Origin: a virus
Reading direction: 5' to 3' (one strand)
DNA: 64,000 nucleotides
Virus record (IMG/VR): IMGVR_UViG_3300008107_000033
Coordinates: 1 to 64,000 of that record
The first letter of the stretch is position 1, and each line of letters begins with the position of its first letter. Shown one piece after another: positions 1-64,000 of the stretch. Made by a program: the position numbers and the translations under genes. The notes beneath the pieces were generated by a model. That model was not told where the DNA came from. It did not search any database and was given only the letters and a program-made list of their open reading frames with translations.

Positions 1-1
1 G

Positions 2-157
2 ACAGTTCGCATTTTGCAAGGTGCTGACTCTAACGGTTCGGGTGCAGTTGATTTGTGGTCTGGCTCTTGGCAATCATCTACTGCAATTACTTCTATCTAC
101 TGTGGCTTTTCCTCCGCGCAGTATTCTAAATACGCTTTGTACGGGATTAAGGGCTGA
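2..157 (+). CDS. C-terminal fragment of a tail-associated beta-rich protein (paralogue of the next two genes)
   Basis: Frame 2 is open from the window start: TVRILQGADSNGSGAVDLWSGSWQSSTAITSIYCGFSSAQYSKYALYGIKG*. It has the same W..T.AI.SI...LYGIK ending as ORFs 160 and 660. Confidence 0.75.
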   Translation, partial: TVRILQGADSNGSGAVDLWSGSWQSSTAITSIYCGFSSAQYSKYALYGIKG

Positions 158-159
158 CG

Positions 160-660
160 ATGACCGCAACCTATGAATCAATCAGGACACAAACATTAGA
201 TACGGCTGTCGCTGATGTGTTCTTCACTAGCATCCCACAAACCTACACAGACTTTGTGTTGGTTATGGTCGGTGGATGCACTATTAATGCTGGTATTGGA
301 TACCGTTTCAATTCAGATAACACAACCAACTACTCTGTAACTTTTCTTGAAGGTAATGGAAGCGCGGCATCATCAAATCGTTACAGCAACCAAACTTTTA
401 TGCGCATTGGCTTTAACCCAACGTGGAGTTCAGGATTATTTGGTACAGCAATTTCTCATATTCAGGATTATACAAATACAACAACCTATAAAACAGTTTT
501 AAGCCGCATTAACGACATGACAAACGGTGCTTTAGGCGCATCTGCTGGTGTATGGCGAAAAACCCCTGAAGCCTTAAGCTCAATCAATATTATGACTTCT
601 AATGGAACAACCTTTTTAGTCGGTTCAACATTCACGCTGTACGGAATCAAGGCTGCATAA
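160..660 (+). CDS. Tail-associated/receptor-binding beta-sandwich protein, LYGIK family
   Basis: SIPQTYTD motif near the N-terminus and LYGIKAA at the C-terminus; paralogous to ORF 660; stop overlaps the next start (TAATG). Confidence 0.65.
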   Translation: MTATYESIRTQTLDTAVADVFFTSIPQTYTDFVLVMVGGCTINAGIGYRFNSDNTTNYSVTFLEGNGSAASSNRYSNQTFMRIGFNPTWSSGLFGTAISHIQDYTNTTTYKTVLSRINDMTNGALGASAGVWRKTPEALSSINIMTSNGTTFLVGSTFTLYGIKAA

Positions 661-1169
661 TGGCTAATACTTATAAACTTATTCAAACAGTTACCGTTGG
701 TGCAGGTGGCGCAGCCAGCATTGAATTTTCTTCAATCCCACAAACCTACACAGACCTAGTGCTTTTGTATTCTGGTCGTTCAACCCGTGCTGCCAGTGGT
801 GATGACCTTTATATTCGTTTTAATGGACTATCCACAAACTTGTCATCAAGGGCTTTGTATGGAACAGGTTCAGCAACGGCATCATTCAGTGATGCTTCTG
901 TTGCTTATGTCGGATATTTTACGGGAGATACGGCAACTGCATCTGTGTTTTCAAATGGTTCAATTTATATTCCAAACTATACGGCTTCTGTCGCAAAAAG
1001 TATTAGTGGTGATGCTGTTAATGAGAATAACGCTACTGGAGCAACACAATTATTTGGTGCTGGATTATGGAATAACACAGCAGCAATCACCCAAATCAAT
1101 ATCTATGCTTTGAATGGCAACTGGAAACAATATTCATCAGCATCCCTATATGGGATAAAGAACACCTAG
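660..1169 (+). CDS. Tail-associated/receptor-binding beta-sandwich protein, LYGIK family
   Basis: SIPQTYTDL, GLWNNTAAITQI and LYGIK motifs shared with both neighbours. Confidence 0.65.
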   Translation: MANTYKLIQTVTVGAGGAASIEFSSIPQTYTDLVLLYSGRSTRAASGDDLYIRFNGLSTNLSSRALYGTGSATASFSDASVAYVGYFTGDTATASVFSNGSIYIPNYTASVAKSISGDAVNENNATGATQLFGAGLWNNTAAITQINIYALNGNWKQYSSASLYGIKNT

Positions 1170-1180
1170 GAGATACATAT

Positions 1181-1405
1181 ATGGCAACAAAACTAGTAGT
1201 GGACTGCTCCACAGGAATCACAACCGAAGTAGAACTAACCGCTGAGGAAGTAGCACAACGCGAAGCCGACGCTGCTGCGTGGACTGAAAGACAGGCAGAA
1301 TTTGAAGCTGCTGAAACCGCAAAAGCAAATGCCAAAGCATCTGCATCTGCAAAACTTGAGGCTTTGGGTTTAACAGAAGAAGAAATAATAGCAATGCTAT
1401 CCTGA
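1181..1405 (+). CDS. Small acidic helical phage protein (possible tail-fibre assembly chaperone)
   Basis: AGGAG Shine-Dalgarno; Ala/Glu-rich helix; lies directly after fibre-tip genes. Confidence 0.55.
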   Translation: MATKLVVDCSTGITTEVELTAEEVAQREADAAAWTERQAEFEAAETAKANAKASASAKLEALGLTEEEIIAMLS

Positions 1406-1424
1406 ATTCAAGTTTGAATAAGAT

Positions 1425-1453
1425 TTGACAACTAATCATATATAAGCTAATAT
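1425..1453 (+). promoter_or_regulatory. sigma70-type promoter TTGACA-N17-TAATAT, probably giving a leaderless mRNA
   Basis: TTGACA at 1425-1430 and TAATAT at 1448-1453; ATG at 1460 is 6 nt after the -10 box with no SD. Confidence 0.6.
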
Positions 1454-1459
1454 TTTTCT

Positions 1460-2266
1460 ATGCCGGTAGAAGAACAACAAATAAATATAACAATTCCCAA
1501 AGAAAAGCTTGAGCAATGGAATATCTTTTTTGCTCTTCCTTGTTATGATTCTCATGTAACAGAGCCTTTTATGATGAGCTTTTTGCAAGCTTGTCTATTC
1601 TTTAAAGAAATAGGATTAAAGTACTCAATTTGTACAATTTCTGATTCTTTAATTAATCGCGCAAGAAATAACCTTGTTGCTAAGTTTATGGGTAATCCTG
1701 AATTTACCCATATGATATTTATTGATGTTGACTTGCAATTTGATAAAGAATCAATATTAAAACTTCTATGGCATGATAAAGATGTAATGACAGCATCTTA
1801 TCCAATTAAAGAGATTAATTGGGACAAAGTAAAAGAAGGTGCTGTTGGCGAGGTTGAAGCAAAGGACCTAATGGAGTATGGCACAAGATATGTTGTTCAT
1901 ATGACTAAACCTGGAGAAAATCAACTGAACATTGACAATGGAGCAATAGAGTGTTATGAGGCTGGTACTGGCTTTATGTTAATTAAGCGTCAAGTATTTG
2001 ATAAGATGTTTAAGAAATATAAGAAATTAAAATACAAAGACGATACTGGTGCGTTAACTGGGGCAGAAATAGACAATTCTTACGCTTTGTTTAATTCATA
2101 TGTAGATGATGATGGAAGATTTTTATCCGAAGATTATGGCTTTTGTAGATATTGGCAAAAGATGGGTGGAAAAATTTGGGTTGACCCAACAATTAACCTG
2201 ACACATTTTGGAAGAATAAAATATTCTGGTAAAATGTTACAGTTTCTTAAAAGAATAACACAATAA
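1460..2266 (+). CDS. GT-A fold glycosyltransferase (phage type)
   Basis: SLINRARN, FIDVD (DxD), GTGFMLIKR and LSEDYGFC...W...GGKIWVDP...H motifs. Confidence 0.85.
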   Translation: MPVEEQQINITIPKEKLEQWNIFFALPCYDSHVTEPFMMSFLQACLFFKEIGLKYSICTISDSLINRARNNLVAKFMGNPEFTHMIFIDVDLQFDKESILKLLWHDKDVMTASYPIKEINWDKVKEGAVGEVEAKDLMEYGTRYVVHMTKPGENQLNIDNGAIECYEAGTGFMLIKRQVFDKMFKKYKKLKYKDDTGALTGAEIDNSYALFNSYVDDDGRFLSEDYGFCRYWQKMGGKIWVDPTINLTHFGRIKYSGKMLQFLKRITQ

Positions 2267-2282
2267 AACTGCCATAATCTTA

Positions 2283-2290
2283 TTACTATA
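2283..2290 (+). promoter_or_regulatory. Candidate late-promoter motif TTACTATA
   Basis: The same motif recurs in intergenic gaps before structural genes at 15695, 16022 and 19783. Confidence 0.45.
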
Positions 2291-2345
2291 AAACTAGCTT
2301 TATTTAAGGGATATAAAGCAAAATATTAGTTTATATAGGAGCTCC

Positions 2346-5300
2346 ATGGCCCGTTTAAGAACAGAAACCGCACCAGAAATTACAGTAAATGATGAGTCTG
2401 TCGTTTTTAAGGCAGCTTCTGGAGCAACTGCACCACTGATAGAATTCAAAAACTCTAGTGGTGATGTTGTTGGAAACATAGCAGCAAACGGAGTAATGAA
2501 TGTTGTTTCCGTAAATGCATCAAATGCAGGAACAACTTCTACAGACCTTGCTACAAGAGGTTATGTAGATAATTTATTCGCAGGAGTTAACTGGCACGAT
2601 CCAGTTGCATTGGCCACTATAGCAGCACTCCCAACATGTAATTATAATAATGGAACAGATGGTGTTGGCGCAACTTTAACGGCAACAGCAAATGCTGAAC
2701 TAACTATTGATAGCGGAACTGTTTCAGTTGGCTATTCTATTCTGGTAAAGAACCAGGCAGACGCAAAGCAAAATGGAATTTATTCAGTAACTGCTACTGG
2801 CGCAGTCGATGCAGTGTGGGTTCTCACTAGAAGAGCAGACTCGGATAATAGTCCAGCAGGGGAAGTTCAAGTGGGAGACGCTTGCTTTGTTATTGGTGGA
2901 TCAGTTAATGTTAACACTGGTTTTATTTTAACTGGTACAGCAACTGGGGCTGGTGACTCTATTGTGTTTGGTACGGATAATTTGTCGTACGCACAATTTA
3001 CTGGCACTGGTGCATTTACAGCTGGTGATGGCTTGATGATATCAAATACCTCTGTAAATGTTGTCACTGCAAACTCAAGCAGAATAGTAGTTAATGCCGA
3101 TAGTATTGACTTAGCCAATGTGTCGCAAACAAATACCAACACAGGAGCTAGTACTAATTTTATTAATGAAGTTTCTTTAGATTCTTACGGTAGGGTTACT
3201 GGGGTGCATAAATCAGATGTTTCATTTTCTGGCTATGCAACATTAGCAAATCCAACTTTTACTGGTGCACCATTAGCCCCAACGGCAAACGTTAATACTA
3301 ATAATACTCAGATAGCTACAACCGCTTTTGTCCTTGCACAAATAACCGATGATGCCATCGTTAAAACAGCAGCTAATGCAAAAGGTGATATTTTTACGGC
3401 TACTGCTAATGATACTCCAGCAATATTAACTGTTGGAGGTGATGGATACAGACTTGCTGCAAATTCATCTGCAGAAACTGGACTTTCTTGGGAAGTCTAT
3501 AATTTAGACAGTCTTAGTGATGTAGCAATAAATACTCCTTCATCTGATCATTTTTTGCGCTATAACGGTTCAGCTTGGGTTAACGCAAATGCAAAAGAAA
3601 TTTTAAATCTTACTGATCTATTAGATGTAAATATAACATCAGCATCAACTGATCAATTTCTTAAGTATAACGGTTCAGCTTGGGTTAATGATTTAATTGA
3701 TTTAGGAACTGATACAACTGGAAACTACGTTTCAAACGTATCTAGTGGGACTGGAATTACAGTTACCCACACTCCCGGTGAAGGTTCAAGCGCATCAATA
3801 GCTATTAATACAGCAGTAACAGCTGACTTGACAACTGCTCAAACTTTAGCTAATAAAACATTTACTACTCCAGATATAGGTGTTGCAACCGCAACAAGTG
3901 TTAATAAATTAATCATTACAGCTCCAGAAACGTCCGCTACATTAACACTAGCAAATGGAAGTTCCTTTATAACCTCTGGCGCATTTAACACAACCGTTAC
4001 AGCAACAGCAAATACTTCAGTAACTTTTCCAACAACTGGAACTTTATATGGAACAGCATCTGGAAGTATTACCTCATCTCAAATAGCAACTTCTGTTTCT
4101 GATGAAACAGGAACTGGAAACTTAGTATTTTCTGACTCTCCGGTATTAGTCACTCCAAATATTGGAACTCCATCATTTGGAAACTTAACAAGTGCTACAG
4201 GTCTTCCTATTTCTACTGGTGTATCTGGTTTAGGAACTGGTGTTGCAACTTTCTTAGCAACTCCTTCTTCGGCAAACTTAATTGCAGCACTAACTGATGA
4301 AACTGGTACTGGTCTTGCTGTTTTCAATACAAGTCCTGATATCAATACTTCTATAACAACATCTAGTGCAACCTTCAATCTCATCAATACAAACGTCACT
4401 ACATTGAATTTTGCTGGTTCAGCAACAACTTTAGCTATAGGAAATACATCTGGTAACACTACATTAAATGGAAACGTAGTGGTTGGCGGAAGCTTAACAG
4501 TTAATGGAGCAAACACAATAATCAATGCCAACACTCTAGTCGTTGCAGACAAAAACATTCAAATGGCTAACTTGGAAGTTCAAACAAATACAACTGCAGA
4601 TGGTGGTGGGATCCTGCTTCATGGTGCAACCGATAAGACATTTTATTGGTACGATGCATCAGCAGCATGGACTTCATCAGAGCATTTAGATTTAGCATCT
4701 GGTAAAGTTTATAAGATTAATAATGCAAATGTGCTTACCAGCACAACACTTGGCTCTAGTGTTACCGGTTCTTCATTAACATCATTTGGAACAAGCCCTA
4801 CATTAACAACACCTATTATTTCTTCAGGTGGAGCAACATTTAATGGTTCGACATCTGGAACAGTATTACTAGTCGCAAACGCTATTGCTGGCACTACTAC
4901 AATCACACTTCCAGCGACTACGGGAACTGCAGTTACCACAGGTGACAATGGTACAGTCACAAGCACAATGATTGCTAATTCAACAATTGTCAATAATGAC
5001 ATCAGCGCTTCTGCAGCAATTGAACTATCAAAATTAGCAACAAGTACAGCTGGAAATATCATCGTTTATAATGCCTCGGGTGTTCCAACATCTGTTACAG
5101 AGACTGGTGATGTAACGATCTCTGACACTGGCGTAACAGCTATTGCTTCTGGTGTCATTGTAAACGCTGACATAAGCGCAAATGCTGCGATAGACCAAGG
5201 TAAGATAGCAGATTTAACTTTAAATCAGCAAACTACTAGCTATACTTTAGTCTTAACAGATAAAAATAAAATGGTTGAAATTTCAAATGCTTCTGCCACT

Positions 5301-5516
5301 ACTCTTACGGTTCCATCCAATGCAAACGTAGCTTTCCCAGTGGGCTCAACTTTAACAATTCTTCAGACTGGTTCAGGACAGACTACTCTTACCCCTCAAT
5401 CTGGAGTTACGATTAACGCAACCCCTGGTCTTAAGTTGCGCACACAGTGGTCATCTGCTACAATTATAAAGAGAGCCACAGATACGTGGGTAGCACTAGG
5501 AGATTTGGCGGCATAA
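2346..5516 (+). CDS. Long tail fibre protein
   Basis: 1056 aa, rich in Thr/Ser/Ala/Gly/Asn; fibre modules ATRGYVD, LVKNQ.DAKQNGIY, PTFTGAP.APTA, NTQIATTAFV, two YNGSAWVN, two DETGTG; C-terminal tip ending WVALGDL. Confidence 0.85.
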   Translation: MARLRTETAPEITVNDESVVFKAASGATAPLIEFKNSSGDVVGNIAANGVMNVVSVNASNAGTTSTDLATRGYVDNLFAGVNWHDPVALATIAALPTCNYNNGTDGVGATLTATANAELTIDSGTVSVGYSILVKNQADAKQNGIYSVTATGAVDAVWVLTRRADSDNSPAGEVQVGDACFVIGGSVNVNTGFILTGTATGAGDSIVFGTDNLSYAQFTGTGAFTAGDGLMISNTSVNVVTANSSRIVVNADSIDLANVSQTNTNTGASTNFINEVSLDSYGRVTGVHKSDVSFSGYATLANPTFTGAPLAPTANVNTNNTQIATTAFVLAQITDDAIVKTAANAKGDIFTATANDTPAILTVGGDGYRLAANSSAETGLSWEVYNLDSLSDVAINTPSSDHFLRYNGSAWVNANAKEILNLTDLLDVNITSASTDQFLKYNGSAWVNDLIDLGTDTTGNYVSNVSSGTGITVTHTPGEGSSASIAINTAVTADLTTAQTLANKTFTTPDIGVATATSVNKLIITAPETSATLTLANGSSFITSGAFNTTVTATANTSVTFPTTGTLYGTASGSITSSQIATSVSDETGTGNLVFSDSPVLVTPNIGTPSFGNLTSATGLPISTGVSGLGTGVATFLATPSSANLIAALTDETGTGLAVFNTSPDINTSITTSSATFNLINTNVTTLNFAGSATTLAIGNTSGNTTLNGNVVVGGSLTVNGANTIINANTLVVADKNIQMANLEVQTNTTADGGGILLHGATDKTFYWYDASAAWTSSEHLDLASGKVYKINNANVLTSTTLGSSVTGSSLTSFGTSPTLTTPIISSGGATFNGSTSGTVLLVANAIAGTTTITLPATTGTAVTTGDNGTVTSTMIANSTIVNNDISASAAIELSKLATSTAGNIIVYNASGVPTSVTETGDVTISDTGVTAIASGVIVNADISANAAIDQGKIADLTLNQQTTSYTLVLTDKNKMVEISNASATTLTVPSNANVAFPVGSTLTILQTGSGQTTLTPQSGVTINATPGLKLRTQWSSATIIKRATDTWVALGDLAA
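3561..3688 (+). repeat. 23-nt direct repeat encoding the duplicated YNGSAWVN fibre module
   Basis: tataacggttcagcttgggttaa occurs at 3561-3583 and 3666-3688. Confidence 0.85.
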
Positions 5517-5517
5517 T

Positions 5518-5916
5518 ATGGCAGCAGATAGTGGAAAAAGAGAAAAAAGAAAAGCAGCTAAACCCACAATTGCGGCTGGTACAACACAGGCAACAGCTAA
5601 TACTACAATCACTAATGCTGGGTTTGTTGTTGGCTCTGTAACAACTACGGCTACAACAGATCCAGCATTAAACGCAAACGTTACGCCAGCGGTAACCGAT
5701 ACAGTAGTAACCCCATTGGGAACTGCAATAAATTACACTGTAGGAGCTTTTTCTCCTCCAGCCTTCTTTTCTCCTCCAGCCTTCTTTTCTCCTCCATCTT
5801 TCTTTGCCCCTCCAGCCTTCTTTGCCCCTCCAGGATTTTTTGGCCCTCCAGGATTTTTTGGCCCTCCAGGATTTTTTGGCCCTCCAGGATTTTTTAGACC
5901 ACCATCATTTAAATAA
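5518..5916 (+). CDS. Small protein: basic N-terminus, PASTA-like middle, C-terminal (x-Pro-Pro-x-Phe-Phe)9 tail
   Basis: Starts 1 nt after the fibre stop; TQATANTTITNAGFVVGSVT...GTAINYTV resembles a PASTA repeat; the repeat tail is read directly from the sequence. Confidence 0.75.
   Translation: MAADSGKREKRKAAKPTIAAGTTQATANTTITNAGFVVGSVTTTATTDPALNANVTPAVTDTVVTPLGTAINYTVGAFSPPAFFSPPAFFSPPSFFAPPAFFAPPGFFGPPGFFGPPGFFGPPGFFRPPSFK
5749..5910 (+). repeat. 18-nt tandem repeat, 9 units (cct cca nnn tty ttt nnn)
   Basis: Pro-Pro codons start at 5755, 5773, 5791, 5809, 5827, 5845, 5863, 5881 and 5899. Confidence 0.95.
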
Positions 5917-5918
5917 TT

Positions 5919-6560
5919 CTAAAAAGAATTAACAGCATAAAAAGCTGGAATAACCCATCTAACCCCAGATAAAACCGGGGTTACACCGTGCATATAATTT
6001 ATATCTCCAGGATGAGAAACTGCCATACCAGCTACTGGTTTTATTTTTAGGCCATGTTGTGTATAAAAAAGTTCTCCGCCAATATAATTATCGTTAATAT
6101 AAAATAATGAATTGATATCATAATCATCAAAACCATTTGTTCTTCCATCTTGCAATTGTTTGTCGGCATGGGCGATTTGAAAGTCACCAGGTCTCCAGCA
6201 AACTATTACTGGTTTTCTTTTTTCAACAATACAATTATAATTTTCATTTATTGTTGCAGTCATTTTATCAATATAAAAATCTATTAAATCATAAATACTT
6301 TTGTCTAATCTTTCTATAATATAAGAGCTGCAAGTTCTATTTAACCACACATCTGCACCATATTTTATGGTACCATCTTCATGAGATTCACTCTCTTTTG
6401 AATTATCCCATTCGTCTATTTTATTTACAAAATTCTGTAAAGATAATAGATCAGTTTTATCAATAAAATTGTCTATAATTTTAATATTATCTGTAGAATT
6501 TCCAAATGTTCCAGGTAAAACTTTCCACGGTTTTTCATCTGTTATTTCTTCATTAAACAT
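5919..6560 (-). CDS. 2OG-Fe(II) dioxygenase, prolyl 4-hydroxylase-like
   Basis: HAD...YINDNYIGGELFY...HGVTPVLSGVRW (HxD...H...R); GGAG SD on the minus strand; the only credible minus-strand gene. Confidence 0.88.
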   Translation of the reverse strand: MFNEEITDEKPWKVLPGTFGNSTDNIKIIDNFIDKTDLLSLQNFVNKIDEWDNSKESESHEDGTIKYGADVWLNRTCSSYIIERLDKSIYDLIDFYIDKMTATINENYNCIVEKRKPVIVCWRPGDFQIAHADKQLQDGRTNGFDDYDINSLFYINDNYIGGELFYTQHGLKIKPVAGMAVSHPGDINYMHGVTPVLSGVRWVIPAFYAVNSF

Positions 6561-6578
6561 AATTAGCTCTCCGAAAAT

Positions 6579-6614
6579 TGTGGTATAATAGACTCCGCCT
6601 TAAATTATATCACA
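6579..6614. promoter_or_regulatory. Paired extended -10 promoters on opposite strands
   Basis: TGTGGTATAAT (+, 6579-6589) and TGTGATATAAT (-, 6604-6614) lie in the gap between the divergent oxygenase genes. Confidence 0.6.
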
Positions 6615-6636
6615 CATCTATGGGAGAAAGATAATT

Positions 6637-7389
6637 ATGAATCCGCAATATGTTTTTGATCCAAGATTAGGAATAATTATATACAGAAATGCTATTAAAA
6701 ACCCAGAAGTTTTAATAGAAAAACTTGAGTCTGGATTAGCAAAATGTGATTATGATATATTTAAATGGGACTTAGGGACAACTGGAGACCTAAATAAAAA
6801 TAGAGATTATAGAAACTGTAGTGATTTTAAAATTCATCCAGATAATACAGTTTGGGAAAATTTTCCAAAAGCATCAGATATTAAAGAGGTATGCGAAGAA
6901 GTAAAATCTCCATTACTTGAATGTCTATATGACTATGAAGTTAGACATGGGATAAAAATGGATTTTATGGAAAGTTTTAATTTTGTTAAATATATTCCTG
7001 GTGAACACTTTTCTGCTCACGCAGATCATGGGTATAGCTATAATTGCACAGTTTCATCTGTAGCTTATTTGAATGATGATTATGACGGTGGAGAACTGGT
7101 TTTTGACATTTTAAAATTGAAGATAAAACCAAAGGTTGGAGATATAATATTATTCCCATCTACATATATCTATGCACATAGTTCTATTCCAGTTATATCT
7201 GGAACAAAATACGCAGTTGTAACAATGTTTGACTACAATGAAAGAACTCATAAGGGATTTCAATATGGGCATAATTTAGATGGATCGCCAGCCGACACTA
7301 ATGCAGGAAGACCACCAAGATTTTATGGTAGAATGCCTGGTCCAATAAGAAGCTTAGATTCAGATTATTTATTTTCAGGAATTAAATGA
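6637..7389 (+). CDS. 2OG-Fe(II) dioxygenase, prolyl 4-hydroxylase-like
   Basis: FVKY.PGEHFSAHADH, YLNDDYDGGELVF, FPSTYIYAHSSIPVISGTKY. Confidence 0.9.
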   Translation: MNPQYVFDPRLGIIIYRNAIKNPEVLIEKLESGLAKCDYDIFKWDLGTTGDLNKNRDYRNCSDFKIHPDNTVWENFPKASDIKEVCEEVKSPLLECLYDYEVRHGIKMDFMESFNFVKYIPGEHFSAHADHGYSYNCTVSSVAYLNDDYDGGELVFDILKLKIKPKVGDIILFPSTYIYAHSSIPVISGTKYAVVTMFDYNERTHKGFQYGHNLDGSPADTNAGRPPRFYGRMPGPIRSLDSDYLFSGIK

Positions 7390-8123
7390 CAAAAGTAATT
7401 CTTTCAAGAACCCACAATAATCCAGTTGAGATAAGACAGTCTCGAGTCAAAAGAGATTGGATGGATAAAACTCATAACAAACATGCATATCATTGCACCC
7501 CAGTTACTACAGCAAATGTTAGTGGATGGGAAATGATCCTTCCTGAAGAATTAGTTGTAATTTGGGATGGAGGACCTAGTCCAGCTAGAATAATTAGCGG
7601 TGGAGTTTACAATGGTTTTCACTTCGCTCATTCAAATATACATGGAATGATATCTATTGCAACTGGTTGGGTGATAAACACAGAAGATGGTTATAGTTTA
7701 TGGACGACTGGTTCTCCAAATTATTATGTTGATGGAGCCTCACCTATGACAGCAAGTATCCCGAGCAGTTGGTGGCCAGATGAAATTCAAACAAATTGGG
7801 TAATTCATAAAATTAATGAACCGGTTATATTCCCTAAGGGAAGTCCATTTTTGTTTTTTAATATTTATCCAACTGACTTACTTCCAAGTGTGGAATTTGA
7901 AGTAGTTAATAGATGGGAAAATAAAGAACTTGAAAAATCAAGAGAAAAATATAATGAATTAAAAACGAAAAACTCACAAGAAAAACCATGGACATGGGTA
8001 AAGGGAATAAAAACTGGTTTAGACGCAGATAATAATAGAATTGGACCAGGGATGAAAAACTTACCAAAGTTAACTCAATTAGATAATACACTAGGAGAAA
8101 ACAATAATGATGAATTATACTGA
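7386..8123 (+). CDS. DUF6065-like protein
   Basis: KRDWMD...HAYHCTPVTTAN..GWE and GSPN...G..P motifs recognised from memory of DUF6065. Confidence 0.65.
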   Translation: MTKVILSRTHNNPVEIRQSRVKRDWMDKTHNKHAYHCTPVTTANVSGWEMILPEELVVIWDGGPSPARIISGGVYNGFHFAHSNIHGMISIATGWVINTEDGYSLWTTGSPNYYVDGASPMTASIPSSWWPDEIQTNWVIHKINEPVIFPKGSPFLFFNIYPTDLLPSVEFEVVNRWENKELEKSREKYNELKTKNSQEKPWTWVKGIKTGLDADNNRIGPGMKNLPKLTQLDNTLGENNNDELY

Positions 8124-8997
8124 TGTAAAACCAAAACACTTGGGTGGTGGAGTTGTCCTTTTTGAGAATACCGCAACTATTGATTGGGATTGGTTTTATA
8201 AATTTTGTGAAAAAAGTATAGAAAAAGAAAAAGCAGAAATGTACTCACTTGCAATTCATCCAAATACTGGTGAGCAAGTTTATGTAAATGAAAGTGGGTA
8301 TTATTTTGCAACTGAAATGATTGAAAAAATGCCATATAGGGCATCAAAAATACACCAAGATCAAGAACTTCAGGCAATTAAAACTCTATCTTTTATTGAT
8401 GAAGTAAAATACAAGTGTTTATTAAAGTATATAGAAATGTTTCCATTGGTTTATAAATGTGTTTGGTGGCAGAGTAGGGGTCACATAACTCAATATAAAT
8501 CAGATGTTTATATGGGCCCTCACGCTGATATACAAACCGACTATATGTATGGCTTGCCGCACCCAAACCAACAATTGGCTATGAAAAATGTGGTTGGCAC
8601 AATATTCTATGCCAATGATAGTGTTGAGTCAGATGATGAACTTAATGGAAAAAACTTTACTGGTGGCTCTCACTATTTTTCTTATTTAGATATAGATTAT
8701 TCCCCTAAAAAAGGAGACATATTAATGTTTCCCAGCGATTATATGGCAGCACATGAGGTAAAACCAACTGGTAGTGGCACAAGATATGCGTATCTTGGAT
8801 GGTATTGCCATGGAACACCAAATAAAGCTTTAGGTGAAAGCGTTCTTGACCCACTACAAGATCCAGGTAATGCAGTCAATACAGTTAATGTTTATCTTCC
8901 ATTCCTTAGACAAGATTACCTAAAACACCTCGAAGGTAAAGGATACAAACAGGATTCAATGCAGTATATTGTAGCTTTAAATATGGAACAGTATTAA
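8107..8997 (+). CDS. 2OG-Fe(II) dioxygenase
   Basis: MGPHAD, FTGG, MFPSDYMAAHEVKP...RY. Confidence 0.88.
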   Translation: MMNYTDVKPKHLGGGVVLFENTATIDWDWFYKFCEKSIEKEKAEMYSLAIHPNTGEQVYVNESGYYFATEMIEKMPYRASKIHQDQELQAIKTLSFIDEVKYKCLLKYIEMFPLVYKCVWWQSRGHITQYKSDVYMGPHADIQTDYMYGLPHPNQQLAMKNVVGTIFYANDSVESDDELNGKNFTGGSHYFSYLDIDYSPKKGDILMFPSDYMAAHEVKPTGSGTRYAYLGWYCHGTPNKALGESVLDPLQDPGNAVNTVNVYLPFLRQDYLKHLEGKGYKQDSMQYIVALNMEQY

Positions 8998-8999
8998 TA

Positions 9000-9221
9000 A
9001 TGAATATTTCTGAAGAAGAAATTAATTTAATTAAAGAAAAAACTTCTTTATACTTAACTAAGTCTATTCATAAATTGTCTTATATATTAGGCATGGATCC
9101 AAAGCAGATAATGAGTGCATCGTCTTTAAATGATTTAATAGATGATAACGCATCGCAAATGCAAAAAGATGCGATTACCTCACTATACAATCAAGTCATC
9201 GCATTAAAAAAACTTAGTTAA
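9000..9221 (+). CDS. Small helical protein, cassette gene A (paralogue of 14287-14502)
   Basis: YLTKSIHKLSYILGMD versus YLEKSITTLSAILGID. Confidence 0.7.
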   Translation: MNISEEEINLIKEKTSLYLTKSIHKLSYILGMDPKQIMSASSLNDLIDDNASQMQKDAITSLYNQVIALKKLS

Positions 9222-9222
9222 T

Positions 9223-9429
9223 ATGGAACCAAAAGAAATTAGCGAAAAACTTATTCATGAGTTTACAGAAAAAATGGATAATGTAGTACCTACGTATTCT
9301 GATGAAGATGAAAATATTGTAATGGAAAATGGCGGAACCACAAGGGAGTATGTTTTAACAAACGAGTTTGCTGAAATAAATAGATATATAATTCTTCCTT
9401 TATCCCCAAGCATAGAAGATTTAACATGA
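9223..9429 (+). CDS. Small acidic protein, cassette gene B
   Basis: Tightly coupled ORF; occupies the same position as 14504-14695 in the second cassette. Confidence 0.6.
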   Translation: MEPKEISEKLIHEFTEKMDNVVPTYSDEDENIVMENGGTTREYVLTNEFAEINRYIILPLSPSIEDLT

Positions 9430-9710
9430 GCTACAATGCAATTGAAGACTTAAAATATATAGATAGACAAATTAGCTTCTATTTATACTGTGTTGGCTTA
9501 GATGGCTCTATTGCAAATGCCTATAGTATAGATGAAATCATAACAGCAACTAGATCTATAACCATAGCCCCAATAGATGATGTTGAATCTGGTAAGTTAA
9601 ATTTAGGCCAAGATCCTTCTTATTTATATTTAAAGAATCAAAGAATTTCTCTAATAGGAAACATAAGAAGATTGTGGCACATGCGTCAAATTGCGATTGG
9701 AACAATTTAA
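9426..9710 (+). CDS. Small protein, cassette gene C (paralogue of 14679-14960)
   Basis: YNAIEDLK...YLKNQRISLIGNIRRLW versus YDAEADLK...YIKKQNISLSRGIRRAW. Confidence 0.7.
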   Translation: MSYNAIEDLKYIDRQISFYLYCVGLDGSIANAYSIDEIITATRSITIAPIDDVESGKLNLGQDPSYLYLKNQRISLIGNIRRLWHMRQIAIGTI

Positions 9711-9711
9711 T

Positions 9712-10416
9712 ATGATGTATGAAAAAGATTATTTTGACAATTTAGCAAGATTGATTAAATATACAGATGTTGAATCCATTGAAGATTCAATGCAAAAAAG
9801 TAAAAATGTTAAGTCGTATTTAGATACATTGTCTCTTGACAAGAGAAAAGTTGCAGCAGGAATGGATTTTTTAATTTGGTATTTTGATGTATTTAGTCAA
9901 GAAAGTCATTTTTGGAATACCAATCAAGCCTATTATTATGCCGCAAATACTCATGAGTTTGGCTTTTTAACGGCCAACCCTAAAACCTCTCTTATGACAC
10001 TTCCAGCATTCAATACGGGATTGGCTAGATTAATGCAGAAGAAATCAGAACTAACTTTATTAAATAATTATCAATTAAATTTATTTGAAAAAATAATAAA
10101 AAAAGATAATGAAAACTGGAATTATAATATAATCTCAATGCAAGATATAGAGTCTGAAAAAGGTGGAAAATATGATTTTATATGCATGAGCATACATGAC
10201 GTATTGCACGATCCTGAGGTAGTTATTAAATTTTACAATATGTTAAATAAAAATGGGACAATAATGATGTTGTATACTGGTACGGATTCTTTGTATAAGG
10301 ATGAGTCTGTTTTTACCGATTTTTACGAAGTGCATGAATATCTTAAAAATATAGAAAATTCTTGCGTATATCATAACCCAACTGGCGCTGCTGTTACATA
10401 TGCAGTAAAATTGTAA
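9712..10416 (+). CDS. Divergent class I methyltransferase-like protein, cassette gene D
   Basis: YDFICM...MLNKNGTIMM resembles Rossmann MTase motifs, but there is no clear GxGxG; paralogue of 14950-15684; start moved to ATG 9712. Confidence 0.55.
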   Translation: MMYEKDYFDNLARLIKYTDVESIEDSMQKSKNVKSYLDTLSLDKRKVAAGMDFLIWYFDVFSQESHFWNTNQAYYYAANTHEFGFLTANPKTSLMTLPAFNTGLARLMQKKSELTLLNNYQLNLFEKIIKKDNENWNYNIISMQDIESEKGGKYDFICMSIHDVLHDPEVVIKFYNMLNKNGTIMMLYTGTDSLYKDESVFTDFYEVHEYLKNIENSCVYHNPTGAAVTYAVKL

Positions 10417-10429
10417 TACTATATATATT

Positions 10430-11107
10430 ATGATTGTTTTGGATAATTTTATAAAAGATCAAATTTTACTAGATGAAATTAAACATACCAAAGACTTCTT
10501 CCCAGAGTCAATGGGGGACGAAGAGCGCATCGCAACCGTTTTAAATGGTTATCATGATGAACTATGCGATTGCTTTGCGCCATATATGTTTTGGGATGGC
10601 TGGCACAAATCAGACACAAATACTCCAAGGAAAAGATTAATTAAAGCAATTTGGGAAAATAATCTACCTTTTCCAATTGAAGAATTATGTGGATTTGAAT
10701 ATTGGACTAGAACTTTTAAGCCAGGACAATTCTTAGATGTTCACGTAGATGAAGATACTTTTTTATACGCAGACACCAAGGTTTTTAGGGGCCCAAAGAT
10801 CGGCTGCGTATATTATCCAAGTACAAACGATGTTGTTGGTGGTTTTCTAGAACTTCATCCCAAAGCCATAATCGAAGACACTTATAATGCGCTTGAGAAA
10901 GAAAATATGGACCCTCTAATTGCGCCAGTTGAAATGAGGGAAAGAATAGCTTGCTTGCCGAATAGGTTAATCATTTTCGATGCCGGTCACATCATACATA
11001 ATACAACTCCTCCTATTAGTGGTGTTAGAAGGGTTGTTGTTATTAATGTTTGGCATAAAGATAGCCCACCCTCTGCACTGGCAACTGGAAAATTTTATTA
11101 TGAATAA
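10430..11107 (+). CDS. 2OG-Fe(II) dioxygenase
   Basis: EYW...LDVHVDED, GGFLE, NRLIIFD..HIIH...R...INVW. Confidence 0.85.
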   Translation: MIVLDNFIKDQILLDEIKHTKDFFPESMGDEERIATVLNGYHDELCDCFAPYMFWDGWHKSDTNTPRKRLIKAIWENNLPFPIEELCGFEYWTRTFKPGQFLDVHVDEDTFLYADTKVFRGPKIGCVYYPSTNDVVGGFLELHPKAIIEDTYNALEKENMDPLIAPVEMRERIACLPNRLIIFDAGHIIHNTTPPISGVRRVVVINVWHKDSPPSALATGKFYYE

Positions 11108-11708
11108 TTTAAAAGTTGTTAATTTATTTTCATTAAATGTATATACATCTTATTTAGAAAATATAAATAATGATATTATTTTAAATGAAATTAAAGAACA
11201 TTCTGGTTCCATACCAAATGTAAAAGATCCTTACCCAGCGCATACATTTTATGAGGACAGAACATTTCCATTTGAAAAATCTGAATGCAAAAAGTTATTT
11301 AAGGAAATAGAAAAAGCAGTAAGTTTTACTATTGATAGAGAAATGAAAATAGATTCTATATGGACTTTATCGCTAGAAGAGGGTCAATCAGTAACTGCGC
11401 ATACTCACAAGATTAATACTCATTTGTATCCAGAAGAGTATTTTTCTGTCTCGTATTATATAAATGCACCAAAAAATAGCGCAGATTTAATCTTTACTAC
11501 GTCACACTGTAATTCAATTGAAACATCAACTGCAATTACTCCAGAAACAGGAATGTTAGTTATATTTAATTCTTATATAAACCACATGACCAATAGACAT
11601 TATAACAAAGAACAAAGAGTTGTTGTTAGCGCAAATCTGAGCCCAGTAAACCGAAATGTTTTAGAAAATCCAGATTGGTCAGCATATACAGTGCCAAAGA
11701 ACTATTAA
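11100..11708 (+). CDS. Putative 2OG-Fe(II) oxygenase (HxH type)
   Basis: W......G.....HTH, SVSYYI, PETGMLVIFNSYINHMT...R.VVSAN; start moved to ATG 11100, which overlaps the previous stop. Confidence 0.8.
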   Translation: MNNLKVVNLFSLNVYTSYLENINNDIILNEIKEHSGSIPNVKDPYPAHTFYEDRTFPFEKSECKKLFKEIEKAVSFTIDREMKIDSIWTLSLEEGQSVTAHTHKINTHLYPEEYFSVSYYINAPKNSADLIFTTSHCNSIETSTAITPETGMLVIFNSYINHMTNRHYNKEQRVVVSANLSPVNRNVLENPDWSAYTVPKNY

Positions 11709-11721
11709 TTAAAGAGGAAAA

Positions 11722-12831
11722 ATGACAGTTACAAAAGATACCTATAAAGAATTTGTTGGAAATATAAAAGTTAATGATATAGATCCGATTATTAATGCTC
11801 CAGAAGTTGATTTTAACGCTGTTGATCATGTTGTTAAAAATAATAGTGACGTTATTTTTACTTGGGATTATTCACTTGTTAGAACTCAACTAAGAAAACT
11901 TTATGAAAAGGCTAAGAATAATCAATGGAATGGAGAGACTGCTCTTGACTGGTCTGTAAATGTAGATGTTGAGAAATCAGTAATTGAGGACTATTCTAAC
12001 TTTGGATCAAGCAGAGAAATGTCAGTATACAAGGGTAGTCCAGTTGAAAAGTGGGGAGACAAAGAGTGGTTGCAATTTGGCGTTGAAAGCAGAAAGTGGA
12101 TGATATCTCAATTCATACACGGAGAACAAGGTGCTCTAATATGTTCAGCAAAACTAACTCAAACATGCCCCTGGTATGACGGAAAACTGTATGCATCAAC
12201 TCAGGTGGTAGATGAGGCAAGACACATAGAGGTATTCGCTAAGTATGCAAATGAAAAATTGGGAGGAACACTTCCTTTTAATTGGCATATTCAAAGTTTA
12301 ATTGACGACACCATTGCTGATAATCGTTGGGATATGACTTATCTAGGTATGCAAATTATGGTTGAAGGTCTGGGGCTTGCATCAATGGCATATATGCGTG
12401 AACTGACAAATGAGCCTCTTCTAAAACAATTATTGCGCAATGTTATGGCAGACGAAGCTCGACACATATCATTTGGTGTTATTTCGCTAAAGGAAATATA
12501 CGCAGAGATGACAGATGTTGAAATAATGGAGCGTCAACAGTTTGCATATGAAGCAAGTATTAAGCTTGGAGAAAGAATGCTACAGCAAGAAGTATATGAG
12601 AAAATGGGTGTTAAGACAAAAGATATTGCTCCATTCTTACTCAATGATCCAGCACAAGCTTGGATACGAAAAATGCTTGCAGCAAAAATAGTTCCAAATG
12701 TTAGCAAACTTGGGTTGCTAGATAGAAACGGAGCATGGTTGAGAAGAAAGTTTGAAGAAATGGGAACTATAGAATTTGAAAATCTTGGAGATACAGAAGA
12801 AGAATTCTCAGCTTTTATTCACAGTTACTAA
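11722..12831 (+). CDS. Ferritin-like diiron oxygenase (AurF/N-oxygenase-like)
   Basis: HGEQGAL, DEARH twice and VEGLGL give the E...ExxH x2 diiron ligand pattern; LYEKAK..QW N-terminal motif; GAGG SD. Confidence 0.82.
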   Translation: MTVTKDTYKEFVGNIKVNDIDPIINAPEVDFNAVDHVVKNNSDVIFTWDYSLVRTQLRKLYEKAKNNQWNGETALDWSVNVDVEKSVIEDYSNFGSSREMSVYKGSPVEKWGDKEWLQFGVESRKWMISQFIHGEQGALICSAKLTQTCPWYDGKLYASTQVVDEARHIEVFAKYANEKLGGTLPFNWHIQSLIDDTIADNRWDMTYLGMQIMVEGLGLASMAYMRELTNEPLLKQLLRNVMADEARHISFGVISLKEIYAEMTDVEIMERQQFAYEASIKLGERMLQQEVYEKMGVKTKDIAPFLLNDPAQAWIRKMLAAKIVPNVSKLGLLDRNGAWLRRKFEEMGTIEFENLGDTEEEFSAFIHSY

Positions 12832-12832
12832 T

Positions 12833-13480
12833 ATGAAAACTCCTGATGATTTTAAAATAAATACAGTCTATTCTTATAATAGTCCAAATGATTTAAAGAA
12901 TTATTATAATGATTGGGCTCATGAATACGATGATTATACTAATCAGGTAAGTTATATCCTTCCACAAAAAGTGATTGAAATATTTTGTATGTATCAATTA
13001 AATCATAATTCTACGGTTTTAGATATTGGTTGTGGAACTGGATTAGCTGGTTATTTATTGGGAAAAATAAAACAAAATCTGTGGATAGAGGGAATAGATA
13101 TATCTGGATCAATGATTCAGATAGCAGCAAAAAAAATTAAACCAAATTTTAAGCCAACATATGATTGGATGATTGTTGAAGATTTTAAAAAGAATAAACT
13201 TCTACTAGAAAATCATTATGATGGAATTATAAGTGCTGGTACATTTACTCTCGGTCATTTGGATTCTAATGATTTAATAGATTCAATAAAATATTTAAAG
13301 AAAAATGGACTAGCAGTTATTAGCATAAAAGAAGATCACTTCATTGAAAATAATTTCAATGAAAAAATATCTCAAGCAAAAAGAAATTCTTTAATAAAAG
13401 ATGTAGAATATTTTAAGGTAAATTCTTATGATTCTTCTTTTTCAGCAGAATCAATAATAGTTAAGTTTTTAAGAGGGTAA
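12833..13480 (+). CDS. Class I SAM-dependent methyltransferase
   Basis: YNDWAHEYD, VLDIGCGTGLAG, GIDIS..M, YDGIISAGTF..GH; start moved to ATG 12833. Confidence 0.9.
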   Translation: MKTPDDFKINTVYSYNSPNDLKNYYNDWAHEYDDYTNQVSYILPQKVIEIFCMYQLNHNSTVLDIGCGTGLAGYLLGKIKQNLWIEGIDISGSMIQIAAKKIKPNFKPTYDWMIVEDFKKNKLLLENHYDGIISAGTFTLGHLDSNDLIDSIKYLKKNGLAVISIKEDHFIENNFNEKISQAKRNSLIKDVEYFKVNSYDSSFSAESIIVKFLRG

Positions 13481-13481
13481 T

Positions 13482-14261
13482 GTGCTAGAAGATTTAATGA
13501 AAATAAACGCTCCAAGAATATCTATATTTACTGACTTTCTTTCAAAAGAGGATTCAGAAATTATAAAGAAGTACTGCAGAGATAATAAAGATAATTTTCC
13601 ATTTGTTGGTTATGATTCCCCAATAAGATGGAAGGTCGAAGAGCATTCAAAATATCCAGAACTTAAATATGTAAAATCATTTCTTATCAGTGAAGAAGAA
13701 TATGAATTATATGTAAATGGAAAAATACCAGAACCTTATCCAAATGACAGTAAGCATGGTGATAATTATAATATATCAATGAAAGTTTTTGATGAAAGAG
13801 ATAAGCATCAAAAGTCTCCAGAAGAAAAATACACATCTTTGATACATTATGAAAAGTGGCCAAATGATGTATTGCAAAGTGCAACCTTTGATGCTTTAAC
13901 TAAATATTTAAATGGTGTTGTTAAGATTGTAAAGGATATTTATAACGTAGATTGTTTTAGCGAAAGTGGTCCATGGATTGCAGTTGCAAAAGAAGGTGGA
14001 TATATGAATATGCATTGTGACGGAACATTCATACACAACAGAGATGCTGTTACTCATTTTTCTTCAGTATATTATATAAATGATGACTATGAAGGTGGAG
14101 AGTTTAATATGCCGCTTATGGGTTTCAATCTTAAACCAAAAGAAAATTCTCTTCTTTTATTTACACATTCTTCACACGAAGACATGGCGCATGAAGTGAC
14201 TCCCGTTATTTCTGGTGATCGTTTTGTATCTCAGGGCTTCTTTGCGGTAAAGAAAGCATGA
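13482..14261 (+). CDS. 2OG-Fe(II) dioxygenase, prolyl 4-hydroxylase-like
   Basis: MHCD, YYINDDYEGGEF, AHEVTPVISGDRF. Confidence 0.88.
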   Translation: MLEDLMKINAPRISIFTDFLSKEDSEIIKKYCRDNKDNFPFVGYDSPIRWKVEEHSKYPELKYVKSFLISEEEYELYVNGKIPEPYPNDSKHGDNYNISMKVFDERDKHQKSPEEKYTSLIHYEKWPNDVLQSATFDALTKYLNGVVKIVKDIYNVDCFSESGPWIAVAKEGGYMNMHCDGTFIHNRDAVTHFSSVYYINDDYEGGEFNMPLMGFNLKPKENSLLLFTHSSHEDMAHEVTPVISGDRFVSQGFFAVKKA

Positions 14262-14286
14262 TACACTTATAGTTAAAGGAGAAAAT

Positions 14287-14502
14287 ATGCAATTAGGTCA
14301 ATACGATATTGATAGAGCAAAGTCACAAGCTAAATCTTATTTAGAGAAATCAATAACCACACTTTCTGCTATTCTTGGTATAGATGCAAACGATATTGAT
14401 TTAAAAAAAGCAAACCCATATCCAGAAGGAAGTCATTTGCACGCAGCTTACATTTGTTTATCTAATGAGATAAAAGCTTATAATAAACTTATTGGAGAAT
14501 AG
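14287..14502 (+). CDS. Small helical protein, cassette gene A'
   Basis: AAGGAG SD; homologous to 9000-9221. Confidence 0.7.
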   Translation: MQLGQYDIDRAKSQAKSYLEKSITTLSAILGIDANDIDLKKANPYPEGSHLHAAYICLSNEIKAYNKLIGE

Positions 14503-14503
14503 C

Positions 14504-14695
14504 ATGAGTGACATTGAAGATTTTGATTGGTCAAAAAGAGAAGGCGAATCTATAACAGATGTTCCAGATTGGGATAATGAAACAATAGAGTGGGATTCTT
14601 CTACTGGTATTTATTACGTAGCAGGAAAGCCTGTTAGTATGTGTCAAGGTGTAGCAATGTTTAAGGATGAAGAAAAAAATGACGACAAAGTATGA
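14504..14695 (+). CDS. Small acidic Trp-rich protein, cassette gene B'
   Basis: GGAG SD before ATG 14504; positional equivalent of 9223-9429. Confidence 0.6.
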   Translation: MSDIEDFDWSKREGESITDVPDWDNETIEWDSSTGIYYVAGKPVSMCQGVAMFKDEEKNDDKV

Positions 14696-14960
14696 TGCTG
14701 AAGCAGATTTAAAAATTAGATCTCAGCATCTAGCTTCTTTTATGTATATACTCGGAATAGATGAAGAAGATTTTTTAAAAACTACAATAGACGATCTCAT
14801 CTTATTGATTAGAGAAAGATACGCCTATGACCACGACATATCATTAGATATAGCTTCAAAAGAATATATAAAAAAACAAAATATATCTTTGTCTAGAGGC
14901 ATAAGAAGAGCCTGGTTTGATATCCAGTTTGCAACCTATGAGGTCAATAATGTCAAGTGA
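14679..14960 (+). CDS. Small protein, cassette gene C'
   Basis: Homologous to 9426-9710; the start is either 14667 or 14679. Confidence 0.7.
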   Translation: MTTKYDAEADLKIRSQHLASFMYILGIDEEDFLKTTIDDLILLIRERYAYDHDISLDIASKEYIKKQNISLSRGIRRAWFDIQFATYEVNNVK

Positions 14961-15684
14961 TAAAAGATATGAGCCGCAGATGTCTTTTGATTATACGAAA
15001 TGGGTATATGATTGGAAGGAATTTGCTCGCAAATCAACAAAAGAAGATGGCCCTGAGTCAGTAGCTATATCTAATTATCTTTTTAATGTTGTTGGCATAG
15101 ATAAAAGAAATATAGCCACTGGTGGGGCAAGTGACTATGAGTTCGTGATTCATTACCCAAGACCAGCACTGGCTGATTCTTACGGTCAATCTCAATGGAT
15201 GCCCATACTGCTTATTCAGGCTTTAATGGACATTAGTCCAAAGAAACGTATACTTGCACTTTCTGGTGGTCTTGATCGTTTTAGGCTAAAGCCATTTCAG
15301 GAAATATATAATTCACAAATTTATTTTTTAAATAATAAAAAATTGTCATTATATGAAAAATTTCAGTACGAAAATGCTCCTATAGAGTATGGAGTATTGA
15401 CCCAGCAATACTTGGAAAGTAACTATAACTTTACTTTTGACCTAATAATAGGTTGGTCTCAAGATATGGAGAATCCATTTATTCCAGTAGATTTGTATTT
15501 AGATAGACTGGAAAAAGGTGGTATTTTAATTATTCAAAATAGTTCTGACAGTGTTTTTCTGTATCAAAATGACACACAAGCATCCCCGGTATGGCAATAT
15601 CACCAGGATATAAAGTCAAGAGACGACTGCCATATGTATCACATTCCACTTTTTTATGGCATAACAATTGTTGTAAAGCAGTAA
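14950..15684 (+). CDS. Divergent methyltransferase-like protein, cassette gene D'
   Basis: IDKRNIATG versus LDKRKVAAG; FDLII...LEKGGILII; YHIP...IT.VVK versus YHNP...VT.AVK; GAGG SD before ATG 14950. Confidence 0.55.
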   Translation: MSSDKRYEPQMSFDYTKWVYDWKEFARKSTKEDGPESVAISNYLFNVVGIDKRNIATGGASDYEFVIHYPRPALADSYGQSQWMPILLIQALMDISPKKRILALSGGLDRFRLKPFQEIYNSQIYFLNNKKLSLYEKFQYENAPIEYGVLTQQYLESNYNFTFDLIIGWSQDMENPFIPVDLYLDRLEKGGILIIQNSSDSVFLYQNDTQASPVWQYHQDIKSRDDCHMYHIPLFYGITIVVKQ

Positions 15685-15694
15685 ATTAAAACCA

Positions 15695-15702
15695 TTACTA
15701 TA
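15695..15702 (+). promoter_or_regulatory. Candidate late-promoter motif TTACTATA
   Basis: Intergenic, at the start of the structural block. Confidence 0.45.
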
Positions 15703-15727
15703 TAGCGTAGCTTAACCCTGGAGAGCC

Positions 15728-16015
15728 ATGTTATATAATACAAATATTACCTATAATAATCCAAATTATTTATATAATGGAACTTTAATAATTACGGCAC
15801 AAAGCCTTGTATCTCCAATTATATTAAATAATATAACAGTATTATACTCATTAAATGAAGATTACTCAAACTATACAACAATAGGGGTAGTCAGCATGGA
15901 TGTAAGTCCAAGCGGAATTTTAACTCTTGAAGTATTAGATAATGACGTATCAGCAATATCTTCGGCTCAAGTAATAGCAATAGGGCCATCTGGGGAAGTA
16001 TCCATAGTTAGCTAA
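15728..16015 (+). CDS. Hypothetical virion protein
   Basis: GGAG SD; YN-repeat N-terminus. Confidence 0.6.
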   Translation: MLYNTNITYNNPNYLYNGTLIITAQSLVSPIILNNITVLYSLNEDYSNYTTIGVVSMDVSPSGILTLEVLDNDVSAISSAQVIAIGPSGEVSIVS

Positions 16016-16061
16016 AACAAGCTACTATAACTGACAAATTGTAAGTTTTATTGGAGAAAAA

Positions 16062-16961
16062 ATGACTATTAACAACGTGCTTGTTTATGATACTGTAAGA
16101 ATTAAAGTTAAATTTATTGACATTAATGCTTCCACTGGTGAACAAGTTTCTGTTAGTCCAGATTCTGTAACTGTTCAAATTAAAAAAGCTGATGAAACTG
16201 TGGTTGTTGCTACTACTCCAACAGCTCTAACAAGCTCAGAATACTACTATGATTTTAGACCTACTGACGCCGATACATACAGTATTAAATTTGTTGGTTA
16301 TATGCCTAACGGCACAACTATTACTGTTAATCAACAACTTTATGTAAGTACGTCAACAGATGAATATAAGCCACTTATAACACTTAAGGCTGACGAGGTA
16401 ATGACATTTGCACCAGATGTTAGCCCCTTATATCTCAGTCCAGAAGAAATATTACCTTTATTTCCAGAAGCATCTCTCATAGAAATAGGGGAACTAATAC
16501 ACTTTCACTCACTAGAAGTTGAAGCTATTTATGGAATAAAGTCTACATATGAAGCTGGAAAATTGGCATACGCAGCAATCGAGTACATTAAGGCAGCCGT
16601 AGCTTGCGATCTAAGTAGAATGTACAATTATGGTGGAGATGATGACGTTTCTGTAACTCTGGCAGATCTAACAGTTACAGCAAGAAATTTCCCAAGAACA
16701 ATAACGTCAAGAGGTAATGCTGTTACCTGGTGTCAAATTGCAGCCTCTCTAAGACAAGAAATGTTGGCAATGAAGACTGGTCCAAGAGGAATACAGCCAA
16801 AGGGTCTTCCTTCTTTGGAAATATCAAATCCTGGAAGATTTGTTGACCCAGATACATATAGAGATGTTTGGCTTACTGACAGAGATCTTTATGGAGCCAG
16901 TAGAAGATCAGCACTAAAAACAGACCCAATGCCAGACAGAAGTATTCGCGGATATGATTAA
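16062..16961 (+). CDS. Putative head-tail adaptor/neck protein with an N-terminal Ig-like domain
   Basis: Beta-rich N-terminus and helical C-terminus (KAAVACDL...VTLADLTV); position before closure/sheath genes. Confidence 0.5.
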   Translation: MTINNVLVYDTVRIKVKFIDINASTGEQVSVSPDSVTVQIKKADETVVVATTPTALTSSEYYYDFRPTDADTYSIKFVGYMPNGTTITVNQQLYVSTSTDEYKPLITLKADEVMTFAPDVSPLYLSPEEILPLFPEASLIEIGELIHFHSLEVEAIYGIKSTYEAGKLAYAAIEYIKAAVACDLSRMYNYGGDDDVSVTLADLTVTARNFPRTITSRGNAVTWCQIAASLRQEMLAMKTGPRGIQPKGLPSLEISNPGRFVDPDTYRDVWLTDRDLYGASRRSALKTDPMPDRSIRGYD

Positions 16962-17328
16962 TCTTGAAAGATCCTTTAAAAAGATATTAAAAGAATGGGG
17001 TCATGACGTATATATCCAAAGGATAATGCCCAATGGAAACTATAGGGATACTCTAGAAAGAGTCACTACAAGAAATGTATTTTCTTCTGGATCAATAAAT
17101 GCAAAAAGTGCACAGGAGCAGATGGAAGGAATTGCAGTTAATTCAGAGGTTGTATATTATTTTGAATCAGAAATAAACCCACAAGAAGGCGATAGAATAT
17201 ATGAAAATTTACCTAATGCTTTTGAAAAACAAACAATCTATTTAATAGATACTTGTTCGCCAAGACGCGGTAAAGGTGGTAAAATCATATTCTGGGTAGT
17301 TGGTGCAACAAAAGAAAAACAGGTCTAA
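16954..17328 (+). CDS. Putative head-closure/neck protein
   Basis: 124 aa; EWGHDVYIQR, P.EGDRIYE and RGKGGKI.FW pattern; position. Confidence 0.5.
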   Translation: MINLERSFKKILKEWGHDVYIQRIMPNGNYRDTLERVTTRNVFSSGSINAKSAQEQMEGIAVNSEVVYYFESEINPQEGDRIYENLPNAFEKQTIYLIDTCSPRRGKGGKIIFWVVGATKEKQV

Positions 17329-17329
17329 C

Positions 17330-18925
17330 GTGTTAGTTGTAAAAAGAAGTCAATCATTAAAAATTAAATTTTTATTTGTTGATTTAGGTGAAATTTATGA
17401 TCCAACACAGTTGGCTACACCAATAGATGTAACCGTTTCTGTCGTAAGAGGTGATAGTAGATTTTCTTCAATAATTAGAAATCCAATCTCATACCTTTAT
17501 ACAAACGCAACTCCAGACCCCAATGCTTATATAGAAAGAACTAATAACTCTGAATTTATATTTAACTATACAGTTCCACAAGGAACGTATCCGGGTCTAT
17601 ATACTGCAGTCGCTAAGACTGTTAAAGACAATTCTGAAATTATAATAGAATCTAGATTTGAAGTAAAGGAACAGGCGTATGAGCCACTTCCTACCGTACC
17701 GATGGGCAACAAATCAAGCGTAGTTACGTATAAGCCTTCTTATGAAGATATAAGTTTTTCAAATATGCAGACGCTCCTTTTAATAGGACATGCTGATGGA
17801 ATTGAATTAAATAGCCCAATAAAGATAAGGTCTGTTCAACATGCAGTTGAATTATTAAATGGAGATATGAGTAGCCCCCTTTTAAGGGGAGTTTTTGATG
17901 CGTATGACGCTGGTGCTAGAAATATACTAATATGTGCTGCGGCTCCAATGACAGAGTATGTAGAAGATATAGATAAAAGGTTAGTATCTTCAACATATAT
18001 TGATTATCTATCTGCAACTCCAACTTCTAAAACTTTTTATGAAAGATATTACCAAAGGTTATCTGTAACTTATTCGGTATTAAATGTCCTTGATTTTATT
18101 GACGTTATAGTTCCTTTGGAGGTTTCCATAATAAAGACTGGTGGAATAGATTTTGTTTCACAATTAGCAGATTATTGCGATGACTTTCATAATGAAACTG
18201 GATATGTACAAATTGGAGTTATTGGATCAAGAACAAATGGGATAACATCTTCAGATATAACTGAAATTGAAAATAATGAAAATTTATCAGATAAATTTAC
18301 AATTTACAGTATAGATGGAGACGTTACATCTGATTCTGGAAGGTATGTTGTTCCAGTTTATGGTGAAGCTTTATTCTCTCACGCACAATTAGATTTTACA
18401 TACATCAACTCAGTATCTGCTGCTGTAGCTGGACTTATAGTTTCTAATCCATTGAATTTTGGTTTGATCAGAAAAAGAATACCTGGAGCAATGTCAGTAT
18501 ATGGATCAAATTTAAATTCTTTGGAAATGAATAGACTTGATGACATAGGAATAAACACAATATACAGAAGCAATAAGGCAAGAAGAGCTCAACCCTATGA
18601 GGTATATCTAACTAATGACTATACTATGGCAAGTATGAATTCAATTTTTTCAAAACTACCACAAATGAGACTAGCTTCGTATCTATCTAGTTCAGTAAAA
18701 GGATTTGGTTACGATTCTATAGGTAAATTTGGCTATGACAAAGTAATCAATAACACATCTGAACTACTTAAAAGACTAAAAAAAGATAAGGTAATAGTTG
18801 ATTATGAATTCAATGCAAAACCATCAAGTTCAGAACCTGGGGTAATTTTATTATATATAAATATAATTTCTTCATTAGGGTTAAAAAAAATAAATCTATC
18901 ATTAGCAGCAGGGCCGGGAGCATAG
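17330..18925 (+). CDS. Tail sheath-like protein (second paralogue) with an N-terminal Ig-like extension
   Basis: C-terminus LDDIGINTI...DYT...FSKLPQMRL...IVDYEF...LKKINLSL parallels sheath ORF 19838; probable GTG start at 17330. Confidence 0.65.
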   Translation: MLVVKRSQSLKIKFLFVDLGEIYDPTQLATPIDVTVSVVRGDSRFSSIIRNPISYLYTNATPDPNAYIERTNNSEFIFNYTVPQGTYPGLYTAVAKTVKDNSEIIIESRFEVKEQAYEPLPTVPMGNKSSVVTYKPSYEDISFSNMQTLLLIGHADGIELNSPIKIRSVQHAVELLNGDMSSPLLRGVFDAYDAGARNILICAAAPMTEYVEDIDKRLVSSTYIDYLSATPTSKTFYERYYQRLSVTYSVLNVLDFIDVIVPLEVSIIKTGGIDFVSQLADYCDDFHNETGYVQIGVIGSRTNGITSSDITEIENNENLSDKFTIYSIDGDVTSDSGRYVVPVYGEALFSHAQLDFTYINSVSAAVAGLIVSNPLNFGLIRKRIPGAMSVYGSNLNSLEMNRLDDIGINTIYRSNKARRAQPYEVYLTNDYTMASMNSIFSKLPQMRLASYLSSSVKGFGYDSIGKFGYDKVINNTSELLKRLKKDKVIVDYEFNAKPSSSEPGVILLYINIISSLGLKKINLSLAAGPGA

Positions 18926-18926
18926 T

Positions 18927-19727
18927 ATGGCACAAAACACAGTTGGCTGGCCAAGATTTGGTCTTACAGACTCATATACAAAATTAAAATTTGCAGAACC
19001 ACTTCAGTCTGAAGGTAACCTATCATACCTAGAATTTATTTCTACCGTTAAATCTTTATGGGAACAGTCTTTTCCAAATTTTCCAATTAAATCTTCATCG
19101 CCATCTGATCCATCATTTACTTGGTTTAATCCGAATTATGTAGATCCATCTACTGGTCAGACAACCGGAAGAATGGAAGATACTCCAGCAATTATAACTT
19201 ATTCTTTGGAACTAAGAAAAGCTCATTCGGTCGAACCAAAACCAAGAATGAGACAAATAACTAGTGGCAATATATATATTTATGGACAAAGATTTCAAAA
19301 CATTATAGCTTTTCACGCACTTGCTCCGTCAGGCAATAGGTCTGGAGCAAATACAAATACAAGAATAGATGATCAAGATAATGCTTATGTAGTTGAATCT
19401 TTAATCGAAACATTTGAAGATTTTATGATGGAATTTACTCCTATTTTTAAAAAAATAGGAGCTTCAGAGTTAGTATATTCAAGGAGATTGGCTGACTCAG
19501 AAGTAAACAGAGAGTCAAAAGATATTCATAAAAGAACAGTAACTTACATGCTTACCACTGAAAAAACATTTGCAGCTAAGGCTGAGACTATTGAGCAAAT
19601 TGCTATTGACCTAAGAACGGCCATGGCATATGAGCCCGAACTATTGACATCAGCAACGCCAAATTATCAAAGTATAAGTATTAATATTGTTGACCTACAA
19701 CAAGGTTCTACGCCTGGGTTTAATTAA
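18927..19727 (+). CDS. Putative tail terminator/completion protein
   Basis: Directly upstream of the sheath gene; size and alpha/beta pattern fit. Confidence 0.5.
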   Translation: MAQNTVGWPRFGLTDSYTKLKFAEPLQSEGNLSYLEFISTVKSLWEQSFPNFPIKSSSPSDPSFTWFNPNYVDPSTGQTTGRMEDTPAIITYSLELRKAHSVEPKPRMRQITSGNIYIYGQRFQNIIAFHALAPSGNRSGANTNTRIDDQDNAYVVESLIETFEDFMMEFTPIFKKIGASELVYSRRLADSEVNRESKDIHKRTVTYMLTTEKTFAAKAETIEQIAIDLRTAMAYEPELLTSATPNYQSISINIVDLQQGSTPGFN

Positions 19728-19782
19728 GTATATAAAAAACTTATCTAAATTGGCTTGTTGAGTTATTTTTATAACTTATCTG

Positions 19783-19790
19783 TTACTATA
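19783..19790 (+). promoter_or_regulatory. Candidate late-promoter motif TTACTATA upstream of the sheath gene
   Basis: Intergenic; followed by GGAGG SD. Confidence 0.5.
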
Positions 19791-19837
19791 AAAGAAGAAT
19801 TAATGCCCCATAATTTAGTCGGAGGTTTAAAGATAAC

Positions 19838-21085
19838 ATGGCTATTCCTGGAGTAACCACCCTAATCAGAGATCGCTTCTATAGCGTATCGCGCACAAAT
19901 ACACCAGCAGGTCCTAGAATTGTTGTTATAGCAAAGAGAGACACTGCAGACAATTACGGTAACGTTAGTGATCTTGATATCGTTCAAGCAACAACAGAAA
20001 AAGACGTAATTGCCGCATTTGGTGAAGGTTCAGATCTTCATAAAGCATTTTTGGAATTGATTTCAGCAGGCGCTGAAAGAATATATATGGTTCCACTTCC
20101 AAGTTCAACTGTTTTCAATCACACAGATGGCTATGTAACAGCAACCGGATACACATTAGACGCAATGTTTGACGCTGCATACGCTGCTGCTGAGACAGTT
20201 CTTCCTGACATTATCGTTCCTTGGGGCAGGGGCGGAAATTCTGATGACTGGGAAGATCCAGCAACTCCTGGCGACACAGAGTATGGTTTTTACGCCAATA
20301 ACTCATCGACATATGGAAACAGCTGGGTATACAAGGCAGCTGTTAGAACTAAGAATATTGCAGAAAATATTCACCCATGCATTTCAATCTTGGGCGTTAA
20401 GCCATACGATGATGGTGTAAAAGAAGTTATGACACCAGCAGCAGTTGCATCACACTTAGCTCTTAGCACTCTTGTGAGCAGAGATGTTGCAAACCTAAAA
20501 GATTACGGCCCTTATGTTTGCGTAATTGCAACAGAAATTAAGCCTGTATCTTATGGCACAAGCACCGGAGATGATTATGGTTATGCAAACGGAGCATGTG
20601 CAATGGCAGCATCGTTAAGCAAGCTCGCTGCATATTCTTCGGTTACAGCAAAGCCATTGTACAATGTTGAGTCAATGCGTTATGCTCCAACAAGAACTCA
20701 ACAAGAAGCACTTGGCAACAAGGGTGTAAACTCAGTAGTTCTTAACTTTAACAAGATTGCAGTATTTGGTGACGGACTCACATTTGCTGCAAACGGTTCT
20801 GACTACTCAAGACTTTCCACTAAGAGAGTCGTAGATGAAGCAGCGAACGTTGTTCGTCAATCATGCCAGAAGTTTGTTGGTGAACCATCGACTATCCAAA
20901 TGAGAACATCAATGGAAACGGCGATTTCATCAGCACTCAGAGGAATGCAATTGGTAGGTGCCTTGCTGGCAAGTGATTTCAATGTCACATATGTTCCAGA
21001 TTTAAACAAGGCGATTGTAGACCTCGTCATAACACCTGCTTTCGAACTAAAGTCGATTGAGGTTCAAATAGCTGTTAATATATAA
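19838..21085 (+). CDS. Tail sheath protein
   Basis: MAIPGV N-terminus, FGEGSDL..A, DGLT...SDYSRLSTKRVV and C-terminal P.FELK.I are typical of contractile sheaths. Confidence 0.85.
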   Translation: MAIPGVTTLIRDRFYSVSRTNTPAGPRIVVIAKRDTADNYGNVSDLDIVQATTEKDVIAAFGEGSDLHKAFLELISAGAERIYMVPLPSSTVFNHTDGYVTATGYTLDAMFDAAYAAAETVLPDIIVPWGRGGNSDDWEDPATPGDTEYGFYANNSSTYGNSWVYKAAVRTKNIAENIHPCISILGVKPYDDGVKEVMTPAAVASHLALSTLVSRDVANLKDYGPYVCVIATEIKPVSYGTSTGDDYGYANGACAMAASLSKLAAYSSVTAKPLYNVESMRYAPTRTQQEALGNKGVNSVVLNFNKIAVFGDGLTFAANGSDYSRLSTKRVVDEAANVVRQSCQKFVGEPSTIQMRTSMETAISSALRGMQLVGALLASDFNVTYVPDLNKAIVDLVITPAFELKSIEVQIAVNI

Positions 21086-21105
21086 TACCGATTGGAGGGT
21101 AAAAA

Positions 21106-21798
21106 ATGGCTTCTGACGTAAATTCAGTAAACAAATATCTAAATACATATACAACTTTCTCAGGTGCAGATATCGTAGCCACATTTGGTGGTGTTGAAAT
21201 AGGTGCACTTTCAGGAATTACATTCTCTGTAACAAGAGAAAAAGCACCAATCTACACAATGGGTTCACCAAACCCACGCTCATTCTCAAGGGGTAAGCGC
21301 GGTATTGCTGGTTCATTAATCTTTACGGTGTTTGATCGCCCAGCACTTTACACAATGTTGGAAAAGAATTATACAAATAATAAGCCTATGGACTTCTACA
21401 CAAGAGCTCATAACACACTTCCAGGTGACATAAATTCTATGGGAAGAGGAATCCCAGGGGTTGGAGCTGAAGGAAGAAACAACTGGACAAGAGATGTTCA
21501 GAAAAAAGTTCCTTACTACGCAGACCAAATTCCACCATTCGATATCACAGTTACATTTGTTAACGAATATGGAAACGCAGCAGTAAGATCAATTTATGGA
21601 GTTGAGCTTTTGAACGAAGGTTCGGGAGCATCAATGGATGATATAGTAATTGAAGAAACAATGACCTACGTCGCTAGAGAACTTGGACCAATGTATACCA
21701 TTGCAACATCAGCTCTGGAAAAAGATCAGAGTAATCTTGCTGATATCATCGACGGAAACGCCGTAAAAGGTATGAGAACAGATATAATCCGTCCATAA
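21106..21798 (+). CDS. Tail tube protein
   Basis: Follows the sheath; FSGADIVATF, REKAPIYTMGS..PRSFSRGKRGIAGSL, PPFDITVTF.NEYG; GGAGG SD; followed by a hairpin. Confidence 0.8.
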   Translation: MASDVNSVNKYLNTYTTFSGADIVATFGGVEIGALSGITFSVTREKAPIYTMGSPNPRSFSRGKRGIAGSLIFTVFDRPALYTMLEKNYTNNKPMDFYTRAHNTLPGDINSMGRGIPGVGAEGRNNWTRDVQKKVPYYADQIPPFDITVTFVNEYGNAAVRSIYGVELLNEGSGASMDDIVIEETMTYVARELGPMYTIATSALEKDQSNLADIIDGNAVKGMRTDIIRP

Positions 21799-21819
21799 CT
21801 AGATCTTAATAGTTATTCT

Positions 21820-21859
21820 GAGTAGTGCATGAGGGGAATAATTCCTTCATGCACTATTC
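21820..21859 (+). terminator. Long stem-loop after the tube gene (terminator or mRNA-stability element)
   Basis: gagtagtgcatgagggga pairs with ttccttcatgcactattc, about 18 bp including G-U pairs; short U tract only. Confidence 0.65.
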
Positions 21860-21874
21860 TATTTAGGAGATAAA

Positions 21875-22582
21875 ATGGCACAAGCCAATAAAACGTACAC
21901 TATTTCTTCTGTTAATCCAAAAGATGGAACGTTTAATTTTGAAGATGCATTAAATAATATCTCTTATGCTGGAGCAGATATTGTTGCAACAATGATTTTG
22001 CCCCCAATGGGAACAGCTAATACAGCTGGTGACTATTTGGAAATAGGAGATTTACAAACTGTATCCTATTCAATTCATAGAGAAAATACACCAATAAGAA
22101 CATTGGGACATTCAAACGTAAGAGGATTTGTTAAGGGATCTAGAACAATAGCTGGATCATTAATTTTTACCGTATTCAATGAATACACTTGGTATAAAAT
22201 CAAAGAGTATCAAGACTATCTATCTAGAAGCAATGGTTTTTTTGCTCCATTGGCAGATATGTTGCCACCATTTGATATCGTCTTTACATTCTTTAATGAG
22301 TACGGCAATGCTTCAAAAATGAAGATATATGGAGTTACTATAGTTGACGAAGGTCAAACCATGTCAATTGATGATATAATGACTGAACAGACATATACGT
22401 TTATGGCTAGAGGCATTCAGCCAATGACTAATATAATTAATGAAAAAGAAATGATGAAAATGCCAGAAGAAGATGCCCGAAGGGCAGCTCAAAGAAATAG
22501 AAATATATTTGGGGATAGCGTTGAAGGAGTAGGTATAACTACTCTTTATCAAAACTTTATAGATGAAATTTATACTCTTTAG
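21875..22582 (+). CDS. Tail tube-like protein (probable tube initiator)
   Basis: YAGADIVAT, RGFVKGSRTIAGSLIFTVF and PPFDIVFTFFNEYG make it paralogous to the tube. Confidence 0.75.
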   Translation: MAQANKTYTISSVNPKDGTFNFEDALNNISYAGADIVATMILPPMGTANTAGDYLEIGDLQTVSYSIHRENTPIRTLGHSNVRGFVKGSRTIAGSLIFTVFNEYTWYKIKEYQDYLSRSNGFFAPLADMLPPFDIVFTFFNEYGNASKMKIYGVTIVDEGQTMSIDDIMTEQTYTFMARGIQPMTNIINEKEMMKMPEEDARRAAQRNRNIFGDSVEGVGITTLYQNFIDEIYTL

Positions 22583-22591
22583 TAGGTAAAG

Positions 22592-23584
22592 ATGGCTGGT
22601 AATAGAAGCGAAAGATTTGATCCACTATCCGATCAATTGGATTTAATATGGTCAGGTAGTCAAACCGCAGAAAAAAATTCATTTAATACTTATTATGATT
22701 ATTTTTTCAGTGGAGAAGACATCAAAGTTTATATTGATGGATTATTTTCAGAAGAAGACGAATTAGATATAGCTGCACTATCCTATAATATAAGGCAAGA
22801 AAAACAGCCACTATATGGCTTTTGGTCATATAACTATGATGCCATGATGTACGGAACAAGAATTATAACTGGAGAGTTTTCGGTATACACAAGACACCCA
22901 AGAAGAATTACACATCTATTGGAAAAAGCATCGGTTGCAAGAACACATGAACCAGATCCAAGAAAAAATAATGCCTTTGTTAAATCTACATTAAGAGGCG
23001 TAGATTATGGTTCATCAGCTTCATCTGTAAGAAGTCTAGAAGATGAAAAAAAAGTACAAAAGTACTGGGCATATAGTCAATTAGATAGAATATCTACAGA
23101 TCCATTTTCTAAGAATGTTGTAGATTCTGGAAAAAATATATTTAGCGCACACCCACCATTTAATTTTATTATACTTTACGGAGTTGAAGAAGTTTCAACA
23201 ACATCAAGAGACTATCTAAAGGCAGAAGATAAAGTTATAGAATCAAATTTAGATAGAATGATGATTTCTGATATTAATGAAAGATTGATTAAACCAAATA
23301 CAAATAACCAAGCTAGTCCAATGAAAATAGTTTTACAGGAAGTTCAGCTTATGAGCATGACAACAGCATATGCTTCTGGCGGTTCACCATTAATTGAAAA
23401 TTATCAATTTATGGCTAGGGATTATTATTTTAGTGAGGTTGATTTAGGGTTTATTAAGAATTCGGTAACAACCAATACTTCTGATGAACCGGTTATATCC
23501 TCATTCCAAAACGGCATTGCTACGCAAACCGCAACAAACTATAATTCTTCTTCAAGAAATCAACCTCCAGATTATTTCTTATAG
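22592..23584 (+). CDS. Tail tube-like protein (third paralogue)
   Basis: FSGEDIKVY, EKQPLYG, GTRIITGEF, PPFNFII, YQFMAR. Confidence 0.65.
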   Translation: MAGNRSERFDPLSDQLDLIWSGSQTAEKNSFNTYYDYFFSGEDIKVYIDGLFSEEDELDIAALSYNIRQEKQPLYGFWSYNYDAMMYGTRIITGEFSVYTRHPRRITHLLEKASVARTHEPDPRKNNAFVKSTLRGVDYGSSASSVRSLEDEKKVQKYWAYSQLDRISTDPFSKNVVDSGKNIFSAHPPFNFIILYGVEEVSTTSRDYLKAEDKVIESNLDRMMISDINERLIKPNTNNQASPMKIVLQEVQLMSMTTAYASGGSPLIENYQFMARDYYFSEVDLGFIKNSVTTNTSDEPVISSFQNGIATQTATNYNSSSRNQPPDYFL

Positions 23585-23601
23585 ATATTTAATAGTTAAA
23601 T

Positions 23602-23630
23602 TTGTTATATAAAAATATATCATGTATAAT
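23602..23630 (+). promoter_or_regulatory. Possible sigma70-type promoter TTGTTA-N17-TATAAT
   Basis: Intergenic, upstream of the AAGGAG SD of ORF 23659. Confidence 0.4.
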
Positions 23631-23658
23631 GTAATGTGATTCTTTTATTTAAGGAGAA

Positions 23659-24177
23659 ATGATGGCAGCAAGAAAAGTAACAATAAAAAACAACCCAGAA
23701 GCCGCAGAGCAAATGGGCGCAGATGAAGTAACTGAAGTAACAGTTGAAGGTTCGGCTGGAGAAGATGTAGACACTGAAGTGGTTCTTGAAGAATCGGTGA
23801 GCGTTGAGTCTCTTCCTGATGATCAAGAGATTTGGGATGGCGGTCCAAATGCCGGCATGATCAAAGCATGGAAAGAACAGTTCGGTGAAGTATATGTTAC
23901 ATCGATAACCTTTGATAAGCACATCGTATGGAGAGTTCTTAATAGACTTGAATACAAGAATCTTGTTAAGAAAATGGAACAGCTTGTTCAGGCTGGACAG
24001 TTAAGCTCAGCAGAAGCGAATATGTGGAACGAAGAAGCGATTGCTGAATTGTGCATTCTTTATCCGCAATTTGACAAAATAGAGATGAAGGGCATTATGG
24101 CTGGTATTCCATCCTTGATTTCCCAAGAGGTATTAGAAGCCTCCGGATTCGTTGCCTTGGAAGTAAGACAATTATAA
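23659..24177 (+). CDS. Tail assembly chaperone
   Basis: Acidic N-terminus; WKEQFGEVY...WRVLNR.EY...CILYP...GIPSLISQEVLEASGF; lies between the tube genes and the tape measure. Confidence 0.65.
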   Translation: MMAARKVTIKNNPEAAEQMGADEVTEVTVEGSAGEDVDTEVVLEESVSVESLPDDQEIWDGGPNAGMIKAWKEQFGEVYVTSITFDKHIVWRVLNRLEYKNLVKKMEQLVQAGQLSSAEANMWNEEAIAELCILYPQFDKIEMKGIMAGIPSLISQEVLEASGFVALEVRQL

Positions 24178-24186
24178 TTTTAAAAT

Positions 24187-24816
24187 ATGATAGAACCTGA
24201 AAAACTTTATGAACTTAAAAAGAAGCATGGTTCTATATTTAGTGTTGACCTAAAGAACCAGCAGGTAATTTTTAGGGAATTAACATTTGATGAATATGAT
24301 AAAATTCTTGAATATAAGAATTCAGAGGAAACATCTTCTCTAGACGCAGAAGATTTAATTATTAATTCTGCAGTTGTATATCCTGATGATTTTTCTGTAG
24401 ACAAAGTGCAGCCTGGCTTAATAGCTTCTTTAGCTCAGGAGATAATGGATTTTTCTGGCTTTTATTCTGCCGGCTTAGCTAAAAGCATTTTGGAATCTAA
24501 AAGAGAAAAAGCAAATGAAGTAAGAAGCTTAATGAAAGCTTTTGTTTTGGCTACTATAAATACGTATTCTCCTGAAGACTTAGATGAAATGACGTTTTCT
24601 CAATTGGCTGAATTGGTTGCTTTATCAGAAAAAATTATAGAAATAAAACAAAATATAAATGGAATTGAATCAACTAATATTACTCTTCAGTTGATAGATC
24701 CTGAAGAGGAATTGGCTAAGCAAAAACAGTCAGCAGCAAGACATAATCTTTCTAAGAAAGTAGGAGAGGCAGATTATCAGGACCCAATAGCACAAAAGCT
24801 TTGGGGCATGCAATAA
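24187..24816 (+). CDS. Tail assembly chaperone-like protein (paralogue of 23659)
   Basis: LKKKHGSIF...FRELT..EY...VVYP...GLIASLAQEIMDFSGF. Confidence 0.6.
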   Translation: MIEPEKLYELKKKHGSIFSVDLKNQQVIFRELTFDEYDKILEYKNSEETSSLDAEDLIINSAVVYPDDFSVDKVQPGLIASLAQEIMDFSGFYSAGLAKSILESKREKANEVRSLMKAFVLATINTYSPEDLDEMTFSQLAELVALSEKIIEIKQNINGIESTNITLQLIDPEEELAKQKQSAARHNLSKKVGEADYQDPIAQKLWGMQ

Positions 24817-24834
24817 TAAAAAAGGGGAGTTAAA

Positions 24835-27800
24835 TTGATTAGAGATCGTGGACCAATTCATAACTTAGGTTATGGCGTTACGTCCAGGGATCTATCTTTC
24901 AATGAGGGTGAAACAGAAGGCGTTTCTCCTAATAGTGGTCAATTAACAAAAGCTCTTGATGGCCATCCGGTCATGAGGTTCTTTGCTCACACTGGAGCAA
25001 CAATAGCCGTTGCTGGCGTTATGTCGGCAATGATGAAAAAGGGTGGGCTAAAACTAGCTCAAAAATTACAAAGTTCTACAACTGATTTTGCAACCTCGTC
25101 AGTTAGAACAATAACAGACATAAGAAGACATCTTGATCAACTGCAAGGTGTTAAAAGATTTGTTGAAGATGGTGTTGATCCATATTCAAAACTTGTATTT
25201 GAAACTGAAGAGGGATTAACAACTGGATATAAAGGCTCAAGCAGTGAATCTCATAGACTTTACAATCTTACAAAAGATGAGATAAGACAAGCTCAAAGAG
25301 GCCCAACTCACGCTCCACCAGCCCTGTTTACGATGCAGGATGAAATACAAAAGAGATTAGTAAGGGCGGGAAGAAGGCTTCCATACGAACTTCCAGCTTT
25401 GTATGTGGCTCAGAGGGGTCTAACAGATAATCTCTTTAGCGAGAATGAAAACAAGAAAAAAGTCAATTGGTATAATCCAGTAGACGTAGTAACAGATTTT
25501 GTTAAAACATCAGTTACAAACCTTGCAACTACAATTCTTCCATTTGAAATACTTGGCAGTAGTGCAACGGTAACAAGAAGTTCATTAATGAATTTCAAAA
25601 ACTCAATGGGCTCTTTAAGGAGTATGAGTCCAACAAAACAAGCATTGAGCAAGGGATTTGTAGATCTTTCTGAAGTTTTGTCAGAAGTAGGACACGATGC
25701 AGCTTCTGTCTCTAATAAGTTTTTAAAGAAAGCATCACAGCTCAGTGGGGCATTTGATGCCGGAGCACAAGCGTTTAAAGAGCAACCAAGATTTGTTCAA
25801 TCACTCCACGATGCTAGACATGGCGCTAAAATTGCAGGCGATGCAGCTAGGGCAAAAAATACAAGCTCCGCAAGGAGGGCCACAGAAGCAGTAAAAGCTT
25901 TTGCGTTTGGTCTTGATTCTCCAGCTACAATTCCGGGAACAACCACTCCAATTCAGTATGGAGCGTTTGACGCTATCCCTGCATTTAGGGGTTTAAGCGG
26001 TGCAATAAAATCTGGTTATAAAGAATTTAAAATGTCGGGTCAAGCTTATGATGCCCTTCAAAGCTCAATTAAATATAATCAGATTATATCTGATGCTTCA
26101 ATGGCAGTTGGTACTGCATCTAGAAATTCTTTTGAAAAATCAATACAGAGAATTCAATCTCAACACTCAAGTAGATTAACTCGTCTTGCTGGTCAGATAT
26201 CATTACTTGGAGCTGGTGGTCCAGGTGATAAAGCTTTTGGCAGATCAGATTTCTACAGGGGTCAGCAAACTCATGAATATAAAAACCTTCTTGCACAAAG
26301 ATTAAAAGCAAAAGGTGTATTAGGCGATGCAGAAATAGATGATTTTGTAAATCAATTAAGAGTAAATACTCCAGGAAGAGGATCACATTCTACAAACGTA
26401 GTTTCGATAGGAAGAGCAACAATCGTTTCTGACGAAAGCGAATATTACGATATTGTTCTTAAGAAATATAAAACTCTTAAGCATGGAAAAAGCTTTGAAC
26501 AGTCTATAACTGCCGTTGCGGGTGGAACTAGTCCGCAGAATTTCTTAAAAGAAATTATTGATGAAACAAATTCTCAATTCTTGAGTAAAGAATTCCAACT
26601 TGGAATGAGAAACAAGATTGAAAATCAATGGAATTCATTTGCGAGAAATGATCTAGTAGACATTGCCGGAAAAATACTTAAACCACAAAAGGCAGTTTAT
26701 AATGAATTTGTTGGACCATTAAGTTCGGCAAAACAACAATTCTTACAAAGAAAAACAGCCCAAGTACTTGGTGTAAAATTAAAAAATGATTCTGGAAGAA
26801 TGGTATCAGATGATATCGTTAAGAAGGGATTAGCAAATAGAGGATTTGACCCAAATGATTTTGTAGGATTAAGATCTTTTCTATTAGAAAAAAGGCAAAT
26901 ATCCTCTGGTTTATTTGGTGGCAATTATAATATCTTTGGACTAAAACCACTTCTTATAGATGAAGCAATACAAAAAGATAGATTTAAAGGACTACCAAAT
27001 TCTCAAAAAAGAGTAATATCAGATCTTGCTGGAAGAATGGCAATTAATGATCCTGTTTCTAAATCCATAGGACTTAATAGATTAGATGGGGTTTACAAAA
27101 CTAGATCAGGAAATATATTAGACTTTAGTACAATAAAAAACACTTTTTCGAATACAGCTAATTTCTTTGCTTCTGAATTCCAAATACCAATTATTAAATT
27201 AAATCCAGCTGACTTATTTGGATTTAGGTCTTTTTCAGATATGGCCAAGAGAGGGCCATTGCAATATAGCCCAGGGAGATCAGTTCAACCATTTGGCGAC
27301 TTAGCAGCTTCAAAAGCAGACTTTCATATATGGCATAGCACTGGTGGATTTCTTGGAACAAAAGGTAAGGTTACTAGTTACTCAGTTAATTCAGAATCTG
27401 GTGCAACTTTTGGAAAAACATTAAGAGGAACATACAGGCCTCTTCCGACAAACAGCACAGAAATGCTTACACGACATGCTAGGTATGCAGCTGGTCTTTC
27501 TGGTCAAGCAGCCTATGAAGTAACAGGGCAGTCGGGTTCTAGATTTTTAGATAGAGTATTAAATAATTCCAGTAATAATCAAAGAGCTACTAGATTCAAA
27601 AGTAGAATGGCAGTTGACTCTGAACAGCCAAACTCTATATTTGGTCTTTTGTCTAGATTTCAAAAAAGAAATACTGATATAAATAGTCCAAAAATATTAT
27701 CTAAGTTATTAACTGGAGATGAAGTAACACTAAAGACTGACAGTGTTTCTAAAAAAATTAGATTAAATTCTAATAGTGGTGGTGTTAATTTTATAGATGA

Positions 27801-30800
27801 AGCTGGTGTAGCAGTTAGCGGTCTTGAAGAAAAACAAATACTCACTGCAATGAATGACCTGAGAAAGAATAGTTTTCAATACGGTCTACCTAAAAAGGTA
27901 ATGGAACAGTTAGAAATATTTGATAAAACTTTATTTACTTTTGGTGCAACAAATAAGAGTATAGCTAATATAAGTACACAAAAAGAAGCGTTTGACTTTG
28001 CAGCAGAGATAGAGGCATCTCTGCCGATGCTTAAGGCTCGAGCAAGACAAATGGGAATAGACCCAAGAGTTATAGAGCAATCTTTTTCTAGAATAAGAAT
28101 GCTGCAGCAAGAAAGTAATCTACTAGCTACATCACAATTAGCTCAAAGATCTCCATCAATTTCAACAAAGATGGACGAAATGCGAAATGAAATATTTAGA
28201 TTTGTTTCGCAAACCAATGCCGCCTTAACAGGCAATCCAGCATTGAGTGGTAGACAAGATGACATGTTTATCGCAATGCAAGATGTTATATTAAAATTAA
28301 AATCTCAACTTCCAGCATCAGAATTCGCAGAAGCACAAGCCGCAGCACTTTCAACACTATTCAACACTAGCGCATTTTCAACGTATAGGAGAGACGCTCA
28401 ACTATTTGACAATGCGAGAAGCGCAGCTACTAAGTTAAGAGAATTTTCTACAGGCAAAGGTAGCGAAGCAGTAAAAACCTTCTTTAATCCGTATGCATCT
28501 GGATCTGCATCTGTTATAAGTACAAATATAAAAAGGCCTTTTTCTTCTTTCCTTCCTCCATTTAAAAAAGCTTTCGGCACTGCTCAATATAAGATCGGTG
28601 ATTTATCAACAGATCCTTTGGGATCTTCTGGAAAAGCAATAACTTTTGTTCCAACCTTTGGAACGGTATTTGAAAAGAATCCATTTGGAGCAATCAAGAG
28701 TGCGTTAGGCTTAACAACATATTCTGACCCTAGTTCATACTCAACAGCGTCAACGCCAATATCGCAAGGTGTAGAACGTTTAAATAGATATTTTGGAACA
28801 CTTGGAATGCAATTAGATGTATCTAAGTTTAAAGGTCCATTAGATCTATATGCAAGAGGAATGGTAGGCAAACGAGTTCTTCCAATATATGCTGCTGGTA
28901 CAACCGCATTTACTGCAGACAGAATGTTGGGTGGAGCACTTGGACCAGAAGATAATTATGGGGAGAAAACATATTCTCCATTTGTTACAACAAAAGTTGC
29001 TAGAGCAATAGTCGAAACACAAGCAATTGCCGCAGGTATCACTCCTGGTGGCATGACAAAGGAAGAAAAGAAAGAACAACTCTTAGACGGAGAAGTGCCA
29101 ATCAGGCAGGGTAGATTTTGGCCATTGGGCAATACTCCATTCAAGGGTGGGAAAATTCAATATTATAGACCATCTTGGTATAGAAAATTACAAGGTGGAG
29201 CATTATTTACTTCTGACACATATGGAAGTCCAGCAGAAAAGTTCTTATTCTATAACGATATTTCGCCATTAAGAGCTTTAGATCCATATAGATTTGAAAG
29301 AAAACATTATGAAGATAGACCATATCCTGTAACTGGAGAATACTTTACTGGTCCATTTGGCCCTATAAATACAGCTTTGAATGCAACTGTGGGAAGAATA
29401 TTAAAGCCACGAGTACAAATGCACAAGCAAGAAGTAATGCAGGGTCTTGGCCAATATGTTGCAACTGGACAATATGGTGCGTATGACGCTGGTGCATACA
29501 ATGCTGGAATGGCTGGTGGATCAAACGTCATACCAATGACAAGAGGTGCAGGTGGTGGTCCCGGTGGATCTTATTCATCTACAATGGTTTCTTCCCAGGT
29601 AGGCGGTTCAAATGCAAACCTAAGAGGAGCAGCACAGTATCCATTAAATACTGCACGTGGAATGACACGTAATGCTGTAGCTGGATTAAACCAACCATTA
29701 ATGCAAATGTCATATGGTCCACCAAAACAAAGAGGGGTAATGTCACCAAAAATTACTCCAGTTGGTGAACCAATACGATCTGACTTGTCTGGAGAATTTG
29801 GGTACAGAGCTCAAGAAATGGCTGGTATTTATGGATTTGGATTTGCAAGTCTTAGAGAAAAATTCGGATTGGGCGAAGGTGACTTTGAGCCGAATAAAGC
29901 AATGCTACAATCAGCATCAAAGGGTTATGGAACATCCAGGGCTTTCTGGGATCTAAATCTTGGTGGTTTGGGCGACGTGCCAATTCCAGCACAAGGTGCC
30001 CTTGGTAATATAGAATTTTCTGAAATTGTAAGAAGATTTATTCCAAAAGAAAGAACTGGAATAGATTACATAAACCCAATTGCAAATACAATGGGCAAAC
30101 AATATCCGTTCATGCCTGGCCCAGAATATTATATTAACTTTCAAACAGGTGATCCATTTACAAAAGTCCAAGAAGGAGAAGTAAGACTTCCTGGAAGAGG
30201 ATATGAAAGATTTAATAGAATATCAGCAGATGAAACTGGTAAATATGGATTGGTTGATCAATTCAAAATCCTTGCAGACGTTGCTCCATATTCTCAGCAA
30301 TTTAAATCTTTAAATAAGATGATGGATAAGATGGCCTTAAGTCCAGATCAAAAAATAAAAATTCAAGAGATTAGAGGTCGAGTAGAAGATACAACAAGTA
30401 AATATGAATTTACTCCTTATCCTGATCAAAAAAATACAATAGGCGGCAGCGTAGGCAGAATGCAAAGACTTGGTGAGTATGTAGCACATCGAGATACTTT
30501 GTTTAATACAAAGTTCTTAAACAAGAGAACGGCGACCGAGGATTGGGAAAGAAGGAATGTTTATGGAGCAACTTTCCCACAGTGGCAAAGACCATTTGAA
30601 AGCTTTATTGAACCAATGCTCAATAAAGCAACCCAAAGAGATCCACTAACAGCAGCAGCAGCTTTGGGTATAACTGGTTCATTTTTTGGTAGAACTCCAA
30701 AGGCAAGATTATTTGGTAGTGCTTTAGGAACTATAGTTGGTGGAGGCGTATCTGCAATATCCCAACTTGGTGAAAAATTAACTGGGGAAAGATACATGCC

Positions 30801-39700: not shown

Positions 39701-42700
39701 GCACGTTCATGTAGCAAATGAAATAACTAAATTCCTAAGAATTTATCCATCTGCCAATGCAGCTAACGGTATTTTTCAAGAAACTAGAAAAGAAATATTG
39801 AATGATGTAATTTATTATCTTGAAAAAACTGATATGAGTTTTGAACAATTTATTTCTATTTTTGAAAAAGTAATTGATAATCCAAGTTATTTTAAAATAG
39901 GTAATTCAAATGAAAGAAGTAAAATTGGCTCACTTAAGAAAAATTTAATTACAGATTATATAGAATATAAAAAACCAGAAGATCCTAATTCTGAAGATGG
40001 ATTCTTAAACAAGGTATCCTCCGCTCCATATCAGGTAGGAGATATTAGTTCTACTAGTTCTGAACTTTTGTCAGAAATAAAAGCAACTTTAGCTGGAAAA
40101 CATAGTTTGAAAGCCGAAGAATTAGTAAGCTTTGATCCAGATGAATTAGAGTTTCATCATATTATTACAACTTATCCAATTAAAGATAAAGATGAACCAA
40201 ATAAAATACCAGCAATATTACAGACTGCTCTTGGTTCTAACCTTGGATATCTTGATATGGAAAAAGACGGAAGATTCTATCTTACATTAGATGGAGTTAA
40301 TGTAAAGAAAACTGAAGAAGGCGCAAAGCTAGAACCAAGAGGGATATCTGATAAACATTCAGACCCATCATATTCTGCTACTCAAGCATCGATATCTGGC
40401 TCAACTGCCTACGCAAATTATCAACAGCCATATTCGCATGGAGCTGGAACAGTTCCAGAAACAATGAATAGCTCCAAGCCAGTAGACACGGTTGAATCTC
40501 ACTGGGAAAAAATGCTTGTTGATACATCTTATAGGGACGTGTCAGGCAGAATGCTTAGAGCATTCCCAACGTACATGTTGTGGTTAATTGATGAGGGTGG
40601 ATACTTTTCAGGTGTTAAAGTTTTCGATAATTTTTATGGATTGCAATCAATAATAGATTTTTCTATTATACAGTCAGAAGATCTTCTTGGTGACACATTG
40701 GTATTTAGAGTGTCAAATCTTTATTCAAAACTTTCCAAAAAAGAATCCGCCTCGTTCTTTTCGGTAGACTCAGAATATTCACAAGATAATCCAAGTTTAA
40801 CAGATGGTCTTTCAAGCATAATAGATGTTACCTTAAATAAAGCTAGAAATGTATTAGCTCATATGAAAAATGAGTATGTTGTTGATATAGAAAATATAAG
40901 ATTAAAACCAGGTGTTAGAGTCCACTTAAGAGGTGGTTACGGAGCAAATCCTAATTCACTTCAAACATTGTTTAATGGTGTTATTAGTCAGGTAGAGCTT
41001 GGCGAAATTGTAACTGTAACGGCACAATCAGACGCGATAGAATTAGGCGCAGTTGTAAATTCAACAAATAAAAAAGGTGACAGTGGAAAAATAGATGGAG
41101 GAATAAATACTGGTCTTTGGATGTCAGAGCCAAGAGACTTGATGGTTAGGCTTTTGTCTATGGGAGCTTCTAGATTTAGAGAAGGAATAGCTTACGCTAA
41201 CAGGGGATTGGTTTTCTCTGAAAATAAATTTGGAATAAGACACTTTGGTTCAATCGTTTACGAACCTCTTACGGTTGATGAAGAAAGAAAACATCAAGCA
41301 AGAATAGATGCTCTTTCTGATACCTATAATGCAGTCGGCTCGGGTAATGCTAGTGGTCTTGGAAAATCTGCATTAGATGTAGCTGTTGGAACAAATGAGT
41401 TTAGAAATCCAGTATTTTCTTTAATGAATCAACTATGGGCAAATTTTTCTCAAGCGAGAGATTTTGAGATATTTAAGAGAAATATTTATCCAGGAAATGG
41501 AACTGGAATAGCACAATTCCTTGGTGGAGACTTAGGCGACGGTTGGACATCTGTTTCTTCAATAACACCAGATGATCGACCAAACGAAAGAATTGAATAT
41601 TTATCCAGATTAACAGATAGAAGCTGGAATGGGCTTGTTCAAAAATATGCAGAAGGAGACGTTGACGCTAAAGTAGCAGTTGAGGGCGAAACCGCACAAG
41701 GAGAACTAAGAGATAGGTCTGGATCAGCAGCAGCGGGTTCATCGATTGCGATAAGTGGTTTAATCGGCATATCCGCAGTTGTTGGTGGTCCAGTTGGAGT
41801 TGTTGGCGCAACAGTTGGTGCAGGTCTTCTTGGAGTTCTTACTACAAGAGGTGGTAACAATATTTTCAACATGCTCGGCCTAACGTCTACCCTAGATGAC
41901 GACATGCCTGGTTTTGATGAAGTTTCATTTAGAGCTCAAACATATATGAGGTCTGTATGGGATTTATTCCAAACATGCGCAAGACTGCTTCCAAACTATA
42001 TAGTTGCAGTAAGGCCATTTGAAGATAGGTCAACTGTGTTCTACGGTAAACCGCATTGGCTCTATACTTCAGGTGTAGTTCCAGTGACTACTGGGTATCC
42101 GGGTGATGAAAAAATGGCCGAGCTTGGCATTAATATGGGCCCTAAGGTTGCCGACCCAGATTTTGAGTTGAGTAGAATAATAACTGAAATAAATAAAAAC
42201 TCAAGTTCTTATTCAGACGCAGATGCTTTTTACAGAGGTACAGAGCCAACAGACACAATTGCTCAATTCGCTTCTCTTCAAAAAAATGCACAAGGTTATT
42301 ATGCAGCCTCTGCAGACTTGAGGGGGCAATTAATTAATTTTAATTCAAATAAATCAAAAGTTAAAATTAACTCAAAAGGAATAACAACTGCAAAACTTCC
42401 AAAAACAAAAGGTGTAGTTACAATGGGATTTCACCTCCCAGTTGCAAATGTTATATCTGGCAAAGCCGTTACTAATTCAGTTTCAAAAGTTGTACACCCA
42501 TCAGATCCACATAGTGAAATACCACAACTTCCTTCTAGATTTAGATTTCCATTATTTACAAATAGAGCTGATATAAATGGTGAGTATAGATTAGAAAACT
42601 TTGCATTTCAAAAAGGACAAATTAAAGGTTATTCTAAAGTTAACAGAGTTATCAGTGATTTAGGAAATTCTAACGCTGATGCAGGAACTACTGGTTCAAT

Positions 42701-45700
42701 TGGTGTTGGCACAGGACAGGCTCTAGTGGATTTGGTTAAAGGAATATTCGCAGACGATCAAAGTCAAGTTGCATCTTACACAAATGAAGAAGTATATGAT
42801 AACTATCTACAGAGTGTTTCATCTGTATATGGGGATGCGTTTGTTGAACTTTTAGTCCCAGATAATAATAATGTCCTTGATAGAGGACTTCGAGTAGACG
42901 ATATAGCAGATGTTACTATAAACTCATATGATTTTAGTGGACCAATTGAAATTGGGTCAGAATCTATTATGATCTCAATGCCGTTGCCATCCAAAAGAAA
43001 TACATTAGAGATAGATTTTTCTGAGTGGGGAATGCCAAAAAACTCTGAAGAAGAACAATTCTATATTGCAATGAGATGGCCATATAAGCCAAATGCAAGT
43101 GAAACAGAAATAGCAAGATTTGCAAAAAAATATTTTAATTCAGAAACAAATGAATTAATTGGAAACGTTGAAGAGTATAAAAATTCTCACATATTAGTTT
43201 ATAATCCAGATACAAACAGTGGCGTTGTTTGCAAGCCAGCATATTTTTTATGGGGAGAAACTAAGTCTAATTTTCTTTCTGATGGAACCTCTACCGTTAG
43301 TAGCGAATATAATTTAGATATATCTGAAAGAACAATAGATGCGGTTGTTTCTCCAGACGCAGCTTACTTTCTTGGAATAATTTCTGGTGACGATGTAATT
43401 TTTTCTGATGGTAGAAAAAAAGTATTTAATAAAGGAAAAGGATATAGTGACCTACCAATTCCAAGAGAGTGTTATTTTGCGTTTGTTCCAGATACAGTAT
43501 CACTAGGTGTTGCAACTAGTGCGTTTATCCCAGGTAAAAAATTTGCGCTATTAGATGATTCAGGCAAAGAACTTGAAGATTTTTTAATTGGTTTTGGAGA
43601 ATTTCATTCAGAAGAAGGTAATCTAACCGCTAAACCAACAGCAAAGTTAGCCTCTGGATACAGAGGTGCTGGAGCAAATCCTGGTGGAGTACAAGGATTT
43701 GTTCCAGATAGAGCAGATGACTATGAAAAGTACAGGAATAATCTTACGGAATATTATCCTGTAGCTAAGCTAGCAGAGACTTCTGATTTCAGGTATGCAG
43801 GAAATTATACAGATTACTATAAAAATATATTTACTGATATTAGCACTGTAACTAGCAGAGATAAAGGTTATGATATTTTAGATGATGAGGTAGCAACAAC
43901 TGGTGATCCACTTAGCAATAAGGGAAGAAACCAATTTAAAACAGTCTTTAGTATGGTTGATTCAATATCAATTGAGGCAAGAAAATACTATGATGAAGCA
44001 TATGATCTAAACGTTTCTGTAATTGCTGGAGATGGCAGAAGTTTAAGTACGGCTCAAGATATATGGGATCAATTTAGATTTGGATATCATACCTATAGTT
44101 CTGTTAAGACAATATTTTTTAATACATTTGGTTTTGATCCTGAAAGTCAAGAAGATTTTTCTGAAGATATAATGAATATATTAATTAATGGCGACGCATC
44201 AAAGGGTATATTCAAAAAATATAAAGAAACGTTAGGAACGGCAACAGACGAATTTGCAATATTATTTGGTAATGAAGAAGCTTCATCGCGACAAGCAGCT
44301 ATAGAATTTGCAAGAAAGAATTTTATAGATGCACCCATTGCAGAAAGTGGCTTAATTGAATATTATGATTTAATGACTTTAGATAAAATAAAAGCTTTTA
44401 AAGAAAACTTTTTCTTAGATAATACTGAAGTTTTACAAGAACTTAGTGGGCAAACTGGAGATTTAATTAAAAATCCTCAACAATTATTTCTTGTTATGGT
44501 TGGTTTATTTAGGCAAGCTATGTGGGCAGATCCATACGCAAGAGCTTGGCTTGTTCTTAAACCATCCAGGAAAATAGGAATTGGATTTGGCACTGCAAGT
44601 GGTAAAGATCAATGGGACTTTAAACCCGTGGATAAAATATTTGCTGCGTTTATTAACCCAAATAATACTTACTCAAAAGATAAAAAGAAATTTTTACAAT
44701 TACTTTACAACAACAAAGGTGAAGGCAGTACATCTTCAAATTTCTTTACAAGAGCGACTAGTGGAATAGATAATTTTTGGGATAGAAATATAGGACCTAT
44801 ATTTTCCGCAATGGGTACAGCTTTATCTGGGCTAGTTAATATGTTTAAGCTCAATATGCTTCAGACTGGATATGGATTATCTCAAATAGGTTCTTTGTCA
44901 AAACAAGCAAATATTTTAAATAAAGCTCTGAATGATTCAATTTACTACCAGTTAGGTAGGCCAGGATCTCTTTTGAGAGCAGTTGATAATCCATTCACAA
45001 GAGAGTATGGAGAGCCAGTAATAGAAATTAGAGAGCCATTCCAAAGAGTACATTATCTAAGTTCTTTTAGCCATATTCTTTCAAATCAAATTCAAGAAAC
45101 AACGACAAATGTATCCACCGTAGTTACAGCTGTATCTGATGGAAAATATCCAGTTACAGTAGCTCTTGACAAAGGTGCACCAGCAGAAAGGCAAATGGAG
45201 TCAACTGTAGAAACAGGAATATATTTTGATAATGTTGTTGGAAGTGGTTTCTTTGGATTCCTTCACCCATTGCTACATCCTTTTGAAACTGGGAGAGGAA
45301 TATCAAAAAATTTAACTGGAGCCCCTGATGAACTCTCAGCTAAGAGAGTTGCACTATCTCATCTTAAAGAAAATATTAAAGATATATATGGTGGAGAGTT
45401 ATTAATTATAGGAAATCCCGACATAAGACCGCATGATATAGTTTATCTTGCTGACGTATACGAAAGAATGTACGGCTTATTCGAAGTAGAACAAGTCATA
45501 CATCACTTTACTTCTGAACTTGGTTTTGTAACTTCAATAACCCCAAATGCACTTGTAACCGTAAATGATCCAGCAAAGTGGTTTATGACATCATGGATTC
45601 ATTCATGGATGAACATGCAGGCAATAAGAAATGATACTAGATTATTCTTAGATGCAGTGAGGGCAGATAACTCAGGAATAACTCTTGGCGGCGATATATC

Positions 45701-47246
45701 AGTTGACAGACTTGCTGAAAATTTAAGTCCACAAATGATGGGAGGAATACAGTATACACATGGTTCTTCCGCCCTTATCAAAGATGTGGTTGCTAGTTTA
45801 ACCCATAGCAGCTTTGATTCAAGTACAACATTTACAGACGCAATCAGGAAACAGGCCGGGATTAACGGCAACAATGGCACTGTGTCAGGTGGTACGGCAG
45901 CAACGGCAATAACTGGAGTTGTAGGTGGCTCAGCAGCAGTAGGGGCTGTTGGTGGTTCAGCAATGCTTGGGTTAGCAGCACTTCCAATATTTGGGCAGCT
46001 TGCATGGAAAGGCTGGCAGTGGGTCAGAGATAATTTATTAGATCAACACGGATGCTATGTACAGTATTTGAATAAAAATGGTCAACCTATGGACGCAGGC
46101 CTCTCATATAATCAAGGAATGGTGGTTGGAAGATATCATTCTAAGGCACTGTTGCCCGGGATGCTAGGCTTAAGGAGAAAAACTCGCACAGCAGACGGAT
46201 ATGCCTATGTTAGAAGTGATGATATATTTAAGAGTCTTGGGTGGCAAGAAACAGAAATAAAAGAATTAGTTAGATATATAAGTTACGAGAATGCTTTAGT
46301 TCATGCACAAGTGCTCAATCTATCAGGTCTTGGTCCAGAAAAAACTACATTTGAACCTTTCTTTAAAATACTTTGTAAGTTAGACACTACGAAGGGAATG
46401 GAAAATACCGGAGTAGAAGACGCCGATACAATACATGTTATAGATATATTGAGTGGTGCAAAATTTAAAGTTCGTTTTGACGGAATCAACGCTCCAGAAA
46501 AATCTGTAGTAAGCTCAGCTTATCCAAAAGAACTTGTAAATCCCTCAGTTCCAACAGAAGCTGAAATTATTAGTAAGTCGTCTCCTGGATTTAAGAGCAC
46601 TCAGTTTGTCATTAATGCATTGAAAAATAAAACATTTTTATTAAGGGTTAAAAAATCAAGAGAGAACGGCGGACTTGCCAGTGAATCTGATATAGAAAAT
46701 TTTGAACCTGGCGCTGGATTTAATAGGGAAACAAATTATCTACAAGATATATATGAAAGAACACTTGCTACAGTTTTCTATAACGTCTCTGAAGAAAAGT
46801 TAATTAGCTTTAAAGACTTTATATTTAATTTATTTGTTTCTAATAATTTTGATAAATCAAAAATAGAAAAAGCTTTTAAAAATAGCTTTTCTAATTCAGT
46901 TATATATACAAAATATCAAGATATTTTTAATTCTATTTATTCTTCCACCGTAGTAGATCATATATCAAACTATTTAATTGGTAATACTGAAATATCAAAT
47001 CAAGAATTAAGAAAATTATTCTGTGCAATGGTAGAAATGAAGAGATTAGAACAAATTTATAAATCCGCATCAAGATGGCCGATGGTGCTTTGGGATGAGT
47101 ACTATGATGATGGGACTCCTTATACACTTAACTGGGAGTTGGTCGCAAACAACTTGGCTACTGTGTTCACAAATGATCTATTAACTGAATCAAATTCAGT
47201 TAACAAGGCAAAAGATTCTATTGGAATACCAACTGAGGTGAAATAA
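36705..47246 (+). CDS. Giant baseplate hub-like protein (3513 aa) with a C-terminal staphylococcal-nuclease-like domain
   Basis: Hub-like IIGNPDIRPHDIVYL.D....MYG.FEV..V.H.F....GF.T.I.P; SNase-like EDADT, VRFDGINAPE, DIYERTLA and LNWELV..NLA. Confidence 0.65.
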   Translation: MPINEKALEAENKELNNFSDPTRSGEDTLRELLKLMNRISPTAPDSEFDTWLKAGFFGTQSGNFEEKKAVAVRIFQGTDIERIAKLDSKYRGKIFGKILNTGLFNLAFNAFPISEFGKERLYSVATARKGAADALDPARDTAWLTQLMQVVRNISADPITLGVINSYFPSLVTFLFDAIAITADYSSGGEVNGESEDSINNMKDFIASLEKAFGRGLNDSNQTFKEAVFTMAFNFENTAKRMKKVLDNSPYRENTQPTSPDVFHLRIGAANFFVPPLSIDVNTSFKTGSLMGGALRQKNTPKFNSGYKESSIRMRLFFPNYEEIWGISIDDASKIVVGNNYEIDFKSDGSSDQKIDKFLSSLRGLVAAFKYSPFLPVRNHYLNTVHGITAVALSSMSISTVPNFPFALAVDIELLNFNHKPLLPMINDFNQAIHWGKYRQFMGKAAGALHNYVNGSFLMKTIDEKVPEKTIDTGTVTVGTGTYETSPYGASLQKTLLEKQSSYYDDILKTNIVSEWNDGRNISFYVPAETQTKIFLPDATSWRNDEERLMSDQSQDFWGKILNGFGVDINESAGYGLNLSGVYNVSKNTGINPNIKYHLSTIMDILTAGLNDDSYRKKVYSYVATLFVKENSLDSAQQAYILNIDSTNVPPETGVVTYTFNSIDYEEKTLQQMKNYLKNIAKSSKNLLDQQTKALADSQARKAGIKVPDTVAEGSTSYKNIYNKIRSQIKDGFNLTLYERFFKSAPIEELLEAARAKQGSFSFREWEVPMLKIDLDPTAAIVTGVSLTLGNNIAKLQLQMQDEPTYQHIGGKDTYINISMRIIGEKELAKLKRIFDHVNALARLEHSTGVLGYIGIKNIVTALSGVKYVLPSNFSVNTIPGFPHVYDVNISLIDFDIFQQARERLDSNQQRELIEHFSTKKNPFLRIKQMWGLFNAYPDLPLEIKNDKNEVVGHLDPDFYFRSFEMFDRDIINNISTAPKQLDIPGTNDNVGTKITKEMHVHVANEITKFLRIYPSANAANGIFQETRKEILNDVIYYLEKTDMSFEQFISIFEKVIDNPSYFKIGNSNERSKIGSLKKNLITDYIEYKKPEDPNSEDGFLNKVSSAPYQVGDISSTSSELLSEIKATLAGKHSLKAEELVSFDPDELEFHHIITTYPIKDKDEPNKIPAILQTALGSNLGYLDMEKDGRFYLTLDGVNVKKTEEGAKLEPRGISDKHSDPSYSATQASISGSTAYANYQQPYSHGAGTVPETMNSSKPVDTVESHWEKMLVDTSYRDVSGRMLRAFPTYMLWLIDEGGYFSGVKVFDNFYGLQSIIDFSIIQSEDLLGDTLVFRVSNLYSKLSKKESASFFSVDSEYSQDNPSLTDGLSSIIDVTLNKARNVLAHMKNEYVVDIENIRLKPGVRVHLRGGYGANPNSLQTLFNGVISQVELGEIVTVTAQSDAIELGAVVNSTNKKGDSGKIDGGINTGLWMSEPRDLMVRLLSMGASRFREGIAYANRGLVFSENKFGIRHFGSIVYEPLTVDEERKHQARIDALSDTYNAVGSGNASGLGKSALDVAVGTNEFRNPVFSLMNQLWANFSQARDFEIFKRNIYPGNGTGIAQFLGGDLGDGWTSVSSITPDDRPNERIEYLSRLTDRSWNGLVQKYAEGDVDAKVAVEGETAQGELRDRSGSAAAGSSIAISGLIGISAVVGGPVGVVGATVGAGLLGVLTTRGGNNIFNMLGLTSTLDDDMPGFDEVSFRAQTYMRSVWDLFQTCARLLPNYIVAVRPFEDRSTVFYGKPHWLYTSGVVPVTTGYPGDEKMAELGINMGPKVADPDFELSRIITEINKNSSSYSDADAFYRGTEPTDTIAQFASLQKNAQGYYAASADLRGQLINFNSNKSKVKINSKGITTAKLPKTKGVVTMGFHLPVANVISGKAVTNSVSKVVHPSDPHSEIPQLPSRFRFPLFTNRADINGEYRLENFAFQKGQIKGYSKVNRVISDLGNSNADAGTTGSIGVGTGQALVDLVKGIFADDQSQVASYTNEEVYDNYLQSVSSVYGDAFVELLVPDNNNVLDRGLRVDDIADVTINSYDFSGPIEIGSESIMISMPLPSKRNTLEIDFSEWGMPKNSEEEQFYIAMRWPYKPNASETEIARFAKKYFNSETNELIGNVEEYKNSHILVYNPDTNSGVVCKPAYFLWGETKSNFLSDGTSTVSSEYNLDISERTIDAVVSPDAAYFLGIISGDDVIFSDGRKKVFNKGKGYSDLPIPRECYFAFVPDTVSLGVATSAFIPGKKFALLDDSGKELEDFLIGFGEFHSEEGNLTAKPTAKLASGYRGAGANPGGVQGFVPDRADDYEKYRNNLTEYYPVAKLAETSDFRYAGNYTDYYKNIFTDISTVTSRDKGYDILDDEVATTGDPLSNKGRNQFKTVFSMVDSISIEARKYYDEAYDLNVSVIAGDGRSLSTAQDIWDQFRFGYHTYSSVKTIFFNTFGFDPESQEDFSEDIMNILINGDASKGIFKKYKETLGTATDEFAILFGNEEASSRQAAIEFARKNFIDAPIAESGLIEYYDLMTLDKIKAFKENFFLDNTEVLQELSGQTGDLIKNPQQLFLVMVGLFRQAMWADPYARAWLVLKPSRKIGIGFGTASGKDQWDFKPVDKIFAAFINPNNTYSKDKKKFLQLLYNNKGEGSTSSNFFTRATSGIDNFWDRNIGPIFSAMGTALSGLVNMFKLNMLQTGYGLSQIGSLSKQANILNKALNDSIYYQLGRPGSLLRAVDNPFTREYGEPVIEIREPFQRVHYLSSFSHILSNQIQETTTNVSTVVTAVSDGKYPVTVALDKGAPAERQMESTVETGIYFDNVVGSGFFGFLHPLLHPFETGRGISKNLTGAPDELSAKRVALSHLKENIKDIYGGELLIIGNPDIRPHDIVYLADVYERMYGLFEVEQVIHHFTSELGFVTSITPNALVTVNDPAKWFMTSWIHSWMNMQAIRNDTRLFLDAVRADNSGITLGGDISVDRLAENLSPQMMGGIQYTHGSSALIKDVVASLTHSSFDSSTTFTDAIRKQAGINGNNGTVSGGTAATAITGVVGGSAAVGAVGGSAMLGLAALPIFGQLAWKGWQWVRDNLLDQHGCYVQYLNKNGQPMDAGLSYNQGMVVGRYHSKALLPGMLGLRRKTRTADGYAYVRSDDIFKSLGWQETEIKELVRYISYENALVHAQVLNLSGLGPEKTTFEPFFKILCKLDTTKGMENTGVEDADTIHVIDILSGAKFKVRFDGINAPEKSVVSSAYPKELVNPSVPTEAEIISKSSPGFKSTQFVINALKNKTFLLRVKKSRENGGLASESDIENFEPGAGFNRETNYLQDIYERTLATVFYNVSEEKLISFKDFIFNLFVSNNFDKSKIEKAFKNSFSNSVIYTKYQDIFNSIYSSTVVDHISNYLIGNTEISNQELRKLFCAMVEMKRLEQIYKSASRWPMVLWDEYYDDGTPYTLNWELVANNLATVFTNDLLTESNSVNKAKDSIGIPTEVK

Positions 47247-47247
47247 T

Positions 47248-47379
47248 ATGTCTTTCTTTAATATCAATTCTGAAAATTTAGCAGATTCAAAATCTTTTAC
47301 AAAAGCTATAGTTGATAATATTGTTCCAAAAAATGGAATAGCTATTACCAAAACATCTTTAGCAGAGCGACGGATATGA
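47248..47379 (+). CDS. Unlisted 43-codon N-terminal segment of the lysin gene (joins the 47459 frame by +1)
   Basis: ATG 1 nt after the hub stop: MSFFNINSENLADSKSFTKAIVDNIVPKNGIAITKTSLAER-CGG ATA TGA. Confidence 0.7.
   Translation: MSFFNINSENLADSKSFTKAIVDNIVPKNGIAITKTSLAERRI
47371..47374 (+). other. +1 frame-break site 2 (in-frame CGG-A)
   Basis: GAG CGA [C] GGA TAT GAA GGC continues open into ORF 47459; the allowed window is 47363-47379. Confidence 0.8.
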
Positions 47380-47458
47380 AGGCCAAAGTTTAGTTTCTAC
47401 AGACCTCATCTCTGCAGCTTCTGGCAAAGAGCTTTTTGGCAATGAAAACTATGCAAAT

Positions 47459-49303
47459 ATGTTTAGAGCAGATATGGCTAGGGAAAGCTTAAATGCTATT
47501 GCTACTAGCGCTTTTGAATATCAATTAACGAATAAAACACAAAATGCACCAGATGTAGTAAACAGCTTTTTAACTTCTGGTTCTTTTGGTAGAAAATATA
47601 ATGATGGACTTATTAGTGATTTAGATTCTGCAATTAGATCAAAGTATGGCACTGGTGTAACTTCAGGCGTATATGACATAAATGGAAATGGTCATACATC
47701 TGTGAATTATGGTGGATCACCACTAGTTGGTTCTGGGGTAATGCCAATAGCAAAATTGTCACTGTTAACTGATTCTCAAAAATCTTGGTACTCAGAAAGA
47801 GCAGCTGTACTAGATGCAAAACTTGGCACATCAATCAAATCTGGTTTTTCATTTGATATTGATAATTCAAGAACAAATGCTCAGTATGACACCTCGAGCA
47901 TAGTTCCTGGTGCAATAGATGCAATTGATAGAAAAATAGCAGCAGATATAATATCTGCATCGCAAGAAAAAGCTTTTGTTTCCGCTTCATTAACAGAGTT
48001 TTTACTTGCCTTATTGTCTGATACTTTTGGGCCAGCATTAAAAATTACCGGTATACTGGGTTTGCAAAGACAAAATGATACACCAAAAAGCGATGGAACA
48101 GAAGCTAATGCAATAACCGATCATGCCTTCGGTAGAGCTTTTGATTTTAGTTATATACAAAAAGTTTCTGGGCCAAAATTAGATTCAATTAGTACGGCTA
48201 AAGGTCATATCGAGCAGTTAACAATTTTATTAGAAAAAATGAATGCGATGCCAACGTATTTAATCCCTGATTATATAGCAGTTTCATCAAAGTATGTTGA
48301 CAAATCTTATGATACATATGATAGCAAAACAAATCAATTATGGGCCAAGTATCCAAATTTAAAATATTTAAAATTAAAAAGAGATACTTCTGGAGTTCAT
48401 GATAATCATATACACATTAGCTTTTCTCCCGCAAGAGGTGGAATGTATGCTGGGCCTGGTGGGATGTTGTTTAACGCAGCTTCAGCTGCTGGAGTATCTT
48501 CTGCCGTACAAGCTGGAGTAAATAAAGTTTTATATAAAATTTCTCCGTATGGAGCAATGCCAACAAATATTTTACAAAAAGATTTTACAGGAAATAAAGA
48601 ATCAGTTAAACCAGATGAATTATTTTTAGCATTAACACAAGCTGGATATTTTTCAGATGAAACTGCAGCTATATTTGTTGCTTTAGCTAACAGAGAATCA
48701 TTAAGAAAAGTTTATATAGTTGATTCAATAGGAGCTCTTGGACCTTGGCAAATCTCCGCTGGAAAATCAGATGGTGGAAATATTCCTGTTTATATAAAAC
48801 TGCCACAGCCAGAATTAATTAATCCATTTAGCAAAATGGCATATGTTAATTGGCAAAAAGAAAACTTAACAAATGATCAAATTTGGGAAAAGATTAAACA
48901 ACAAGGAAAAACACAAGATAAAGGTATAGGAAATTATGATACCAGATTGTGGAATTTAACCAATCAAGTATGGATATTAAGATCTAAGATTGGAAGAGGA
49001 GATAAAAAATCAGTAGTTAACGATCTTCCCGTCTTTGCTTGGGGTGATTATGGCGGACCCTATGCACCTAAGTATGGATGGGTTTCTTCAACTAGTGGAT
49101 CATTTTGTAGGTTTGCAGATGCATTGGAAGTTTATCAGAAAATGACTGGTAAAACAGCAGCAGATTTGAAAGAGTTCTTGATGACTCAAACTCCAGCTAA
49201 TTCAAGAACACTAAAAAAAGATATTTGGGTAGCAAATAACGGTAAAACAATTTTGGAAAATTGGATTGACGGAGTCAATTATCCAAAAATAAATCTAGGT
49301 TAA
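47459..49303 (+). CDS. Tail-associated peptidoglycan hydrolase: M15-like Zn peptidase plus lysozyme/SLT-like domain (about 684 aa if joined from 47248)
   Basis: DHAFGRAFD (H-x6-D) and HDNHIHIS; ANRES...GPWQI. Confidence 0.7.
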   Translation: MFRADMARESLNAIATSAFEYQLTNKTQNAPDVVNSFLTSGSFGRKYNDGLISDLDSAIRSKYGTGVTSGVYDINGNGHTSVNYGGSPLVGSGVMPIAKLSLLTDSQKSWYSERAAVLDAKLGTSIKSGFSFDIDNSRTNAQYDTSSIVPGAIDAIDRKIAADIISASQEKAFVSASLTEFLLALLSDTFGPALKITGILGLQRQNDTPKSDGTEANAITDHAFGRAFDFSYIQKVSGPKLDSISTAKGHIEQLTILLEKMNAMPTYLIPDYIAVSSKYVDKSYDTYDSKTNQLWAKYPNLKYLKLKRDTSGVHDNHIHISFSPARGGMYAGPGGMLFNAASAAGVSSAVQAGVNKVLYKISPYGAMPTNILQKDFTGNKESVKPDELFLALTQAGYFSDETAAIFVALANRESLRKVYIVDSIGALGPWQISAGKSDGGNIPVYIKLPQPELINPFSKMAYVNWQKENLTNDQIWEKIKQQGKTQDKGIGNYDTRLWNLTNQVWILRSKIGRGDKKSVVNDLPVFAWGDYGGPYAPKYGWVSSTSGSFCRFADALEVYQKMTGKTAADLKEFLMTQTPANSRTLKKDIWVANNGKTILENWIDGVNYPKINLG

Positions 49304-49311
49304 GGAAAATA

Positions 49312-49680
49312 ATGGCAATAAATTATCCAAAATTTGACAATAAGATTCAATCTAAAATTGATAACTCAAGAATGCGCCAGTCAAAAACAAGGCCTGGCGT
49401 AATAATGAAATTTGATCCAGTAACTAATTCAGCTGATGTAATAATAGATGATCAGTATTCTGGGGAAATAGGAAACATTGTATCTGGAGTCCCATGCCCC
49501 ACATTGCCAGGAATTCAAACGGTTGCCCCAAGTCCTGGCACACGTTGCTTAGTGGGCTTTAGGGATGACAATGAAAGATTCGCATATATAATTAGTCTAT
49601 TTGAAGAAGGAACATTGGACTCAAATTACATGTATAATTATACGGTGAATACCGGTATACCAAAGTTTATGTCGAGGTAA
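49312..49680 (+). CDS. Baseplate spike OB-fold-like protein
   Basis: RPGVI..FD.....ADV...VP...GI....P..GTRCLVGF; position in the baseplate module. Confidence 0.55.
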   Translation: MAINYPKFDNKIQSKIDNSRMRQSKTRPGVIMKFDPVTNSADVIIDDQYSGEIGNIVSGVPCPTLPGIQTVAPSPGTRCLVGFRDDNERFAYIISLFEEGTLDSNYMYNYTVNTGIPKFMSR

Positions 49681-49682
49681 AA

Positions 49683-50324
49683 ATGGCCACTAGCTATCCA
49701 GGTGATATAGAACCAGAAAAAAATTTTCCAGTATCTGATGAATTAAAAAGAAGAAATGAATTCTCAAAAAGAGAAGTTGGATTAAATCATCCAGATAATA
49801 GTTCATTTATTAGATTGAATGACGATGGAGACATAGAAATATTTGCGGCTCCCGGTGTAGGCATGATCATAAGCGGGGCTAGTAAAACAATATCACTATT
49901 TGCAGATAAGATTAGATTCTTTTGTTCTGAAAATGGATTAAGATGGAATAATTTTAATTTTAATTATTCAGCTATAGATTATTCCCAACCAACATTGGTC
50001 CAGATAGATCATAAATCAATTCACAATGCACAAAACGATGCTCATCATTATTTAGGTAAGATTAAAGATATAGAAGAATCAGAAAAAGAAAAGATCGTTA
50101 CTATACAAAGTGATTATGGTTTTGTCTCAAAAGAGCCACAAATTAATCAAAACTATAGTTCTCAAATTTCTACAGAAGGCTTATCTGAAGATCAAATTTT
50201 ATTAGTGCAAAATATATTAACTGAGCATACCCCAGAGTATATAGACTATATGGTTAGTTTAATTAAAGATGGTCATACATTTGCTCAGGCAAAAGACAAG
50301 GCGGATGAAATAAAGAATGTCTGA
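49683..50324 (+). CDS. Baseplate spike-associated protein
   Basis: SFIRLNDDGDIEIFA beta-repeat; position. Confidence 0.45.
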   Translation: MATSYPGDIEPEKNFPVSDELKRRNEFSKREVGLNHPDNSSFIRLNDDGDIEIFAAPGVGMIISGASKTISLFADKIRFFCSENGLRWNNFNFNYSAIDYSQPTLVQIDHKSIHNAQNDAHHYLGKIKDIEESEKEKIVTIQSDYGFVSKEPQINQNYSSQISTEGLSEDQILLVQNILTEHTPEYIDYMVSLIKDGHTFAQAKDKADEIKNV

Positions 50325-50697
50325 TTTATACTTTACAATGGATGGCGATATATTAGTTACTGGAAATAAAGATATCGCTATTACTACATCTTCGGCTCAA
50401 GATGATGTACAACAAGTCTATCTTAGGCTTATGACTGAGCCTGGTGATTTTTATATTTATCCTGCCTTAGGAACTGATTTATCTGTACTATATGGCATGC
50501 CACAATCCGAAGAAACTGGAGAAATGGGAAAGAGATTAATAAGGGCTGCCCTAGAAAGAGAAGATGTTTTTAGGGGGAGAAGCATTATTATAGATGCAAT
50601 ACCTACAGGTCCAGACTCAATTAGATTTGATGTTCATATAATATCAGATAAGACAGATCCCATTGTCCTTTCTGTAACACAAAGCCTAGGAGCATAA
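50317..50697 (+). CDS. Baseplate wedge protein, gp25-like
   Basis: DGDI...DIA...QQVYLRLMTEPGD...YP.LGTDL..L.G. Confidence 0.8.
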   Translation: MSDLYFTMDGDILVTGNKDIAITTSSAQDDVQQVYLRLMTEPGDFYIYPALGTDLSVLYGMPQSEETGEMGKRLIRAALEREDVFRGRSIIIDAIPTGPDSIRFDVHIISDKTDPIVLSVTQSLGA

Positions 50698-51867
50698 ATG
50701 CCTATTTATGGAGAAAAAGAAAAATCAGAAATATTAGTTAGTGTATTAAATTCACTAGAACTCAATGCTGGTATTTCTGCTGCCTATCCCGGGTCTATTG
50801 CTAGGGCTTTTGCTGAAGCTTTTAGTGCAGAAATAGCAGATTTATATTCATCTTTAAACTTTAGCCTTAAACAGGGAGCTCTTTCTACTGCAAGTGGAAG
50901 AAATTTAGATTTAATTGGTGAGCTTTATGGAGTTGTGAGAAAGCAAATATCTGACGCCGCTGCTCTTGAAAGACAATCTTTTAACATAGAATTTTTTATA
51001 GAAACTCCATACAGTCAAAATATAACAATTCCTGGTGGAACATATCTCTACACGGATGTAGATAGCTATGCAATTAGACAGTATAGATTTAAATTAAATG
51101 GTGATATTACCATAGTTGCTGGAACGACTAGGGCATATGGTTTGGCAATTCCGGATTTTAATGAAAATACATATGTTGCCCCAACAGGTTCTATAACTAA
51201 ACATAACTTTATAGCACCACCAGGTGTAGTGGCATATTGTAGTAATACAAAAGAAATATATTCAGCAATTAATTCTGAGTCAGATGATAATTTTAGAAGA
51301 AGAATAGTATCATCTATTAAGACAAGATCGGCAGGCACGACAGAGTCTGTTAGGTTTGCTGTTCTTTCAGTCAAAGGCGTAAGAGATGTTAGAATAAGAG
51401 AAAGCGCCTATGGCGTAGGATCTTGTGATGTGATTGTAGTTCCAGAATCTTTGTCTGGAATTAAAAGAATGCCAGACACAATACTGTCTGCCATAGCATC
51501 TGTTAAGCCAGCTGGTGTAAGATTTAATGTTAGAATAGCTGAACAAATACCAGTAGATGTTCAGGTCAGTGTCACTGTAGCTTCTGCAGCAAATGATACA
51601 ATAGAAGCAGGAATAAAGAATCAAGTTGCGCTCTTTATTAAGAGATATTTAAATTCTCTTACAATAGGAGATACTGTTTCAGTTTCTGAAATAGAAAGAC
51701 AAATTAGACTATCTTCCGACTTTGTAAGATATGCTACTATTAATTCTTTAAGTGCAAACGGTGAATCTATACCGGTAAAAGATTTTACTCCTTCAAGTGA
51801 CAAAGTTTACCCAACTGCTGGAAGTGTGAGCGTATTATCTGTTATAATGGGTCAATCAAATTATTAA
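50698..51867 (+). CDS. Baseplate J / gp6-like wedge protein
   Basis: ASGRNLDLIG...GV.R, ESDDNFRRRI, GTTESV..A...V.GV.DV, VKPAGV. Confidence 0.88.
   Translation: MPIYGEKEKSEILVSVLNSLELNAGISAAYPGSIARAFAEAFSAEIADLYSSLNFSLKQGALSTASGRNLDLIGELYGVVRKQISDAAALERQSFNIEFFIETPYSQNITIPGGTYLYTDVDSYAIRQYRFKLNGDITIVAGTTRAYGLAIPDFNENTYVAPTGSITKHNFIAPPGVVAYCSNTKEIYSAINSESDDNFRRRIVSSIKTRSAGTTESVRFAVLSVKGVRDVRIRESAYGVGSCDVIVVPESLSGIKRMPDTILSAIASVKPAGVRFNVRIAEQIPVDVQVSVTVASAANDTIEAGIKNQVALFIKRYLNSLTIGDTVSVSEIERQIRLSSDFVRYATINSLSANGESIPVKDFTPSSDKVYPTAGSVSVLSVIMGQSNY
51840..51848 (+). promoter_or_regulatory. Possible extended -10 promoter (TGTTATAAT) for the phosphoesterase
   Basis: Inside the 3' end of baseplate J, about 45 nt before ATG 51895. 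Confidence 0.35.
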
Positions 51868-51894
51868 CACTGAAAAGCTACAGGTCTTTGATAT

Positions 51895-53154
51895 ATGAAA
51901 AATTTTGTTATAACAAATAAGTATATAGTACGTGCCCCAAACATTGGACAAGCAAAGAATATTGTTTTTGAGGGTACTGGAAACGGTGACTTATTGGGCG
52001 ATTCACTACACGCAATTGAAATAAGTGATGATGAAATTACTGATTTTATTAACGATAAAGACTCAATGTATACCCAGTCTTCTGTCGTTACTGTAGAAGA
52101 TCCTTCCATTTATGAAGATGAAGAATATGATTCCACTGATTCAGTTTCAGCTATATCTGATTCACGAAATGAATTCCTAAGATCAGAGAATAAAAAACTC
52201 GCTAAGAGAGTTGAAACCCTAAAGAATGTTCAGGATGAAGTTGTCAAAGCCGCCTATGCAGCCGCCTATGATGCATTTTCCAGCTTGGAATTTCCAAAGA
52301 CAAAAGCTCCTTCATTTAAAAAGATTAAAGATAAACTTCCAGAAACCGCTGTTGCAGTATTTGCTGACTGGCAGTTAGGTAAAATTACACCGACCTATGA
52401 TTCATCAGTTCTAGAATCTAGAATTGAAGAATATACAGATAAGTTATTAGAGATTACCGAGATTCAAAGAATGGATCATAACGTAAATGATCTTCATGTT
52501 TGGCTTTTAGGTGATATTGTAGAGGGAGAAGAAATTTTTCCAGGCCAAAGCCACCTCATAGATTCGGGTCTATATAGACAAGTAGGAGTTAACGGCCCAA
52601 GAATTTTAAGCAGATTCTTGACTACGGCATTAGAAAACTTTGAACATGTGCACGTAACTGCTGTTATAGGTAATCATGGAGCAGTGGGTGGAAGAGCAAG
52701 AAAGCAGCATGATCCAGAAACAAACATGGACAGACTTCTTTATAAGATTGTTGAGCTCATGTTTTCAAATGAAGACAGAATCACTTTTAATATCCCAGAT
52801 GGCAAGGGTGAAAGAAATTGGTATGCAGTAGATAATATAGGAAGCTATAGTTCTCTACTAATTCATGGCGACCAACTGCCTGCACCAACGTCATACTATG
52901 GTTACTATAAAAAGGTAATGGGATGGAAAGATGGTGCTATTCCAGAGCATTTTGATGATGTATTCATGGGTCACTACCATCAGCAATTTAAGATGACTAT
53001 TGGAAGTACTTTATTAAGAATTTCTGGTTCTCCAGAAAGCAATAATACATACGCTCAAGAATATTTCTCTTCAATGAGCAGACCATGTCAACACCTCATG
53101 TATGTACATCCAGAGAATGGAATTACTTCCGAGTATTCTATTTGGCTAGACTAA
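51895..53154 (+). CDS. Calcineurin-like metallophosphoesterase with a coiled-coil N-terminus
   Basis: ADWQLG, LGDIVEGE, GNHG, HGD, MGHYH. Confidence 0.88.
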   Translation: MKNFVITNKYIVRAPNIGQAKNIVFEGTGNGDLLGDSLHAIEISDDEITDFINDKDSMYTQSSVVTVEDPSIYEDEEYDSTDSVSAISDSRNEFLRSENKKLAKRVETLKNVQDEVVKAAYAAAYDAFSSLEFPKTKAPSFKKIKDKLPETAVAVFADWQLGKITPTYDSSVLESRIEEYTDKLLEITEIQRMDHNVNDLHVWLLGDIVEGEEIFPGQSHLIDSGLYRQVGVNGPRILSRFLTTALENFEHVHVTAVIGNHGAVGGRARKQHDPETNMDRLLYKIVELMFSNEDRITFNIPDGKGERNWYAVDNIGSYSSLLIHGDQLPAPTSYYGYYKKVMGWKDGAIPEHFDDVFMGHYHQQFKMTIGSTLLRISGSPESNNTYAQEYFSSMSRPCQHLMYVHPENGITSEYSIWLD

Positions 53155-53170
53155 TTAAAAAGGATCAGTA

Positions 53171-53542
53171 ATGAAAAATTATCTCTTGGGTCTTCGCAGT
53201 GGAGATTTCAACAAGGTTGGTAATATTTGGACTACTGATCCTATTTATTTATATAATAATAAATTTTATAAAAATTATTCGTATAAGAGATCCCCTACTG
53301 GATTAAATCTAATAGGGGACTATACGTTTGTTGGCACTGAAGTATCCTCTCCATCTTATGCTGGATCACCAAACCCCGCTCATGACACCAATGCTGTATA
53401 CGTAACAAACTACGGTGAAGTCGTATACGAGTCAGCTACACCCGATTTGCTGAGGTTTATAGATACAACATCTAGAATTGATATTGTTTCCTACAAGCAT
53501 GCGTTTACAAATTTAACGCGGAAGCGAAGTACCAACTTTTAA
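53171..53542 (+). CDS. N-terminal part of a roughly 1600-aa baseplate/wedge protein (continues +1 into the 53550 frame)
   Basis: AAGGA SD; ends ACG CGG AAG CGA AGT ACC AAC TTT TAA. Confidence 0.65.
   Translation: MKNYLLGLRSGDFNKVGNIWTTDPIYLYNNKFYKNYSYKRSPTGLNLIGDYTFVGTEVSSPSYAGSPNPAHDTNAVYVTNYGEVVYESATPDLLRFIDTTSRIDIVSYKHAFTNLTRKRSTNF
53519..53522 (+). other. +1 frame-break site 3 (in-frame CGG-A)
   Basis: TTA ACG [C] GGA AGC GAA GTA CCA ACT TTT AAT CTT CAG ATG; the +1 frame opens only after TAA at 53514-53516. Confidence 0.8.
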
Positions 53543-53549
53543 TCTTCAG

Positions 53550-56500
53550 ATGTATGAGTCAGATAATGAATCTGGCCCATGGATGAAGTCAGAAATTACA
53601 ATAGATTCTTCTTCTATATTTTTGACTAATTCAAAAAAATATATAAAAATACAATTAGAAATATTTTCTGAAGCAGAAGATGTAACCGCGTTTGGTTTAT
53701 TATTGTTTATCAACGTATTGATACACGATGTAGATACTCCTGTAATATCAGATTCAGCAAGAAGCATACTTTCTAAATTCCCAACATGGACTTCATTATA
53801 TGAAGACTCGATAGAAGCAGCAACGCCATCCTTCAAGATTGCAGAGTCTGTTGGTGGAAAATTTATTTCTTCTTTAGTTGGAGAATATTTAGATAATTTT
53901 GAATCGGAATTAAATTTACAGGATATTAATTCTTTTATATCAACAGCAGATGAAGACGTTGTTGATTGGATTTATCTCACTTATGCCGTTCCATCCGCAG
54001 CACTTTCTGTGTCCGGCGATTCTATAGAGTTAGCAAGATCTGGTTCTTTAGAAAATTTTTATGAATCAAGAAAAACAGATTATATTTATTATCACAATCT
54101 TATAGATAATCAAATAATTACTTTAAGAAAATTTGATAATTTATCAATAGATGGGACTACATATGATCAAGACCCAATATTATTCTTTAATATATTTGAT
54201 GAATTTGGATCAAGAGTTGGGCTAAAAAGATTATACTTAGAAAATAATTCTAATTACAAAAAGAGAATCTTAGATGTATATCAAAACCCTCCATCAGTAG
54301 ATTTGAATGGGTTAAAATTAACCCTTAGAAGAGAATTAGATATCTGGAGAGCATATGGAGCTACTCCAAATTCAACTTACCTAGGCGCAACTCCTGAAAT
54401 ATTAGAGATATCTGACATTGAATCGTCAACACCATATTTTAACTTTGACGGAAATCCATCAAAAGATTTTAATTCTTTTGTAAGATATATAAACGAAACA
54501 TATCCTTCCAACTTAGGCTATGCAAACTGGGATGAGGGAATTTGGGACTACGCTGGTTTAGCTGGCGAGGGAATGTCACATATTCCATTCATATATGATA
54601 CAGCTACCCCATTAGGGCAATATTTTCAACCTGGATTTGGCGATTTTGAAGACGGCAAACTTCTAATTACATCTGATGATTTTGCAACAGTATCTTTTGA
54701 TGGTTATTTCCAGGCAGATGGATTTAGAATGTCATCAGATAAAGATCATTATAATCCAATAGAAATAGATTTTGAATATTATGGAAGCTATTCACTCAAT
54801 ACTGCTAATCCAGATGTAAGTAATCCGAATTCAGCAACTCCGTATAATGCTGGTGTTTCCGTTGTTTACGAAGTACACATGCCAGCGCATAATCAATATG
54901 CAACTCCATCTGTATTTTACACAAACATGTCTTATCTTGACAGGGATGATTTTTTTGTTAAGAACTATTACCTGCAGTCAAGCGATGCAAGTCCTGAATA
55001 TAACCTAATACAGGTTGTAAACTCAGATGGACTAACAAATGACAATCTTTCTTTTAGAGAAAAAACATATGATTATTTGTATGTAAATGATCAAGCTACA
55101 CCAAATACAAATTCAATTGATATTTCTAAAGCTTCTCAAATTAGAATAGTTGCAAAATCAAAATGGAATGAATCAACAGATTCATATGTTACCAATTCAT
55201 ATGCAGCTTATAGAATTGCTTTCAACGAAGATGGAAGAGGATACTGGGTTAATCCAACAGCCGGTTCATACATTTCTTTGGCAACGCCAAACATAAATTA
55301 TTTAAATTCAAACTTTAAAATAGGATCTACTGTATACGGAACACAAAATATTACAGGAATAACGGACATAATAGAAGGAAGAATGGTCGTTAATTCATTT
55401 AACGATCCATCAATAGTCGATGACGTACTAATAACAAAGAATGAAATAAAAGCACCTTTAATCTTTCCAATTGGTTCAACTCCACAAAATATTTATTTTA
55501 GTAGTAAAAAAATAAATCCAGAACCTCTTTATAATACATTTCAAACTCTTGAACTAAAACCCCCAAAGCATGGTGGTACATCATATAATCATATTGATGA
55601 TGTAGAATATTTTATACCAGCTTCTCCTAATATTGTATTGAATATTTATAACGAACAATTTGATTCTTTAGAAGAAAATATATATTCTCCAGTTTCTTCA
55701 AGCTATTTTGAGACAGCAACAATCAACTATACAACAGGTTCTGAAACACTTATCATAACAAATGGATTAGCATCAACTCCGTACTACCCATTTAAATCTT
55801 CGGTATGGGAGCAACTGCCAGAGCCTTTATCAAGCACACCTATGATATATGGCTACCTAGATAGATATGGGAATGCTTATAAAAATGGTGAAACACTAGA
55901 AGATTCTGGTAGAACAACCAATGCTAGCCAGGTTGATTCTTTTGTATCTAAATATAACTTGTCTAGATTATCTTTTGGTTTAGGCCAAGAGAGTAATGAT
56001 ACCTATGTGATAACTTCAATTGAAGCAGTCAGTTCGAATGAAGACGTAATACTTAGTGTTCCAAATAAACAAGTTAGTTCAAGTGGTTTTGCGCCCAATT
56101 CGGCAGTTAATTTCATAGAAGAAATATACAATGAAGAAACAGGTGAATACGAGTATAGTGAATTAACAGTAAATGCACAAGCTGCAGACTATTATGACAA
56201 TAAAAATATTAGTCTTTTAGATACAAAACAACCAGATATAAATGTTGGTTGGTTAGATTTGCCCAATAATGAATATTACATATATTCAGCACCAATAATC
56301 GAAGCTTATAGTGGACAGTTATTCGAACTTCAGCTAACAAATACACCAAGACAGGGTGCTCCAGTCATAGTTAATTTATATAGTGGAGGGTCAACAATTC
56401 AATATGATGAATTGGTATTTAATGATTCGGCAACTCCTGGTAACGTAACATTTTATAATGAAGAAACAGTAATTGCATCCGATAACTCAGCCGTATATTT

Positions 56501-57977
56501 GGCTTATCCAAGTGTATCCAATATTACACTTAAAGACACATATAGTGGAAACGCATTAGTCGAATCTATTTTAAATCCAGGATTTTATACTTGGACTTCA
56601 GTCGATCAAAATGGGGATTACACATTAAGTGAAGACGAAAATACTGAATATTATATATTTAATTCTGAAGTTGAAAATAAATTTGTAATATTAAATAGCG
56701 AAACTTATGAAAGCGGAGTGGTTTCGGGTAGGGAATATCTTGCAACTTACACTGTCAACAATGCTTATTACATTGATAGAAATTATTATGATTCCACTTT
56801 AGATGATTATTTTGGAAAAATATATTTCTCTTCGACTCCAGGAATTACCTCTTCATATGAAATAATATATGAAACTTCAAAGTATAAATCAAGCACTCCT
56901 TCTGGTCTTTATTTGAATCCACTATATAATCCAATAGATGAGGGATTTGTATTCGTATCTGATTCCGATTATGCTTTTGATACAGCAGGAGTATGGATAT
57001 CGCCGCAAAAGATATTTGATGCTTCTGATGATATCATATATGTATCAATCGTTTCATATGATACTAATGGAAACCCAAAACCTTATCAAACTTTTAGAAT
57101 TTATGGCAGTGAAATAACAGCAGAAAATGAATATCTAACAACAAATCAAAATGGTTTTGCAACTACAAGCTTCAGATATTCCGGTGTAATACCTGCCGTT
57201 AATACTGAAATAGAAATATTTGTTTCTGGCATTTCATACCCATCCGCAAATGCACATGAAAACAGTTCGTCTGGTTCGTTTAGTGATTCATACACAATAG
57301 ACCTCGCATTGAGCAATGCTTATACATATGAATTTAAAGCTGCTCCAGACAAGATGAATATTAAAGCTGATGGAATGGGCGATGTATATATTAAGGGGTA
57401 TGTAAGGCAGGGTAACATTCCACCTTCAAGCACCCCAGCAATATATTGGAGAAAAGCCAGAACTGCCTACGCGTCTTTGGAAGAAATAAATTATTCAACA
57501 AATTCAAGTACACCTGGTAGATATGGAACATCTGGCCTTGTGTATGCAGATGAATACGGAAACTTTAATATTGGTCCATTCTATGCACAGGATAGGACAA
57601 AGCCTGGCTATTGGTTTGTTACCCTGGATACAGAATTAGCTTCCACTCCTTCCGCAACTCCTGTTACTATATATGGTGACATAGTTTATTGGTATGAAAA
57701 TTACGACAATTTACATTATTCAAATGAGATTGTCCCGCTCCCAGAATCCTATACAGCAATACCAGGTTCTGGTTCGGAGATACTTGCTAAGTCTAGTTTT
57801 ACCTATAGACATTATGACATGGAGTTTGATGATCAATCTGCGGCAACTATAAATTGGGTACCACCAAGATGGTTCCCAGTAAGTAGATATGATCAATATC
57901 AAATGGGATTTTTTGGATCAACACCAAATACTATTTCGGAATATCAAGACCTAAATTCAGATTATGAGGATAGCTAA
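53550..57977 (+). CDS. Large baseplate wedge/structural protein, rich in [A/S]TP motifs
   Basis: FDEFGSRVGLKRL..E.N..YKKRI wedge-like motif; acidic and beta-rich; no SD. Confidence 0.6.
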   Translation: MYESDNESGPWMKSEITIDSSSIFLTNSKKYIKIQLEIFSEAEDVTAFGLLLFINVLIHDVDTPVISDSARSILSKFPTWTSLYEDSIEAATPSFKIAESVGGKFISSLVGEYLDNFESELNLQDINSFISTADEDVVDWIYLTYAVPSAALSVSGDSIELARSGSLENFYESRKTDYIYYHNLIDNQIITLRKFDNLSIDGTTYDQDPILFFNIFDEFGSRVGLKRLYLENNSNYKKRILDVYQNPPSVDLNGLKLTLRRELDIWRAYGATPNSTYLGATPEILEISDIESSTPYFNFDGNPSKDFNSFVRYINETYPSNLGYANWDEGIWDYAGLAGEGMSHIPFIYDTATPLGQYFQPGFGDFEDGKLLITSDDFATVSFDGYFQADGFRMSSDKDHYNPIEIDFEYYGSYSLNTANPDVSNPNSATPYNAGVSVVYEVHMPAHNQYATPSVFYTNMSYLDRDDFFVKNYYLQSSDASPEYNLIQVVNSDGLTNDNLSFREKTYDYLYVNDQATPNTNSIDISKASQIRIVAKSKWNESTDSYVTNSYAAYRIAFNEDGRGYWVNPTAGSYISLATPNINYLNSNFKIGSTVYGTQNITGITDIIEGRMVVNSFNDPSIVDDVLITKNEIKAPLIFPIGSTPQNIYFSSKKINPEPLYNTFQTLELKPPKHGGTSYNHIDDVEYFIPASPNIVLNIYNEQFDSLEENIYSPVSSSYFETATINYTTGSETLIITNGLASTPYYPFKSSVWEQLPEPLSSTPMIYGYLDRYGNAYKNGETLEDSGRTTNASQVDSFVSKYNLSRLSFGLGQESNDTYVITSIEAVSSNEDVILSVPNKQVSSSGFAPNSAVNFIEEIYNEETGEYEYSELTVNAQAADYYDNKNISLLDTKQPDINVGWLDLPNNEYYIYSAPIIEAYSGQLFELQLTNTPRQGAPVIVNLYSGGSTIQYDELVFNDSATPGNVTFYNEETVIASDNSAVYLAYPSVSNITLKDTYSGNALVESILNPGFYTWTSVDQNGDYTLSEDENTEYYIFNSEVENKFVILNSETYESGVVSGREYLATYTVNNAYYIDRNYYDSTLDDYFGKIYFSSTPGITSSYEIIYETSKYKSSTPSGLYLNPLYNPIDEGFVFVSDSDYAFDTAGVWISPQKIFDASDDIIYVSIVSYDTNGNPKPYQTFRIYGSEITAENEYLTTNQNGFATTSFRYSGVIPAVNTEIEIFVSGISYPSANAHENSSSGSFSDSYTIDLALSNAYTYEFKAAPDKMNIKADGMGDVYIKGYVRQGNIPPSSTPAIYWRKARTAYASLEEINYSTNSSTPGRYGTSGLVYADEYGNFNIGPFYAQDRTKPGYWFVTLDTELASTPSATPVTIYGDIVYWYENYDNLHYSNEIVPLPESYTAIPGSGSEILAKSSFTYRHYDMEFDDQSAATINWVPPRWFPVSRYDQYQMGFFGSTPNTISEYQDLNSDYEDS

Positions 57978-60900
57978 TGAAGCTATTTAAAAATACAACA
58001 GATAGTCAAAAAGAAAATGCAATAAAGGTTGGATTATCTGTCCCCGATGATGCAGCAAACATTGCGTACTTTGTAAATGAACAATTATCTCCTAAAAATA
58101 ATTTAACTGTAATAGATTTATCAAGTTCTATACCTGAAAATAAAATTTCTTTAGACAGAGGTGTAAAGACTTATTATGCAAACGAGCTTGGAATTTTAGA
58201 GGACCAAAATGGAAATACAATATTTCCAAGTCAAGATGTTTCAATAAGCGATTCTTTTTTATTAAAAGATTATCAAACGGAAATGCTAAAAGTATCTGAA
58301 ATAAATTCAGATGAATTTTTTCATTATTATTATGTTAGTAGATTTTTTGTATCTGCTCCCTCAAACTATAGCACCTATGGTCTGTCTGAATATATACCAC
58401 AATCTTTTTATGGATATTTAAATATAAAAGTTTTGAATTCGCAAAATCAAGATCATATAGATATAAATACTGGTAGAAAAAAATATAAAATACTACTTGA
58501 TCCGTTTATAACAGAAAATAATTATCAAGATACAGAAATTCCATATAGGATAATTATAGGATTAGATTCTTCTGACCCCATTAATCTTAAGTTAGTTTAT
58601 GACAAAATTGAATGCGATTCAAATGGAAAAGCAACTTCACAATACCTGAGGTACTCAGAGTCAATTAATGCTATTGAGTATTTTAAGATTATTCCAGAAG
58701 AAAGTTTTGTTATAGATAATAATTATGATAAAAAAGTATTTTCTGTAAAAAAGTTTAATAAAAAATATTCAGATATATTTAATGTAAATATTAATTCAAC
58801 TGGATATCAAGTTTTTGTTCCAAAAAGAGCAATATCTGATAATAGAACTTATGAAGTTTTTAACTGGAGATTAATAGCAAGATCAAAACAATCAGTTAAC
58901 TTAGAGTTAATTGATTATTTCTCTGACCTAGAAACAACTACTGGGATAAAACAAAAGACAGTAAATGTTGGAGTCTTATATGACTCATTAGACACTCAAT
59001 CATTGGAGATTATTAAGCCATATGTATTTTATAGACTTGAAAAATCTCCGTTTAATTTCTCTAAGTTTCAATTTAAAAATCCAATAAGTGAAGCTGATAA
59101 TAATTTAGATAAAACTAAAGCAAATTATTGGATGATTGATCTTCAATCAATTGATTCATTAGAAGATTTTGATATATTAACATTTTGCCCAACAACGAAA
59201 CTCTCAGAAAAAGCTAATATTTTAATAAATAATTATGTAAAGATACATAATGGAACACTACTTGTTGATGGTTCACTCTATCCAGCAGAAGAACCATTTC
59301 TGAGTGCAGAAATAAGCATAAATGCATTTAATGCAACAGTAGTTCCAACATACTATGGGTATCAAACGTCATCAAAAATTCTTGATGAAACAAAAAATGG
59401 TGGATGGAATATAGATTCCAGCATATTTGAAAACGAAGACTATGGAATCTTTGGCCTCAAAAAAAGTGCGTATAGAACAATGTCTGGAGTTAATTCCTCT
59501 AAGAGCTTTTTAAATATAGGTATGAGTTCATCTTCAAATAGTTCTGTTGGAGCACTTTTTGAATATCCAAATGTTGGTGATGCAGTTGCGCAAGGAAATA
59601 TAATATTTACTTCTTTTTCATTTTTAGAATACTGCAATTCTGTATACAGTATTGCTGCAAGGTCAACTGTTCTTAATGTTAATAATCAAGATTCTGTTTT
59701 TGAAGAAAACGATACCAGTTTAATTTCTGCAGTTGTAGAAGGTCCCTTTAAGTTATTCTACAATTCTGTTTCCTATGCTTTATATTCTAGGTCTTACGCG
59801 TCAAGGGTTATAGATACAAGATCTTCTTTATTCAATTTTGTTGGAGAGTGGAATTCATCTTGGGTTATGGATCAAAATGCACTTCTCGCTGAAGAAAAAG
59901 AACAGCTATTTGTGAATATTACAGTTGGAGCAAATGAAACTAGGTATGCAAAAAATATAATTCCATCCACTCTTAATGTGGGTGGATACTATCTGCGCAG
60001 TTTAACTGAAGCACTTCCGACTTATCAAAGAGATAAGATTTCTTTTATAGATTTAGATTCTGTAGATTTTTTTATAGAAGTAACAAATCCAGATGTCACA
60101 ATAGCAAATTCAACTATCGTTGCTTCTCCTATAGAAGAAAATATAGCAAGTTCTTATACTTTATATAAAGTCTCATCTTTGAATGATTTTGTTTATGCAT
60201 ATACAGAAACAATATCTCCAACAATAAATATACCAGACGGATTTGGTCCGTATGTTGTAAAGGAGATTCCAAGTCTAAGAAGTTCAAATTCAAAATTACT
60301 TAATAACAATATTGATCCAACAAACTATTTTGTTGCGTATCCATTTGAATTAGAAACAGCATATTCTTATCAAACTGCAACAGATAAACCTCTTGGTTTT
60401 AGTGGGACGTATTCGTCAGATATAAGAATACACTATCAGGGCCAGGGCCAATTGCAATTGAAAAGAGCAGTTGGAACCGTAATTAGAAATTATACTGTTA
60501 TACAAAGAGGGGAACCAACATTAATTGATGCTGGCGGCACAATACCTGGCCAAGCTCAAAACGATGTCCCCTGCATAAATCTTACTTCTGGAAGAGATTC
60601 TGTTTTTGCTGCTTCAGATCTTGTTTGGAGAAATTTTGATTATACATGGGATATAGATAATGGTAATGTACCTAGCACTTGGGTAGTTGGTACAACAGGT
60701 GAATATGTAAAATATATTAAGTCAATGTTGAAGGCTGGAGGATTTTACGGAGGTGCAATAAATACTAACTATGACCAAGCAGCCTCTACGGCGGTCACTG
60801 CATTTCAAAATAGAATGAAAACAACTGGAATAAAATTTGATGGAATTGTTGACGGAAAAGTGGACAGTCAAACAAAGTCTTTATTTGTTAGTGCTATTTC

Positions 60901-64000: not shown

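Follow-up and report, generated by a model that had tools for sequence, protein, structure and literature searches.

The question raised by this locus was whether a short Pro/Phe-repeat protein, encoded beside a tail fibre gene, is the substrate of the oxygenases encoded next to it. The locus lies in a 64,000-nucleotide stretch of the IMG/VR virus record IMGVR_UViG_3300008107_000033, the whole of which is referred to here as the window (Table 1). As described in the first-pass annotation, the 132-aa repeat gene is coupled to the fibre gene and ends in nine hexapeptide repeats. Its ATG lies one base past the fibre stop codon, and eight of the nine xPPxF units end in FF. The product, P0001, has a basic N-terminus and a divergent PASTA-like domain (5518-5754), followed by nine xPPxF[F/K] units (5749-5913), namely SPPAFF (twice), SPPSFF, APPAFF, APPGFF, GPPGFF (three times) and RPPSFK, so that it ends in ...PPSFK. 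Tandem Repeats Finder reported the repeat DNA as an 18-bp tandem array (5749-5895, scores of 128-151), and a Pro/Phe-richness scan of the 64-kb window marked this single place. PknB PASTA domains were the top PDB matches of the P0001 family profile (E = 0.005), and Pfam PASTA was matched by two of the nine family members (5.6e-10).

Table 1. Features of the repeat locus, with positions in the window.
Position	Strand	Feature	Basis
1460-2266	+	GT-A-fold glycosyltransferase-like protein, PHROG 1574	AlphaFold model and Foldseek
2346-5516	+	Tail fibre protein, 1056 aa	tblastn matches to annotated tail fibre proteins (cyanophages, others)
5518-5916	+	Pro/Phe-repeat fibre-associated protein P0001, 132 aa	Translation, repeat and profile analysis
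5919-6560	-	Core oxygenase OG1, P4H-like 2OG-Fe(II)	Pfam PF13640 (2OG-FeII_Oxy_3), 29.6 bits
6637-7389	+	Core oxygenase OG0, P4H-like 2OG-Fe(II)	Pfam PF13640 (2OG-FeII_Oxy_3), 44.6 bits
7386-8123	+	DUF6065 protein, core member	Pfam PF19541, 129 bits
8107-8997	+	Accessory oxygenase OG5, window's clade only	PF13640 (2OG-FeII_Oxy_3), 37.8 bits
9000-10416	+	Cassette copy 1: ORFs of 73, 68 and 94 aa with a 241-aa protein	Paralogy to copy 2
10430-11107	+	Accessory oxygenase OG6	PF13640, 21.5 bits (below cut-off of 27)
11100-11708	+	Accessory 2OG-FeII_Oxy_5 protein OG8	PF13759, 38.3 bits
11722-12831	+	Accessory ferritin-like diiron oxygenase, borderline AurF-like	Pfam AurF, 30.0 bits (cut-off 29.6)
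12776-13480	+	Accessory class I SAM methyltransferase	Nine methyltransferase Pfam families, best 8.3e-10
13482-14261	+	Accessory oxygenase OG7	PF13640 (2OG-FeII_Oxy_3), 41.8 bits
14287-15684	+	Cassette copy 2: ORFs of 71, 67 and 97 aa with a 255-aa protein	Paralogy to copy 1

The check proposed in the first-pass annotation, co-occurrence of PPxFF-repeat genes with the oxygenases, was carried out on public viral contigs, covering the top 80 loci per scan, and was strongly positive. Among repeat loci with at least 4 kb of downstream sequence, 49 of 55 carried DUF6065 together with one or more oxygenases (median of five) within 10 kb; many loci are near-duplicates of one phage, so that this and the other counts overstate independence. 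The DUF6065 gene started a median of 1.5 kb past the repeat gene. The remaining six loci represented a second fibre-repeat pair, the first pair of the same phages abutting the cluster. In the reverse direction, the DUF6065 profile was found in at least 590 viral places, and a Pro/Phe-rich ORF was present in 145 of the 164 loci fetched; the others were cut by contig ends or held distant DUF6065 homologues with no oxygenase nearby. For two of these homologues (L162 and L165, the only ones whose neighbours were checked) the surroundings looked cellular. Every fetched DUF6065-oxygenase cluster with enough upstream sequence was preceded by a Pro/Phe-repeat protein.

Both OG0 and OG1 were located within 3.5 kb of DUF6065 in 94 of 96 loci, and this core was kept despite rearrangement, OG1 (orthologous to oxC of locus L041) being inverted and relocated in the window's clade. 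DUF6065 sequences formed 36 clusters at 70% identity and five at 50%. The link between repeat and oxygenases is real, reciprocal and conserved across about 36 lineages and five deep clades. Of 79 loci, 72 had a tail-fibre homologue upstream of the repeat gene. The repeat itself is essentially restricted to phages; 185,579 prokaryote genomes yielded only two matches, both of them out-of-frame high-GC artefacts. Cultured phage records contained no DUF6065, no FN3-repeat-Hint protein and no such module, the carriers of which are a large group of uncultured myovirus-like phages.

These comparisons did not bear out the proposal of a single tailoring island of about 10 kb. The repeat gene has just three universal partners, OG0, OG1 and DUF6065. 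The window's clade alone carries the remaining four oxygenases, the diiron protein, the methyltransferase(s) and the GT-A gene. Most of the individual enzyme assignments made earlier were upheld, including that of DUF6065. Four of the proposed 2OG-Fe(II) oxygenases matched PF13640 above the cut-off, namely OG1 (H131-x-D...H191...R201), OG0 (H128-x-D...H181...K191), OG5 (H139-x-D...H216...R226) and OG7 (H178-x-D...H237...R247). The sub-threshold OG6 nevertheless has H105-x-D...H187/190...R200, and OG8 has H-T-H in place of the canonical HxD/E. The P4H-like pattern Y-[LI]-N-D-x-Y-x-G-G-E was located in OG1 (FYINDNYIGGE) and OG7 (YYINDDYEGGE). The nearest solved relatives of the oxygenases were mostly protein hydroxylases (B. 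anthracis P4H, PBCV-1 P4H and LH3), and OG0 had these and the PKHD hydroxylase PiuC as top PDB matches, although matches to solved hydroxylases were weak (E of 6e-4 to 0.05).

With respect to the accessory genes, the AurF assignment of the diiron protein held by a narrow bit score; two D-E-A-R-H (ExxH) motifs were present in its translation, and it had weak matches to R2-like ligand-binding oxidase and aldehyde-deformylating oxygenase. One clear and two divergent methyltransferases had been proposed. The clear one was substantiated, its start likely being the ATG at 12833, just past the stop codon of the diiron gene. The divergent pair, the paralogous large proteins (9691-10416 and 14917-15684) of two paralogous cassettes, was not: neither had a Pfam or PDB profile match, and a weak language-model atlas lead to class I methyltransferases (0.90-0.92) was the sole support. 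The 241-aa protein may have a degenerate methyltransferase fold. Cassette copy 1 gave no Pfam or PHROG match and copy 2 no Pfam match. The GT-A-like gene, directly upstream of the fibre gene, had no match in Pfam, PDB-sequence or NCBIfam searches, but its AF2 model (pLDDT 90) matched GT-A glycosyltransferases as the first-pass annotation had claimed, the best being STIV A197, the LH3 glycosyltransferase domain, ColGalT1 and Mnn9 (Foldseek E of 1e-7 to 5e-6). Residues D89 and D91 (D-V-D, a D-x-D motif) were invariant; homologues in closely related viruses were 84-92% identical, and one on a MAG contig (L157) was 65% identical.

Across the repeat family, Phe-Phe was as conserved as Pro-Pro. The relevant motif is Pro(-Pro) plus Phe-Phe, and the general description 'Pro-rich' does not stand. 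Copy number varied from 3 to 28 among relatives, and the motif was kept across deep divergence. Variants such as PFF, PPFF and SPPFFPPGFF had periods of 3, 4 or 10 residues and lacked the small residue. A collagen triple helix was considered and rejected: Gly is absent from every third residue, position x1 was Gly in 150 of 902 units, and a collagen register is incompatible with the variant periods.

Relatives of P0001 have FN3 or PASTA domains N-terminal to the repeat and a self-cleaving Hint or Peptidase_S74 domain C-terminal to it. The Hint domain is bacterial-intein-like (best PDB match 2lwy, E = 1e-8); it begins with Cys or Ser, and H-N lies close to its end in most members. No phage fibre module with a Hint domain behind a Pro/Phe repeat was found in the literature searched. 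In one relative, Peptidase_S74 (39.6 bits; first six residues of the match S-D-L-R-D-K) begins directly after ...PPGFK, an ending that corresponds to that of P0001. P0001 itself has neither domain and stops exactly where S74 would cut. Judging from these architectures, the self-cleaving domains leave the repeat as the mature C-terminus.

The explanation that we favour, and consider moderately probable as a whole, is that the tail fibre, the Pro(-Pro)/Phe-Phe repeat protein, the two P4H-like 2OG/Fe(II) oxygenases and DUF6065, encoded in that order, form a conserved host-recognition module in which the core oxygenases modify the repeat. Synthesis of the repeat protein in the infected cell would be translationally coupled to that of the fibre. 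OG0 and OG1 would then hydroxylate residues of the repeat, which is their putative substrate; proline would be the likeliest target and prolyl hydroxylation the presumed reaction. DUF6065 may be a non-catalytic or other helper. In the window's clade the extra oxygenases, diiron enzyme, methyltransferase(s) and GT-A protein may decorate the repeat further, and hydroxylation may be followed by glycosylation. The conserved N-terminus would mount the protein on the virion, its predicted location, leaving the hydrophobic repeat tail, in its modified form, and the PASTA-like or FN3 domains pointing towards the host surface.

Some points weigh against this explanation. Gene linkage speaks for shared function rather than for an enzyme-substrate relation, and the adjacent fibres could be the substrates. 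A repeat composed solely of Pro, Phe and small residues hardly seems to call for five to eight distinct oxygenases. It is possible, if unlikely, that the oxygenases and DUF6065 modify neighbouring tail fibres or other virion proteins (by Lys, Asn or Asp hydroxylation, for example) and that the repeat protein is an unmodified linker, adhesin or assembly factor. Fibre genes flank the cluster on either side in both clades, in some loci it is followed by collagen-like G-X-Y fibre genes, and the lysyl hydroxylase LH3 is among the nearest solved relatives. Against this, variability is far greater in the fibre genes than in the position of the repeat protein, the repeat gene is always the one between fibre and enzymes, the window's fibre is poor in Pro, and the repeat motif survived deep divergence.

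Action outside the virion, on the host envelope, a small molecule or nucleotides/DNA, with fibre adjacency reflecting only a shared hypervariable region, appears improbable; it would place the enzymes alongside the unexplained 2OG oxygenase 'auxiliary metabolic genes' of cyanophages. The AF2 model of DUF6065 (pLDDT 68) has a dUTPase-like fold (Foldseek E = 1e-4; VIA-align Z of 9.2) that could hint at a nucleotide ligand, but the DUF6065 consensus, with H33, C37, R23 and W25 invariant, contains none of what we take to be the dUTPase motifs. Among cultured phages, the oxygenases have their closest homologues in 2OG oxygenases of cyanophages, whose role is cryptic (27-32% identity). In Pfam the window's oxygenases matched the P4H-like family and no nucleic-acid oxygenase family. 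Halogenase-like and glycosyltransferase genes occur in some islands, and cellular DUF6065 homologues occupy unrelated redox or UDG contexts; such a reading does not readily explain why the link to a single peculiar repeat protein is reciprocal and almost without exception.

A RiPP-like pathway, in which the repeats are multiple core peptides that are modified, excised and released, is very improbable. A short repeated motif does adjoin oxygenases and methyltransferases, and the cassettes hold small unexplained ORFs. However, Pfam scans of island ORFs revealed neither a protease nor a transporter domain, as the first-pass annotation had noted (the PHROGs scan covered these ORFs except for two 67-68-aa 'b' ORFs). 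The repeat, with its variable copy number, sits in a structural module between fibre genes, and the earlier preference for a modified virion appendage is supported because in relatives it is fused to folded FN3/PASTA domains and the Hint/S74 domains release the whole array. PPX motifs stall ribosomes, so that 9-28 consecutive X-Pro-Pro-X motifs would be expected to do so and to depend on EF-P, and 2OG oxygenases are known to act on ribosomal proteins and translation factors. The linkage is compatible with oxygenases that modify EF-P or ribosomal proteins and thereby aid translation of the repeat instead of modifying it, an equally remote prospect that leaves five to eight different oxygenases, DUF6065 and the single-Pro (PFF) variants unexplained.

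The modified-repeat explanation was compared with known systems. The P4H of PBCV-1 hydroxylates Pro-rich viral repeats, in the account of Eriksson et al. (1999) given in PMC9301287. PBCV-1 resembles the present case in combining a virus-encoded P4H-like 2OG oxygenase with short Pro-rich tandem-repeat proteins able to be its substrates, and the solved relatives of the core oxygenase in the window include its P4H structure (5c5t). It differs in being a eukaryotic virus with a single enzyme and PAPK-type repeats, whereas the phage module sets two to eight oxygenases and DUF6065 in tight linkage with a single Pro/Phe-repeat gene of the tail-fibre region. We know of no reported clustering of the PBCV-1 P4H gene with its substrate.

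Collagen and collagen-like phage or prophage fibres share X-Pro-Gly sites with most repeat units and a trimerising or self-cleaving C-terminal domain (Peptidase_S74) with one relative, and the GT-A model resembles the LH3/ColGalT1 domains of hydroxylysine glycosylation; the phage repeat differs in its spacing of Gly and its periods. Plant extensins/AGPs and protist Skp1 share the proposed logic of a P4H-like enzyme followed by a glycosyltransferase on a Pro-rich sequence, but here the GT-A gene is outside the universal core, and the repeat lacks Ser-Pro(n) motifs and conserves Phe-Phe. Bacterial intein-like (BIL)/Hint and Peptidase_S74 chaperone domains end the relatives, one or the other in each, but not the window's own protein. 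By analogy only, since they are tripeptides or hexapeptides in vitro, synthetic Pro-Phe-Phe/Hyp-Phe-Phe and TPPGFF self-assembling peptides share the residue pattern; their stiff fibrils are held by an aromatic zipper, and Pro hydroxylation in peptides of the Pro-Phe-Phe type changes hydrogen bonding and material properties (PMC8113556, PMC12766473). Finally, the 2OG-Fe(II) oxygenase clusters of T4-like cyanophages ('P4H' auxiliary metabolic genes) also have multiple paralogues per genome. The function of phage P4H is called 'cryptic' in PMC9301287; the present module, which cultured phage records lack, points to one specific protein, and its repeat protein is the first concrete candidate substrate for the many such phage prolyl hydroxylases.

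The repeat gene began 1 base past the stop of the gene for a 1056-aa tail fibre, and its 132-aa product ended in nine hexapeptide units (SPPAFF twice, SPPSFF, APPAFF, APPGFF, GPPGFF three times and RPPSFK), which were encoded in the DNA as an 18-bp tandem array. With this spacing and this array, the fibre-coupled ORF and nine-unit end that were described in the first-pass annotation were seen again. A search of 5.8 billion proteins returned 21 homologues, and the repeat protein represents a real family. When aligned to the window protein, sixteen of the 21 proved to share its basic N-terminus and the conserved junction ...LTDT..PLGT.INY..G.FSPP.FF, with repeats that varied in number. Within the 64-kb window, a composition-based Pro/Phe scan matched this ORF only.

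Positions of the features discussed, in the window unless a related locus (L number) is given
Location	Strand	Feature
1460-2266		Predicted GT-A glycosyltransferase fold
2346-5516		Tail fibre gene
5518-5916	+	Pro/Phe-repeat protein
5919-6560	-	Core oxygenase OG1
6637-7389		Core oxygenase OG0
7386-8123		DUF6065 protein
8107-10416		Duplicated five-gene unit, one copy
10430-11107		Oxygenase ORF under the Pfam cut-off
11100-11708		Oxygenase ORF, HxD/E absent by pattern search
11722-12831		Diiron protein, borderline AurF-like
13482-15684		Duplicated five-gene unit, other copy
50698-51867		Baseplate wedge protein
L119:14414-15544		Collagen-like fibre
L119:15546-16520		Second protein with PASTA, PFF repeats and Hint
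L126:1265-4379		Three additional genes
L162:3746-4522		Cellular DUF6065 homologue
L165:7920-8708		Cellular DUF6065 homologue

A back-translated pattern scan of IMG/VR located at least 275 confirmed repeat places, and unit statistics were compiled from 87 distinct ORFs, which carried 3 to 28 copies each and 902 units in total. The first position was Ala, Ser or Gly in 96% of the units; Gly occupied position x1 in 150 of the 902 and position x4 in 516 (57%), and Arg, Val, Leu or Thr also occurred at position 4. The last residue was Phe in 91% of the units, the penultimate Phe being fixed by the search pattern itself. Homologues also carried variant repeats (PFFPPFF..., SPPFFPPGFF with a period of 10, PPYF or PPHF, and PPFF), across which the conserved theme reads as Pro(-Pro) followed by Phe-Phe. 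A collagen-like triple helix was considered and rejected: Gly was not found at every third residue and the collagen register was ruled out because periods of 3, 4 and 10 occurred among the variants.

In the distant clade the repeat was located in the middle of longer proteins (approximately 440 aa and up to approximately 1000 aa), preceded by a conserved N-terminal peptide, by fn3 domains and, in some members, by PASTA. These proteins ended in a domain of approximately 165 aa, whose profile (A3) gave the bacterial intein-like structure 2lwy as its best match (E 1.1e-8), followed by many inteins. The Hint-like domain, which was confined to distant relatives and absent from the window protein, began with Cys or Ser and had His-Asn near its end in most members; Intein_splicing was found in 9 of the 13 members of this set, mostly under the Pfam cut-off. 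In three loci (L035, L067 and L063) the C...HN signature was degenerate, with some copies having Ser for Cys at the start and no terminal His-Asn, and such copies may lack activity or have a different mode of action.

In Peptidase_S74 intramolecular chaperones the domain opens with a Ser...Lys motif, where the cut is expected. One relative (L023/L089) matched Peptidase_S74 from residue 114 (39.6 bits against a cut-off of 22), and the match opened with S-D-L-R-D-K directly after ...PPGFK. The window protein had no S74 domain and terminated at the equivalent Lys; together with several homologues it stopped at ...PPxFK, and others ended in short Cys-rich tails. As judged from the sequences, the mature protein would end in the repeat array in every case, whether through one of two unrelated self-cleaving domains or simply through a stop codon. 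At the other end, residues 1-79 of the window protein aligned with members that matched Pfam PASTA (2 of 9 aligned members; PF03793, 5.6e-10), and the top three PDB matches of the family profile were PknB PASTA domains (E 0.005-0.04). There was no Pfam match to PASTA in the window sequence itself, and a PASTA-like N-terminus is suggested indirectly.

The window comprised the first 64 kb of an IMG/VR contig of 105,622 bases, estimated by CheckV to be approximately 50% complete, and encoded myovirus-type parts, namely a tail sheath and a baseplate wedge. The latter was approximately 25% identical to its best cultured-phage matches, which were mostly from phages of Gram-positive hosts (Staphylococcus, Bacillus and Enterococcus); together with the PASTA-like domain, these matches hint at a Gram-positive host. 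Megablast of the island DNA against 50,697 cultured phage records returned no match, and tblastn against these records detected neither DUF6065 nor the FN3-repeat-Hint protein. The nearest oxygenase homologues in cultured phages were cyanophage 2OG oxygenases of unknown role. A promoter scan at this locus performed no better than on shuffled sequence, and the promoter and terminator scan was uninformative.

The first-pass annotation had proposed that co-occurrence of repeat ORFs and oxygenases be examined across phage genomes, and the outcome was positive in both directions. In the forward test all ORFs of 78 repeat loci were mapped against the proteins of the window. DUF6065 was present together with one or more oxygenases (median five) in 49 of the 55 loci that had at least 4 kb of downstream sequence, with DUF6065 starting a median of 1.5 kb after the repeat gene. 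The six exceptions were upstream second fibre-repeat pairs, and in these phages the other pair abutted an oxygenase cluster 11-16 kb further on. For the reverse test a DUF6065 profile was used, which identified at least 590 viral places. A strict PPxF regular expression matched in no more than 40 of the 77 new DUF6065 loci; the apparent negatives had variant Pro/Phe repeats or lay on contigs that were cut short, and every mapped one with enough upstream sequence had a repeat-protein homologue between the fibre and the oxygenases. The composition-based scan was positive in 145 of 164 loci, and the remaining negatives were either contigs cut at or inside the gene or distant DUF6065 homologues that had no oxygenase nearby and looked cellular, as judged from the neighbours of L162 and L165. 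For each scan the 80 best loci were examined, with ORFs called mechanically, and many were near-duplicates of one another; the DUF6065 sequences nevertheless formed 36 clusters at an identity of 70% and 5 at 50%, so the linkage is old. The linkage, the enzyme families and the domain architectures were all observed directly; the enzyme-substrate relation, its chemistry and the location in the virion are inferred.

When 740 oxygenase ORFs were clustered into orthogroups by single linkage at a threshold of 38% identity, only OG0 and OG1 were universal, and in 94 of 96 loci neither was more than 3.5 kb from DUF6065. OG1 was inverted in the window's clade, where it separated the repeat gene from OG0, and it followed DUF6065 in the distant clade. 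The linkage has therefore outlasted rearrangement. Only the window's clade had the remaining four oxygenases of the island, the diiron enzyme, the methyltransferase, the duplicated a-d cassettes and the GT-A protein; three other oxygenase orthogroups took their place in the distant clade. One locus (L126) had three additional genes between two oxygenases, upstream of DUF6065, which encoded a 517-aa flavin-dependent halogenase-like protein (GGGATGW), a 180-aa protein and a 337-aa glycosyltransferase-like protein.

Six 2OG-Fe(II) oxygenases had been counted in the island, and five of these exceeded the Pfam cut-off of 27 bits (four matched PF13640 at 29.6-44.6 bits and one PF13759 at 38.3 bits); the sixth scored 21.5 bits, under the cut-off, but had the HxD...H...R pattern. 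A pattern search, conducted without alignment to a solved enzyme, detected the HxD/E...H triad and a basic 2-oxoglutarate residue approximately 10 positions after the second His in five of the six ORFs; HxD/E was absent from one ORF. Pfam assigned the core oxygenases to its P4H-like family. Their closest solved relatives, all of them weak matches (E 6e-4 to 0.05), were the PKHD hydroxylase PiuC, the Bacillus anthracis and PBCV-1 prolyl 4-hydroxylases and the lysyl hydroxylase LH3. No paper on PiuC with 2-oxoglutarate was found in the literature searched.

In one distant locus the cluster was flanked by a Mtd_N-type fibre, an S74-bearing fibre and a Laminin_G_3 protein. That the enzymes modify the fibres themselves was considered unlikely, and it was the best placed of the alternatives to modification of the repeat protein. 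In four loci (L114, L118, L119 and L122) a fibre with collagen-like G-X-Y repeats directly followed the oxygenase cluster, and after it (in L119, for example) came a second protein with PASTA, PFF repeats and a Hint domain; the collagen-like fibre is possibly another hydroxylase substrate.

The DUF6065-like protein of the island was confirmed at 129 bits. Its predicted model was of moderate confidence (pLDDT 68), and dUTPases were its best structural matches throughout (E 1e-4 in Foldseek; Z 9.2 in VIA-align, with an rmsd of 3.1 A for 128 residues). dUTPases have a trimeric fold with five conserved catalytic motifs. Inspection of the DUF6065 family consensus by eye revealed none of these motifs, and the invariant residues of the family included His33 and Cys37. 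That the substrate lies outside the virion was rated less probable still than fibre modification; within this reading, the dUTPase-like fold might point to nucleotides. In prokaryote genomes there were nine DUF6065 matches, of which seven were MAG contigs with the same phage module and two were distant and cellular-looking (L162 and L165); two PPxFF matches in these genomes were rejected as out-of-frame, high-GC artefacts. The two cellular homologues scored 200-264 bits against the Pfam model, and their neighbours (a flavin amine oxidase, an FGE-sulfatase-like protein and UDG in one; a thioredoxin-like protein and DUF4174 in the other) included no oxygenase and offered no functional clue. DUF6065 was not mentioned in the papers that could be searched.

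Among the accessory enzymes, the upstream GT-A protein gave no match in Pfam, PDB sequences or NCBIfam. Its AF2 model (pLDDT 90) matched GT-A enzymes in Foldseek (E 1e-7 to 5e-6, probability 1.0, with TM-scores of only 0.42-0.48), including the collagen hydroxylysine glycosyltransferase domains of LH3 and ColGalT1, and its D-x-D (D-V-D) was invariant. The model is that of a GT-A glycosyltransferase fold with DxD, and the initial assignment was thus borne out by fold and motif, without a sequence-family match. The protein was 84-92% identical across near relatives whose fibres were only 40-76% identical; it had more than 537 homologues, and the 120 listed were all at least 56% identical and unannotated.

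The diiron enzyme was likewise recovered as a ferritin-type protein with two DEARH motifs; its assignment to AurF was borderline (30.0 bits against a cut-off of 29.6), the other weak matches being to different ferritin-like oxidases. One clear class I methyltransferase was present, as had been claimed. The two "divergent methyltransferases" (241 and 255 aa) proved to be paralogues inside the duplicated four-gene cassette; a profile search against PDB returned no methyltransferase match, and a single language-model lead weakly suggests that fold. A diverged five-gene unit was present twice, consisting of an oxygenase, three small ORFs (approximately 70, 68 and 95 aa) and a protein of approximately 250 aa. 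Identity between the large proteins was 23% (E 1e-12). A ...YL..LS.ILG(I/M)D... motif was common to the first and third small ORFs, which look like mutual paralogues. Neither the small ORFs nor the large proteins matched Pfam, and those compared with PHROG gave no match there.

A RiPP pathway was considered very improbable. Protease and transporter families were not found in those island ORFs that were scanned against Pfam, and the repeat was fused to folded domains within a structural module, in agreement with the earlier preference for a modified structural protein. The domain architectures and the fibre-gene surroundings place the module in host recognition and disfavour a RiPP. That the oxygenases support poly-Pro translation was regarded as equally improbable.

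The reading that we favour, and hold to be somewhat better than even, is that the repeat protein is an accessory of the tail fibre on the virion surface. OG0 and OG1, aided by DUF6065, would hydroxylate its Pro/Phe array, with proline as the likeliest target; further decoration would come from clade-specific enzymes. A more specific proposal is put forward tentatively, as the less probable of the two: an undescribed class of modified appendage, in which a genetically encoded "aromatic zipper" repeat of the Pro-Phe-Phe type is hydroxylated with a dUTPase-fold helper and released by Hint or S74 as a mature C-terminus. In some clades the repeat would also be methylated or glycosylated, and the multi-oxygenase set would be dedicated to it. 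Such an element could be a sticky or rigid distal structure for host binding.

No paper on this module was found in the literature searched. In aquatic phages, few unexplained "auxiliary" genes are as common as those for P4H-like 2OG oxygenases, whose use "remains cryptic" according to one survey (PMC9301287). Here the pairing of two such enzymes with a single candidate substrate, both simple and unusual, holds over deep divergence, so that a mass spectrometer and three or four synthetic genes would suffice to test the question directly. Confirmation would show that a phage virion protein is hydroxylated by enzymes, provide a first context for DUF6065, add Hint-mediated processing to phage fibre biology and reveal a Pro/Phe repeat material of natural origin, related to peptides whose self-assembly is already under study. 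Under the more specific proposal, the abundant "cryptic" prolyl hydroxylases of phages would gain their first defined substrate.

Two known systems make hydroxylation of the repeat plausible by analogy. The prolyl 4-hydroxylase of PBCV-1 is described as hydroxylating Pro-rich viral repeats (Eriksson 1999, as cited in PMC9301287), and TPPGFF is a model peptide that phase-separates and forms fibrils (PMC12766473, PMC10777412). If the modified-appendage proposal holds, the array would be a natural counterpart of synthetic Hyp-Phe-Phe materials.
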